A stretch of DNA of 64,000 nucleotides from the NCBI RefSeq assembly GCF_004010195.1, contig NC_057738.1:35074233-35138232 (forward strand), read 5' to 3'. The notes beneath the pieces are model-generated. The model saw only the letters and a program-made list of their open reading frames with translations, was not told where the DNA came from and did not search any database. This DNA is from Chiloscyllium plagiosum (taxonomy: Eukaryota). The translations under genes were made by a program, and so were the position numbers. Below are positions 1 through 64,000 of this stretch, in pieces (within the stretch, counting starts at the first letter, position 1; each line of letters opens with the position of its first letter).

Positions 1-231
1 GATTCCCCTCTCTGTCTGACATCCTATTGGTTCTTCTATTTGAATTCAAATAGTAAATTGTTTCAGTGCTGAATATTCAAAACAGCCATAGTCAGGGGAT
101 CATCGCAGATGGACAGTTAAAGATTACAGTTTTGATAAAACTGCTTCAGGTGCTGGGTGCTTGTGTTACTAAGATTCTTGGAAATCTCTGGTGCAGGGGG
201 TCAAAAATGGATTTTCTCTCCCCCTTCACAG

Positions 232-270
232 ATCCGTCCCAGTCCCCATCCCACACGATTACAAACAGCA
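232..270 (+). CDS. Possible short phase-1/phase-1 exon (or terminal exon reading to TAA at 306-308) of an unidentified gene
   Basis: Pyrimidine tract ttttctctcccccttcacag ends at 231; donor-like gtgaga at 271; 39 nt, encodes (D)PSQSPSHTITNS. No homology recognised. Confidence 0.25.
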
Positions 271-492
271 GTGAGAAAGACAGTGAAGAAATGAAATCTC
301 TGTTTTAAAAAATACCTTCTTCCATCTGTGGGCTGCTGTTTATTCCTGCTATGCAGCTGCTGTCTTTTTTTAAAAATGTTTTCAAAATTAGTTATCTCTT
401 AAGGAAGAGTTTCTTTTGAAGGCAAATTGAGTTTGAGATCCCTTTTCTTTCATCAAATTTGAAAAACTCAGAGGAGGGGTCGCCGGGCCCGA

Positions 493-829
493 AACACTGT
501 GGCTCAGTGGTTAGCACTGCCGCCTCACAGTGCCAGGGACCTGGGTTCGGACCAGGGTTCAATCCCAGCTTTGAGCGATTGTCTTTGCGGAGTTTGCACA
601 TTCTCCCTGTGTCTGTGTGGGTTTCCTCCAGGTGCTCCGTTTTCCTCCCACGATCCAAAGATGTGCAGGTGAGGTGAATTGGCCATGCTAAATTGCCTAT
701 AGTGTTCTGGGATGTGTGGGTGAGGTGTAAATATAGATAGTAGGAGAATGGGATTGAGTGGGTTACTCTTCGGAGGGTCAGTGTGGACTTGTTGGACCGA
801 AGGGCCTGTTTCCACACTGTAGGGATTCT
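493..829 (+). mobile_element. HE1 SINE (tRNA-derived V-SINE)
   Basis: tRNA-like head tggctcagtggttagcactg, B-box ggttcaatcc, central ggagtttgcacattctccctgtgtctgtgtgggtttcctcc, HER1-like tail gggcctgtttccacactgtagggattct. Confidence 0.92.
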
Positions 830-1163
830 TGAAAACATTAGCACTGATTTCTCTCCGCAGATGCTGCCAAACCTGCTGAGCTTTTCCAGCAATTTCTGTT
901 TTGTTGTTGCAGGTTTCATATGCTTCTAATCATTATTCCATTGTTGATTGCCTGAGTTAAAGGAGAGAAATGCATTTTTAAGTGGGACGGAACAAAAATA
1001 CTATTATTTCTTTTGTGGAGATTATGTATTTGCGGGAATGTGCTTGTTCTAGTTTGTTCTAATTAAGTGTGACTTGGCCATGGCTTCAGTACCTTCCCCA
1101 TCACTGAGACTGTCTATCCTTCCCTCCATAGTCTCAGCTGAGTTTGTTCCTGCCTCTGTACCT

Positions 1164-1697
1164 TGCTGAGAGGATCATTGGGGTCTCTCTTCCCTCCATT
1201 ACAGACATTTACCCCACCCGCTGCATCGGAAAGGCTAAGAGCAGTGTGGACGACCCCACACACCCCTCACTCAAACTCTTCTCCCTCCTGCCATGTGGCA
1301 GAAGATGCAGGAGTATCCGGTCCATCACGGCCAGACTGTGCCACAGTTTCTTCTCCATAGCCATGAGGCTCCTTAATGCTGTTTGATCGGGCGCTATTCC
1401 ATCTGCAATTCTTTGCCCGACTCTTTGAATTGTTGCTAAAGCAATGTTTTATTAATGATCATTCATTGTTACACTGTAATTTGTCCACCACTGTGCCTAT
1501 TGTCTTGTCTTGTCAGGAATTATTGGGCTGCCTTGCGTATTTTGCACTTCTCTGTTCACTTTATGCTGTCCTGGGTATGATTGTACTCTCGTGCAGTTTG
1601 TGCTGTCCATGTAGCACCTTGGTCTGGAGGAACGCTGTCTCCTTTTTATTGTATCAGTTGTAGAAATGACAAATAAAACTACTCTTGACTCTTGACC
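1164..1697 (+). mobile_element. Rex1/Babar-type LINE 3' end
   Basis: AERIIGVSLPSITDIYPTRC...DDPTHPS.KLFSLLP.GRR.RSI...RL..SFF..A.RLLN resembles the Rex/Babar ORF C-terminus; ends aataaa plus (tcttgac)2 tail. Confidence 0.8.
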
Positions 1698-2084
1698 TAC
1701 TCCTGAAACTGTTATTCATGCCTGTTACCTTCTGATTCTCACTATCTCTCGTTCTCCCTTCCTCCCACTCTCTATAACCCCGGTTACATCCATATCAATA
1801 CTTTCTTGTCTGTCCTACTCCCTCTTAGGTTTTTTTTTAACATAATTGTTCATGGGATGTGGGCGTAGGTTAGGTGGCATTTATCGCTCATCCTGACGAG
1901 TTAACCACAATGTGGTTGGTGTGGAATCACATGTAGGTCAAAGCAGCTGAAGAACATCAGTGTTCTGTCCAGTCTGGCAGTTAGACACACCATTGTTCTG
2001 CCCTTCTCACATTTCAGTCACTTAATCTGAACTTTCAGTATTCTTTCTCCCCCAGCATTCNNNNNNNNNNNNNNNNCTTCACGT

Positions 2085-2190
2085 CAGCTCTGATGAAGAG
2101 TCATCTAGACTTAGGCTCCATGGATGGTACCTGTGGTTTCCAGCACTTTTTGTTTTCAGTTCAGATTCTCGCTTCTGCAGTAGTTTGCTC
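2085..2190 (+). mobile_element. Family C short PLE-related element fragment with partial hammerhead core
   Basis: agctCTGATGAagagtcatctagact followed by ttccagcactttttgttttcagttcagattc..ctgcagtagtttgc, shared with copies near 38660. Confidence 0.55.
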
Positions 2191-2299
2191 CTACATTAGT
2201 GAGCCAGGTGGATTTTATGGCAGTCAACAGTGGTTGCAGAAGGGGGTCACTTTTTTATTTGAGATTTATTTTTATTGCACCCAACATGTACCATCTACC

Positions 2300-2740
2300 A
2301 TGTCCTGCTCCTACATTAGCTCCTGATCTCTTACTTAGCCTTGTGTTTGAATCATTCCTTGGCCTCACTCTGCCCATCTCATAATCTCTTCCAGCCCTGC
2401 AAATCCCGAACTCTATGTTCCGTGAACTGTGTGGTTTTGTGCATCTCTGCTCCTTCTATTCGGTTGTTACTCGTTGTCCAGGCTCTGAAATTTCCACTTT
2501 GAACCTCAAGCCTTTTAAGTATCCTTTTTAAAACCTTCCCAAACTTCAGAGGGTTGGTGTGGATTCAATGGGCTGAATATCCTGCTTCCACACTGTAAGG
2601 ATTCTATGAATCTTCATGTCTCTTTATGCAAACTTTCTTTGAGTCATTCCCTCTAATATTTCATTCTTTGGCTCCATGTCAATTCCTTGTGCAGGACCTT
2701 TGGAATGTTTCCCTTTCTTCTACCAATTCCAAGTTGTTGT
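2300..2740 (+). mobile_element. Degenerate L2-type LINE 3' region, interrupted by an HE1 tail fragment (about 2545-2608)
   Basis: ccttggcctcactctgcccatctcataatctcttccagccc...; complementary to the L2-type ends at 15877 and 49067. Confidence 0.5.
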
Positions 2741-2856
2741 TGGAAGGGTTTACTGCAGAGGAACAAGATGGATTTGGAAGATTACAATCACCTTCTAGCA
2801 TTTAGCAAATTGCAAATGAATGAAATCAAATGTATGCTTTTTACTTCTGGAATAGG

Positions 2857-3195
2857 TCAGTGGTTAGCACTGCTGCCTCACAGTGCCAGGGACCCGGGTT
2901 CAGTTCCACCCTCGGGCGACTGTGTGTGGAGTTTGCACATTCTCCCCGTGTCTGTGTGGGCTTCCTCCGGTGCTCCAGTTTCCTCCCACAGTCCAAAGAT
3001 GTGCAGGTTAGGGTGGATTGGCCATGCTAAGTTGTCCCATCGTGTCCAGGGATGTGCAGGTTAGGTGGATTGGCCATGGGAAATGCAGGGTTACAGGGAT
3101 ATGGTAGGAGTGGGTCTGAGTGAGATGCTCTTCAGAGGGTCAGTGTGGACTTGATGGGCCGGATGGCCTGCTTCCACACTATAGGGGTTCTATGA
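2857..3195 (+). mobile_element. HE1 SINE
   Basis: cagtggttagcactgctgcctcacagtgccagggacccgggttc ... ggcctgcttccacactataggggttctatga. Confidence 0.92.
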
Positions 3196-3228
3196 ATGTA
3201 GTGACAAGAAAGATATGTCAAGGAGTTT

Positions 3229-3546
3229 AGAATCATAGGATCCTTACAGTGCAAAAACAAGCTATACCCCTGCATGGAATCTACACGGACCCTCCGAAGA
3301 GCATCCCACCCAAACCCATCCCTCTACCCCTGCATTTCCCATGGCCAATGCACCTAGCCTACACATCCCTGGACACTGTGGAACAATTTCCTATGGCCAA
3401 TCAACCCTAACCTGTACATCCTCAGACTGTGGGAGGAAACCCATGCAGACACAGGGAGAATGTGCAAACTCCACGCAGACAGTTGCCCGAGGCTGGAATC
3501 GAACCCGGGTCCCAGGTGCTGTGAGGCAGCAACGCTAACTACTGAG
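3229..3546 (-). mobile_element. HE1 SINE
   Basis: Reverse complement of HE1, tail-to-tail with the previous copy. Confidence 0.9.
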
Positions 3547-3755
3547 CAACTGGACCGTACACTTGTAACTTGAACGATGAGGGTTACTGTGCTTGTTTGC
3601 ATGTAGAATGTAGAGGAATATCATACCATGATTCTGGTCTTTATGTTTAGAGGTTGCAATACTTTAAGGCTTTTCAAATATCCTGCATGTTTACTTAGCT
3701 TTAGATCTAAGTTATGAATTATAAAAAGCTAATATCAAATGGCAGCAGGTACAAC

Positions 3756-4330
3756 GGAAGGAGAATGGAATGTTGGCCTTTGTTTCAAAAGGAATGGAAT
3801 ATAAAAATAAGGAGGTTTTGTGAAAACTATGCAAGGCACTGGTCAGGCCACACCTGGAATACTGTAAACAGTTTTGGTCTCCTTATCTGAGGAAAGATAT
3901 ACTGGCACTGGAGGCTGTCCAGGAATGATTCAGTCGATCAATCCTGGGTATGGAGGAGAGTTTGGGTTTTTTCTTATTGGAGTTTGGAAGAATGAGAGGA
4001 GACCTTGTTGATACATATATATTTTAGGGGTTTGACAGGGCTGTTTCCCTTAATGGGGGTATCTAGGACTCGAGAGCGTCATCTCCGAATAATTGGTTGC
4101 AAATTTAAAGCAGAGGTGAGGAATTTCTTCTCTCCAAAGTAGTGTATCTTTGGAATTTTTTACCATAGAGAGACAGAGACTAGGGTCATTAAGTGCACTC
4201 AAGGCTGAGATAGATATTTTAATCAGGAAGTGAATCAAGAGGTAAACAGACAAGACAGGAAGGTTAGCGACTATCAGACATGCCATAATCTCAATGGTTG
4301 GCAGAGTAGACTGGATGAGACTAATTCTGA
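3756..4330 (+). mobile_element. HER1/CR1 LINE 3' fragment
   Basis: Encodes NGMLAF...[23 protein letters not shown] with stops; RGDL motif; CR1 3' UTR. Confidence 0.85.
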
Positions 4331-4486
4331 TCTCATGTCCTCATGGTCTTTTGGTTTTAGGCCCCAGTAGGTTTATTTGTAATGTTATGCAGCTGTAACG
4401 AACATGCCTAAGGCACTACGCTGGAAGGTGTTGCTTGAGTGATGTTTTCAGTTCATCATCTGAAGTTGTGTTTTAGTTCCTGGGCT

Positions 4487-4770
4487 GTGAGCATTGCTGA
4501 CCTGCCCAGGATTTGTTGTCTGTCTGTAATTACCCTTGAACAGAGTGGCGGTAAACATTCCGCCATATTGTGGTGAGTTTGGAGTCACGTGTAGGTCAGA
4601 TCGGGTAAGGAGTGTGGATTTTCTTTGCTAAAGGACGTCGGTGAGCGAGATGGTGTTTTATATTAATTGCTGGTTGCCATGGTTCATCAATGAGGTGAGC
4701 TTCGTATTCCTGATTTAATAAACGAATTTAAATTCTGCCAGCTGCTACGAAGGGATTTGAACCCAGAATC
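4487..4770 (-). mobile_element. SINE family X (unassigned tRNA-type SINE)
   Basis: ggagtcacgtgtaggtcagatcgggtaagg core, recurring at 1848, 22190, 44495, 46905, 58095 and 63525. Confidence 0.65.
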
Positions 4771-4774
4771 CTAC

Positions 4775-5240
4775 AGTACACAGGAGGCTGTTAGGCCCAT
4801 TGAGCCTACACTGCCAAAAGTATACTGCTCCCTGCACTGCCCCACATTCCGCACTCCAACCATAGCCTTGAATGTTGTGACATTTCTCAAGTCCAGGTCC
4901 TTTTTTAAGGATGGGAGGTTTCCTTCCTCAACTACCACCCTAGGCCCCCAGACCCACACCAGCCTCGAGGTGAAAATGTTTTTCCTCAAGTTCCCTCTAA
5001 ACCTCCTGCCTTTCACCTTAAAATTGAGCGCCTTTGTTACGGACCCTTCAACCAAGGGGGTCAGCCTCTTTCTATCCACCCTGTCCATACCCTCTTGATC
5101 TTGGACACTTCTATCAGATTCCCCTCCTCTCCCCTTAACCTTCTCTGTTCCAAAGAAAATAACTCGAGCTTCTAATCATAGCTGTCACACTCCATCCCAC
5201 CAACATCCTGGTGAATCTCCTCTGCACTCCCTCCAGTGCA
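4775..5240 (-). mobile_element. HER1/CR1 LINE 3' fragment
   Basis: MDRVDRKRL.PLVEGSVT...FKVKGRRFRGNLRKNIF matches CR1 ORF2 C-terminus. Confidence 0.85.
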
Positions 5241-5510
5241 ATCTCACATCCCGAGAGCATTAACCAGATTACTAGTTCAGTGGTGTTACCACGATGCCAC
5301 CAATACTCTTAATATACCGCTAAAAAGGTTGATACAGCCGCAAGGTTCTTTGAACAGTATACCTGACTTTGGGAGGGCTCAATCTGTAATTCTTTCACTG
5401 GACATGTGGCCAGAGCGTTTTCACCCACTCACCACTGTGTCAGTTTGAAATTCTAAAGTTAGTGTTTGTAAGTGAAATTAAGTGTGGGTTGTTGATGAAC
5501 CCTCCCCTCA

Positions 5511-5650
5511 AACACACACACACACCTCTCTCTCTCTCTCTCTCTCTCTCATTCACTCACTCACTCTCTCTCACACACACACACCCCTGTCTCTCTCTTT
5601 GTCTCTCTCATGTTCACAATCATGCACTTGTGCACACTCTGATGCACACA
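5511..5650. repeat. Compound (CA)n/(CT)n microsatellite abutting a gap
   Basis: Direct reading. Confidence 0.9.
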
Positions 5651-6423
5651 NNNNNNNNNNNNNNNNNNNNNNNNNNNNNNNNNNNNNNNNNNNNNNNNNN
5701 NNNNNNNNNNNNNNNNNNNNNNNNNNNNNNNNNNNNNNNNNNNNNNNNNNNNNNNNNNNNNNNNNNNNNNNNNNNNNNNNNACGTTGCTTCCTGTAGAAC
5801 AGTAAGGGACTGGGGGTGGCAGGGAGAGCCTTTTGCGTTGCGAGGATGTGGTGATGATGGCCGTTTCTGAACTTGTCGACAGATTGCAGTCTAAATGTCT
5901 GAACGGCCTGGTTGATGAATGGCAGGAAGGAATTGGATCCTGAGAGTGACGGGGGAAACCTTTTTCTTTTCTTCGATCTCCTGGACTTGCTGCCTCAGTG
6001 ATTAGATTGTTCCATTGTGTTCAGTGCTAGTTTTTGACATATTCTATGTGCGCGTGTGTAAGGCCAATATGAATTCTTATTCCGGTTAAGAGTAACGCTC
6101 TGAAAGGTTTATCAAAACCTCCTTTCTCACTCTGACAGTGGATTTTTCCATTTTCGTCAACTCGATACAAACTTTGGCACTTATTGCAGTTGCAGGAATC
6201 CCACAGCACACTGGTGTTTCCAAAATCATTCATGTTGCCAATATAACTCTCACCGTTCGATAGATAATTTTCCATAAAACACCGTTCCGTTGTACACAAA
6301 CATTTTCTTTTTTTTGTAGTTAACACATTAGCAATCAAGTCTTATTGTATTTTTGTTTTGCAAACCTGAGGTCATTGGGGACGTACATAATCTGATGTAA
6401 ATTGGTGTATACCTGCTTTCTTT

Positions 6424-6598
6424 GTTAAAAATCACGCAGCACCAGGTTATAGTCCAACAGATTTATTTGGAGGCACGAGCTTTTGGAGCACTGCTCTGAA
6501 AGCTGGTGCTTCTAAACAAACCTTTTGGACTATAACCTGGTGTTGTGTGATTTTTAACTTTGTCCACCCCAGTCCAACACTGGCTGCTCCACAACATA
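6424..6598 (+). mobile_element. Family B fold-back PLE-related element (centre deleted)
   Basis: Inverted arms gttaaaaatcac..accaggttatagtccaa / ttggactataacctggtgttgtgtgatttttaac; tail ccccagtccaacac; flanking ctttcttt at 6416-6423 and 6599-6606. Confidence 0.8.
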
Positions 6599-6734
6599 CT
6601 TTCTTTATATGTTTTGTAACTTCTTAGTAAGGTGATATCTATGTGTGTGCAAATGGCTTTCTTTAGGTGCTCAAAGTCTTTTGTAATTTCCTGACAGCCC
6701 AATAAATATTTTTAGGATTAAATTAGGTACGCAG

Positions 6735-7046
6735 CATAGGTACAGTGAGGAAACAGGCCCTTCAGCCCAGTAAGTCCACACCAACCCACCCAGACCCACT
6801 CCACTACTATCCTATATTTACCCCTGGCGAATGCACCTAACCAAGCATCCCTGAACACTCTGGGCAATTTAGCCAATTCACCTAACCTGCACTTTGTGCT
6901 AGCAAACTGGGGCACGCAGAGGAAACCCATACAGACACGGTGAGCAAGTACAAACTCGACACAGACAGTTGCCCAAGGCTGGAATCAAACCTGGGTCCCT
7001 GGTGCTGTGAGGCAGCAGTGCTAACCACTGAGCCACCGTACCACCC
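6735..7046 (-). mobile_element. HE1 SINE
   Basis: Reverse complement HE1 ending gcagtgctaaccactgagccaccgtaccaccc. Confidence 0.9.
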
Positions 7047-7246
7047 TGAAACAGGGTATTCAGCCCAACCAGACTATATTGGCAATCATACTCCTCTTAA
7101 ACTATCTCCCATCGTGACCATCAATACCCTTCTTCCTTATTTGTTTGTCTGGTTTCCCCCAAAATGTATCTCTTTATTTGCTTCAGGCACTGTGTGGGAG
7201 CGGTTTCCATATTCTCCCATGTGTCATAGTCTGAAATTACACTTAC

Positions 7247-7590
7247 ACGGAAACGTCGAAACTAGGAGCAGGAGGAGGCCATTCGGCCCTTTTGAGCCTG
7301 TTCCACCATTCAACATGATCATGGCTGACCATCCAACTCAGTCCCCTGTTCCCACTTTCTCCCCACACTCTTTAATCCCTTTAGCCCCAAGAATGATATC
7401 TAACTCCTTCTTGAAAAAACTCAATGTTTTTGACCTCAGCTGCTTTCTGTGGCAGAGAATTCCACAGGCTCATTGCTCTCTTGGCAAAGACATGTCTCCT
7501 CAGCCCTGTCCTGAAGGGCCTATCCCGTATCCCTAGACTGTATGACCACTAGCCCTGGACTCCTTATTAATAGGGAACATTCTCCCTGCT
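7247..7590 (-). mobile_element. HER1/CR1 LINE 3' fragment
   Basis: aggagcaggaggaggccattcggccc..ccaccattcaacatgatcatggctga is the reverse CR1 3' UTR; agaattccacag is the reverse LWNSL motif. Confidence 0.82.
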
Positions 7591-8507
7591 TTCAACTCAC
7601 TTTTGAGGTGGAAGACTAGGATTTAGGCATTTTAGTTGGGAATTCCAATGACCATGTTTAAGGCTGAGATTTTTCATAAGTAAGACTCGATGGGCTGAAT
7701 GGCTTACTTCTGTTTCCGTGACTCATGGGCTATTATGACCTCGGTTTCCCTCACTATCCCCACATCCCTTCATTCCCCAAGTACCTGAGAATTTGAGTTG
7801 AGTTGCCTTGACGACTGACCTAACCTTTAGCCCAAAACTTGAGTCTGCTCTGTGACTACTTGAGTTTTGTATGAAAATAGCAAACTGAAGCGATGGCTGG
7901 TGTACCAGAAGGTTATCAGCTGGTCCTAGCTCTGTTTTCTCTTTCACCTTTTTGTGTTTCGTCCCTCACCACCCCTCCCCACGCCACCCTGCTATCAGTT
8001 GCGGTGCTGCAGTCTCTCCCTCTTAGTAACCCCAAGGCTTACCACACTGAGTAACTCCCAGAATTTATTTATCACTCCACAAGGGTCAATGCACTCCCAA
8101 AATGATAATGTTAAAGGAATTTCTGGTTAATACAAAATCCTTTGTGTTGTCAAGGTAACTTGCTGCTGCAGGAACCACTGAACAACTAAGTTCCATCACC
8201 GACCTTCCCAGTGTTTCCCTGCTCTGTAATTCAAGTCCCCACACACGGTAGTGAGCAGGTGGGTCTGTTTTACTGGATGCTGGAGGTGGATGGACCATTT
8301 GCCCCCTTCCTTTCTTCGAAATAGAAATATTTTGCATCTGCTTGAGAGTGCTAACAAGGTTTCATCTTTAATCTCTGATTGGAGGGGCGTAGAAAATAGG
8401 GGTAGCAGTGCTCGCCATTTAATATCATCGTGACTGATCATCTGACTCAGTGCCATATTCCCACTTTGATCCCTTTAAGAACTGTATCTAACCCCTTCTT
8501 GAAAGCA

Positions 8508-9131
8508 TTAACTTTTATTGGTTAGTGCATTGAATATAGGAGTTAGGAGGTCATGTTGCAGCTGTACAGGATATTGGTTAGGCCGCTTTTGGAATCTTGT
8601 GTGCACTTCTGGTCTCCTTCCTTTTGGAAGGATATTGTAAAACTTGACAGGGTTCATAGAAGATTTACAAGGATGTTGCCAGGATTGGAGGATTTGAGCT
8701 ATAGGGAGAGGCTGAATAGCCAGGGGCTGTTTTCCCTGGAGTGTTGGAGGCTGAGGGGTGACCTTATAGAGGTTTACAAAATCATGAGGGGGATGGATAG
8801 GGTAAATAGAAAAAGTCTTTTCCCTGGGGTGGGAAAGTCCAGAACTAGAGGGCACAGGTTTAGAGTGAGAGGTTAAAGATACAAAAGGAACCCAAGGGGA
8901 AACGTTTTCATGCAGAGGGTGGTGTGTGTATGGAATGAGCTGCCAGTGGAAATGTTGGAGGCTGGTACAATTACAGTATTTAAAAGGAATCTGGATGGGT
9001 ATATGAATAGGAAGAGTTTAGAGGGATAGGGCCAAGAGCTAGCAAATGGGGCTAGATTACGTTAGGATATCTGGTCAGCATGGACGAGTTGGACCGAAGG
9101 GTTTGTTTCTGTGTTGTACATCTCTATGACT
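8508..9131 (+). mobile_element. HER1/CR1 LINE 3' fragment, well preserved
   Basis: LYRILVRPLLESCVHFWSP..KDIVKLDRVHRRFTRMLPGLEDLSYRERL...RLRGDLIEVYKIMRGMDRV..RTRGH; tail tctctatgac. Confidence 0.93.
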
Positions 9132-9957
9132 GTAATTGCTTTGGTCTCAGCCGCTGACTGTGGCAGAGAATACCAGACATTTGAAACAGCACCTTTGACA
9201 GTGCAGCACCGTCTTCAGTACTGCGTGCGGATCTCTCAGCCTGAGTTGGTGTGTGCGAGTTGCTGGGCATTTGGTGGCACTGTTTTCTGGTTGATGGGTG
9301 AGGATGGACCCTGCCAGTGTGATGATGATAGGTCATTGAAACCAGGTGGTGTGACCTGATTCTGTGGCAGTGCTGGGAGATCAGGACATGCTCACACATT
9401 AACCACAAAGAATCCTTTATTAAAAATGTCACCTTACTACAGTTGGGGGTATTTTCCTAATGCCAGGAATATGTCCTTTTTTAAAACTTTTTGAAACGTA
9501 ATGCAGGTTGCAGTATATTTGGGGGAATAAAATCATATTGCACGAGCCATTCTGAAGTTCACGCTATCTCAGGGGCAGCCTGTACCCCCTCTCTGTGAGA
9601 GTGTGCACTTTAACGAGCTTGTTGTAATCCAGAGAGGCTTCCACTTTCTTTCCATCTCCTTGCAGACCAGAAATCTCTTCTGCTCTTACTCCCGGCCATT
9701 GGTGTGTGTTTTGGGAGGATTTACAGGTTGATGTGTGACCATCATGTCAACACTCCTTCCTTGGCCATCAGGTCCTGGACTGGGACTCGAACCTGGGATC
9801 TCTGGCTCAGAGACAGGGACACTACTGTTGTGTCACAATGCCTACATGTCTATTAACGACAACTGGGATTTGTATAGTGCATATTTGCAAGGCAGTTCAT
9901 GGGAATCATTTTACACAGAGCCACATGAGTAAACATAGAAGCCAGTGATCGAGGGAG

Positions 9958-10125
9958 GTTGGTTAGCTGAGCTGGCTGGGCAGCGATACCGACAGCGTGG
10001 GTTTGATTCACCAAACCAGCTGAGGTCATCATATACACCTCTCGTCTGAAATGTGTTGACTCTCTGGTGAAACAACCACCTGTCATCTCCCTCCAAAGAG
10101 CGAGCAGCTCTCTGGGACTATGGTA
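9958..10125 (+). mobile_element. tRNA-derived SINE family Z (degenerate)
   Basis: ggttagctgagctggctgg..acagcgtgggtttgattc..gctgagg..ctctgggactatgg, homologous to 50813-51030. Confidence 0.6.
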
Positions 10126-10230
10126 TTTGGTGTAGGGTGTTTTTCAGGCACATAGCTACCAAATGTGGAGCAATGAAATTTGGGGGTGCAGAAGAGCCTA
10201 GAATTGGGTTGATTTGTCTCAGTTAATGGG

Positions 10231-11581
10231 TACCTTACTCTGAACAACTTTTCTTTCCAATCCTCCCACTTCCTCCAAACCAAAGAAGTAGCCATGGGCA
10301 CCCGCATGGGCCCCAGCTATGCCTGCCTCTTCGTAGGATATGTGGAACAGTCCACCTTCCGCAGCTACACTGGCACCACCACCCACCTTTTCCTCCACTA
10401 CATCGATGACTGTATTGGCGCTGCCTCGTGCTCCCACGAGGAGGTTGAACAGTTCATCCACTTTACNNNNNNNNNNNNNNNNNNNNNNNNNNNNNNNNNN
10501 NNNNNNNNNNNNNNNNNNNNNNNNNNNNNNNNNNNNNNNNNNNNNNNNNNNNNNNNNNNNNNNNNNNNNNNNNNNNNNNNNNNNNNNNNNNNNNNNNNNN
10601 NNNNNNNNNNNNNNNNNNNNNNNNNNNNNNNNNNNNNNNNNNNNNNNNNNNNNNNNNNNNNNNNNNNNNNNNNNNNNNNNNNNNNNNNNNNNNNNNNNNN
10701 NNNNNNNNNNNNNNNNNNNNNNNNNNNNNNNNNNNNNNNNNNNNNNNNNNNNNNNNNNNNNNNNNNNNNNNNNNNNNNNNNNNNNNNNNNNNNNNNNNNN
10801 NNNNNNNNNNNNNNNNNNNNNNNNNNNNNNNNNNNNNNNNNNNNNNNNNNNNNNNNNNNNNNNNNNNNNNNNNNNNNNNNNNNNNNNNNNNNNNNNNNNN
10901 NNNNNNNNNNNNNNNNNNNNNNNNNNNNNNNNNNNNNNNNNNNNNNNNNNNNNNNNNNNNNNNNNNNNNNNNNNNNNNNNNNNNNNNNNNNNNNNNNNNN
11001 NNNNNNNNNNNNNNNNNNNNNNNNNNNNNNNNNNNNNNNNNNNNNNNNNNNNNNNNNNNNNNNNNNNNNNNNNNNNNNNNNNNNNNNNNNNNNNNNNNNN
11101 NNNNNNNNNNNNNNNNNNNNNNNNNNNNNNNNNNNNNNNNNNNNNNNNNNNNNNNNNNNNNNNNNNNNNNNNNNNNNNNNNNNNNNNNNNNNNNNNNNNN
11201 NNNNNNNNNNNNNNNNNNNNNNNNNNNNNNNNNNNNNNNNNNNNNNNNNNNNNNNNNNNNNNNNNNNNNNNNNNNNNNNNNNNNNNNNNNNNNNNNNNNN
11301 NNNNNNNNNNNNNNNNNNNNNNNNNAACCTGCAATCCTCTCCCTGACCTCCCCGCCCCCACCCCCACTCCGGCCTATCACCCTCACCTTGACCTCCTTCC
11401 ACCTATCACATTTTCAACGCCCCTCCCCCAAGTCCCTCCTCCCTACCTTTTATCTTAGCCTGCTGGGCACACTTTCCTCATTCCTGAAGAAGGGCTCATT
11501 CCTGAAACGTTGATTCTCCTGCTCCTGGGTTGCTGCCTGACCTGCTGCGCTTTTCCAGCAACACATTTTCAGCTACCTTAC
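10231..11581 (+). mobile_element. 5'-truncated Penelope-like element (RT fragment, gap, 3' terminal repeat with hammerhead-like motif)
   Basis: LTLNNFSF..HFLQTKEVAMGTRMGPSYACLFVGYVEQ...LFLHYIDDCIG is a PLE-type RT. After the gap the sequence ends in CTGAAGAagggc..GAAACGTT (11484-11511) and the family A terminus. taccttac occurs at 10231-10238 and 11574-11581. Continuity across the gap is inferred. Confidence 0.85.
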
Positions 11582-11853
11582 AACAGTTACAACAATGGCC
11601 AATCACAAAGCTGGGATGGAATTTGCCAAGTCCTTTCCACTGGTTAGACCTTCTGACTATGTATGTGACTCACTTGCTGGCGGGGGCGGGGGCAAGACAA
11701 AGTTGGAAAAGTTAGTATTGTTCTTGTGAAATTGGACATGCTGTTATAACTAATTCCCAAAATAGGATTCTTCTCCACGTGTGACGTTTCTGAAGGAGAA
11801 TGAGCTCTTTTCTGATGAACAACATGCATTGCTCGAGGAGGTGTCATTATCAG

Positions 11854-12125
11854 TAGAGTCATAGAGATGTACAGCACGGAAACAGACCCTTCGGTCCAAC
11901 TTGTCCATGCCAACCAGATATCCCAACCTAATCTAGTCCCATTTGTCAGCACTTGGCCCATATCCCTCCAAACCCTTCCTATTTATATACCCATTCAGAT
12001 GCCTTTTAAATGCTATCATTGTACCGGCCACCGCCACTTCCTCTGGCAACTCATTCCATACACACACCACCCTCTGCGTGATAAAGTTGCCTCTTAGATA
12101 CCTTTTAAAATTTTCCCCTCTCACG
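11854..12125 (-). mobile_element. HER1/CR1 LINE 3' end
   Basis: Reverse complement of the 8870-9131 region; RGNFITQRVVCVWNELPEEV. Confidence 0.92.
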
Positions 12126-12507
12126 CTGAATGTATTATCCAAGCAGGGCTTTGCTACTGGAAGGAAGGCCGTAGTGACATTAGTTGTCGTTGCCATTGAA
12201 TTAAACCGTTGAGTCTGCAAGCAGAGTGGTGGTGACGTTGTGTATTCACCCGAGAACTGAGACAGTCTTCGCAAGTGAGCACTATCCAGTGGCTCGGTAC
12301 CTTGTCAGTTCAGTTGTAGACCCTCTGAATTAATACAGTTGTTCACAGAGGGGCATGAGGAGGGGCTGGTGAGGCAGGGTTGCTGAAACCCTGGGAAACC
12401 CTGCACAAAGCAGAGGGAGAGGGCAAAGAGAGGGAGGAGGGTCGGGGGGTGGAGTGCGGAAACAACAAGGGTCAAGTGAGAGGGAGGGCAGAGGGAGGGG
12501 GTATGCA

Positions 12508-13262
12508 ACATAGAACATTACAGCACAGTACAGGCCCTTCGGCCTTCGATGTTGCACCACCCTGTGAAACCAATCTGAAGCCCATCTAATCTACACTATT
12601 CCATTATCATCCATATGCCTATCCAATGACCATTTAAATGCCTGTAAAGTTGGCAAATCTATTACTGTTGCAGAAAGGGCATTCCACACCCTTACTACTC
12701 TCTGAGTAAAGAATGTACCTCTGACATCTGTCCTATATCTATCACCCCTCAATTTAAAGCTATGCCCCTTCTTTGCTAGCCATCACCATCCGAGCAAAAA
12801 GGCTCTCATAGTCCAACCTATCTAACCCTCTGATTATCTTCTATGTCTCAATTAAGTCACCTCTCAAACTTCTTCTCTCTAATGAAAACAGCCTCAAGTC
12901 CCTCAGCCTTTCCTCATAAGACCTTCGAGGAGAAAGTGAGGTCTGCAGATGCTGGAGATCAAAGTTAAAACTTTATTGCTGGAACAGCACAGCAGGTCAG
13001 GCAGCATCCAGGGAACAGGAGATTCGACGTTTCGGGCACAGGCCCTTCTTCAGGATTCCTGAAGAAGGGCCTGTGCCCGAAACGTCGATTCTCCTGTTCC
13101 CTGGATGCTGCCTGACCTGCTGTGCTGTTCCAGCAATAAAGTTTCAACTCCTAAGACCTTCCCTCCATTCCAGGCAACATCCTGGTAAATCTCCTCTGCA
13201 CCCTTTCCAAAGCTTCCAATAATGCGGCGACCTGCACTGTACGCAATACTCCAAGTGCAGCC
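12508..13262 (-). mobile_element. HER1/CR1 LINE 3' fragment interrupted by a family A hairpin
   Basis: LEALERVQRRFTRMLPGMEGRS(Y) continues across the insertion into ERL.DLRLFSL. Confidence 0.9.
12927..13151. mobile_element. Family A fold-back PLE-related element with intact hammerhead cores on both strands
   Basis: 93-bp arms 12963-13055 / 13057-13149 with 2 mismatches; core CTGAAGA-aGGGC-ctgt-GCCC-GAAACGTC at 13059-13086; TSD taagaccttc at 12917-12926 and 13152-13161. Confidence 0.9.
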
Positions 13263-15876
13263 TTACTGGGAGGGCAATGGGTGGGGGCATTAAGAGGAGG
13301 GGGTATTGAGGGTGTGGGGGCATTGAGATGGAGGGGCTGAGATAGAGAGCCAGCGAGGGTGAAGAAACCGTGGTGATGTAGAAATGGGAGGAGGGGTAAG
13401 GCAGGGGGAGTGGCTAAGNNNNNNNNNNNNNNNNNNNNNNNNNNNNNNNNNNNNNNNNNNNNNNNNNNNNNNNNNNNNNNNNNNNNNNNNNNNNNNNNNN
13501 NNNNNNNNNNNNNNNNNNNNNNNNNNNNNNNNNNNNNNNNNNNNNNNNNNNNNNNNNNNNNNNNNNNNNNNNNNNNNNNNNNNNNNNNNNNNNNNNNNNN
13601 NNNNNNNNNNNNNNNNNNNNNNNNNNNNNNNNNNNNNNNNNNNNNNNNNNNNNNNNNNNNNNNNNNNNNNNNNNNNNNNNNNNNNNNNNNNNNNNNNNNN
13701 NNNNNNNNNNNNNNNNNNNNNNNNNNNNNNNNNNNNNNNNNNNNNNNNNNNNNNNNNNNNNNNNNNNNNNNNNNNNNNNNNNNNNNNNNNNNNNNNNNNN
13801 NNNNNNNNNNNNNNNNNNNNNNNNNNNNNNNNNNNNNNNNNNNNNNNNNNNNNNNNNNNNNNNNNNNNNNNNNNNNNNNNNNNNNNNNNNNNNNNNNNNN
13901 NNNNNNNNNNNNNNNNNNNNNNNNNNNNNNNNNNNNNNNNNNNNNNNNNNNNNNNNNNNNNNNNNNNNNNNNNNNNNNNNNNNNNNNNNNNNNNNNNNNN
14001 NNNNNNNNNNNNNNNNNNNNNNNNNNNNNNNNNNNNNNNNNNNNNNNNNNNNNNNNNNNNNNNNNNNNNNNNNNNNNNNNNNNNNNNNNNNNNNNNNNNN
14101 NNNNNNNNNNNNNNNNNNNNNNNNNNNNNNNNNNNNNNNNNNNNACTTGCCCCCCTGAGAACATTCTGAACCCTCCGGCCCGGGGGTAGATGCGTACATC
14201 CCTTGACGTTGGCTTTGTTCAGTCTGGGTGGTTATAGAGCCTCTTTGCTGTGCCTCCTCGTTGCTGTGAGATGTGAAGTGAGTGGCGTCTCTGAAAGTCA
14301 CAACAAACACAAAAATAGCTCGCACAGGCCGGAGTCAGATGTTCGAGCGATCGGCTGCACAGGTGGTTTTGTCATAACTTCACCCCACTGCGACCCCATC
14401 CCCCCCGCCCCCCCAACCTGAAGCCTACAAACGGAGGAGAACAATTGTGTTACATACGGGATGTGGATGAGATGGGACTGCTGCAGATCAGCGCTTTGTG
14501 AAATGCAGATAAGACCAAACAAACAAGTTAGGCCAGGTTGGGAGGGCCTGTGCTGTTCCTGAGGGTATTTTGTCTTACTGCAGCCTCACTGCTTTCTTCC
14601 CGGGCGCCTACGCGGGTCTGTCCTTCCTCAGAGGATGTTCAGTTTCTCCCCACAAACAACAAGCCCAATCCATAGCCTTTCTCTTTTTGGCAAAGAGAGC
14701 CCCACTGCACCCCCGCACCCCCCCATCTCAGAAATCAGAGACAGTGAGGATGAGGGTTTTGACCCATTTTTGAACACGTGTCTCACTGTCTGTGTTAAAC
14801 AACACCCAAAGCAGCTCAGCAACATTCCTCTCTCAACATGCCTCTCCTCTGAGCAGCTTTGAACTGCAAGGAATAGGGTTTTTTTTAAAAAAAAATTGCC
14901 CAACAAAAATAGTTCCCAGAGCTGACTGATGCTCATTACAGCTGTTCTCTTTGATTTCTCACTAGCTCGGAGGAGTTTTTTTTCCCTGACTTCTCTCTCT
15001 TGTGGTACATAAACTGAGAGTTGACCGTCTTGTTCTTAGCAAAGACCCAAGAGAAGCCTGGCTTAATTTCTTCTTTTATTGCTTCTGGTTCCCATTGCAG
15101 TAGGTCACCTCAACAGCACAGGGTTGGCATATTGCTAAAAGGAGGCAAGAATTTGAGGTCTCACATCTTGCACTTTCCACAACAAGGAGGCAAGATACAG
15201 AGCTCTTTACTTTTTATGTGTTAAAAAAAGAGTGACTCCATTTTGTTTTTGAACACGAGAGGAGGCAGCTGATTGGCTAGGCCTCCATTGACCTGGATGC
15301 ACAGCTAGAACAGTTAACTGTCAGTCTTCATTGTCAGGCCAGGCAGTTCAAAGCCACATCTGTCAATGAACACAGAGCTGCTCTGTGTTGGGAGGCAGAA
15401 AGGAAGTTTGTCTGTGCCTACTGCACTTCCTTTCAAAAGCAAAAGTGGTCCTGGAGGCAGCACAGCTCTGCTGCTTCCCCATGGCAACACCCCTCCAGAC
15501 CAATCAGAATCTATGTGGCTGGCTTGGTCTGAGGGCTTTAAGGTGCTGTGGGATCATTCCATTTCAGATCGAAGGCCGGGGAGTCAGGAAAAAGAGGGGA
15601 GTTTAAAAGTAGTAAGCGTTTGACTTGTGAAAGGTATCAAAGCGAGGCCAGGGCGCAAGTTTTCACTGAGGCCTTTTACAAGTACCTTCAAATATTCAGT
15701 GAAGGGGAGCGGGGGAACATTGGCGCGTGGCCGTGACAGTACGATTGTGAATGTGCGACGTTTTCTCTTAAAATAAATAAAGTAGCCAAGGGCCTAACCC
15801 CCACGGGGATGTTACAAGGATTGGTACTGCCACCTCTGTACTAGGTTGGCAGTGACCTGCAGTTCAGACCCTCCCT

Positions 15877-16160
15877 CAACAACAATTGCATTTGTGTAGC
15901 GCCTACGACATAGCACAGAGCACTTCAAGCTGAGTTCTTCACTGGCACGTCATGGAGCAACATTTGATACCAAACCTCAGGAGGAGATAGGCGAGCGACA
16001 GGAAGTGGCTTTTGAGGAGCATCTTGAAGGAGGAAATTGAGGTGTAAGGAGGAATTTCCAGATCTTTGGGCCTGGGTTGCTGAAGGCACGGCTCCCCTGA
16101 GATGGAGCAGTTGAGATTGGGTTCCACACACAGGTTCTCAAATGGCTAGTGGATTGTTTA
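15877..16160 (-). mobile_element. L2-type LINE 3' end
   Basis: caacaacaattgcatttgtgtagcgcct is the reverse L2/DeuSINE tail; reverse ORF ISSFKMLLKSHF. Confidence 0.7.
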
Positions 16161-16413
16161 AGGTGATGGACAGAGATCTTCTCCCGCAGGAGGTGGGATC
16201 GTATTAAACTGACAGAGTCAGTTGGGCTCATTCCAAATGCTGGTGAGAATCGCGCATAAAATTCCCAATCCGTATCCAGTGGTGTAAAGACACCACCCTC
16301 AGGAAAGCAAGAAAAGGTCCTTTGAAATCCAACAAACCAGGAAAAGTTGAAAATTGAGGTTGATATATGTAATACTCAAAACACTATCCAGTAAAATGTT
16401 TTGGATACCAGAA

Positions 16414-16628
16414 GGAAGACTGGCATTTATATAGTACCTCTGAGAGCTTGAGGGTATCCCAAGATGCTTGCAGCCACTGAAGTATTTTTACAGAGTGGTC
16501 ACTCTCTGTAATGGGGAAGGCAACAGCCAGTACGTACAGGGCAATGGCCTTCCAAACCAGATATTTTTTGTGTGATGATGTTTGTTTGAGTGACAAACAT
16601 TGGCCAGAACTGAAGGACAGGCTTCCTT
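16414..16628 (-). mobile_element. DeuSINE (SacSINE1-like) 3' part
   Basis: Reverse of tggccaatgtttgtcactcaa...ccattacagagagtgaccac..tacttcagtggctgcaagc..ctatataaatgccagtc, resembling the Deu domain and tail. Confidence 0.65.
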
Positions 16629-16969
16629 GTATTTCTGGAGACACACATGGGTGAGTCCGATAAGATTTCTTTCTCTGAAGGGCTTCAGTGAACCAGATGG
16701 GTTGCTGCAATAATCACTGGCAGCTGTCCTAGACACCATTTATTGAGATAAGCTTTATATCTCTTATTGATTAATTCGATTCAAAGTTCACTGTTTGCCA
16801 TGGTCAGATTTGAACTCCCTTCACAAGAGCTGTGGCATGGGATTCTGGGTTACACTGTTACCTGGTGCCAGTCTCCTGCCTTTCTCCCATATCTCTGCGC
16901 ACACCCATGGTCTCAGAGGAATCAGCCCATCACCTCGTGAATGTTCCAATTGAACCTGCCTCACCATGC

Positions 16970-17275
16970 ACTGCTACCTCACAGCACCAGGAACCCGGGT
17001 TCGATTCCAGCCTTGAGCGACTGTCTGTGTGGAGTTTGCACGTTCTCCCTGTGTCTGCATTGGTTGCCTCCGGGTGCTCTGGTTTCCTTCCACAGTCCAA
17101 AGATGCGCAGGTTATGTGAATTGGCCATGCTAAATTGCCCGTAGTGTTCAGGGATGTGTAGGTTTGTGTGCATTAATTGGGGTAAATATAGAGTAATGGG
17201 GATTGGGTTTGGGTGGGATAATCTTCAGGGGCTAGGTGTTGACTTGTTTGGCCAAAGGGCCTGTTTCCACACTGA
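16970..17275 (+). mobile_element. HE1 SINE
   Basis: actgctacctcacagcaccaggaacccgggttcgattcc ... gggcctgtttccacactg. Confidence 0.9.
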
Positions 17276-17939
17276 TACTATTCTGTATTTCCAGGCAGTG
17301 CATTCCAAACACTGACTACTCGTGTGTGAAAAAGATTTGTTCTCGAATCACTTCTGCTTTATTTCCACGTCACTTTTTCAACCTGTGCCCTCTCACTCTT
17401 ATCTCATTTACGAGCGGGTAAAGCCTCTCCCTGTCCACTCTTTTCAGCCCGTTCATGGTTTTGAAACCCTCAATCAAATCGCCTGTCAGCCTCCTCCTCC
17501 TCCAATGAGAGCAGCCCCAACCTTTTCAATCTGCCCTCATCGCTGAAGTTTCTCATTCCTGGAAAAAGGCACATTACTGCGGATGCTGGAAATCTGAGCC
17601 AAAGCAGATCCGGAAGTACCCGTGAACAGAAAACAGAGTTAATGTTTTGAGTTCGGTGACCCTTCTTCCTGACTTCTTTGTTTCTCGTTCCTGGGTTGTG
17701 GTGTTTTTCTATAATTTGTACTTTACCGAATGTAGAAATGTTTACAAAGGCCAGGCAACGCAAGGCTGTTTGGCTGAGCCCATCCAGTTGGTCAGTGAGT
17801 CTGTTTGCTTTCCAATTGGTGCATCAGGTGGCAATGCATCAAGAATGTGGCGCTGATGGACTAATAGTGGCTGAAGTGTGGGGACAGTGCTTGTAGCCTC
17901 CAGGAATACGTTTGATCACACTTGGCAATCCTTCAGGAA

Positions 17940-18245
17940 TAGGGAAGACCGGGGACACAGTTTAAGGATACGGGCTGGCCCATTTAGGACAGTGATAAGG
18001 AGAAAAGTTGGGATAGGGAAATATTTCTTCACCGAGACAGTGGGGACCCTGTGGAATACACTGTCAAAGAAAGCACTTGAGGCCAAAACATTGAATGTTT
18101 TCAAGGTGGTCATGGATATAGTTCTTGGGGATAAAGGCATCAAGGATTACAGGAGGAGAAAGTGAGTTGGATGATCAGCCATCATTGAATGGTGGAGCAG
18201 GCTCGAAGGGCTGAAGGGCCTCCCCCCTGCTCCTATATTTCTATG
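17940..18245 (+). mobile_element. HER1/CR1 LINE 3' fragment
   Basis: RGHSLRIR..PFRT..R...FFTE.V..LWN.L; UTR gaatggtggagcaggctcgaagggctga. Confidence 0.85.
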
Positions 18246-19367
18246 AAACACATTTTGAAGAGAACGAAAATGTTCAAGAGAAAAGGGGGAAAGAAAGCAG
18301 TGCAAATGATTATAAGAAAACAAATAAAGTTTACTCTTGTGATCACCCAGTAGTGAGTGCAGAGCCAGTGTTTCCTTCGACAAATTGACCTGAGGACCAA
18401 ATCGCCCCAGCCCCTCCTCTCACCCCTCAAAAGAAGTTGATGGCTTTGCTCCAGCAATCTTTTAAGTGCTCTGTAGTTGATTTTCTTTCCCACTTTAATT
18501 GTATTTAAAGTGCTCTTAAAACGCCAGCCCTTCATTCTTTTTTGTCATCACGCTGGCTGCTTTAGGACATTGAGGTTTGCAAATGGGGGAAGTGCATCAG
18601 AGCCTTCCTTTCGCCTTCTCCTTTTTGGTTAAAGCTGCTCTCTGTGTGTTACGTGAGCTTCAGGCTAGTGACAGCGAATAATTGCTGAGGCACTCAGTTT
18701 GGGAGAAAATATTTCTTTCCTCACGTTCTCATTGAAGTCAATTCCACACTCCTGGTGCAACTTTATTTTAAATGGTAAATATTAATACCTGACCCCTTTT
18801 GTCACGGACGGTTATTTTAATGGATGGATGGCAGGTGGAATGGTTGAAGAATTATACATAGTCATTGATATAAATACTTCAGTGTTTTACTGTCCACTGA
18901 GTAAGATTTGAAAACTGTATTGGAGAGTTTATTGTTAACTCTTTGCACTAAATCTGAAATTCTTTGATTCAGGGAATACTTTTTAACACTCCCGTCCCCT
19001 GTACGTTTTTAACCCGCCCGTCCCCTGTATGTTTTTGTATGCGAGGGACTCCTGTTGTGCTACTAAAGGAGGAAGCGTGCCCACAGGGAGAAGCAATGGT
19101 GGTTGGATAGGTTCAGCCTTAGCACAAAGAGGAAGAACATTGCATTATAAAAATGGAGGGGAATTCTCAGTGATGTTTGACTGTGTTCCTCAAATCTGCA
19201 GTGGCTTCAGCCACCGTTTCACAGACCCAGCTTTAAAAGAGTGAGGTATCGAATCAGGAGGAGATGTCATTAGGAGAAAAGAGGCCAATCAGCCCCTTCT
19301 TTTCTATGGTGTTTCTCATTTCAAAGGCTTGTATTGACACATTCACGCAGTTCTCTTTGAAGCCTGT

Positions 19368-19890
19368 TTAAGATGGTGTCAATCTTATTAGTAACATCCA
19401 GTGGCTTGTAGCCGGAGCCCAGTTAGATATTTGCTTTCTTTGCCACATTGAACCTGGCAAGAGACAAAGCCAGAAATTGCTGGAAAAGCTCAGCAGGTCT
19501 GGCAGCATCTGTGGGGAGAAATCAAGAGTTAACATTTTGGGTCGAGTGACCCTTCCTCAGAAACCTGATAAGAGTGTTGACTTTAGCTACATATAATTTC
19601 TTGAGAGCCTGCTGTTTGTTGGCCTTGATGTCAACAATGAAAACCAAAGTATTCTTGTCCTGAGTTTTCTTCACAGCGGACACAGTACTCAGAGGGAAAT
19701 TAATGATAGCACAACAGTCCAATTGTTCCTACTGGGAGCTCTGTCTCTGGGATACTCGGGTTTCCGGCTTGGCCTGAGTGTCCTGAGGTAGGTGTCATCC
19801 TAATTTTCTTCTGCCTGTGAACTCCCTTCAAAATGGCCACCTTGGCTTTCGAGGCCTTATCTCCTGCGTTGGGTTTTATTGGTGCGCAGC
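19368..19890 (-). pseudogene. RPL23A: Processed (intronless) ribosomal protein L23a pseudogene
   Basis: Collinear fragments KASKAKVAILKGVHRQKKIRMTPT / PSIP / [52 protein letters not shown] / FNVAKKANI*LGSGYKPLDVTNKIDTI match RPL23A; frameshifts, one stop, no introns. Confidence 0.92.
19457..19561 (-). mobile_element. Family C element inserted in the RPL23A pseudogene
   Basis: TSD aacctg at 19451-19456 and 19562-19567; minus strand CTGAGGA-aGGGTC-actc-GACCC-AAAATGTT (GAAA mutated). Confidence 0.85.
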
Positions 19891-20139
19891 TGTCCAATTC
19901 ATTCCGCTGCCCTGCCCATTTCTTTTAACCCTGTCATCTGTTTTTACTTAATCACTGTGCTTCTTCGCAAACTGACTGAAGTGGTATGTTGATCTAACCA
20001 ATTCAGAGAGATAGCTTTGAATTAACGCGTTGTACGTGATCCGGTGGCCTGCTTTGTTTAAAACAAAACCTTACTGATAGATCTGGCCAGAAGGCTTCAC
20101 AAATCATGGGTAACTTTGAATACCATGGTTAAGTGGCAG

Positions 20140-20422
20140 TGATGTGTTATATTTGACTCGAGTTGCTGTGGCAATATCTACTTTTTACAGATATGTTGTA
20201 GCTTGGATAGTGATGGTGGAGGTTCAAGGTTCCTTCCTGTGTGGATGGCTGAGGAATCTCTTCCACCCTCACCACTTGCTGTAGGTGTAGGTGGAAAGAT
20301 CTGAGGGTGGTACACAACTTGTTTTGCCACGATCTGACCCTGGTCACTAAGCCATGGAGTAGGGTTTTGAATGCAGTACTTCTGGCTCAGAGCCGGGGAC
20401 ATTACCCTCTGTATCACAAGAA
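20140..20422 (-). mobile_element. Old tRNA-headed SINE-like repeat
   Basis: Reverse head cttgtgatacagagggtaatgtccccggctctgagccag; related heads at 9770-9840, 35455-35635 (two) and 60258-60302. Confidence 0.45.
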
Positions 20423-21004
20423 CTTGCCCTATGTTTGATTAAGGGAAGCCTAGGTGCACACAACCATTCCTACAATGGTTCACTTGTCATGTTGGAACAG
20501 GGTCAGTCAGAATAGGAGTTCCCTGACTGGGGCTGTTAACTGATTCAATCAGGGAGCTACGGGCATGATGGGGCTCACCTCCTGGCATGAGGTGTGAACC
20601 CACAGCAGTTTACGAAGTGAATCGGCCACCATGTGAGCCAGGGCTCCCTAAAGGTCAGGGGTCGGGACCCCAGGTAAGGTGTGTGTGTGTGTGTGTGTGT
20701 GTGGGGCGGGGGAGCGGTGTTTGGTGGGAGTGGGGATGGCACGTGCTGCAAATTTTGACTCCCGAGTTCTGCTGCCAAGTTCTGACTGAGGCACAACAAT
20801 AACTATGCCCCCCTCACCGTGGGAGCTGCAGCAGTGATCAGGAATAATGGACAAGTTGGACCAAAGGGTCTGTTTTCGTGCTGTACATCTCTGTGACTCT
20901 CTGTAACGTGTGGATGCTCAACAAACTGTGTGAATACAGGTCCCTTCAAACCCAGACAATGGGGTAATTGAAAGTTGACTGTTGGTTTTGGCCTAGTCCC
21001 TTTA

Positions 21005-21024
21005 GACAGAGACAGAAACACACA

Positions 21025-21063
<39 letters not shown>

Positions 21064-21142
21064 ACACACACACACTCAAACCCACACAGACACAGACACA
21101 CACAACACACCCCACACACGACACACACAACACACGACACAC
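21005..21142. repeat. Imperfect (CA)n microsatellite
   Basis: Direct reading; a (GT)n tract is also present at 20679-20703. Confidence 0.9.
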
Positions 21143-22491
21143 AGCCCATTGTTGTACTCCTGTTCCTGTCACTGGTTCTAGAGTAATCTGCAGGGCACAT
21201 GTGACTGCTGTTCTAGAACTGTGAGTTAGACTGTAAGACCAGGGAAACCTGAGGTGTGGGAGTAGAATGTGTAATGGATAATAAAATTGTCAAAATGGAG
21301 GAGCAAACATGCAGACTGTTATCCTTCAAAGCTCCACCTCCCACCGAGTGAACCATCACAGTTTCTTCAGAGCTGGCTTGATCAGTGCTAATTATCAGAG
21401 TCTGTCTGACAGTTAACTGGTACATCTTTGTCACATCCCTAAGCTGATAAGCCCCGTGTCAATCTGCCTTTTCAAGCCTCTTTACCATGAAGCACCTTAA
21501 TAAGACCGCCCTCTGACGCACTGGCTGTTTCCTTCTGAACTTAAGACCATCTCCTAACGAGATGTTCCAAAACTCTCCGATGCAATTGAATCACAATGGT
21601 AGGAGTTCTTATGTTCTTTTTTTGAAAAGGGGTGACTCCCTCGAAGAACACAAGCTGTTAACTCGTCTGTAATGGACAGGTTCCATGGCTCAGCCTATAC
21701 TGTAAATCCCTCTGCCCCCAGCAAAACATTCACAAGCAGCACTTGCTGAATATGTTTGCAGCTGACGTTAGGAATCAATTTACAAACTAGATGAGAAATC
21801 TTCCTTCACCGAGTGACCCTGACCATAATCGTAGTGCAGGCAGTCCATAGGCTGTTGAATTGGTTCCATTCTGGAGCCCATTGGCAAGCTGGAACAGATG
21901 CAGGACAATGGAACGCTTGTAAGTACCGGAAATCTTAATTTGTCAGGTCTTTAAACTCAGCCCTCCCCCCACCCCCCAAATGGGACCGTGTTTGTAAATT
22001 AGTCCTGGAGAAGGCAAGTTGGTGGTGTAGTGGTGATGAACTGGCAATGCAAAGCGGTCCAATGGAATCCTCTGCAGACACTATTTCAGACTCAGCTGCA
22101 GTAGCAGGTAGAATTAATAAAGAGATCTTTGTTCTCAGGATGCAGGTATCGCTGACCAGGCCAGAGAGCATTTGGGAGACATTGCTTTAGATCTGGAGTC
22201 ACATGTAGGCCAGACTGGATAAAGTGTGGAAGTCTCCTCACTGCAGAATCTAGTTCAGCCAAAGGATCATTGCAAAGATGTACAGGTCTGCATTGAAGGA
22301 GTTAGATGGCGAGGGATAGGAGGAGGTTAGATTGGACTGTAAGGACCAACTTGTATGTCTGCTGCAGATATGTTGCAATTGCAGCATGTTCTTCCCTCTC
22401 TGATTTAAGGGTGCAGATTTGCCATCTCATTCTTGCTGCTTTGTGATGTCTCGAGAACGTGGGTGTTTTAACTGTCCGCATGGATTTGCAT

Positions 22492-22715
22492 CAGTCAAGA
22501 GTGTGGTGCTGGAAATGCATAGCATCCGAGGAGCAGGAAAATCAACGTTTCGGGCAAAAGCCCTTCGTCAGGAATGATGAAGCCCTTCCTGATGAAGGGC
22601 TTTTGCCCGAAACGTTGATTCTCCTGCTCCTTGGTTGCTGCCTGACCTGTTGTGCTTTTCCAGCACCACACTCTCAACTCTGATCTCTCGCATCGGCAGT
22701 CCTCATTTTCACCCT
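22492..22715 (+). mobile_element. Family A fold-back element with hammerhead cores
   Basis: CTGATGA-aGGGC-tttt-GCCC-GAAACGTT at 22589-22616, mirrored at about 22543-22570; TSD atg(g/t)atttgcat at 22480-22491 and 22716-22727. Confidence 0.88.
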
Positions 22716-23127
22716 ATGTATTTGCATAGTCTTTGATCGAACTATATACATTGTGTGCCACCCCTCCTTCCTATCCATCAGATCCCTTGACGATAGAGTG
22801 AATTTAGCTCTCCTCATCATTAACAGTGCTTAATGGGTGGGCATGTGCCTACCCATCCAATCATCCCTGGCACAGAGTGCCTCCAGAAGGCAATCCCAGT
22901 CAGCGGAAGGTGGAGACCTTGGACTTTCTGTCTGGGCCATGGATGCCCTCTTTACACCTCTTGTGCCACATCATAAATTTAGAAGGGAAGTTACCTGGCC
23001 TGGTCTCTGTCCGGCATCTGGTTCTTGAGTGTCTGGTGGGTCGAGATTTCACTTTTCCCCCTCCTCAGGCCAAGGTAGTAGGTGCCACTGGAGCCCCATC
23101 TAGATGTCTGGTTCATATCACAGAATG

Positions 23128-23466
23128 AATAGAATCATAGAATTCCCTGAAGTGTAGAAGCAGGCCATTCAGCCCATCGAACCCACACTGACCTTCCGAA
23201 GAGCATCCCATCCAGGCCCAACCCCTGTACAGTCCCAATAACCCTGTAGCTAATCCACGCTTTCCTGGACTCTATGGGTAACTTCCCATAGACAATCCAC
23301 CTGACCTGCACATCTTTTGGATTGTGGGAGGAAACCGGAACACCCGGAGGAAACCCATGTAGACACGGGAAGAACGTGCAAACTGCACACAGACAGTCAC
23401 CCAAGGGTGAAATTGAACCCAGGTCCCTGGTGCTGTGAGGCATCAGTGCTAACCACTGAGCCACTG
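23128..23466 (-). mobile_element. HE1 SINE
   Basis: Reverse HE1 with atagaatcatagaat tail. Confidence 0.92.
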
Positions 23467-24614
23467 TGGTTAGAGATTGGACAAGTATTGCCCAGGTTAG
23501 AAAATGGATTTGCCCCCTGCTCCATATCATCGACATTCTCCCCTCCTGCCTTGCTCTGTCCATGGAGGGAAAACCACAGTGTTATCTTCCAGTGCTCCTC
23601 CACTGAAGGAAGGGGCAGAAATGGTGGACAGTCTTGATCTTGCTTTAATTAAGGCCCAAGTCAGTGCTCATTTTACAGAAGGTGATTGTAACCCCAATAT
23701 TGGTTTGATTTGCACTCTTTGGGTTTGCACTTATTGTGAGTGTGTGCATAGGATTGACCAGGCACGGACTGGGGAGCAAGCAAGTCGAGGAAATCAAAGG
23801 ATGTTGAGGAGTAGGCAAGAAATTGGGAGTTCAGGCTATGGTGCAGGTCAGCGGATGAGAAGGACAGGCAGAGCGGCCTACTGCTCCTCATGTTGAGAGA
23901 GTCGGGGTTCTGTTAACGATCCTGTTCAATCAAAGAGGGACGTATGGAGAGAAGGTCACACACCAGGGGTTGGGTACCTTGGCAGCTGAAGGCGTGTAGT
24001 AGCGTGGAGCAGTAGAAAACTGGCAAGCCAAGGTGAGAATTGGCGGAACGCAGAGATCCCAACAACAGCAGGAGGAGCTTACAGAGATGCAGAGGGGTTT
24101 AAAAACATCAGTGAGGGGGATAAAACCTGAGGAAGGAAATCATCTTGGTACACACCAACATCAAAGAAATGTTCTAAGTTTGATAACCCTCCTATGAATC
24201 AGTTCACACTGTTTCACTATGTTAATACACCTACATAAATACACTTTATTGCATTATAGGTGGCTTCTGAGGTGTTTAACTGGTTAGACTATTTGTATCA
24301 TTAATCTCTTGTGCAGCTACAGATCTCTGACTGACAAACTGAACTGTTTGGGCTGTTTGCCTGAGAAAGTATGTTGGCACCCAAACTAAAAAAGTTCTTG
24401 CCTTTAAAATTTTTCTTCTGCCCCCCACCCCCAGCTCCTGATTGCCTTTTGCCAAATGGAGTGAGTTAGAGTAACAAGACACACCCTCCACTGTTGGATC
24501 TGCCCTTCCCTCAATCGCCAAGATGTTCTCCATTTGGGATGGGGTCCAGAAAATCCTTATGGAGCTTTATTACATAACAGCCATGAGTGAAACCTCAGCA
24601 GCACCGATTTGTAT

Positions 24615-25240
24615 TACTCACTGTTGGGATGTGGGCTTCGTTGGCTGGGTCACCATTTATTGCCCATCCCCATTGGCACCTGCTAACTGTCTTCTTGAAG
24701 CATGTGGTGTTGTAGGGACACCCACAGTGCAGGTGGGGAGGGAGTTCCAGGATTTTGACCCTGAAGGAACGATGATATATTTCCAAGCCAGGATAGAAAC
24801 ATAGAAGATAGGAACAGCAGGAGAAGGCCATTCGGCCCTTCGAGCCTGCTCCACCATTCATCACGATCATGGCTGATCGTCCAACTCAAAAGCCTAATTT
24901 TGCTTTATCTCCATAACCTTTGATCCCATTCACCCCAAATGCTATAATTAACCACCTCTAGAATGCATTCAATGTTTTGGCATCAACCATTGTACTTCCT
25001 GTGGTAATGAATTCCACAGACTCACCACTCTTTGGGTGAAGGAATGTCTCCTCATCTCTGTCCTCTGTGGTCCTCCCTGAATCCTCAGCCTGTGACCCCT
25101 GGGTCTGGACACACCCATCATCAGGAACATCATCCCTGCATAAGTCTAGTTTGGAGGGGATGGTGTTCCCACGTATTCTACTGCCCTTGTCTTTCTAGAT
25201 GGTCGAAGGTGTTGTCAAAGAAGCCTTGGTGAATCAGTGC
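24615..25240 (-). mobile_element. LINE Y (CR1/L2-group) 3' end with a nested HER1/CR1 fragment at about 24794-25140
   Basis: gggatgtgggcttcgttggctgggtcaccatttattgcccatccc tail; SKSWNSLP motif; resumes after the nested CR1 at ggtgttccca. Confidence 0.8.
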
Positions 25241-27105
25241 GGGTGGTGAGATCTGAGCCTTCCCACTGCACTTACATCATGCCAGAGTCAAATTGGGTAC
25301 TGCAGATAGCAATGATGGGATTGGTTAAAATCTGAAGACTAAAACCCCCTTTTTTATTGACTAGTGAAAATGTTCATATTGTAGATTGGCACCAAATTCC
25401 TTAAATAAACTGACAAACAATGCTGACCACTGCATCAACATCCTAAACCAGATGGCCCTCAACTTCCCCTAAAGCTCAGTGAAGCAACTGATGAGGCAGA
25501 GGAACTGCAGATTTCCTGCCCATCAGAAATCCACACGCAAAAAAAAATCTGTAACCTGACTCCCTTATTTTGAAGTGCTGTTCTTCGGTTTTTGAGGTGA
25601 TAGTGTTCTGGCCAGCCCCTTGTGCGGTTGGTTCATGGGGCCTTGCAGTGTCATTGTTGGGGAGGGGGAGCACATACAAGAGTTAGGACTTAATACCATT
25701 ACTGCTCAGGTACCTGCTGTCAGCTCTGACAGGAATGTCAGTGAACGTGAAGCCTTTTATGCCTGTTACTTGCAAAGTGCTCTTCTGGAGAAGGGATTGC
25801 TGTATCTGTAGCAGCCTGAGCAGCTTGTGTTGCCCCAGGTACAGTATGTAGACAGATCTGTGAGCCTAATCCTGCTTTCTCCCCATAACCTTTGATCCCA
25901 TTCCCCCAAGTGCTATATCTAGCCGCCATCTTCCAATCTGTGGCACTATTTTAATGTCCCTTCCCTTTCCTCAAACTCCCCCTACTCCATTTCCCTAATA
26001 AAGACCAGAAATGGTTCTGTGATTCACAAATGTCCGTGAGCATTTGCTGAATAAATATCTGCACTAAATTTTAAAGTAGTTGTTCTGCCTGAAATTGTGG
26101 CCTGAAATGTGAAATGAAACCAATCAGGTGTCGCGTGCGTGGAAGGAGTTTTGAGCGTGTGTGTGTGTGTGCCCGCTCTTGTTTTTTTTTCTCTTTTAAG
26201 CGCAGGGTTTTGGAAGAGGATTTGTGTGTTTTCGAAACCTTCAGTGGCTTATTTTTGGATGGCTGTGCAGGATTTCCTTGACAAATGAGCTGCAGGAGTG
26301 CGAGATGCTGGATCGTATCCTGTTGAGTTCAGGGGTCACTCTGCCAAAACTTTCTGACTTTGTCGGCAGACCACCTGTACCATATTGGCGAAGTCAGGAG
26401 GAGACAAATATTGCCCCTTTCTCCCCTTTTTCCATTGCGTTCTGTTTTAATTCCCATGACTGTTGCTGCAAAGGGATCCTTAATGGAAGACGGTGGCCAC
26501 TTTAATTAATAGCTTTATTTGTGACGTTGGTCTGCTGCATTAAGCACTAAATCCTGGACTATGCCGTCGCAAGGAACAGGGAGCTGTCTCCTTTGAACTG
26601 GTTGTGCAAGTCCGTAGCTCGAATTCTGTGGAAAGTCCTGAGCACTGAGGCTGTCTGGTGTGTGGGAGAGGACTGGTTAATTCGCCATCAGCAACCCCCC
26701 CCCCCCCCATGATGGTGGTCACCCTTTTTCTCAACCTGTTCAAGGACCCCAGAGAAGAGGCAGCATTCCCATCCCTTTCCTCTCTCTGTGTGCTGAGCCC
26801 TGTTGACCCCACAGTGGCACCCCGAAAATTGTGGGATGCAGGAGGGAGATTGATAGCCCAGTGAGTCCACCATCTAAAGAGCCAGAAGAGAACTTTAAGT
26901 TGCCTAACTCTGGAATTCCCAACTCCCAGCTCTCAACATCTGTGGGGATTGAAGTCCAGGAATTAAACACACAACGCTGGAGAAACTCAGCAGGTCTGAT
27001 AGCATCTGTGGATGGAGAAGCAGGTCACGTTCTTTTTAATATAAATATCTATATACATACATAGTTACTAAAGTAGTTGATTCTTTAAAGGAGCATATGA
27101 AGAAA

Positions 27106-27244
27106 GTGTGGTGCTGCAAAAGCATATCAGAATTTCTGATGAAGAGCTTATGCCCAAAACATTGATTCTCCTGACCTTCTGCGCTTTTCCAGCACCACAC
27201 TCTCGACTCTGATCTCCAGCACCTGCAATGCTCACGTTCTCCTT
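27106..27244 (+). mobile_element. Family A element (short left arm)
   Basis: Perfect 13-bp TSD gcatatgaagaaa at 27093-27105 and 27245-27257; degenerate core ctgatgaagagcttatgcccaaaacatt. Confidence 0.85.
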
Positions 27245-27367
27245 GCATATGAAGAAACAAACAAACAAAAATTGGAGTTTGACTCTATCCAGCAAACAAA
27301 TACAAGGCATTTGTTACTAATACAAGACTATATTTATATAGCAGGAGTGTCTGATAACTGAACGGAC

Positions 27368-27460
27368 TCCCCTGAAGAAGAGTTACATCTGAAACGTTGA
27401 CTTCTCCACCTCCTGATGCTGCCTGGCTTGCTGTGTTCTTCCAGCCTCCTGCCTATCTAC
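27368..27460 (+). mobile_element. Family A/C-related variant with hammerhead-like core
   Basis: CTGAAGAagagttacatctGAAACGTT (27372-27398) then gatgctgcctggcttgctgtgttcttccagcc; relatives at 36730-36812 (-) and 47170-47232. Confidence 0.7.
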
Positions 27461-27502
27461 ACTATTAAACGTTTGGCAGAAAGAGCTCAGACAGTGGTCT
27501 TT

Positions 27503-27702
27503 CAGAAGTCACGTGACAGCAGGTTATAATCCAAAGGTTTATTTGAAAATCACACAGAGCGCAGATGTGCTTCTGTGAGCACCTGACGAAGGAGCAGCGC
27601 TCCGAAAGCTCGTGTGATTTCAAATTAACTTGTTGGACAATAACCTGTTGTCATGTGACTTCTGACTTTGTCCACCCCAGTCCAACACCGGCACCTCCAC
27701 AT
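27503..27702 (+). mobile_element. Family B fold-back element with intact hammerhead core
   Basis: cac-CTGACGA-aGGAGC-agc-GCTCC-GAAAGCTC-gtg at 27580-27614; arms cagaagtcac..acagcaggttat / ataacctgttgtcatgtgacttctg. Confidence 0.85.
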
Positions 27703-28014
27703 TGTAGTCTTGCCCCACTGAGCTTGACGGTAGCTGCCCCAAGCTTTGGTGTGTGTCTCAGCGAGTAGTCCTGGACCTTGGGATGTGCCAGTCTGCAATA
27801 CTCCGCCAAGGTCAACTCCTCGCAGTTAACATTTTGAGTCCAATATGACTCTTCCTCATAAGAAATGTTTGGAGAGAAATGAGCCAGGAGCAGGCAGGTG
27901 GGACTAGTTTAGTTTGGGATTATGTCAACATGGACTGGTTGGACCGAAGGGTCTGTTTCCGTGCTGTATGACACTATGATTCTATAAAGAAGTCTTGGTG
28001 CACTTGTACAGGGT

Positions 28015-28344
28015 TTAGATTAGATTAGATTAGATTAGATTACTTACAGTGTGGAAACAGGCCCTTCGGCCCAACAAGTCCACACCGACCCGCCGAAGCG
28101 CAACCCACCCATACCCCTACATTTACCCCTTATTACCTAACACTAAGGGCAATTTAGCATGGCCAATTCACCTAACCTGCACATCTTTGGACTGTGGGAG
28201 GAAACCGGAGCACCCGGAGGAAACCCACGCAGACACGGGGAGAACGTGCAAACTCCACACAGTCAGTCGCCTGAGTCGGGAATTGAACCCGGGTCTCTGG
28301 CGCTGTGAGGCAGCAGTGCTAACCACTGTGCCACCGTGCCGCCC
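28015..28344 (-). mobile_element. Full-length, young HE1 SINE
   Basis: Head gggcggcacggtggcacagtggttag, B-box ggttcaattcc, (tctaa)5 tail, CpGs retained; ggtttaga repeated at 28012-28019 and 28347-28354. Confidence 0.96.
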
Positions 28345-28369
28345 ACGGTTTAGAGTTGCTGTGTGAAAC

Positions 28370-28850
28370 ATCCACATTTAAGAAAGGATATACTGGAGAT
28401 AGTACAACAAAGATCAGTCCCTAGGACAGGGTTGAGTAAATTGGCTCAATATTCTGTGGTGTTTCAAAGAGTGAGAGGCGATTTCAGTGAAATGTACAAG
28501 ACTCTGTAATTTAAATTCCCTGATCTGCAGAAACAGCATCAAGGTAAGGGGTTGATGATTTAGCACTGAGCTGAGAATTATTTCACTCAAAACGGTTGTG
28601 AATCTGAGAAGAGCAAGATTTAAAAGGGACCTTTTCACGCAGAGGATGGTTTGCATGAGGAATTCACTGTCAAAGGGGAATGGTGGGCACATGTAGTGTT
28701 ACAATATTCAAAAGACATTTGGACAGGTACGTGAATAAGAAAGGTTTAGAGGAGTATGGGCCAAACACGGGTAAGTGAGACGAGTTTACTTTGAGATGAT
28801 GGTCAATATGGACCAGTTAGATTAAAGGGTCTGTTTCCGTGCTGTATGAC
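28370..28850 (+). mobile_element. HER1/CR1 LINE 3' fragments
   Basis: agaaaggatatactggag, gaggcgattt, ttttcacgcagagg and the tail gggtctgtttccgtgctgtatgac; a similar tail lies at 27862-27984. Confidence 0.75.
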
Positions 28851-29026
28851 TTCATCTATTTAAGATTGGAATAGGCAGAGTTTTGTTATGACGTTAGGAC
28901 ACAGTGGCATGTAATGGCTGTCAGGAAATGTTTATGTTCCTCATGATACTCTGACTTGTTGTAGTGGGGAATTTGTTAGCAGAGATGTCATTCATCCCAC
29001 ATTGCTACACTTGTCATTTTATAATT

Positions 29027-29344
29027 TTAGATTAGATTAGATTCCCTACAGTGTGGAAACAGGCCCTTGGCCCAACCAGTCCACACCGACCCTCCGAAGA
29101 GCAATCCACCCAGACCCATTTCCCCTCTGACTAATGCACCTAGCACTATGGGCAATTTAGCATGGCCAATTTACCCTGACCTGCACATCTTTGGATTGTG
29201 GGAGGAAACCACCCGGAGGAAACCCACACAGACATGGGGAGAATGTGCAAACTCCACACAGACAGTCGCCCCAAGGCTGGAGTCGAACCTGGGGCCCTGG
29301 TGCTGTGAGGCAGCAGTGCTAACCACTGAGCCACCGTGCCACCC
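29027..29344 (-). mobile_element. HE1 SINE
   Basis: Reverse HE1 with (ttaga)n tail. Confidence 0.93.
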
Positions 29345-29419
29345 CTGTTGGAACTTGGGCATCTGGAGATAGCTAGCTATAAGCATAGCATTACCCTTTT
29401 AACTTCTAGTTTTATTTAT

Positions 29420-30020
29420 TGGTGGGTTTCACTGGCTGGGCCCAGTATTTATTGCTGGTCCCTGATTGCCCTGGAGAAGGTGGTGGTGAGCTGCCTTCTT
29501 GAACCGCTATAGTCCACCTGGGTTTGGAAGGTGCTGTCTAAGGAGGCTTTGGTGAGTTTCTGCAAGGCATCTTGTAGATGGTACACACTGCTGCGACTTA
29601 GCGTTGGTGGTGGACAGAGTGCCAGTCAAGTGAGCTGCTTTGACCTGGAAGTTGTCGAGCTTCTTGTGTATTCCTGGAGCAGCACCCATTCTGGGCAAGT
29701 GGGAAGTATTCCATTACACTCCTGCCTTGTGCCTTGTATATGATGGAACAGGCCTTGGGGAGTCAGGAGGTGAGTTACTTGCTGTAGTACTCCCTAGCTC
29801 TGTTCTGATATTGTATTGTGGAAATAGGCCATTCAGCCCTACAAGTCCACACCGACCTTCGGAAGAGTAACCCACCCAGACCCATTCCCCTACAACTCTA
29901 CATTACCCCAAACTAATGCACCCAACCTACATATATGGTGATTCCAGTTGAATTTCTGGTTAATGATGACCCCAAGATGTTGATAATGGGGGATTATGTG
30001 ATGGTGGCACCATTGAACGT
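29420..30020 (-). mobile_element. LINE Y 3' fragment with nested HE1 3' fragment (about 29815-29930)
   Basis: Reverse ORF MGAAP..HKKLDNFQ.KAAHL.G...LLRQHLPNP. Confidence 0.8.
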
Positions 30021-30808
30021 TTGATGATCTTGTCTAATAAAGGCCTTAACCTTACACAGTAGCTTTGATCAGTGGTTTACCTCCGCTGTTGCTGTTGGCT
30101 GTAGTCAGAACGTGATAATTAGGTCTCAGAGCCACCAAATTACAGGTAGGAATGTCGACCTGGGGTTATCCTCCTGTTCACTATCCACTGAATCGAGCAT
30201 TGTGTTTCAGAGGCCTGAGGAGGAATTGATCTGTTTAACAGTGCCAGCCCCTCCAATTGTATCGGCTCACGCATGATAAAGAGGGACAGGCAGGGAGCTG
30301 AGTAAATGCATTTTGGATTAATGATGCTGGAAGAGCACAGCAGTTCAGGCAGCACAATTCTACAACAGTTGAAGTCTTCAAAGGTGTAGGGACAGGAATT
30401 GGTGTGGGATGTTCTGGAGAATCTTAGTGGCCAAAAAGTGATGCATTCTTTTCTGAAACTGGGGGGCGTGAGGGGAAACTTTAATGGGAGCAATCCGTCC
30501 TCTATAATCCAAATGCTATAGTAACTGGCTTTTGGGTGAAGTTTACAGGAAATCCTTCAGCACCCCTCAAAAGTTTGGATTTTAACTTTCCAGTTAACTG
30601 TTTTCCATTTTTTCATTGTCCATGGTCAGCAGTGTCGAATCCTGTCTCTTTTGCACAAGTTTTATCTTTTTTTCTAAAACATATAATTTCTGTGTAAGCT
30701 TCCCTTTTTTTTAAATCAACAACAGCGTACATTTGTACAGCACTATTTAGTGCAATGAAACATTCCCAAGCACTTCATGGGTATGAAAGGGGACTCCAGT
30801 TGATATAA

Positions 30809-31010
30809 GTCAAAGACTGTAATGCTGGAAAAGCACAGCAGGTTAGTCAGCATCTGAGGAGCAAGAGAGTTGATGTTTCGGGCATAAGCCCTTCATCAGG
30901 AATGCCCGAAACGTCGACTCTCCTCCTCGAATGCTGCCTGACCTGCTGTGTTTTTCCAGCACCACGCTCTCGACATTGATCTCCAGCATCTGCAGTGCTC
31001 ACTTTCTTCC
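30809..31010 (+). mobile_element. Family A fold-back element inserted in an L2-type 3' end (about 30717-31170)
   Basis: Minus-strand core CTGATGA-aGGGC-ttat-GCCC-GAAACATC at 30872-30899; tccagttgat(a/g)taa at 30795-30808 and 31008-31021. Confidence 0.87.
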
Positions 31011-31731
31011 AGTTGATGTAATATTGGGTCAGAGGGGCATAGGAGGAGGTTTTAAGAGAGTGTCTTAGATTTAGGAAGAAGGTGAGACTGGAAGATGGAA
31101 AGTTCTAGGGTCTTGGCAGCTGAAGTCACAACCGGCAGTGGTAGAGGGATTATAGGCAGGACAGCTTAAGGGGTCAGTGCACATGTTTGTTTGTTTGCCT
31201 GTTTCCAGTTTTAATCAGGTTTAAGCCTTGTTCCCACTTCCCAAACCAACTGCCCTCCTATTAATTGTCTCACGTGTACTGATTTTGTGTTTCTGTCTCC
31301 CACTCTCTCAACCATTTTTCCATATCCTGTTCAATTCCAATTGCTACTCCACTTCTATTGCTGTTAATGCATTGCCTTTGCTCTATTGCTATTGCTCTGT
31401 TGCTGTTGCTGTTACTCCAGCTCCTTTGCTTCTAGGTTCCCCTTGACTGTCCGTGCGGTATTTCCCTATTATCACACAGTGTTTCAGCTATTCTTGTTGG
31501 AGTTTACTCCCAGTGACTAGCCCTGGATGTTTTAAATGCTGAAATGCTTCAGACTGTATTTCTGTGTCACACCCGTCCTTTAATGAAATATTATGAGTAA
31601 ACCATCTCTTACACTGAAACTCGTGTCATCACTTCGAGTGAGCCATCTCTCCAGAGCCGAGACCTGGAAAGTGTTGAACCTTTTGTCAGGCAGACTGGGT
31701 TTCTGTTAGGATGGCTGCAACTGTGTCCTAT

Positions 31732-31832
31732 CATAGAATCCCTACAGTGCAGTTGGAGGCCATCTGGCCCATCGAGTCTGTGCTGACCCTCTGAAGAGCA
31801 TTCACCCAGTGCCGCCCCATTCCTGTAACCCC
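31732..31832 (-). mobile_element. HE1 3' tail fragment
   Basis: catagaatccctacagtg..gaccctctgaagagcat. Confidence 0.7.
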
Positions 31833-32783
31833 ACCTCCCGAGTAATATCTTTTAAAAGCGTTTTCGCTCTGGCACCTTGTAAGATCTACTCTGACTATGT
31901 CGTGTGGTGTGTTGTTGTGAACAGTCCCTACACAGATGTGTTTGCGACAGATTTGTTGATCTTCCCCACTGACCTGATCATAGTTTGAATCGCTGCATAA
32001 TGCTGGTGGGCATTTCAGGGGACTGACAAAGGACAGGCACTGAGGAGGTTGTCAAGGTAACCCCTAGCTCCTCACCTAGCAGAATTCCCATTTATCCAAG
32101 TGCACTTCTGGAAAATCCTGGCTTTGGCAATGGGGCCTTACCTCAGTGCCTGAGGTTAGGTCGGAGTAAGGCGTAGGAACAGTAGTAGGTCACCCAACCC
32201 CTCTGACCTGTTCGGGGAGATCATTGCCAATCCCATCGAGGCTTTGAATTTGCTTTTGTGCTGCCCCTCTCTAACTGTTGATGCCCTGTCCATGTGAACA
32301 TAGGAAATCAGAGGCAGACTGTAATCATTCAGGCAGACCAACTGGAAAGGAGCATTGTTCATTATTGAACGATAAAGTAGAGCCACTACATGTGGTGTAC
32401 ATCCCAGACCAGGACAGACAGTTCTGTAGACCCATCCTTGGGCCCTCAAAGCTGCTTGACCTGCTGTGCTTTTCCAGCCTTACGTCTGTTGACTCTGACC
32501 TCCAGCATCTGCAGTCCTTACTGTCTTCTGCAAGGGCTCAGGTGATGAGTTCCAGCCTTTGCCTGTCACCATGGGAACTCATATGCAATGAACTCCAGAA
32601 GGAGATTAATTAGTGATTAATTAGTAGGGGGTTATCTTGCTGTCCATTAAGTACTTGAGCCGGCTCCACCATTCAATAAGATCTGATCCAATCTGTTTGT
32701 GTAATAAAATTCCACTTCCCCACTTACCTTGATTACTATTGATTCTAACAGAAGTCTACCTCCCTCCGTCTTAAAAATATTAA

Positions 32784-32984
32784 GTTAAAAAATGACACAA
32801 CACCAGATTATAGTCCAACAGATCTATTTGGAAGCACTAGCTTTTGGAGCGCTGTTCCTTCATCAGGTAGTTGATGAAGGAGCAGTGTTCCGAAAGCTAG
32901 TGCTTCCAAATACATGGACTATAACCTGATGTTGTGTGATTTTTAACTTTGTCCAACTCTAGTCCAACACCGGCATCTCCACAT
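32784..32984 (+). mobile_element. Family B fold-back element inside a minus-strand CR1 fragment (about 32650-33050)
   Basis: About 80-bp arms around ttcatcaggtagttgatgaa; hammerhead-like cores on both strands with single changes; flanks ttaaaaatattaag / ttaaaaaattaag. Confidence 0.87.
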
Positions 32985-33439
32985 TATTAAAAAATTAAGC
33001 AGTCCTGTCTGCGCACTGCCTTTTGAGGCAGAGAGTTACATAGGCACAAACCCCCCCCCCAGGACAGGACCTTGGTGTGGGCTGACATCCCTTCCACATT
33101 AAATCTCTCTTGCCCTCCCCCAGATCAGAAAGTAAATAGATTTTGGGGGGAGGGGGAAGAGGGAGAAAAGATGTGGAAGAACTAAAGGAAACCTTGGTGG
33201 AAGGCAGGAGAGATTAAATAACTAAAGATTTCATGGTACAAAATGCAAAGGGAATGGTAAAAGACAAAAGATAAGGCCAGGTGAGGTGTGAATGCTGGAT
33301 GGCAGCTCTCCGACTACAGCATGAAGAGCTAAGAAAAAAACCATCTTGATTCTTGTGCTGTGAATGGTGTTGGTCAGTCCACATTTATTATCAATTCGGA
33401 GTGGCACGGAGGGTAGTGCTCGATTTCCTTCAACCTGGG

Positions 33440-33800
33440 AATTCTGAGGTGAGTAACTCCCCTCCTGACTCCCCAAAGCCAGTCCACCATCTACAAGTCA
33501 GGAGTGTGAAGGAATACTCTCCACCTGCCTGGATGGGTACAGCTCCCACAGCAATCTGCAAACTCCACGCAGCCCAAGACACAGCAGCATGTTTGATAGG
33601 CACCCCATCCACCACCTTCAATATCCACTCCCTGATGCGCGGTGTCATCTACAAGATACACAGCAGCAAACCTGCAAAGACTGGCATGACAGCACCTTTT
33701 AAATTTGTAGTCTCTACCACTCAGGGGCACCATATGGGGACACCCTCACCTTCTCTCCCCAACCTGACCACCAAACCACAAACTATCCTAACGTCCATAT
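33440..33800 (+). mobile_element. LINE Y ORF2 C-terminal fragment
   Basis: QVRSVKEYSPPAWMGTAPT...KLHAAQDTAACLIGTPSTTFNIHSL...IYKIHSS. Confidence 0.8.
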
Positions 33801-33824
33801 CCATTTTGCTGTTTGGAGGGGGTT

Positions 33825-34210
33825 TGTTAGATTTGATACCTGAAATGTGTGGATTCTCTTATGAGGCAGAGTTGGACAGACTGGGCTGGTGTCCATTGGA
33901 GTTTACAAGAGTGAGGGATGATTTGACTGAACTGTGCAGAATCCTGAACGGTCTTGACAAGGTGGATGTGGAAAGGACATTTCCTCTTGTGGGTCAGTCT
34001 GAAACTAAGGGGCAGAGTTTTAAAATTATAGGCTACCCCTTTCATGATCGAGATGAGAATTTCTCTCTGAGGGTTGCGTGCCTTTGGAACACTGTCTGTC
34101 TCAGGAGATGGTTGGGGTGGAAGGTGGGGGGAGGTGGTTTTATTTTTGAAGACTAAGCTAACTGGGCGCTTGTTAGACTGGGGATTGTCAGGAATAGGTA
34201 GGAGCGTGGA
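33825..34210 (+). mobile_element. HER1/CR1 LINE 3' fragment
   Basis: FSYEAELDRLG..PLEF.RVRDDL.E..RILNGLDKVDVER.FPLVG.SETKG. Confidence 0.85.
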
Positions 34211-34559
34211 ATTTAAAATGAAAACAGACTAATGGTGTTCTTCCTGAACTGAATTGAATTAACTTTATTGTCACATGTACTGACATGAGCACTGTGAAAA
34301 GTTTACCAGTCACCACTTAAGGCACTGTCTTAGGTACAAAAGTACTTGGGTGCAAATTCTTAAGTACAAATTCTCAGGAAAAAAATTAGAAGAATAAAGA
34401 AATAAAAAGTCCAGCCTTCCATGATAATATAAAGGGGGGGAAAGTGAGAATTTGAGATGTCATTGGCCACAAGCGACAATCTTTCTTTGTATCTGCGATA
34501 TGATTTCTGGTCACTGCAGGCCTCATTAATGTGCGCTCTGCTGGGAGGTCTTCATCAGC

Positions 34560-34910
34560 CCAGTGTTGAGGACAGTCACATCCCGCTGTGGCCCTGGATC
34601 AAAGCTGGGATGGAGCCAAGTGGCTGAGCTGGACCCCAAGCTGAGGGTCATTGGTGATTGGGCAGTGTTGGATGGTGGTGTGGTTAACGTCTTTGCTGGA
34701 TGAACGGTAATAAGCCAGTAGCTCCCTCATTGCCTGTTAGCTTTATCCTGCTTTTTATAGACAGGACATACATGGCCAATTTTCAACATTGTTGGGTAGG
34801 TGCCAGGCTCCTAGTTGTACTGGAATAGATTGACCAGGGGAGTGACTCATTTTTAACTTGAGCTTTCCAACGGACTGATTGCCAGTGCCCGCAGTCCCTG
34901 CTGTGTTGAG
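34560..34910 (-). mobile_element. LINE RT N-terminal fragment (CR1/L2 group, probably LINE Y)
   Basis: Reverse frame PLVNLFQY..PGTYPTMLKIGHVCPVYKKQDKAN matches the W(K).A.V.P..KK.D motif of LINE RTs. Confidence 0.7.
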
Positions 34911-34984
34911 AGAGCACGTGTGTTTCTTCACATCACATTGAGTGACCCTGAATTAGTCAGGGCCGGAATCTGCCATGTTGGGAG

Positions 34985-35390
34985 CACAAGAAATAGGAGT
35001 GGCAGGAGACCATTCGGCCTATCAAAGCATGCTGCAACATTCTGCACAATCGTGGCTGATCTTGGATACATTCCCACCCACAACCTCGCTTCTCTGAGAC
35101 ATCAACAATCTCTCTGTCCCAGTTTTAAATGTGTTTAACGATGAATTATCCACAACCCTCCACAGTGCTGAATTCCAACAATTTGCAATCCTCTGAGAGA
35201 CGTAATTTCGCTTCACCTCTCTCCTCGATGTTTGGCCCCTCAATCTTGAGCCCACATGGCGCACACAGCTAATGGGGAAGTCACCTCTCAGCCAGGCTCC
35301 TTCAGACTCTCGTATGTTTCAACCAGACCCCCTCCCATCCTTCGAAGCGCAAGAGGAAATCGACCCAAATTTCTTCAACCTTGTAGGATG
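34985..35390 (-). mobile_element. HER1/CR1 LINE 3' fragment
   Basis: EVKRNYVSQRIANCWNS....VV..SSLNTFK; CR1 UTR. Confidence 0.75.
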
Positions 35391-36819
35391 ACTGTCTCCT
35401 TCCAGGGCAGCAATTCTGTGGAGTGCTTTCAGTTCGTTTTAATCAACTTGTTCAGGTGTGTCTGGAATTGGTGGAGCTTGAACCCAAGCCTCCTGGCCCA
35501 GAGGTAGGGACAATACTATTGTATCAAAGAAGCCCCTTTTGATTTCAAGTTAACCTATTGTAACACATGTCTGGAACGTGGGATTTGAACCCAGGACTCC
35601 TGGCTCCAAGGTAAGAGCGCTACCACTGCACCGCATCCAATGAAGTTATACCCAAATGTGAGTGAGGACGCATATTTGGTCTGTGGAATCATGCTACTGT
35701 TGTTGGTTTTGAGGACTGCCTCTCCCGATCTGTTGTTGTTGACGATATGTTGCCATAGTATGGATTTGTGTCCCACTCAGTCCCACTGCTGCTACTGAGA
35801 GATGGGGATTTGTAAACGCTGCGCTCTCTTTGGACTTCCTGCTGAGGGAAGTGAGGACCAGCTAAAACTGAGAACAACTGCACCAGGAATGAAAGAAGGG
35901 AGAGACGAGGTGGAGGGACCAATTGACTACATAGAGTCTAAGGGAACAAGTGTAAATAATACTACTTAATCGCCAACTCAGCTGGAGGTGAGGCATCACG
36001 AGCAACGTTTCTGGCTTTCCAGTGCGGTCGGGGTTATTTGAAATAGAAACTCGACGAGGAAGTGAGTTGACACTAAGCTCCTTGTCTTTCTCTGTCATCA
36101 CCCCAGCAGTGTTTCACCAGCAACTGAAACCCGAGGTGCTGAGCTCCAGCACTCGCCCTGAAGCTGCATTTCAGGTTTTTCTGCCCGGACAAAAGGCTTT
36201 GTTTCTCTCAGAGGTGAACTAAAGCAACAACCCAGCTTTTATTTTCTCCCCTCGGCAACTCTTGGCTCGGAGACCTGCTGCGTCGCCGCCGCCGATTGGC
36301 AGCTTGGGAATGCTGGGTAACGAGTTATTACGGCAAACAGACAGCACCTCTCACCTCCTTCAATAAAAATTACCCAGCACAAAGTACACTGAGCTCTGTG
36401 TTGCAACACTGCCGTCCACATCAGTGTTTCTTTTCAGTTCTGTTGCAGGTAAATGAAGAATAAAGTCTCCCTAGCAATGCGTTGCTGTGTCAGAAGACCA
36501 CTCTGTGTGCCAATCACCACGCATTGTCTCAGAGTGCTTATCATTTGCATACCTACCTCTCTATTCACAAACTGTCTTCCCAAAGGACTTTTGCAATCAT
36601 CAAAAGGAGGAATTTTCATGCTAATTGTCAAAACATTAGGACCAGCAGTCATCATTTAAACATGGTTCCTGTAGTTGAGGGAGTGATTGGTTTATTCACT
36701 CATGGAACGCCATGTTACTAGCTGACAAGCAGGTGGCTGGGAGAACACAGCAAGTCAGGCAACATCAGGAGATGGAGACGTCAACCTTTCAGGTGTAACC
36801 CTTCCTCAGGACTTCAGGT

Positions 36820-37450
36820 TACTGGCTGAGACGGTATTTGTTACTCGTCCCCTCAGTGCTCCGGACAAGGTGGGGATGAGCTCTCTTTTTGAATTGCATT
36901 ATTTCTGGACAAGAGCACCCACTATGCTCTTAGGATGGAATTCCAGGATTTTGACCCAGCAACACTGAAGGAATGGCAATGTATATCCAAGACAGGATGA
37001 CGAGGCTCCGATAGGAGCTTGCAGACGGTGGTGTTCCCATGCATAACGGGAGTGGTCTGGGAAATGGGTTTGGGATGCGGTCGGGGTATTTGAAATAGAA
37101 ACTTGACAAGGAAGGGAGTTGACGCTAAGCTCCTTGTCTTTCTCTGTCGTTTCGCCAGCAATTAAAATTCGAGGTGCTGAGCTTTAGCACTTGCTCCAAG
37201 ACAGGAGGTGCTGACTAAAGGAGCCTTGTGAATTTCTGCTGTGCGACTTGTAGATGGTATACACTGCTGCTACTGAGCATCGGTGGTGGAGGGAGTGGAT
37301 ATTTATGGATGTGGTGCCAACCAAGTGGGCTGCTTTATCGTGAGCTTCTTGAGTGTTGTTGGAGCTGCATCCATCCAGGCAAATGGGGAGTATTCCATGA
37401 CACTCCTTCCTTGTGTCTTGTAGATGATGGGCAGAATTTGGTGAGTCAGA
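36820..37450 (-). mobile_element. LINE Y 3' fragment containing an inserted copy of 36023-36156
   Basis: HSFSVAGSKSWNS and DKAAHLVGTTSINIHSLHHRCSVAAVYTIYK motifs on either side of 37076-37194. Confidence 0.82.
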
Positions 37451-38584
37451 AACAGCATTCCCATTGATCATTTTATCTTCCATCCGGACCTCCAAAGTTA
37501 TTTTCTGGAACCTCTCCTGTTGGATGATCCACCACCATTCATGTCTGGATCTGGTCAGAACTCAGAGTTTCGATCTGATTGGTTGGTTGTGACAAGTTTG
37601 AGGCTGCCCCAGCTGTCAGGGGATGTTTGGTCTAAGGGGGTGTCTGATTGTTTTACACAGCCTTTGGAAAGAGAGGACCCAGTATTAGAGTAAGAGTGGA
37701 CAATGCTGTTGGTCGGAGGCCTAACCACTACATGTCAGCATGGCCAGAGCTGGGATAATAAGCTGCTTTTAAGGTGGAACATCTTGTATAACCTTGGAGC
37801 AATATTGGAACTAACATTGTTATCCAGGACAGAATATGCACTGGTTATGCCTCCAGCAACACAGTTTGTACTTTTGGATCATTTGTATGACCATGAACAT
37901 GGGAAAGTTTAATTTCTTATGACTTGCATATTACCTGAGTCACATCATTTGTAGCATTACAGCATAGATCTCAGAATGGCACTGTACCTTTAAGACAGCT
38001 GGATGATGTCACAGCAGGATGCTCTAGAAGATGCTCTCTCTACAGTCCGTCAGTGATCTATATAATGTAACATTATCATAAATAAGCATAGAACTCCCAC
38101 ATAAGTTTGAGATGCATCTGTTTATCTAATTGTTAATAAACTTCAAGACATCAGGCTCAATAGAAACTCCGTCTTTGTGCTGTATGTTACATATAGGGAA
38201 GTACTTGGACAATATCACACTGTTTCATGCTTAAACACATGATCAACATTTGAAACATGCTCAGTTGCTAGTCTTCTGAGATGAGGAGGACATGGGTGGC
38301 CACCTTACGTGGCTATTCTTGAGTCTCCCTCTCAACGCCACATTCCCAGGTTTGGAAAGCAAAATACAAACAAGCAACAAGAGTTCACCCACAGCCCTTC
38401 CAGTCTGTTCCACTGTTCGATAAGATCATGGCTGGTCTGATTTAACCACAACTCTACATTCCTGCATCTCCCTGATTAATCTTTCATCCCCTTGGTAACC
38501 AAGACTCAGCACTTCAAAAGAGTGAAAGATTCCGCATCCACTGCTCTTTGAGGATGGAAATTCAAAAGCCTTAACCCTAGGTCA

Positions 38585-38865
38585 CTGAGAGTTAACATTT
38601 GGAACGTGGTATGACTCTCCTTTGGAACTGCTGCAGGAATCAGCTCCAAAGGACAGTCCTATGAAAAGTCATCTAGACTCGAAACGTTAGCTTGCTCTCC
38701 CTCCATGGATGCTGCCTGACTTGCTGTGACCTCCAGCAGTTTTTGTTTTCCAGACTAGACTTAAAATGTTCACTCTGTTTCTGCCTCTGCGGATGCTGCC
38801 AGACGTGCTGAGTATCTCCAGCACTTCGTGTTTCGTTTTTAGATGACAACATTTGCAGTATTTTG
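38585..38865. mobile_element. Cluster of family C fragments
   Basis: aGTC-atcta-GACTC-GAAACGTT-agct at about 38667-38692; two gatgctgcc(t/a)gac..gctg..ctccagca..ttttg termini. Confidence 0.7.
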
Positions 38866-39964
38866 CGTCTGTTTGTACAGGTTACTTCAGTAGAATTGCA
38901 TCCCGCTTCCATACTGGGGCTTTTGTTGCTGCATTTGATTGTTGTGTGTAATGTAGTCTGTTTCTGGGGAAGTTACTGAATTCTGTAAACATTTTGCAAT
39001 CTGTTTTCACTTTACGAACGAGGTTGTAGTACAACTTCTTTAGTTCCCACACTCTGTCTGCGTTAGACCTATCAGCATCCTTCGAGAATGGCTAGAGATG
39101 GGGAAAGGATAAGAATCAACTATCTAATTGATAGCAGAACCTCGACCAGAGACTGTCCGTCTAAACTCACCTGAGAACACTATCTTTAACTTCCTGTGCT
39201 TGGCCACTCTCATCTCATTTTCACCCAAGATCATGTTGATTTTTAAGTCATTTGAGGCGCTGTGCTGGCTTATAATTTAAAGAAAATTCTTATAATTTAA
39301 AGAAAATTCTTATACTTCCTCTCTCTTGCCCCATTTCTCTCTCACGCCTATCTCTCTTGCCCCTTCTCTCTCTCACGTCCGTCTCTCTCTTTCTCTAGTG
39401 CAGATGTGAGTAGCTAGGCCAATGTTCACTGCCCATTCCTAATTGCCCTCCTGAAGGTTGTAGTGAGCTTCAGTTTTGAACCATACAGGCCATGTGTTAG
39501 GAAGGGAGATTGTTACTTGCTCACTGTAGATAATGCAGTGGGCTAGGTCTGGACTATCCTGGAGTCTGGAGTACAGAGTTGTCAGCTGGTGAATTTTCTG
39601 TTGTGCATCAATAATGGTCTCACAAAGCCTCGGCCTGCTTTGTTCTCTGTCATTTTTCCCGGATCTCTGGCATCCTTGGGGAGGTTGTTTGATCAGACTT
39701 CAGTCTAAAGGAGGGTCAATTAGTTCACGTTTCAGAGTTTAGGATGTAGTTAAAGGTTTTGATATCTGGACCTTTTTCAAGCTCCCTCAGGATACTTTAC
39801 TGAGAGAAAGCCATCCTGCTGTGATAATTTCTCTCAGAAGAGAGAGGGAGATCTTTCGTTTTGCTAAAGTCAGAAGTCACACGAAATGGAAGTGTAACTA
39901 GTGTAGTGGATGTTTAATTTATTCATTAAACCCTGGATGTAGGTGCCTGCACGTTCATGGGTGA

Positions 39965-40485
39965 CCTCTGTTTTGGTCACTCTGTTATAGAAAAGATATT
40001 ATGAAGTTGAAGAGGGTTCAGAAAGATTTACCAGGTTGTTGCTGGGACTTGAGTTATCAAAGTAGGCTGGGACTCTTTTCACTGGAGTGTAGGAGGGTGA
40101 GGGGTAACCTTTATAGAGGCTTATAAACTTATGAGGCGCATGGATAAGATGAGTGAGAACAGTCTATTCCCCAGAGTGGTGGAGTCCAAAACTTGGGGGG
40201 ATATGTTTAAGGTGAGAGGAGAAAGATTTAAAAAGAACCATGAGGGGCAACGTTTTCACACAGAGAGTGGGTTCATAGGTGGAACGAACTGCCAGAGGAA
40301 GTGGTGGATGTAGGTACAGTTACAGCATTTAAAAGACATCTGGATGGGTATTTAATAGGAAAGATTTAGAGGGATATGGGCCAAGTGCTGGCAAATGGGG
40401 CTAGATTGGGTTGGGATATCTGGTCGGCATGGACGAGTTGGACTGAAGGGTCTGTTTCTGTGCTGTTCACCTCTATGACTCTGTG
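39965..40485 (+). mobile_element. HER1/CR1 LINE 3' fragment
   Basis: KDIMKLKRVQ..., MDKM..NSLFPRVVESKT.G; tail ctctatgactctgtga. Confidence 0.9.
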
Positions 40486-40605
40486 ACACCTGACGAAGGA
40501 GCAGTGCTCCGAAAACTTCTGAATTCCAATAGACCTGTGGGACGATAACCTGGTGTCATGTGACTTCTGACTTTCTCCACCCCAGTCCAACACCGGCACC
40601 TCCAC
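40486..40605 (+). mobile_element. Family B single arm with hammerhead-like core
   Basis: cac-CTGACGA-aGGAGC-agt-GCTCC-GAAA at 40487-40514; tail ccccagtccaacaccggcacctccaca. Confidence 0.82.
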
Positions 40606-42474
40606 AAAATTTCTTTTTGCTGCCAGCTTCTTGTAGGTTTGCTCCTTCAACTGACGCACGTAGGTGTGGACTCAAACAGCAACTCTAGCTCAGAGGCTGT
40701 TGCTAGGCAGCCTTGAGTACAGGCCTCTCAAATCATTCTGAATTATAAGCCATGAAAGCCATTTCTGATCCCTCGTTTAAAAAAAAACCTTTGGTTTACA
40801 TTCTGTCAACAGAGTCAGTTGACTTTTGTTTTGGAAAAAGTAGGTGAACCAAAGCACACTTCAAATCTTGGCTCCTTTTTAAACTGTCTACAACCCAGAA
40901 ATTGTCCAAATTCTTCCATCTCTTCCAGAGTCCCCTCCGCTGTTATTTTTTTCGGGACTGTATATTCCCAGCACGCACTATAGTGCAGCACTGAGGGAGT
41001 GTACTTCCTTCCTCCAACCCGACCCCACCTGAGGTTCTGGCCCATCTGGTTGTCTTTAGTGGGAGCTTGCTGTGCACCAGGTTTCCTGAATAAAACTGCA
41101 TTTGAAAAGTTGTAGTGAGTGATTATCCCAGCAGCTCAGCGTTGAGTTAACATGATGAAGGGACCCTCAGGATCTCTTTCCACTAATTTGGCTCTTCACT
41201 GGATTCTCCCCTCGATCTGTTTCCTTACTAGGCTGATCTGGAGGGAGATGCTGTGGTGTTTGGGGTGGGGATGGGAAGAGGACTTGACTGGAGTTGGGTA
41301 AGACTTTGGGATGGGTCATGACGGCGGGGGGGCGCGGTGCACGGTGGAGTGGATAAAGTAGCATCCTTGCTGCCTGTTGATTGTGTCATGGCACTGGGTC
41401 TGCCTGTGGTCCTTGAATGGTCCTCACAGCGAGTTTCCAATGGGCACTTTGATTTGAAATTCCTCTCCCTCCTATCTTGGAGCTGAGGCACTGACCTATC
41501 CTCTGTGTGATCACGAGCCCCCGTGAGCCTACGAGTTCAGCAATATCCGGAACATTATCCCCTCTCCCGCTCCCCAGTTTGAGTCCTGGCTCTCGTTGGT
41601 TTAAGCATTATGGTGGCCGTGTTTGTATCTAACACAATCTTGCTCTGAAATTCTCTTCCTCGCTGATATCTGAAATGGGTCAGAGATTCAGCATCTGCAG
41701 GGGGTCACGTTTGTCCCTGTAGAGTGTGGCTCCTCAAGGTGTGAACGAGACAGGATGGCAGCTCCCTTAAACAGAGCGAGTCAGTTCCCTCCCCTTCCTG
41801 TCAGGGCAAGATGCTTATAAAGAGAGGGGCAGGAGAGCAAGGCGCCGTTCAGCCTGGGGTGCAGGGTTTCTGTTTGAAATCTTGCAGCATTTGTTGAGGA
41901 CGGCTTTTGAAAGGATGCCGTGATTGGGCAGAGCGCACTTTTCTGAGCAGAGACCTGACCGAGAGTTCAGTGACCTCTAAAGCGAGGGCAGAGAGGGTGT
42001 TGTTGTAACAGACGGTCAGGGACACTGTATTCTGGGCATGTAGATGTATGTGTGTGCAGGTCATCTGGCACAGAAACAGGCCATCCAGCCCGACCTGGTC
42101 TTGTGCTCCCCTTGATCATTCCTCATTGAAATATGCCATCGTAGCCCTTCATTGCCTTCCCTCTGTCACGTGTTTATCCAGCCTTCCCTTAACAGCACCG
42201 ATACCAGAATAGTGTGTCCCACATTGTCTTCAGCAACAAGCAAGAGCCAGAGAGCCTCACTGTGTTCCACCGGGAAGGGGGTTTGGTGATGCTTTGGGAT
42301 CCCTGTTCTTCTGTGAGCCAACAGACTTCTCCAATATCGGCTAGCGCTTGTCCCTCTCCTCAGAGGTCACAGGTCACCTCGAGAACCAAATCAATGTTGA
42401 CCCCTCCAGTGCATTACTGAGGGATTGCTCACTGTCAGAAAGACCATCTGCTGGGTCTCTGACACGTTGCTTGA

Positions 42475-42708
42475 GGGCTGAGTGTTGGCCAGGGAGACCT
42501 GCTCTATCTTACAGTGCCTTGACATCTTTTACATCCAGCTGAGCGGGCATTGATGGGGCGTCAGGCTGCCATATCATCAGAAGGACAGCACTGTTGACAG
42601 AGCAGCACTCCCCCAGCGCTGCACTGGGAATGAAGCTGTGACATGGCCCTTGAGCCCTGCACTGTGGGATTTGGAGGCAAGTATGCTATCAGCTGAGCCA
42701 TGGCTGAT
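42475..42708 (-). mobile_element. DeuSINE (SacSINE1-like) 5' part
   Basis: Reverse: tcagccatggctcagctgatagca (tRNA head)..cagtgcagcgctgggggagtgctgctctgtcaacagtgctgtccttc..ggatgtaaaagatgtcaaggcact; related copies at 9180-9250 (-) and 58800-59075 (+). Confidence 0.7.
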
Positions 42709-43605
42709 GACATTTTGTTTGATAGCTCTAAAGTGAGATGCCTCCCTGTGGTGTTAGTGTAATTTGGTGATGAGGTCCCGCTAACCAGGCAACGGGATGA
42801 ATTTGGATGCCAGCTGAGCACTGCGTGGGGCTCCATCTTGGGTGCCATTGTGAGAGTGCCATTTCCATTCCCCCCCCACCCACACCCCACCCCCTCCCTG
42901 TGTAGAAACATAGACGTTAGGAGTAGGCCATTCGGCCAGCACTTCCATTCAATATGAACGAGGCTGATGATCTTATTCAGTCCCCTGTCCACCAGACCAT
43001 AAAGACAGAGCGTCCCTGGTGGGAACCAGCAGGCAGTGAATGGTCACCGAACTCGATGCCGGGACGAGGGGGCTTGGGAAGAGGATGCTGGGCCTGTACC
43101 CATTGGAGCTCAGGAGATTGGGAGATGATCGGTTGATTTATGTAAAAGTCTGAAGGGGCTTGACTGGCTGGGGTGGTGTTTCTCCTGGTGGGAGAGTCTG
43201 GAACTTGGATACACCACAGACGAACGAAGGGGGTCTCCCATTGGAGCTGGAGATGGGCAGGCATTTCTTCTCTGTGGAATTTTATCCCCTCAAAGTCAGT
43301 GGGAGGTGGTACATGGAGGCCGGGTTGAAATGATGATTGGGCGAAGAGGCGTTCAGGGTTGCAGGGGATCGGTAAGAATGTGAAAGCGAGGCCTAGACTA
43401 GAGCAGTCACTATCCTGTGGAGAGACAGAACAGTCTGGGCCAAATGGCCTGTTCCTGCTCTTGCCTCTTATGTTTATCTGTCCCAGAAGCCCTCCCAGGG
43501 TGGATGTAGCAGTAATCCAGCACAGGGAGATCCCACAGAGTCTGGAAAAAAAGCAAAGAACTGCAGATCTGAAACAAGAACAGAAATTGCTGCCAGACCT
43601 GCTGA

Positions 43606-43825
43606 CATTTACCCCTTACCTAACACTACGGGCAATTTAGCATGGCCAATTCACCTGACCTGCACATCTTTGGATTGTGGGAGGAAACCGGAGCACCCGG
43701 AGGAAACCCACGCAGACACGGGGAGAACGTGCAAACTCCACAGTCAGTCGCCGGAGGCGGGAATTGAACCCGGATCTCTGGCGCTGTGAGGCAGCAGTGC
43801 TAACCACTGTGCCACCGTGCCGCCC
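43606..43825 (-). mobile_element. Young HE1 SINE lacking its 3' tail, flanked by a roughly 100-bp direct duplication
   Basis: Near-identical to 28119-28344; flanks 43504-43605 and 43830-43932 are copies of each other. Confidence 0.92.
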
Positions 43826-44494
43826 ATGAATGTGGCAGTAATTTGGCACAGGGAGATCCCACAGAGTCTGGAAAAAAATGCAAAGAACTGCTGATCTGAA
43901 ACAAGAACAGAAATTGCTGCCAGACCTGCTGAGGATGTCCAACAATTTTGGGGGGAAACAACAATGCAACTGGGTTGAGCAAGGGACCTGCCTCATTGTT
44001 TAGCTTTGTTGGAGATTTTTTGTGGGTTTTGAGTGGGGCAGGGTGGATTTTGTTGGTCATTATTCTGGGGGCCTGTTTGCAAACTGTTTGTTGTCATGTT
44101 GGCACCTGAACCAACTGTGCACCAGGCTGCGGAACTGCCCTTAATCTGATGCCAATTCTCGGAGGTCGATTGTGTATTTTTCCCAGATGATAGTGTCAGG
44201 TGATTTGAATTCGAACACAATTGTATTCAAATGGAGAAACCCCAGGCTTCGCATCCTGGTGAAAGGTCTTCAGGAACGACGCTTTCATTTTTCTGCATAA
44301 ACCCTTCGAGGGAGCAGGGCACGTTCCCTGACCGAAGGTGCCTGATGAGAACAGCCCAAACGATATTGTTTCCCCACAGTGTTGGCCTGTCTTTCATATT
44401 GAGATCTTGACTCATCTCCTGTGCACTTGCAGCATTTTCTGTCTTCCCTTTTTGGACCTTCCTGGTAGTTGTGTGACACTGTTGTACGATCCAT

Positions 44495-44756
44495 TCATAG
44501 GATGAGGGTGTCAATCTGTTATTGCCCATCACTAATTGCCCAGCGGACAGTTATGTGTCAGTCACATCTGATGTAGGCCAAGCTAGGTAAGGATGGCAGA
44601 TTTCCTTCCCTGAAGGACATCAGTGAACTGGGTGGGATTTTTCTGACAATTGATGATGGTCTCATGGTCATTAGTCGGTTGTTTTACCAGATTTTTTTCA
44701 TTGAATTCAAATCCCACCATCTTTAGTGGCAGATTTGAACCTGGAATCTCAGAACA
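44495..44756 (-). mobile_element. SINE family X
   Basis: ttcataggatgagggtgtc..ttattgcccatcactaattgccc..tgtaggccaagctaggtaaggatggcagatttccttccctgaaggacatcagtgaac..gatttgaacc. Confidence 0.75.
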
Positions 44757-45065
44757 TTAGATTAGATTCCCTACAGTATGGAAACAGGCCCTTTGGCCCA
44801 ACGAGTCCACACCGACCCTCTGAAGAGCAACCCACCCAGACTCATTCCCCTACCCTATATTTATGCCTGACTAATGCACCTAGCACTGTGGGCAATTTAG
44901 TATGGCCAATTCACCCTCCCCTGCATATCTTTGGAGTGTGGGAGGAAACCGGAGCACCTAGAGGAAACCCACACAGACACGGGGAGAATGTGCAAACTCC
45001 ACACAGACAGTCGCCCAAGGTGGGTCCCTGGTACTGTGAGACAGCAATGCTAACCACTGAGCCAT
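44757..45065 (-). mobile_element. HE1 SINE
   Basis: Reverse HE1 with (ttaga)n tail. Confidence 0.92.
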
Positions 45066-45357
45066 CGTTCTGCACCGTTTGCAGAACCTCTCAATGGTTA
45101 CCGCATCAAAGGTGTCCATTTGGCCCATTGTTCCTGCGCTGGATCTGCAAATGTGCCCGGAACCCAGGACTGCTTCCCCCAAACTTCTCCCTTCGTGTTC
45201 CCGTTCATAAAACAATCCCAACTGTTCCTTGAGAGCCTTGATGAAACCTGCTTTCACCTCAGTCTCTTGAGCAGCCATTTAAAATCGAAACCACTCGCTG
45301 CGTGGAGACGTTCCTCCTGTTGTTTTTATTGTATATTTGTCTAATGCGAGTGAGATG

Positions 45358-45997
45358 ATGGCCGAGTGACATTGTCACTGAAGTAGAAACTCCAAGATTT
45401 GGTTAATGTTCTGGGGACTTGGGTTTTATTGAATTTGATAAAAGTCTGGGAATAAGTCCTAATGGTAATCATGAAGCCATTGTTACTTGTTGTAAAACCC
45501 ACCTAGTTCACTAATATCCTTTGGGGAGCAGATCATAGGATCTTGGAAACCCCACAGTGTGGAAACAAGCCATTCAGCCCATTGAGTCCATACTGACTGT
45601 CTGAAGAGCATCCCACCCAGACCCATCCCATTACCCTGTCCCCTGTAACCCTGCATTTCCCATGGATAACCCACCTAGCCTGCTCACCCCTGGACACTAG
45701 GGCAATTTAGCCTAACCAATCCATCTAACCTTTGGACTGTGGGAGGAAACCCGCGTAGACACAAGAAGAATGTGCAAACTCCACACAAGCTGTCATTCGA
45801 GGGTGGAATCGCACCCGAGTCCCTGGTGCTGTGAGGCAGCAGTGCTAATCACTGAGCCACCATGCTGCATTCTTTACCTGGTCTGGCCTACATGTAACTC
45901 CAGACCCATAGTAATGTGGTTGACTCTTAACTGCTGTCTGGACAATTAGATATGGACAATAAGCCAGCAACGCTCACTCCCATGAATGAATAAAAAG
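45358..45997 (+). mobile_element. SINE family X split by an HE1 insertion
   Basis: ..gttcactaatatccttttggggagcagatc [HE1] attctttacctggtctggcctacatg..cccatgaatgaataaaaa. Confidence 0.78.
45533..45868 (-). mobile_element. HE1 SINE (nested)
   Basis: Reverse HE1 from tail to head. Confidence 0.9.
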
Positions 45998-45999
45998 TC

Positions 46000-46212
46000 T
46001 GTATTGAATCAGCTGCCAGAAGAAGTGGTGGATGCTGGGACAATTACAACATTTAAAAGGCATCTGGATAGGTATATGATTAGCAAGAGTTTAGAGGGAT
46101 ATGGGCCAAATGCTGGCAACTGGCACAAGATTAATATAAGATATCTGGGCAGCAAGAACGAGTTGGACCAAAGAGTCTGTTTCCATGCTGTACATCTCGA
46201 TGACTCTATGAC
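46000..46212 (+). mobile_element. HER1/CR1 LINE 3' end
   Basis: NQLPEEVVDAGTITTFKRHLDRYM...LEGYGPNAG; tail gatgactctatgact. Confidence 0.9.
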
Positions 46213-46519
46213 TAATCACCATAAATGTTTCCATTTACCTTAGCTCTCAACTACATTAGTTGTAACTTGATGTATAGTGTATGACAGAAACTGGCCATTC
46301 AACCCAAACAGATTGTTCTAGCCCTTATTTTCTGTGTAAGTTCCACTTGTCTTTCTTTGTCTGATCCAATTGTACGAGAGAACACATTATTACAATCTTG
46401 AGTGAGTCCCGATAGCTTAAGATGGGAATCCAGAAAGGATCTACACTGGGGAGATGAGGAATCACTTAATCCTCTTTATGAATTAACTTGTTAGACCGTC
46501 TGGAAGTTGGATGATGTTT

Positions 46520-46890
46520 TACAAAGAACATTACAGCCACAGGAACAGGCCCTTCGGCCCACCATGTCTGTGCCCGACCATGATGCCACTCTAAACTAAT
46601 CCCGTCTGCCTGCACACGGTCCATATTCCTCTATCCACTGCCTGTTCATGTCTGTCTAAATGCGTGTTAAATGTTGCTATTGTACCTATTCCTGGAATCT
46701 CCCTTGGCAGCACATTCCAGCACATACTATCCTCAGTGTTTAAAAAAAACTTTCCTCACACATCTCCTTTAAACTTTTCTTCCCTCACCTTAATCTCTGT
46801 GCCCCTTGGTATTTGACATTTCCACCCAGGGCAAAAGTCTCTTGCTATCTAGATGCCTGTTATAATTTTATATACTTCATATCTGGTCAC
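46520..46890 (-). mobile_element. HER1/CR1 LINE 3' fragment
   Basis: caggaacaggcccttcggccc reverse UTR; gtgccccttggtatttgac is reverse SNTKGH. Confidence 0.82.
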
Positions 46891-46904
46891 CCTAGGTTTT
46901 AATC

Positions 46905-47075
46905 CATTTTCATGAAGGCGTTGCTGGCTAGGCCAGCATTTATTACCCAACCCTAATTGCCCGGGGGGCAGTTAAGGGCCAATCACATTGCTGTGGGCCT
47001 GGAGTCATATGTAGGCCAGACCGGGTAAGGATGGCAGTTTCCTTCCCAAAAGGACATGAGTGAACCAGATTTTGT
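46905..47075 (-). mobile_element. SINE family X 3' part
   Basis: gctggctaggccagcatttattacccaaccctaattgccc..ggagtcatatgtaggccagaccgggtaaggatggcag. Confidence 0.75.
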
Positions 47076-47094
47076 GTCATTAATGGTGTCAAGA

Positions 47095-47660
47095 CACGTC
47101 GAGAATGAGGTTAACAAAGCAGACAGTATCCTCAGCTGTATAAACCAGGGCTTAAAGTTGGCTTAGAGACCTGAGGAAGGGTTAGACCCGAATGCTGCCT
47201 GGCCTGCTGTGTTCTTCCAACCTCCTGCCTGTATGGAGCAGGGAGGTTTAGTTGAAGTTATATTAGCCAGTAGTTGAGTCTGAGCTGGAGTATTGTGTGC
47301 AGTTCTTGGAGTTGAACTGTAGGGAGGATGTGTTGGAATTGGAGCAAGGGCAGAACAGATTCCTGAGAATGATTTCAGGGATGAGTTTTGTAAATGGATT
47401 GAACAGGATGGAAGTGTTTGACTTAGTGAGGAGAAGACTGAGAGGGGATCAGATTGAGGTGTTCAACATCACAAGCAGGATCTCGACAGACAGAGAGAGA
47501 GAGAGAGGAACTGTTCCCACTCATAAGCTGATGCAGGACCAGCTTTGAAATAATTCGTAAAAGAAGCAAAAACCACTGGATGAAAAAGCCTTTTCTGCAA
47601 AGTGAGTTTTTAAAGGTGTGGTGGAGACCAGTTCAACTGAACCTATCAAAAGAGGATTAA
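47095..47660 (+). mobile_element. Degenerate HER1/CR1 fragment with nested hammerhead-family piece (47170-47232)
   Basis: ELEYCVQF..NCREDVLELE..Q.RF.RMISG...RRLRGDQIEVFNI. Confidence 0.75.
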
Positions 47661-48291
47661 GTGATTCCTCATCTCCCCAGTGTAGATCCTTTCTGGATTC
47701 CCATCTTAAGCTATCGGGACTCACTCAAGATTGTAATAATGTGTTCTCTCGTAATCTAAGAAAGGAAAACTGCATAGAGAAGGTGGGAGGTTGGCGCTGA
47801 GTGAGGAGGGTTAGCACAGACACAATGAGCGAAATGGCCTCCTGGGTGGGGCGAGGGGTTGTCAGGGTTCTGAGAGGAATGGAATGGGTGAGGATGGAGG
47901 GAGTGCTTTTTGGGTGTGGCTTTGTGTGTGATTGATGGGGATGAAATAGGGGTAGTTTGGCAAATGAGTTCTGTTGCAATAAAGACATGAATTGTCACTT
48001 GAATGTTTTATGGGCCTCTGCTGGCAGAGGTGTAAGTGGCTTGAAACATAATCAGTTCTTAACCAGAGAGCCATCAGTTCAGTTTTGGAGAAGCAGTTCC
48101 CTCTTTATCAGTTGATACCATCTGTTGTCAGTGACTGACTGTGTTAACAGCCCATGTTCTAAACATAACCTCCTCCAGCTGTGCCTCTGCCATGGTGGCT
48201 CTCTCAGACTGGAGCCCTCTTGGGCTGAAAGGAGTCCCTGAGTAAGTCCATTCCACAAATCCCACCTTGTCAAATGTGCAGGACTGAGCCC

Positions 48292-48322
48292 TGGGGTGGG
48301 GGGTGGGGGTGGGGGTGGGGGT
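48292..48322 (+). repeat. (GGGGGT)n tract, potential G-quadruplex
   Basis: Five G-runs of 4-5 nt with single-T loops. Confidence 0.7.
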
Positions 48323-48670
48323 CTCTGCATTCTGGGGGTGCTGGAATGTGCTGATGTTCCAACAGTCAAAGGGGTTTTTCAGCAGCTTGGCTTGTTTGTG
48401 GTGACGTAGAGTTGAGAGGGGGAAGAGGTTGGTTGGTCGGTCTAACCCACCATCTCCTGCTCCATTGCCACCACCTGCTTTCTATAGTTAGCGACTCCCC
48501 AGTGAGATTGAGGTCAGGCCTAGTATGTGTGAACCCCCTCCCACCCAACTCCTTTTCAGGCTCACCTCCTCACAGCCACTATCTGTGTTCGTACAGCAAA
48601 GCTGAGCCCATTGGAGTGAGAGTAGGCCATTCAGCCCATTGAATGTGCTCCGCTGTTCACTGAGATTATG

Positions 48671-48938
48671 ATGTGGAGGAGCTGGTGTTGGGATAGCGTG
48701 GACAAAGTTTAAAATCACACAACACAGTACTTCCAAATAAACTTGTTGGACTATAACCTGGTGTTATGTGAATTTTAATTTAACACAACGCTGGATTATA
48801 GCCAACAGGTTTATTTGGGAGTACTAGCTTTCAGAGTGCTGCTCCTTTATCAGGTAACTAGTGGGGTAGGATCATAAGACACAGAATTTATAGCAAAAGA
48901 TCACAGTGTCATGTAATTAAAACGATAAATTGAACTAG
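48671..48938. mobile_element. Composite family B element inside a minus-strand CR1 fragment (about 48615-49045)
   Basis: Alternating arm orientations; TSD ctgagat(t/c)atg at 48660-48670 and 48939-48949; degenerate minus-strand core near 48825-48853. Confidence 0.8.
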
Positions 48939-49307
48939 CTGAGATCATGGCGGAAGTGAAAATTCTCAACTCCCACTTTCCTGCCTTTTCCCCCATAATC
49001 CTCTATTCCCTTATGGATTAAAAATCTGCCCATCTCCGTTTTGAACACTGCCCAGAAACACACACGACAACAACTTGTATTTACGTAGCACCTTTAGCTT
49101 TGTCAAGATTTCACTGGAATGTTATGAAGCGAACTAAAGTCGATAACAGCAACCCCTATTTGTATGACCCCTGCGACACTTCGCAGGAGCATTGTAAATC
49201 AGATCATGTCACCAAGCCACACATTATGTAAGGTGCCCACCTGCTTGATCCGAGAACTGGGTTTTAAGGGGTGTCTTAAAGGAGGAAAGCAAGGTGAGGA
49301 GGTTGTT

Positions 49308-49535
49308 GTGTTGCCATAGTCTTACCAAACCATAGGAACTGCTCTCTCATTAGAGAGAAGCGACTGAGGGTGATTTAACCAGAGGGCCACCAGACCTCAC
49401 ATGGGGAGAAGAGGTTGAGAAGGAGACTCCTTCATGGTAACCTCAAACTAGTGATGGGAATTGAGCCCACGCTGTTGGCATCACACTGCTCTGCAAACCG
49501 ACAATCCACCCAATGGAGCTAAACTGATTCCCAAG
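49308..49535 (-). mobile_element. tRNA-derived SINE family Z nested in an L2-type 3' end (about 49067-49650)
   Basis: Reverse complement of 50813-51030. Confidence 0.75.
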
Positions 49536-49796
49536 TTGGGGAGGTATAGGGAGGGGATTTCACAGCCTCCGAGCCCAATTGTGGTCAGGGATGCTCCAGA
49601 GCTCAGAGTTTAGAGGAGCTCTGATATCTCAGAGGCTTGGTAGGGTGGCAGATATTGATGGTGAGGGGTGACTTGCTGCGATAAGGAATGGTGAATGACA
49701 GGATATGGAAGGGTGAGGCCTTGGACAGATTCGACAACGTGGAGAAGATCCTCTGTGCATTCCATGGGCAGGGCATTTCATTGTTGCTTCATTACT

Positions 49797-50040
49797 GGTT
49801 GCTGTGGGTCTGGAGTCACACGTAGGCCATACCAGGTTAGAATGACAGATTTCCTTCACTAAAAGACATTAATGTGCTGATGTCCCAACAGTCAAAGGGA
49901 TTTATTACTAATCGCTCACTAATGTCCTTTAGTGAAGGAAATCTGCCATTCTCACCTGGTCTGGCCTACATGCGACTCCAGACCCACAGCAATGTGGTTG
50001 ACTCAGGCCTGGCCAGTGATAGCAACATTCCATGAAAGAG
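49797..50040. repeat. Inverted duplication of a SINE X segment
   Basis: Arms of about 74 bp at 49797-49871 and 49920-49993. Confidence 0.8.
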
Positions 50041-50812
50041 TAAAACAGAATGGTTTGATTGTCTGTAAACTGCTTCAGGGTATTCTGACATTGTGAAAGG
50101 TGCCGTATAAATGCAAGGCTTTCTTTTCTGGTTTAGCAAATTGGAACACCCTGTCTGCAGTTTAACGTCTGTGCAAATGAATGGGACATGGATTTTTCAA
50201 GTTTTGCAGGCATGTAGAGTGAATAGTAGTGAACCTTGTGGCCTGTGTACTCTGATCATTGGGAAACTCTGCACTGGGGCTTGCAGATTTAGTTGTTATG
50301 TAGATGCAGGTCCAGGTACATTTAAGAGTTTAATCGGATTGTGTCTGGGAACTTTGTGGATTGGAATGTGCTGCTGGTTACTGTGTCTTGTAAAATCCCC
50401 AGTGTTTTAAGAAAACTTTACATTTGCAACTTGAGTCTGGAGAGTGTCTGTGTACGTGTTAGACAATTTAAGTAATACGTTAAAAGATGCACACACTTGC
50501 ATTTGTGCACTTACGCCCCAGACATCTCACTTTCTTATAGATGCCAGTCTTAAACATTTCGAATGTGCATTTGTGATTTGCAACTCAAAGTGTGGAGCAA
50601 TCTGCCCAATGCTATAGCAACAATGAAAAGTCTATTGACTGGGCTCTAATCTACTGAAATCACCAGACTTTGTGGCTACAACAAGAAGTTGTCTTTACAT
50701 AGCATCTTCAATGTGATAAACTGTTCCAGGGCACTTCAGTAGTTTGTTCCAAAGCACAGTTGGATACATTTTCACAAAGGGTGATATTTGAGCAAGGCTT
50801 GTTGAGAGAAAA

Positions 50813-51030
50813 GCTGGGTTAGCTCATTTGGCTGGCTGGCTGCTTTGTGATGCAAAGTGACGCCAACAGCGTGGGTTCAATTCCCGCCCTGGCTGAGGTT
50901 ACCATGAAGGACTCTCCTTCTCAACCTCTTCCCCTCGCCTGAGGCACGGTGACCCTCAGGTTAAACCACTGTCAGTTCTGTTTCTCTACTGAGAGAGTAG
51001 CCCTGTGCTCCTCTGGGACTACAGTGGCTA
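50813..51030 (+). mobile_element. tRNA-derived SINE family Z
   Basis: A-box-like tagctcatttgg, B-box ggttcaattcc, body gaggttaccatgaaggactctccttctcaacctc, three copies in the window. Confidence 0.75.
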
Positions 51031-51237
51031 TATTGCAAAATAAGTCTTCCCCACCAATGCCTGACACCCTCATGTTACAGCAAGTAAATCACATCCTGGT
51101 GTGTGTTCCTTGCTTTTGTTCTTTCCCTTTCCGTGCTTCTCTTTTCTGTTAACCTTTCAACAGTCTCCTTCCTGTCTTCCGTCTGTTGTTTGAGGGTGGG
51201 GCAGTAATGGATGGAAGAGATAAGAAGTATTTAAGTA

Positions 51238-51440
51238 AAAGCAAAGTACTGGGGATCTGAAATAAAAACACAGTGCTTGGGAAACCCCACGACTCTGGTA
51301 ATATGCTGGTGTAAAGGTTTCGAGTCAATACGGCTCTTCAGAAACGAAGAAGAATCATTGTGGACTCTATGCTAATTCTGTTGCCGTTACGGTTGCTGCC
51401 AGACCCCACTGAGTTTCTCTAGCACCTTCCGTTTTCGGAA
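51238..51440. mobile_element. Old family C fold-back element
   Basis: gtttcgagtc..gctcttcag / gaagaagaatc..gactc centre with decayed arms. Confidence 0.5.
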
Positions 51441-51974
51441 TAGCTCGGACGAACCTCTGGGATCTGACGAACTAGAGTCAGATATTTGACGCTGGGACGT
51501 GGAGCACCATCACCCTTGGAACAGGGTGCAAAACCGTTCTGAGATGCAAGTTGAATAAACAAGGGAAATGTGATAGACCAGGCGTGACAGCAATGCATGA
51601 GGTGGCAGAACTACAACAGGAAGCACGTGTGATGGGCAATAGTTTTGATATAATAAAAAATGCCCCACTTTACTCATCCATAAAACACCAGCGGATGATA
51701 GTTTTTTGAAAAATGTATTCAAAAAAAAAGGAGAAAAGCGAGATTACAGTTTTAAAAATTTGAATTATTATTGTCACGTGTACCTAGCTACAATAAAAAA
51801 ATATTGTTTTGCCTGAGCTACAGGCAGATCATACCATCCAAAGGTCAAAGGGTGATAGAATCCAGAGAGGAATACAACGTTACGGCTGCAAAGAAGATGT
51901 ATTTAATCTTGAGGTGCACTTTAAACTATTTTTATTGTATTTGACCTTCAGCATGTACCTACTTTGATTGTGAT

Positions 51975-52385
51975 CATAAAGGGATAGATGAGGTTAAACA
52001 CTTTCGAAGCAGAATAATGGTATTTATACTGAGGGGAGATTTGATCGGCGTGGACAACATCCAAACAGGTTGCGATGAGGCAGACAAAGAGAAGCAATTC
52101 CCACTTGTTGAAGATAACGAGATGAGAGGGGTTGCTGATTTTAAGATTTTGGGGAAAGGATGTGTAGGGTTAGGAGGATGAGCTGTTTTACACAGCATGT
52201 GGTAATTCCCTGTGATCTGGAGGGTGGAGGACGCAGAGATAATTGACAATTTCAGAATGAAATTGGGTGGGCGCTTGAGGGAAATGCGTTTGCAGGGTTG
52301 GGGAGATGGAGAGGGCGAATGGAGCTGATTGTGTTGCTCCATAGAACTGGATGTTGATGGGCCAAATGGCCTCCTGTGCCATTCT
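51975..52385 (+). mobile_element. Degenerate HER1/CR1 3' fragment
   Basis: LRGDLI; UTR gatgggccaaatggcctcctgtg. Confidence 0.7.
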
Positions 52386-52592
52386 GACTTGTCATATGAC
52401 ACCAACTCGTAATTGTTGATATTATTTAGTCTCCAGTTTAAATCTTTAGTGCTGTTATTTTGTTCTCTTCTCTTTTCTGTGTTACACTCCAGCAGGAAAA
52501 TGACCTCCTTAGTAAATGACACGTGATGTTTCACTTCACAGGACCTTCCTGTGCTTTTACTGAGTGAAAGACTTTTATTTACGTCAGGTTAC

Positions 52593-52903
52593 ATGGAATC
52601 CCTACAGTGCCGAAACAGGCCACTGAGTACACACTGACCCTCCAAACAGCATCCTACCCAGTCTCAACCCCATCCCTCGAGCCCTGCATTTCCCGTGCCT
52701 AATCCACTTAGCCTGCATATGCCTTGACACCACGGGGCAATTTCCCATGGCCAATCCTCCGAATGTGCACATCTTTGGACTGTGGGAGGAAACCCACACA
52801 TACACAGGGAGAATGTGCAAACCCCACGCAGCCAGTCGTCCAAGGCTGGAATCGAATCCTGGTCCTGGCACTGCGAGGCAGCAGTGCTGACCACTGAGCC
52901 ACT
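52593..52903 (-). mobile_element. HE1 SINE
   Basis: Reverse HE1. Confidence 0.9.
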
Positions 52904-53361
52904 GTTCTACCACCAAGAAGGAGGCCATTCAGCCCAACCAGTCCATGCTGATTTTTCTACTCCTTATTTTCCTCTGGGAGTAATGAAAGTGGAATATATT
53001 TAACAGCAGAGGGCTGCGGAGGCCGGGTCATTAAGTATGTTCAAAGCTGAGAGAGACAGACTTTTAAGCAGTCAGGGAATAATAGGTGATGGGGGAAAGG
53101 CAGGAACCTGGAGTGAGGATTGTCATTTCAGCCACGATCCCATTAAGTGGTGGAGCAGACTCTCTGGCCTAGTCCTGCTCCTACATCTCCTGGTCTTATC
53201 TCAATGTACCATCACGACTGTCTGTTTGCTTCTCCCTTAATTGCCCACCCAGCTTCTCCTTAAATGCCTCGAAACTACTCATTGCAGCCATTCCCTGCTG
53301 ATGTGTTTCTGAAACTTTCTTTTTGTTAAAGACCTTTCTTCTTGATTCCCAATTGAATTTC

Positions 53362-53598
53362 GTAGAATCCTGGATCCCTGCATTGTGGGAGCAGGCCATT
53401 TGACCCAGCTGGTCTTCACTGACTCTTGGAAAAGCATCCCCACACCCGCCCGCCAACCTCGGACCCACCCCTTCCTTATCCCTGTAACCCTGTATTCCCC
53501 ATGGCCAGTCCACCCTAACCTGCACATCTTTGGACTGTGGGAGGAAACCAGAGTGCCCGGAGGAAACCCACGCAGACACAGGGAGAATGTGCAAACTG
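53362..53598 (-). mobile_element. HE1 SINE, 5'-truncated
   Basis: Reverse central domain and tail. Confidence 0.85.
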
Positions 53599-53757
53599 CT
53601 TGGTGACTGTCTTAGATTTGGTGGTGTTCGGTTTTCCTCCATCTTGTCAGAACATATTAGCTCATTGTTTCTGCACTGCCTTTTAAAAATCAAGAGATGT
53701 AGCCTGCCAAGCCTGAACTAATCTGTGCATATTTTAGACCTGTTCTTCCTGAGGTGT

Positions 53758-54370
53758 GAACATAGAACAGTGCAGGCCCTTTGGCCCTCGATGTTGTGCC
53801 GGCCTTTTATCTTACTCTAAGATCAAACTAACTACATACTCTTCATTTTACTAGCATCCTTGTACTATCTAAGAGTCACTTAAATGTCCCCAATGTATCT
53901 GACTCTCCTACCGCTGCTGGCAGTGAATCCCATGCACCCGCCACTCCCTGTCTAAAGAACTGACCTCTGACTTCTCCCCGAAACCTACCTCCAATCACCT
54001 TAAAATTTAAGCCCCCCTCGTGATAGCCATTTCCACACTGGGAAAAAATCTCTGACTATTCACTCTATTTATGCCTCTCATGATGTGGAGGAACTGGTGT
54101 TGGATGGGGTGGGCAAAGATAAAAATCACAGAACACCAGGTAATAGTCCAACCGCCAATAGATGTCAACCACCCGATGAAGGAGCAGCGCTCCGAAAGCT
54201 AGTGCTTCCAAATAAAACAGTTGGACTATAACCTGGTGTTGTGTGATTTTTAACTTTATGCCTCTCGTTATCTTGTACACCTCTGTCAAGTCGCCTCTCA
54301 CCCTTCTTCACTCCAACGGGAAAAGCCTTAGTTCCCTCAGCCTTTCTTCCTAAGCCATGCCGTCCAGTCC
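53758..54370 (-). mobile_element. HER1/CR1 3' fragment interrupted by a family B element
   Basis: RGDLTEVYKITRGI continues across the insertion. Confidence 0.87.
54080..54254. mobile_element. Family B fold-back element
   Basis: Perfect 12-bp TSD tttatgcctctc at 54068-54079 and 54255-54266; core CCGATGA-aGGAGC-agc-GCTCC-GAAAGCTA near 54173-54201. Confidence 0.88.
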
Positions 54371-55427
54371 AGTGAATTCAGAAAGCCAATGCGGACTGGG
54401 GTAGGAGGTTAAAATAGTCTAGGTGGGGCCGTTCCAAAGGTGCTTTCTTGAAAATCAAAAGATAAACTGATTCAGACAGAATTCTGTTTACTGTTTGGAC
54501 TTGATCTGGGTTTTGTTTTTGGGGAGGGGGGGTGGAGTCTGTGTAGTACTAATGTCAAGATGTTAGCTGCTGCTGATAATGGGCAGCAGACACAGCCTTG
54601 CTAACCTCACTCACCTAAAGGGCTGGGAGAGGCTCCGAGAATTCCCGCAAAACTAATCATGTCCATCTGAAGCAAGACGGTTAGGTGGAGGGGGTGAGCA
54701 TCTAATCAGGGATTCAGCAAGATCAGCAGCAGACCACGCTGCATTTATCCAGCCTTTTCCTGTAACATCACTTGCCTATCAAAACACCAAGCATTAATAT
54801 GTGAAGGCTGCACTCCCATTTTAATCACATGAAGGGTAACTCTTCAAACAAGGTGAGCTATCTGCTCTGTGGAGTATTACTTCAGCAGTCTGTACGTCTG
54901 TCATCTCACTGTGATGTGATCTGTTCTATTTTCTTTTGTAAAGACTTGTTAATGGGCACATGTCTGGTAATTGTGTTGAAGATAAGAGATTCGAGCATTC
55001 ATAGACAATTGGTTTAAGAGTTATCTTATCAGGCACCTCCTTTTGAAAAGCATTTATGCTGTGCTTTTTTTTAAAAAATACATGTGCTCTGAAAGCATCC
55101 TTTCTGTCAGAGCTGCACGCACACAAAAGAATTCAACTTTCTGAGTGAATTCACAGCAGGAAGTTTGGACCTGTTTTAACAAGCAGGAAAACACTGACAA
55201 AGCCAGTGTCAAGACAGGCACATTCTCATCACCAGTCTGCACCAAACACAGCTCTCTCAGCACTGGAGTTGAAAGGGTGGGGCCACACTTAGAAAGAGAC
55301 TGTTTTCAAGTTTGTGATTGTGCGACATGGACCACTTTTAATATTTTTGGACCTGCCGTTTTCTTCCTCCTGTTCACAATCCCGTGCATTGTGAATTCAA
55401 CCTGGAATCCTTTGTGGGCAATTCCAG

Positions 55428-55724
55428 ATCGTTACCGAATGACTGTCCCTCCCGTTAAGGCAACTTTTCTCTGTCGATGTTTAATGCTCAAGACTTGGTC
55501 ACAGGGGGAGACTCCCAGGAGGAACGCTGTCTTCAAAGCAAGGCTGAAGATTCTGGCTGACCCATGGAGGTCCCAGGCTGGGACTGACCAAAGTGGTGAG
55601 GATTCCTCAAGCAAAGTGTTGAATAAATGCACCGAGAGGTTTGGTCAGAAAAGTGCAGAGGTGGATGAGTATTTGGAGTTAGTACGCAAGCTTTTAAAAT
55701 CTCATCTACCAAAACCCTTGACTT
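55428..55724 (+). CDS. Candidate coding exon within the longest repeat-free ORF (55145-55843); product unknown
   Basis: ttccag acceptor (weak tract) and T|gtatgt donor give 297 nt, phase 1-1; helical-looking VDEYLELVRKLLKSHLP; in frame with 62280. Confidence 0.35.
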
Positions 55725-56114
55725 GTATGTGGTGGAGAGTGCAGACCACATCTTGGACATACCCACCATCTCGAAACCCATCACGCTGCTGTGGAAACAA
55801 ATTCTCCTCCATCCTGAAGGATTGTCTAAGGAGAAGAGTATAAGCTTATCTCTCGTGACTGAGATAGTCATGCGACAGTAAGACAGGAACTTGTTTCCTC
55901 AAGCAAGGTCTTGGATATTTAAAAAAAAATTATTAAGAAGTATTTCAAGTGGTTATTTGCCGGAGGTGCATTCCTGTTGCACTTCACTGTTTGTTTAATC
56001 AGGGAATCTGGAACGGTGGGATCATTGAGTCCAGCAGAATTCCAGCTCTCTCCGGTCCCCTGAAAGATTCCTCATCATGCACGGTGGTCAGCATTTTCAG
56101 GAGAACAACCTGTA

Positions 56115-57383
56115 ACTGATGGAGTACCACAGGGATCAGTGCTGGGGACCGAATTATTCACAATATATATGAATGACCTGGATGAGGAAAGTGAATGTTT
56201 TATAGCTCAAGGTTTGTGAATGACATGGAAATAGGTGAGATGGCAAGTGGTGGTGAATCTGCAGAGAAATAGAAACAAGTTATGTTAGTGAGCAAAGGTT
56301 TGGCAGATGAAAAGTGTAAGAAGCTTTGATTTATTGTTGTCACATGTACCTAAGTACAGTGAAAATTTTTGTTGTGTGAGCAGTACAGGCAGATCATACC
56401 ATATAAGGACAGAGGGTGCTTAGACAAAATTATGTGCTTTGGCAAGAAGAATGGAGGAGCTGAGTACTGTCTAAATGGAGAGATACTTCAGAAGGTTTTG
56501 GGGGAACAGAGGGATTTGGGGGTTCTTGTATCTAAGTCACCAAAGGCTGGTGGCCCAGTTTAGCGGGTAACAGGTTGGGGAATGGCTTTTGTTTCAAAGG
56601 GAGTGCAGTCTAAACACAGGGAGGAATTGCTGAGACTATACAAGGAACTAGTCAGATCACAGCTGAAATAATGTGAACAGTTTTGATCCCCTTATGTAAG
56701 GAAAGATAGGCTAGCATTGGAGACAATCCAGAGGAGATTTGCTCAGCTGATTCCAGGGATGGAAGGCTTTTCTATCTGAGGAGAGATTGAGTAAGATCAG
56801 CCTGCACTCATGGAGGTTCGGTAAACTGAGAGGCGACTGCACTGAAACTTAAGATTCTTAAAGGGCTTGACATGGGGTTAGATGCTGACAGGCTGTTTCT
56901 CCCTTGTGAGAGAGTCAAGGTCCAGAGGCTATCATCTGAGTAAGGAATTGCCCATTTAAAATGAGACTGTCTCTCAGTGTTTAGTCAATCTGTGGAATTC
57001 TTTACCATAAAGGTCGGGTCATTATGTACATTCAAAGCTTGAGATAAACAGATTTGCCGGGATAAAGCAGGAAAACGAGGTTGAAGACTTACAGATCAGC
57101 ACCATCTCATTGAATAGCAGAGTAGACTCGATGGACAGAATGGCCTGCTTTTTGCTCTTTTGTGTCATGTTCTTGTACATTTTTGGTCAGTAGTAGAGAA
57201 GGAGACAGATGCTGGAAGTCAGAGTCAATCGACTGATAGATAGGTTCCTGAGTGTCAAGGGGATGAAGGGTTATGGGGAGAAAGCTGGAGAATGGGGTTG
57301 AGAAAATTATCAGCCATGATTGAATGGCAGAGCAGAGTCGGATGGGCTGAATGGCCTAATTTTGGCTCCTATGTTTTATGGTC
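56115..57383 (+). mobile_element. HER1/CR1 RT-to-3' fragment with nested pieces
   Basis: GVPQGSVLGP.LF.IY.NDL motif at about 56141-56180; QRDLGVLV; LETIQRRF; 3' UTRs near 57100 and 57310; nested reverse LINE tail at 56325-56425 (also 51760-51900). Confidence 0.88.
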
Positions 57384-58092
57384 TAATAGATGTGAAGCTG
57401 CAAGAGCCCAGCAGGTCAGACAGCGTCCAAGGAGCAGGCACGTCAACGTTTTGGGCTGAAACCTTTTGTCCTGACAGTGAGGTTTAACAGGATGAGCTTC
57501 AGCCATCAATCTTTTAATGTTTGTTATTCTCATCAGAGTGAGTGTGCCATCCCCTCCGACCCCTTGTATAGTAAAGGAACATTGTACCTTGGTGGCTTTT
57601 TAACAGGGTTCTGATTTATACCCACTGGAAATAACCAATTACACAAGAGGTAGGACTGAGTCCTGTTAGAGACAGCTGATGAGATTCTCAGAAGTGACTC
57701 CAAGATGTGTCGGAAACACTCGACCCAGAATCTTTTCTTGAGTTGAATTGGCTGCATAATTTGTCAGCTTGTCTGTTTTTTTTAACTGGCTGTAGACTGT
57801 AGATCTGTTTCTTTTTGTTTTTGATGAGGCTGTAATTAGCTTCAGTGAGTGTGATGCTGTGAGCTAGTGTGGTAACTAGCAAAGTGCTGATAATATTGGT
57901 TTTTAACCACGTGGACTGTGCTGTGAGCGACCAGACCGATTTCGCACCCTACAGAATGTGACAGAATGATCTCCAGTGCAGCCAGACCAGGAAGGTGAGG
58001 GGATCCATGCTGAGGGCCTGTTAGGAAAGTACAGGTAGAAGGCCTGATGAATGGCCATCGACTAGAAACATGAACTCTTGTGTTTTTTATTA

Positions 58093-58480
58093 TTGTTCCA
58101 CGGGATGAGGGCATCGCTGCTTGGCCAGCATTTTTTGCCCGTCCCTAAAACTGCTCTGTGGGTAATAACCATCAGTCACATTGTTGTGGTTATTGGAGTC
58201 ACACGTAGGCCAGACCAGGTAAGGTCAGCAGATCCCTCAAGGACCTGAGTGAACCAGATTGGTTTTTCTGACACTTGGTCATCAGTAGACTCTTAACTCC
58301 AGATTTTTATCTGTTGTGCCAGAATTTGAACCCAGGTCTCCAGGACATTACCTGGCTCTCTGATGTTCCTGCTCCTTGGATATTGCCTGACCTGCTGTGT
58401 TTTTCCAGCACCACACTAATCTAGACTCTAGTCTCTGGTTTAATAGTCTAACGATAATACCACTGGGCCATCACCTCTCC
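58093..58480 (-). mobile_element. SINE family X with nested family A fragment (about 58363-58430)
   Basis: Tail, core and reverse head aatagtcta.cgataataccactgggcca all present. Confidence 0.75.
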
Positions 58481-59324
58481 CTCTACAGATGCTGCCAGAC
58501 CAGCTGAGTGTTTCCAGCATTTTCTGTATTTATTTGTCGGAAGGATGTGTCTTTTTAAATTGAGAATAATGTCAGCTGTGTTTGATTTTATTCTGCTTTC
58601 TGTCTTCCCACCTCCTTACAGGATAGAGAAATGATTGTGACTTATTCCCTGTCTTGACATTGATAAATCCACCAGCAAAGGTTTTGTGCTCCAGTGACCT
58701 CCAATAATTCAATAAATTCAATTCAGGGCCCCTTTCCATGGAATACTAAGGTGCCTTAAGTGGTACTATATAGTCCATCATCGTAAGCCTTGGTGAAGTG
58801 GATATCAGTGTAACTCTTGAGGGAGTGCTACACTGTCAGGGAGCCATCTTCCAACACCCCACCTAGCTGTTGAGGTGAACATTATGACGTCCTGTGGTAG
58901 TAATCCATAACAAGTGGGGGCTTTCTCCAGTGTAATGGCCCCCGATATGCATTGCAAAAAAGCAGCTTATCCACACAGGGAGGTGTGACAGATAGCAGTG
59001 ACATCCCTTTAATAACCAGAACATTGTTGTAAAGCAAGATTACTTTTGTGAATGCGCTAGGTGCTATGTAACTGCAGGTTTGGTGGCTGTCTTCCTAATT
59101 GTTTCTGAAGCCTGGGACTCTTGAAAAATGCTTTTCTTCTATCCCTCACTGGGAGTTGAGTTGGGGCTGCACAGAGCCTGATCCGGACATCGATATTAAT
59201 GGGCTATTTCAGTGTAGTTGGAAATGGCCCACTGTGGAGGTCTTGGCCTAGCCTCAAGTCTGAGCCATTTGTCTCTTGCCAGTGGCTCTGTTACCTAGTG
59301 GCTAGGGTCTGTCACCCATTCTCT

Positions 59325-59585
59325 TGAAATCTCAGACGAGAGGAGGAATTTCTTCTCTGAGGGAGTTGTGAATTTTTGCAATTCCTTGCCGCAGAAACTG
59401 TGGGGGCAGAGTCCTTGTGCATATTGAAGGCTTTGGTGAAGTGGTTCATGATCAATCAGGGAATCAAGGGTTAACAGGAAAGGCAGGAGAGTGGAGATGA
59501 GGGATCTCACTCCAGCTACAATCTTAATAAATGGCGGAGCATAATCGAGGGGCTAAATGGCCTGCCAATGTTCCTATTTCTTATG
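59325..59585 (+). mobile_element. HER1/CR1 3' end
   Basis: RRNFFSEGVVNFCNSLPQK; UTR. Confidence 0.82.
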
Positions 59586-60017
59586 ATTTTTGGATCTAAC
59601 ACCATCCCTCCATCTCAAGCTATTTGTAGTATAGGAGGGTTTCTATCTCTATGGTAACCACCTACGCTGACTCGATGGGGAAAAGGATTAACCCACACTG
59701 AGGACATATATTAATAGATGGGACTTATTTTAATATTCTGTCCTCATCAGAGAAGAATCCAAGTGATCAGGGTAGAGATTCCCATCTTATCCACAGATAC
59801 CGACTATGTTTCATTCCCTCAGCAGCAAAGTCCTTGGATTGAATCGTTTTATTTCTGGTTACTTGGACAATTGTTCAATGGCTATCTGGAAGAATGGGAA
59901 GATGCTGCATTAGAATGGTGGCTCATCCCATTCGAATGATGCTCTGCTTGAGATGTTCAGGATCTGGAGTTTCATTAACAATTAAACTACACATAAATGA
60001 ATGATGGATGTTGATAT

Positions 60018-60242
60018 GGGGGTCAAGAGTGTGGTGTTGGAAAGACACAGCAGGTCAGGCTGCATCCGAAGAGCAGGAGAATCAGCGTTTTGGGCATAAG
60101 CCCTTCTTCTAGAAGCTGATGAAGAGCTTATGCCCGAAACATCAATTCTCCTGCTCCTCGGACGCTGCCTGAACTGCTGTGTCTTTCCAGCACCACACTC
60201 TCGACTCTGATCGCCAGCATCTGTGGTCCTCACTTTCTCCCA
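60018..60242 (+). mobile_element. Family A fold-back element
   Basis: Perfect 15-bp TSD gatggatgttgatat at 60003-60017 and 60243-60257; core CTGATGAagagcttatgcccGAAACATC at 60116-60143. Confidence 0.9.
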
Positions 60243-61012
60243 GATGGATGTTGATATCCTGGTGTAGAGGTAGCGACACTATCAGTGCATCACAAGAGCC
60301 CTCTGTGAGTGATGCATGGAGCCAGTAAAACCAGCTGACCAGAGCACAGTAGTCTGATTGTAATTAGTATTTATAGATCCATTATGACAAAAGGAAGCCA
60401 TTCTGCCCATTAAATCCCTGCTGGCATTTGATTGACCAATAGGTCCCAGTTAACCTCTACCTCCACTTCTCCCTCCAGTCCATTTTTGTTTTGAATCCAG
60501 CTTCCGTTTTGGAATCCTTTGCCATTTCCACCACCTTCACAGATGCTACATTCCAGGTCTTTCCCGCCCCCCCCTCGTCATTTTACAAAATTCTTCTTCA
60601 TAATCTCCCTCCCTGTATCTCTAAGCCACATCCTTGAATCTGTGTTCCCTCTTGTCCTTGTACCGGAAGAGCTTTACTTTGTCTGCCTTATCTGAAGTTG
60701 ACATAATCGTGTACATCTCAAATCTCCCCTCCAACTCCTTTGCTCCAAGATCAACCCCAGTTTCTCCAAGGTAACCTTTTGTTACTAAACTTCCTCCTGC
60801 CGGGAGCCATTCTAGTAAAGCTGACCATAATAGGACTTAGTCACCTAGTTGTGGCCCAACTAGAGCTTTGTTCTGGCTCAGTGTGACTCCTCCCTTGTTG
60901 TGTACGATATCTTTATTCCTGAAGCCCCAGGGACCATTTAATGGCTGCCACCTTCATGAGATAGTAGGAAATAGGAGCAGGCCATTGATACAATGGGATT
61001 GTGGCTAACCTG

Positions 61013-61315
61013 ATTAGATTACTTACAGTGTGGAAACAGGCCCTTCAGCCCAACAAGTCCACACCGAACCTCCGAAGAGCAACCCACCCAGACCCATTCC
61101 CCTACATTTACCCCTTCACCTAACACTACGGGCAATTTAGCCTGGCCAATTCACCTAACCTGCACATCTTTGGACTGTGGGAGGAAACCGGAGCGCCCGG
61201 AGGAAACCCACGCATTCACGGGGAGAATGTGCAAACTCCACACAGATGGTTGCCCGAGGTGGGAATTGAACCCAGGTCTCTGGTGCTGTGAGGCAGCTGT
61301 GCTAACCACTGTGCC
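61013..61315 (-). mobile_element. HE1 SINE
   Basis: Reverse HE1 with attagatta tail, apparently nested in a CR1 3' UTR fragment. Confidence 0.93.
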
Positions 61316-61567
61316 AATTGCAATGCTAATGCCATCTTCATGGCTACCCTCAGTGTCCCATAACCCTCAGCTCCCTTGTAGGTCAAAGATCTCTCCAACT
61401 CAGCCACAGTCAGATTCGGTGACCCAGGCTGTGCCGCTCTCCCTCCATCTGGAAGACAATTCCAAAAAGTAAAGACTCTCCAAGAAAAAATTCCAAGGTC
61501 TGTACATAAGACGTCCCAGGCCCCTCTGTCCCTTTACACTCATTGCCTTGGACAGGGCAATTTTTCC

Positions 61568-61800
61568 TATTCATTTGTGAGATGTGGGCGTCGCTGGCTG
61601 GGCCCAGCATTTATTGCCCGTCCCCAGTTGCCCCAGAAAAGATGGGGGTGAGCTGCCTTCTTGAACCGCTGCAGTCCATGTGCTGTAGGTAGACTCTCAA
61701 TGCCGTTAGGGAGGGCATTCCTGCAGTTTGACACTGAAAGAACAGCGATATACTTCCAAGTCGAGATGGGTGAGTGGCTCGAAGAGGAACTTGCAGAAAG
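61568..61800 (-). mobile_element. LINE Y 3' end
   Basis: gagatgtgggcgtcgctggctgggcccagcatttattgccc..gagctgccttcttgaaccgctgcagtcc. Confidence 0.82.
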
Positions 61801-62146
61801 TGGAAGAATATTAGAGAGTTACATCGCACGCTTCCTATCTCACTCAATGGATGTGCGTGATGGCAGGGGGAGGGGGGATCTCAGGAGGGGAAAACAGAAA
61901 GGGAATTGAGCCCTTTCTGATGGTTGGCTTATTTTGTGTTGCAGAGTCTAAATGGAGTCTGTGCAGGAGACTGGATCAGTTTGCACTTTGAGAAGGCTAG
62001 CAGCATGTTTGTAACCAGTGCCTGTATCTATATTGGGATTGTTATTCCCGACATTTGGAGAGCATCAGTCCATGACAGGGTGTCACTACCATCTAACAGC
62101 TTTGTAAATCTGATTTGCTGTAGGAATCCCTGTGAGCACAGAGCCG

Positions 62147-62147
<1 letters not shown>

Positions 62148-62174
<27 letters not shown>
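62148..62174. repeat. (TC)n microsatellite
   Basis: Direct reading. Confidence 0.9.
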
Positions 62175-62177
<3 letters not shown>

Positions 62178-62279
62178 ATCGTTCCATCTTTACAGTTTTA
62201 CATTCAGCTGTTATCACCTTACCCTTCCTACCCAATCCAGTCAGTACTTAATGTCTTTTTTCCCAATCTTGTTTTACAG

Positions 62280-62417
62280 TGGGGGACAATGGATCTGAAG
62301 AGAAAGGAGACCTGGGTCAGACATCTCAAGCTACACTGACAGGATTGGTTGATGAAAGTAGAATTCAAGAAGATGATGATGCTGAGATCGAGTCCAAAAC
62401 TCAAACAGAAAATGGAG
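62280..62417 (+). CDS. Probable internal coding exon of an unidentified + strand gene (acidic, low-complexity peptide)
   Basis: Branch-like cttaat, tract tcttttttcccaatcttgttttacag, donor GAG|gtaatt; 138 nt, phase 1-1, open: GDNGSEEKGDLGQTSQATLTGLVDESRIQEDDDAEIESKTQTENG; purine-rich GAA motifs. Confidence 0.65.
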
Positions 62418-63519
62418 GTAATTCAATTGTAACTGTACACATTTCCAGCGATCGTTCGTTCCATCACTGAAGGGAGTGGGTGCTCAGCCCTTTTACAGTT
62501 TTCAGCAGTGGGTTTGAGACCCCTTTATAAGAGTTCTGCTCCTTTGAGATATCCTCAGGGAGGTGGTGATTGGGGGTGAAAAGGGTGGGGGGTGGTGGGG
62601 AAGGGGTGAAAGTGCTTTTCTGAATTCTCTCCCAGAAGGCTGTGGAGGCCAAGTCAAAGATGAGATAGTTGAATGTTTAGAATTTAAGGATATGAGGAGT
62701 AAGCAAGAATATGACATAGAGAGAGAGAATCAGCAATGACCATACTGAATGGCCGAATGGCCTACCCATTCTCCGACTTTCTATGGTTTGAGAGTTAATT
62801 TGCCCACCCCACCAGCGATTAAGACCCAGAAGTGACCAATGAGGAATCAGTAGAAAGCCTCGTTGTCATTGGGATTAACTCCGCTGTGAATGAATCTGTT
62901 GCCATGCAAATTGCCAGAGGGTAAAACTGTGTGGGTCACTTTATATCTCGGCTGGGCAGGGGCCTCAATCTAAGGCAATCAGGGTCCTGCACAGTCACCA
63001 AGGAGAGGGGGTTCAGTGGCGCTGCTGAGCGCAGGATCAGCCAACCTTCTGAGGCCTTGGTTCCTGGCTACAGCCTGCCAGTTGCCTTGACGTGGCCTGA
63101 TTTGGTGGGCCTTTTGAAAAGAGTCCGAGTGAGGGTCCCTCACTCGTTCTACAGGTGGTGGGCAAGACCCCAGCGCCCACAAGATTACACTTTCTAACAC
63201 TGCTCCTTCATTGTCACTGGGTCAAAACCCTTCCCTCACAGCTCCATGAGTGCACCACACCGATTCCTAATGACACTTAGACGCTGTGAAGGAGTGGAGA
63301 CAAAATCTGATATAAAAACTGAAAATACTGGAACCAAAACAGGTCAGACAGCATCTGCATTTAATATGATAATCCACAATATACACACCCACAGTTAATG
63401 CGCATTTAATGAGAGAGGAAGTGAGTTAGAGATTCAGACCAATTACTGGTTCTCTCTGCAGTTGGAGACGTTACTAATGTCACTGTGTAATTTTGTTTTT
63501 CTTTCCTGGGATTTTTGTT

Positions 63520-63832
63520 TTATTCATTACATGTGTGTTTCGCTGGAAAAGCCTGCATCAATTGCCCATACCTAATTTCCCAGAGAGCAGTTAAGAGTCA
63601 CCCACATGGCTGTGGGTCTGGAGTCACATGTAAACCAGACTAAGAGAGGATGGCAGATTTTCCCTCCCTGACAGACAGTCGTGAACCAGAAGGGTTTTTC
63701 CGACAATCGTTGTGAGACTCATAGTTCCAAATTAGCTTTTGATTGAAATTGAATTTGAACCCATGTGGCCAAAGCAATACCAGGGCCTCTTGGATTAACA
63801 GTACAGTGTTAATACCATGGGGTCATCCCCTC
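63520..63832 (-). mobile_element. SINE family X
   Basis: cagttaagagtca..gctgtgggtctggagtcacatgt..ggatggcagattt..gtgaaccaga..atttgaacccat. Confidence 0.72.
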
Positions 63833-64000
63833 CACAAGCCTCTCGGCCAGGCCAGTATTTGTTATCCATCCCTAATCACCCTGAATGGGTCAGTTATTCA
63901 TATTCTAATTACCCAGAGTCTAATGCTCTGGGGACCAGTGCTCAAATGCCATCATCGCTGCTGTAGGAATTTCAATACAATGAATAAATCTGGGATTGAA

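What the first reader, a model, noticed from the sequence alone, without database searches (positions are those of the whole stretch)
12917..13161. Family A: short fold-back mobile elements with hammerhead-ribozyme cores and 10-15 bp TSDs
Seen: five copies (12927, 22492, 27106, 30809, 60018) are 140-225 bp inverted-arm structures, each flanked by its own direct repeat (taagaccttc; atg(g/t)atttgcat; gcatatgaagaaa; tccagttgat(a/g)taa; gatggatgttgatat). Near the apex they read CUGA(U/A/C)GA-a-GGGC-NNNN-GCCC-GAAA-C(G/A)U(C/U). Stem II is mostly kept while its 4-nt loop varies (ctgt, tttt, ttat). Known: Penelope-like elements carry minimal type I hammerheads with a tiny palindromic helix III and often insert with an inverted terminal repeat. 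Inference: this is either a non-autonomous ribozyme-bearing PLE derivative or the product of extreme 5' truncation plus inversion at the ribozyme site. In the full hairpins both strands encode a core, but the hairpin would sequester it, suggesting a self-silencing or dsRNA-producing unit. Helix I is weak in this family (about 2 bp).
Basis: partly seen in the sequence, partly recalled or inferred. Interest (0 to 1): 0.78.

Follow-up and report, generated by a model that had tools for sequence, protein, structure and literature searches.

The report
Head-to-head Penelope retroelement stubs, shark
These short hairpin-shaped insertions are real, but they are pairs of cut-off ends of a known kind of jumping gene (a Penelope-like retrotransposon) that landed head to head in a shark-type genome, carrying that family's ordinary hammerhead ribozyme motif rather than forming a new mobile element.

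Summary
All five hairpins and their 10-15 bp target duplications are real. Each is two short 3' ends (pseudo-LTR) of a Penelope-like element (PLE) joined head to head; exactly one arm carries the 31-35-nt PLE 'tail' (5 of 5). The likely parent lies in the window: an RT fragment (10234-10467; 86-87% identical to carpet-shark proteins, one with a Neptune-type linker and GIY-YIG) and, beyond an assembly gap, the same end with its hammerhead (11484). The motif is the published minimal PLE hammerhead; both arms are intact in only 2 of 5 copies, and covariation is not significant. Arms start 0-6 nt before the core, not at the cleavage site; public contigs show the same start. Apices all differ, and in one copy each arm holds sequence the other lacks, which favours two cDNAs primed from both nicks over a self-copying hairpin or a single snap-back. 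Inverted pLTR plus tail plus TSD is published; this scan found the same thing repeatedly on other DNA of this genome. No evidence for self-silencing. Ordinary kind, with a modest mechanistic lead.

The parts
12917..12926 (.). Left target-site duplication of copy 12927 (10 nt)
   Evidence: host LINE codons 'RS' duplicated
12927..13055 (-). Copy 12927 left arm: PLE 3' end with tail (tail 12927-12961; hammerhead C3 at 13053, predicted cleavage after 13026)
13056..13151 (+). Copy 12927 right arm: PLE 3' end without tail (hammerhead C3 at 13059, predicted cleavage after 13086); 89 of 91 columns identical to left arm
13152..13161 (.). Right target-site duplication of copy 12927
22480..22727 (.). Copy 22492 with TSD (22480-91 / 22716-27): no-tail arm 22492-22577 (-), 8-nt filler made of core-like sequence, tail arm 22586-22715 (+); both cores intact
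27093..27257 (.). Copy 27106 with TSD (27093-105 / 27245-57): 19-nt no-tail arm stub, 7-bp mini fold-back at the start site, tail arm 27132-27244 (+) with G12>A
30795..31021 (.). Copy 30809 with TSD (30795-808 / 31008-21): no-tail arm 30809-30904 (-) reaching -5; tail arm 30902-31007 (+) starting in loop II (+14); 3-nt ATG microhomology at the joint
60003..60257 (.). Copy 60018 with TSD (60003-17 / 60243-57): no-tail arm 60018-60110 (-) cut inside the core, palindromic apex, tail arm 60116-60242 (+)
10234..10467 (+). RT fragment of a 5'-truncated PLE (probable parent), cut by an 859-nt N gap
   Evidence: Pfam RVT_1 E=0.01, below the curated cut-off; 86-92% identity to P0001/P0002/P0004
11326..11572 (+). 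3' end of that PLE: pyrimidine-rich stretch, preferred 5' boundary of short copies at 11479-11480, hammerhead C3 at 11484 (stem II decayed), family A arm ending at the no-tail site
12793..13261 (-). Older LINE-type reading frame (CR1-like, label recalled) interrupted by copy 12927
   Evidence: similar frame at 8547-8876

Best explanation
Each hairpin is one insertion event of a Neptune-type Penelope-like retrotransposon that delivered only two short cDNAs of its 3' end (pseudo-LTR). Steps: (1) the element's GIY-YIG endonuclease makes a staggered cut 10-15 nt apart (TSD shown; enzyme inferred). (2) Each of the two 3'-OH ends primes its own cDNA on element RNA, one from the outer RT start site (gives the tail) and one from the inner site (no tail) (arm anatomy shown; the two start sites and cutting/extension of both strands are known in vitro for the anole Poseidon element, PMC11167929; their use here is inferred). 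(3) The cDNAs mostly run to a preferred RNA 5' boundary about 4 nt before the hammerhead core, after 90-130 nt (boundary shown; that it is a transcription start in the pLTR is a guess). (4) The two cDNA ends are joined head to head with 0-3 nt of microhomology or a short templated filler, and gaps are filled (junctions shown; repair route inferred). The copies are then dead and decay, the core mostly at CpG. The hammerhead is a passenger that matters, if at all, in the parent's RNA.
For: Tail on exactly one arm in 5 of 5 family A hairpins and 4 of 4 two-arm family B hairpins. Parent-type copy with RT fragment and the same end in the window; relatives carry RT + C-X4-C-X2-C linker + GIY-YIG. 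30809: the no-tail arm reaches -5, the tail arm starts at +14, joined by 3 nt of microhomology, so neither arm can be a copy of the other; the same holds in family B copies 54080 (no-tail arm about 58 columns longer at its 5' end) and 32788 (about 6 nt). All five apices differ. In public contigs, position 11480 is a listed loose-end site with unlike flanks (171 contigs of run X1, agreement 0.32), and 9 of the 27 joints shown land on 11479/11480. Published PLE anatomy: inverted pLTR, tail on one end, 8-10 bp TSD, mostly head-to-head (PMC3846280; PMC8557442); dual minimal hammerheads on opposite strands 100-700 bp apart (PMC4209133).
Against: The RT fragment and the 3' end are linked only across an N gap; I found no contig or protein that joins the arm to an endonuclease ORF. 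In 60018, 27106 and family B 27502 the tail arm reaches as far or further 5' than the no-tail arm, which a single snap-back would also give; palindromic apices (60018, 27106) are what Arkhipova et al. read as self-priming. Post-insertion deletion could also shorten one arm of 30809, 32788 or 54080. Only 5+4 copies were dissected and no genome was available. No RNA 5' end was seen at 11480 (table 6 empty; a poly(A) single-cell library is not suited to show it). Family B copy 6424 is ambiguous because stem II is itself a palindrome.
Confidence: 0.85

Rival explanations
1. Same PLE origin, but the inverted arm is made by self-priming (snap-back) of one nucleic-acid strand, as proposed for rotifer Penelopes on an antisense template.
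For: Palindromic or templated apices in 60018, 27106 and 22492; the two arms of a copy share private variants; model in PMC3846280.
Against: 30809, 54080 and 32788: the tail arm lacks 5' sequence present in the no-tail arm and the no-tail arm lacks the tail, so neither is a template for the other. The no-tail end also occurs on the un-inverted parent copy (11572), so it is a real start site and not a stop of fold-back synthesis.
Confidence: 0.25
2. A distinct non-autonomous element whose master is itself the hairpin and is copied as a unit by PLE proteins, perhaps making dsRNA that silences the family.
For: Narrow size range (139-225 bp), recurrent start near the core, very many matching contigs (35,422, 130,143 and 36,751 laid in three DNA runs; not a copy number).
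Against: No two apices alike; arms are 72-87% identical between copies but 98% within the youngest copy; cores decay at CpG in 5 of 10 arms; RNA reads lie on both strands with no defined ends.
Confidence: 0.07
3. Arms end where the hammerhead cuts the RNA (cleavage-defined truncation).
For: All apices lie within about 35 nt of the ribozyme.
Against: Predicted cut is after 11511 in parent coordinates; 0 of 9 measured arms start there and 11512 is not among the 24 loose-end rows shown (896 more not shown). In the anole element, ribozyme-dead RNA inserts as well as wild type (PMC11167929).
Confidence: 0.04
4. A MITE or fold-back DNA transposon.
For: Short, inverted arms, TSD.
Against: TSD length varies (10-15 nt), ends are asymmetric (tail), the centre varies, and the arm is the end of an RT-bearing element.
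Confidence: 0.02

Closest known systems
Endonuclease-positive PLE insertion unit: pLTR, adjacent inverted 5'-truncated pLTR, 30-40 bp tail, TSD (Arkhipova et al. 2013, PMC3846280, passages read; Craig et al. 2021, PMC8557442, passages read)
   Same: Head-to-head inverted ends, tail on one end, TSD of about 10 bp, palindromes or microhomology at junctions.
   Different: Here the unit is reduced to the two ends alone (140-225 bp, no ORF between); TSDs run to 15 bp; host is an elasmobranch.
Minimal hammerheads (min-HHR) of metazoan PLEs (Cervera and De la Pena 2014, PMC4209133, Results and Discussion read)
   Same: Type I core, extra base between A9 and stem II, G10.1-C11.1, palindromic 15.2-16.2 (ACGU), short helix I; found in fish Neptune/Poseidon/Xena pLTRs; dual motifs on opposite strands reported in Schistosoma.
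   Different: Stem II is 4 bp (7-8 bp in the Schistosoma motifs), helix I is 2 bp plus a mismatch and one pair; sharks are not mentioned in the sections read.
Poseidon of Anolis carolinensis (Frangieh et al. 2024, PMC11167929, main text parts 1-2 read)
   Same: Two adjacent RT start sites bounding the tail, about 110 nt downstream of the hammerhead; both DNA strands cut and extended.
   Different: Different clade; the text searched has no 'head-to-head' and does not discuss inverted copies.
Non-LTR retrozymes (Li, Clavereau, Pollet 2026, bioRxiv 10.64898/2026.07.22.740005, parts 1-3 read; its supplements closed)
   Same: Short non-coding pLTR-derived units with a type I hammerhead, reported also in one chondrichthyan.
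   Different: Defined as head-to-tail tandems; the five copies here are head-to-head pairs. Head-to-tail joints to 11479/80 do occur in public contigs.

Membership tests
EN+ Penelope-like element insertion product | Arm is the 3' end (pLTR) of an element with a PLE-type RT | tested here: met
   Same sequence ends a copy with an RT fragment, 86-87% identical to shark RT proteins, one with GIY-YIG; the link crosses an N gap
EN+ Penelope-like element insertion product | 30-40 bp tail at one end only | tested here: met
   31-35 nt, one arm, 5 of 5
EN+ Penelope-like element insertion product | Inverted 5'-truncated copy, head to head | tested here: met
EN+ Penelope-like element insertion product | Target-site duplication | tested here: met
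   5 of 5; null 3 of 1000 at score 9
Neptune clade | CX2-5CxxC linker between RT and C-terminal GIY-YIG (shared with Nematis) | tested here: met
   In relatives P0004, P0014 and others (definition); not visible in the window (gap)
Neptune clade | Placement in an RT tree with reference clades | not tested
   No named reference PLE proteins in hand; Nematis not excluded by test
Minimal type I hammerhead of PLEs | Core C3-A9, G12-A15.1, U16.1-H17; extra base after A9; G10.1-C11.1; palindromic 15.2-16.2 | tested here: met
   Fully met in 4 of 10 arms (12927 L/R, 22492 L/R); decayed or truncated in 6
Minimal type I hammerhead of PLEs | Preferential conservation of the core | tested here: met
   Non-CpG core mismatches 1 of 90 against 52 of 537 downstream, Fisher p=0.003; rows are not independent
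Minimal type I hammerhead of PLEs | Covariation in stems | tested here: inconclusive
   66 of 500 shuffles reach the observed score on 13 rows; single compensated pairs only in sister subfamilies (GGGT/ACCC, GGGTC/GACCC)
Minimal type I hammerhead of PLEs | Self-cleavage as dimer or with protein | not testable with these tools
   Needs an assay
Non-LTR retrozyme | At least two head-to-tail units each with a hammerhead | tested here: not met
   Arms are head to head in all five
MITE / fold-back DNA transposon | Symmetric fixed terminal inverted repeats and fixed TSD length (definition recalled) | tested here: not met
   Asymmetric ends, TSD 10-15 nt

The most novel reading that the evidence does not exclude
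The hairpins are the minimal product of the PLE integration reaction: a dimeric PLE protein primes two cDNAs from the two nicks, one at each RT start site, and both run off a defined short RNA that begins 4 nt before the hammerhead (an initiator-like TCATTCC in the pLTR; consensus recalled). The many copies in shark genomes would then be a natural read-out that decides between twin priming and antisense self-priming for PLE head-to-head junctions and marks the element's RNA 5' end.
Probability: 0.4. Interest if true: 0.45.

Novelty: new member of a known kind. Interest (0 to 1): 0.2.

Why it matters
As an element it is ordinary: a shark example of the published PLE inverted-end pattern with the published minimal hammerhead, useful mainly for repeat annotation, where such stubs can be mistaken for MITEs, SINEs or microRNA hairpins (Rfam gave only sub-threshold miRNA-shape hits). 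The one point of wider use is mechanistic: how PLEs make head-to-head junctions is unsettled in the papers read, and these short, TSD-bounded copies let arm starts and junctions be counted directly.

Tried and rejected
No whole genome is held, so no genome-wide census. Rfam at E<=5 gave 5 matches, none a hammerhead family and none at gathering score. DNA patterns found nothing in metagenome and viral contigs; 38 prokaryote hits of a 19-mer are taken as chance, 3 of 38 extended weakly (E about 1e-4 within the set). P0004 found no relative in metagenome contigs. No RNA holder on record was listed for the stretch; the one raw RNA run laid (X21, another organism label than run X1) gave 2,323 reads on both strands and no start or end peaks, which is no evidence on expression. 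Single arms fold no better than shuffles (z -0.5 to +1.1), though stem II is predicted in all 6. Stem covariation not significant. The idea that the arm contains the ORF start (MLPDLL...; frame open through the tail in 5 of 5 tail arms; one gene model, P0056, begins with such a peptide) was tested by codon position on 23 blocks and is inconclusive (21 of 74 synonymous against 0.24 expected). The binomial figure printed is not used, because the copies were picked for being short. One row of alignment A1 (57470) was taken from a decayed copy with no recognisable core and left in. Paper searches: shark + Neptune + Penelope + hairpin + transposable element gave 0; twin priming + Penelope + inverted + second strand gave 1 unrelated paper, listing only; searches listed no paper on shark PLE hairpins. 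The library lacks most subscription journals, Repbase and Dfam, so absence from print is not shown.

Full report
Observation. Target-site duplications of 10-15 nt flank all five; the scan's scores (9-15) were reached by 3 of 1000 random windows at 9 and by none at 10. Copy 12927 interrupts a LINE-type reading frame: the right flank reads ...RMLPGMEGRS and the left flank RSYEERLR..., with RS present twice, which shows the duplication is of the target. Four of the five fold into long hairpins; 27106 has only a 19-nt left arm.

What the arms are. Aligned on the hammerhead strand, all arms are the same 90-130-nt sequence with their 3' ends pointing outward. One arm per copy carries 31-35 extra bases: the left arm in 12927, the right arm in the other four. 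A profile of the arms finds 24 matches in the window, among them 11481-11574, which is the end of a longer piece. Upstream of it, across an 859-nt N gap, lies an RT fragment (10234-10467; Pfam RVT_1 at E=0.01, below cut-off) that is 86-87% identical to proteins named from Chiloscyllium and Rhincodon. P0004 carries RT, a C-X4-C-X2-C linker and a GIY-YIG domain, the layout given for Neptune and Nematis PLEs (PMC8557442, passages). The window is therefore most likely from a carpet-shark-like elasmobranch, and family A is the pseudo-LTR end of a Neptune-type PLE. The link across the gap rests on the scaffold; no protein or contig bridged it.

The ribozyme motif. It matches the minimal PLE hammerhead of Cervera and De la Pena (PMC4209133, Results and Discussion read): extra base after A9, G10.1-C11.1, palindromic ACGU in place of helix III, short helix I. 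Among ten arms (nine from the hairpins, leaving out the 19-nt stub, plus the parent) non-CpG core positions differ from the majority in 1 of 90 cells against 52 of 537 downstream (p=0.003, rows not independent), so the core was kept among master lineages. Individual copies decay: G12>A in two arms, CG>CA in the palindrome in three, stem II broken in three; only 12927 and 22492 are intact on both arms. Covariation on 13 rows is not significant (66 of 500 shuffles). Rfam gave no hammerhead hit. Activity was not testable; published minimal motifs cut poorly alone and the anole one needs protein and is dispensable for insertion in vitro (PMC11167929).

Where the arms begin. Relative to C3, strict matching to the parent gives starts at -4 and -2 (12927), -3 and -6 (22492), 0 (27106; -4 if one mismatch is allowed), -5 and +14 (30809), 0 and +4 (60018). 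The predicted cleavage site is at +27/+28 and no arm starts there. Public data agree: laid on 11326-11600, run X1 has 171 contigs with loose, mutually unlike sequence before 11480; 9 of the 27 joints shown (28 more not shown) land on 11479 or 11480, mostly head-to-tail returns; two opposite-strand joints (11481/11524, 11490/11529) are listed at low depth; and raw RNA depth roughly triples across 11476-11495. So short copies have a preferred 5' boundary about 4 nt before the core. TCATTCC there fits an initiator consensus (recalled), and Penelope has an internal start site in its pLTR (PMC2377424, passages), but no RNA end was observed, so this stays a guess.

How the hairpin is made. All five apices differ: near-blunt (12927), 8-nt templated filler (22492), 7-bp mini fold-back (27106), 3-nt microhomology (30809), short palindrome (60018). 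The two arms of one copy share private variants in 4 of 4 cases (6, 1, 1, 1) against 8 of 41 between-copy pairs (1 each), so each hairpin was made from its own template lineage. In 30809 the no-tail arm reaches 19 nt further 5' than the tail arm, so neither can have been copied from the other; family B copies 54080 and 32788 show the same. With the in vitro facts that a PLE protein cuts and extends both strands and starts at two sites bounding the tail, the simplest account is two cDNAs primed from the two nicks and joined at their ends. Against it: later deletion could mimic the asymmetry, three other copies fit snap-back equally, and Arkhipova et al. (PMC3846280, passages) read junction palindromes as self-priming. 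I put the PLE by-product identity at about 0.9, and twin priming at about 0.65 against 0.25 for snap-back.

Comparison with what is known. Inverted 5'-truncated pLTR, tail at one end and an 8-10 bp TSD are described for PLEs, and pairs of minimal hammerheads on opposite strands 100-700 bp apart were reported in Schistosoma. It is not a retrozyme by the tandem definition and not a MITE. My searches listed no paper on shark PLE hairpins or on twin priming in PLEs; Repbase, Dfam, most subscription journals and the bioRxiv supplements were out of reach, and supplements of the PMC papers were not opened. Earlier notes of this scan report the same kind on other pieces of this genome; I had reached the reading before seeing them and they are not independent support.

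Verdict. Interest 0.2; the arm-start and two-cDNA observations are a modest lead that a genome-wide count could settle.

Noticed in passing
window 6420-6598, 27500-27703, 32782-32986, 54080-54258, 40484-40606: A second PLE-type family (stem II GGAGC/GCTCC, palindrome AGCU) forms the same head-to-head pairs with a tail on one arm in 4 of 4 two-arm copies; 40484 is a single arm. Only 54080 has a clear 12-nt TSD in my scan.
   Followed up: partly
window 48668-48862: Three-piece family B insertion: truncated tail arm (-), no-tail arm (+), no-tail arm (-) reaching the start site; no TSD seen.
   Followed up: partly
window 19477-19563, 27371-27445, 36736-36811, 38678-38825, 47168-47221, 844-892, 58361-58520: Single-arm relatives of family A from sister subfamilies, some with other stem II pairs (GGGT/ACCC, GGGTC/GACCC).
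   Followed up: partly
window 46373-46477 and 47649-47753: A perfect 105-nt inverted repeat around 1171 nt of mixed repeats; a recent inversion, an insertion with inverted ends or an assembly artefact.
   Followed up: no
window 49799-49992: Another fold-back (79-nt arms, 90% complementary, 36-nt spacer) of a repeat that also matches near 46940-47037; not matched by the family A or B searches.
   Followed up: no
window 2857-3545 and many other places: Inverted pairs of a very common short repeat (shark SINE-like, label recalled).
   Followed up: no
protein P0001: A protein filed under Proteus mirabilis is 92% identical to the shark-type RT fragment on a 474-nt contig, most likely host DNA in a bacterial assembly.
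   Followed up: no
window 13087-13151 and homologous arms: A frame starting MLPDLL runs open through arm and tail and may be the start of the PLE ORF, as in rotifer pLTRs; codon test inconclusive.
   Followed up: partly

Follow-up and report, generated by a model that had tools for sequence, protein, structure and literature searches.

Family B of the carpet shark Chiloscyllium plagiosum most probably represents the 3′ ends, in the form of pseudo-LTR pieces, of a Penelope-like element (PLE) that is endonuclease-positive (EN+) and probably of the Neptune type, a reading based on sequence to which we assign a probability of roughly 0.87. Its copies in the window (the whole 64,000-nucleotide stretch of contig NC_057738.1 analysed here) match published PLE insertions in layout, its hammerhead agrees with those of metazoan PLEs, and a closely similar hammerhead was found downstream of a putative GIY-YIG frame on a marine contig. 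Elements of this class, the ribozyme variant and the argument from covariation have all been published before, and family B, which may already bear a name in Repbase or Dfam, adds a shark family to the list. Only the poly(A) site located behind the hammerhead may be new.

Layout of family B copies

BLAST of the six copies against the whole window recovered all six of the loci originally predicted (6424-6600, 27502-27703, 32779-32987, 40480-40610, 48667-48964 and 54080-54262), a density of six loci per 62,268 non-N bases, and gave no match to family A outside the core, also as predicted. They fall into two subtypes, B2 (27503 and 40486) and B1 (the other four). In addition, a 19-nt match to the B2 arm end was obtained at 39866-39884 on the minus strand (E 0.02), which is either a seventh, short remnant or a chance match. 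Inverted arms that are 72-84% alike in self-BLAST are present at five of the six loci, which are thus hairpins as claimed for all copies, whereas 40486 is a solo copy (40487-40606, plus strand), 5′-truncated so that it begins at helix I, with the tail present. The inverted-repeat body of the 27503 copy (27502-27665; self-BLAST 74% over 173 nt) has an RNA fold of −90.1 kcal/mol (z −9.3), and its left arm lacks the hammerhead core. Among the B1 copies, the hairpin at 6424-6597 is folded at loop II (arms 6424-6558, tail from 6559), that at 32782-32985 contains two mutated half-sites (tail from 32948), and the copy at 54080-54257 consists of the tail and a short arm on the minus strand, with the hammerhead (54170-54204) and AAUAAA (54211) on the plus strand. 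The longest B1 copy (48671-48938, minus strand) is built of three segments, namely the tail with a short arm, an opposite arm, and an arm with the hammerhead and about 85 nt of upstream repeat. This insertion combines head-to-head and tail-to-tail junctions, with a fold near 48775; head-to-head is the usual form of inverted PLE junctions (PMC3846280). Fold points lie in loop II at 6424, just 5′ of C3 at 32784 and within about 20 nt of C3 at 54080, while at 27503 the fold point is a 25-nt palindrome ending 5 nt before C3. Truncation within about 25 nt of the hammerhead core was found at five of the six loci.

A tail of about 36 nt is present on one end only at all six loci, in agreement with the original prediction; it spans 27667-27702 (plus strand) in the 27503 copy and is carried by the short inverted arm in 48671 and 54080. 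A few extra bases follow the tail at 54080-54088 and 48668-48678 (minus strand), and in 54080 this extension reaches an ATG, the G of which also belongs to the target duplication, a weak hint that the frame of the parent may start directly behind the tail. The predicted perfect 12-mer flanking the 54080 copy is exact (12/12; 54068-54079 and 54255-54266), up to three T of which may be the element's own end, and the 6424 copy has an exact 8-nt duplication (at 6416 and 6599). Exact duplications of at least 8 nt are restricted to these two loci. Imperfect duplications flank 32784 (13 matches and one gap; 32771-32784 and 32987-32999) and 48671 (10/11; 48660-48670 and 48939-48949), a possible left duplication of 27503 is weak (27494-27501, plus strand; 7/8 against 27704-27711), and none was found at the flanks of 40486. 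Duplications of about 8-14 nt are thus present at four loci, weak at one and missing at one. Among 2,000 random flank pairs, leaving aside 36 in N runs, matches of at least 8 nt occurred in 27 and of at least 12 nt in two.

PLE insertions are described as 5′-truncated and frequently accompanied by a truncated copy in inverted orientation directly beside them; a tail of 30-40 bp marks only one of the ends, and the target duplications vary in length (Craig et al., PMC8557442). Arkhipova et al. describe duplications of 8-10 bp, a 31-bp tail and palindromes at inverted junctions (PMC3846280). The tail corresponds to the stretch between two internal start sites of the reverse transcriptase (RT) (Frangieh et al., PMC11167929). 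As far as can be judged from its copies, family B fits this insertion anatomy on every anatomical point.

The hammerhead motif and its state in each copy

The 27503 copy contains a complete predicted minimal type I hammerhead at 27580-27614 on the plus strand (C3 at 27583; predicted cut between 27611 and 27612), with a 5-bp stem II, AGCU, and a helix I of three base pairs plus one G-U pair. A strict descriptor (CUGANGA, stem II of at least 4 bp, GAAA, Watson-Crick 15.2-16.2, UH, helix I of at least 3 bp) matches only this site in the window, and none in 300 dinucleotide shuffles. The core agrees with the published consensus of metazoan PLE minimal hammerheads, and the original reading of the motif as a PLE-type minimal type I hammerhead in PLE-derived copies is borne out at this level. 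The attribution of the motif to all six copies has to be narrowed, as it is exact at 27580-27614 and complete in only this one of six CUGANGA-like half-sites. Both helix III and helix I are broken in the 40490 half-site, the 54173 half-site carries U4C, the two of the 32784 hairpin carry G12A (32838-32866, minus strand) and C3U (32871-32899, plus strand), and the one at 48853 (minus strand) carries G8A. CUGANGA was not found at locus 6424. AGCU, the palindromic 15.1-16.1 tetranucleotide that takes the place of helix III, is present in five of the six half-sites. An Rfam scan of the window yielded no hammerhead and two miRNA-model matches below the gathering score on family A hairpins; the Rfam models appear not to include motifs lacking helix III.

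In the full 27503 hairpin the pairing probability of helix I is 0.000, rising to 0.18-0.20 once the left arm is removed, and that of stem II is 0.93-0.98 in folds with and without the left arm. With half-sites on opposite strands and helix I unpaired in the full hairpin, the genomic hairpins are, by these models, poor ribozyme candidates. A co-fold of two 45-nt cores gave a stem-II-swapped dimer and not an AGCU helix, a result that carries no weight either way. C11.1-G12 of the family A and B hammerheads forms a CpG (27602-27604, 32850, 6489, 48832-48833), and the expected decay (G12A or C11.1U) is seen in several copies; such decay would disable the core soon after insertion.

Covariation and constraint

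The different stems of families A and B around identical catalytic positions had been put forward as natural covariation. Pairing is indeed kept in three different helices, with a compensatory swap of C15.2-G16.2 against G15.2-C16.2 and further differences in stem II and helix I (motif-anchored rows), but the argument is thin, since it counts few events between only two families that were picked for their common core. Furthermore, Cervera and de la Pena (2014, PMC4209133) had already argued from covariation, using 56 motifs of 40 species, and the G-C (AGCU) form occurs in 5 of the 56 rows of their Fig. S3, counted by eye.

A comparison of the 35-nt hammerhead between families is the better test. 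Subtypes B1 and B2 and the family of the marine contig L002 (see below) differ at 4 of 35 positions, with private mutations of single copies set aside, and all four lie in loop II, N7 or H17, for which the chance is about 1-3 in 10,000. As the flanks of the three hammerheads are not alignable, this confinement indicates that constraint acts in the parent lineages. The genomic hairpins themselves are without constraint on the hammerhead, with five of six half-sites mutated. The loose ends of 405 contigs of DNA run X1 at 48726 give an intact core as their consensus, and G8, mutated in the 48671 copy, is restored in most of the depth and present in 485 of 537 RNA reads. The majority of family B is intact at this position.

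A poly(A) site behind the hammerhead

Four of 24 listed public runs were aligned to 48620-49000 of the window at 80% likeness. The one RNA run, X21, is single-cell poly(A) RNA with the same species label, of which about 2 in 100 was read, yielding 1,997 aligned reads including 735 first mates. A poly(T) loose end at 48802 was found in 561 of the 1,997 reads (agreement 0.84, median length 73), and the in-register point at which family B reads pass into poly(A) is located at 48795-48802 on the minus strand. We take these poly(T) ends to be first mates that run via barcode and oligo-dT into the RNA 3′ end. The predicted cut falls between 48825 and 48824, and an AAUAAA signal (48810-48815, minus strand) begins 9 nt behind it; the poly(A) end follows the signal by 13-15 nt, about 28-30 nt past the predicted cleavage site, and a GU-rich stretch is located downstream. 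Judged by this one RNA run, a poly(A) site in use is thus situated within the family B repeat, behind the ribozyme and before the ends of the element.

Alternatively, the poly(T) ends could stem from oligo-dT priming on a few genomic copies with an A-run at this site, which would affect the poly(A) claim only and which we consider unlikely. A single consensus per place would hide a minority of A-tailed copies in the DNA runs, and the evidence comes from one RNA run in which a few loci may dominate, as the RNA alleles differ from the DNA alleles (T at 48924 in 222 of 396 RNA reads, compared with 877 of 6,134 for the summed depth of X1); these loci are possibly host transcripts. Against such priming, the genomic text at the site contains only two A, the repeat continues in the ordinary way at 48802 in both DNA runs (and in contig run X15), and a canonical AAUAAA and a GU-rich stretch are found at the appropriate sides.

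RNA of the hammerhead-sense strand dominates X21 (depth 683 against 69), and reads span the predicted cut uncut, with depths of 714 and 711 on either side. Many of these reads derive from decayed copies, given that C11.1 is kept in only 323 of 711. No pile of molecule ends was listed anywhere in 48620-49000 for X21, which says nothing against cleavage, because a product of 28-30 nt would probably go missing or be too short to align.

Of ten family B arms checked, five retain an intact AAUAAA, among them the left but not the right arm of 27503. The signal lies 18 nt after the predicted cut in L002, and further away in two of nine family A sites. Among the 56 published PLE hammerhead rows, nine have AAUAAA behind the motif by eye (PMC4209133), where about two would be expected, assuming A 0.40 and U 0.35 and bearing in mind that the rows are not independent. 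In L002 (1331-1410), AAUAAA is followed by short words that resemble the family B poly(A) surroundings by eye and are not significant by BLAST. In the literature searched, which leaves most subscription papers outside, the hammerhead-then-poly(A) layout was not found for PLEs.

Relatives and the parent element

Exact-motif scans returned no match in viral or metagenome contigs, and a relaxed motif matched two metagenome contigs (L001 and L002) and nothing in viral contigs or prokaryote genomes. The L002 hammerhead is identical to window 54170-54204 at 32 of 35 positions and lies about 750 nt downstream of, and on the same strand as, a C-terminal frame of 177 aa, which has a C-x4-C-x2-C linker as well as VIY/YIG, R, H, E and GLN motifs. 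This frame has no Pfam match at E 0.05, and is 44-47% identical to two proteins, one with RVT_1 above the cut-off and one with weak matches to both RVT_1 and GIY-YIG; judged by its motifs and relatives it is probably of the GIY-YIG type. A CX2-5CxxC linker as in L002 is a feature of the Neptune clade, and Nematis also has a linker before GIY-YIG (PMC8557442). L002 thereby places this type of hammerhead in an EN+ PLE with a Neptune/Nematis linker. L001 has the repeat of L002 on one strand and an RT fragment (RVT_1, E 1.5e-5) on the other, which is the usual inverted arrangement of PLEs. The two contigs, each with a complete hammerhead core, represent one family, whose BLAST match to family B covers only the 35-38-nt hammerhead, as would be expected of a family related to B and not of the shark parent itself.

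Protein searches from the L002 frame found three relatives (2 + 1), none named as shark, and neither contig nor protein searches linked family B to an RT or GIY-YIG frame in any shark sequence. Likewise, no family B reading frame was found in the window, the open stretch behind the tail is only 20 aa long, and a motif search with family B-derived peptides in 258 proteins gave a single, chance-looking match. The window does contain an 84-aa PLE RT fragment (10213-10464, plus strand; Pfam RVT_1, E 0.01, below cut-off), among whose best named relatives are sequences of Chiloscyllium punctatum (87%), Rhincodon (86%) and Stegostoma (77%). As this fragment is located upstream of an N gap (10467-11325) followed by a family A hammerhead on the same strand (11484-11511), it likely belongs to the parent of family A, not of B, and is cut by the assembly gap. 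A 158-aa protein with 92% identity to this RT sequence is listed under Proteus mirabilis, on a contig of 474 bp, and probably reflects host contamination of a bacterial assembly.

A non-autonomous master unit derived from a PLE, in which the hairpin or repeat itself replicates and is moved in trans, would account for the very high density of family B and for the missing reading frame in the window, and non-autonomous PLE derivatives have been described (PMC8557442; bioRxiv 10.64898/2026.07.22.740005). We nevertheless regard it as improbable, because no two hairpins share a fold point and 40486 is solo, which argues for independent truncations and not for one hairpin master, and because reads and contigs extend upstream past the longest window copy with consistent sequence (at 48934 and 48935, with 239 and 155 reads). 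A miniature inverted-repeat element (MITE) of a DNA transposon carrying hammerhead-like text by accident, suggested by short inverted repeats, target duplications and high copy number, is barely credible and largely ruled out by duplications that vary from about 8 to 14 nt, where the original prediction had named fixed-length duplications and terminal inverted repeats as the mark of such an element, and it is further opposed by ends made asymmetric through the tail, the solo copy, the lack of the motif in shuffled sequences and its recurrence behind a GIY-YIG frame. The 3′ ends of an EN+ PLE remain our preferred reading of family B. The window loci were also compared with non-LTR retrozymes; head-to-tail tandem units were not encountered.

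Further hammerhead-like cores with other stem II sequences are located at 27370-27398 and 38657-38688 on the plus strand and at 51314-51341, 27828-27860 and 19531-19560 on the minus strand, so that the window seems to hold remnants of several PLE families beyond A and B. In addition, two arms of 105 nt each (46373-46477 and 47649-47753) are 100% complementary and 1,171 nt apart, with no long reading frame found between them; they represent an inverted duplication of very recent date, a small transposon or an artefact of assembly.

Proposed mechanism and reach

For the preferred PLE origin, we propose that the GIY-YIG nuclease of the parent, presumably of the Neptune clade in the shark, nicks the target, as known from the literature, and that RT initiates within the element RNA at either of two positions separated by 36 nt; again following the literature, this choice would make the tail optional. 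RT would usually abort within about 25 nt of the hammerhead, possibly by stalling there, and a second, inverted and truncated copy would be laid beside the first, often via a small local palindrome. Repair would then create target duplications of variable length, and the inserted copies would decay neutrally. The hammerhead would be constrained in parent lineages only and be at most a conditional ribozyme there, assisted by dimer formation or by protein, the latter as taken from the literature. RNA polyadenylated at this site stops short of the two element ends, which lie further 3′, and so cannot serve as their template. A transcript that reads through from a tandem copy may fill this role instead, which would agree with the pLTR-ORF junction template (PMC11167929). 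Cleavage, if it occurs, would cut the poly(A) signal off the RNA upstream of it, as a review describes for Clec2 (PMC6765202).

We tentatively hypothesize that the PLE repeat is an ordered RNA-fate cassette of cut site, AAUAAA with a used poly(A) site, and two RT starts, perhaps widespread, an idea that we consider possible and still rather doubtful. If true, polyadenylated RNA would be mRNA, unable to template the ends, and read-through RNA alone could do so, while hammerhead cleavage would remove the mRNA poly(A) tail or free the downstream copy. Furthermore, dispersed shark copies numbering about 100,000, an order of magnitude derived from window density and summed depth, where contig depth is not copy number, would supply host transcripts with poly(A) sites, some with a latent ribozyme. 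A poly(A) site 28-30 nt behind the cut gives the PLE hammerhead, whose role is called unclear (PMC8557442), a concrete possible role in deciding between mRNA tail and template RNA, and family B suggests that sharks have a large reservoir of poly(A) sites derived from repeats.

Comparison with known systems

Like family B, the minimal PLE hammerheads described in PMC4209133 have a CUGANGA core, an extra base between 9 and 10.1, G10.1-C11.1, a palindromic 15.2-16.2 and a short helix I, and a turtle motif of the G-C (AGCU) form is also followed by AAUAAA. The 56 rows of that paper include, by eye, no cartilaginous fish and no family B stem II; the 3′ flank is labelled only as AU-rich and the main text is silent on polyadenylation. 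These hammerheads showed no monomer and low dimer cleavage (PMC4209133).

Complex insertions of EN+ PLEs share inverted arms, a one-end tail and variable duplications with family B (PMC8557442, PMC3846280), as well as palindromes at the inverted junction (PMC3846280). In contrast to these insertions, both family B copies of a pair are shorter than about 200 nt, with only the repeat left. The Poseidon element PAc of Anolis has, like family B, a tail between two end points downstream of the hammerhead (PMC11167929). Cleavage of the Anolis hammerhead requires the element's own protein, and its cut site is not a point at which RNA-seq reads stop (PMC11167929), so that PAc (Fig. S2B as described) and family B are alike in lacking a pile-up there. 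The PAc reading frame starts inside the hammerhead (PMC11167929), whereas in family B the plus-strand frames after the core stop before the tail end, and the poly(A) site is located there.

Non-LTR retrozymes (bioRxiv 10.64898/2026.07.22.740005), for which one chondrichthyan was sampled for tandem units, are, as family B, non-coding, PLE-related and hammerhead-bearing vertebrate repeats. They form head-to-tail tandem units, whereas the family B copies in the window are dispersed, inverted or solo. The Clec2 3′-UTR hammerhead of rodents (PMC6765202) resembles family B in that the cut site is located between the frame end and the poly(A) signal. The Clec2 motif is one discontinuous ribozyme of the host, and its activity has been demonstrated, whereas family B is a multicopy retroelement end with a predicted ribozyme.
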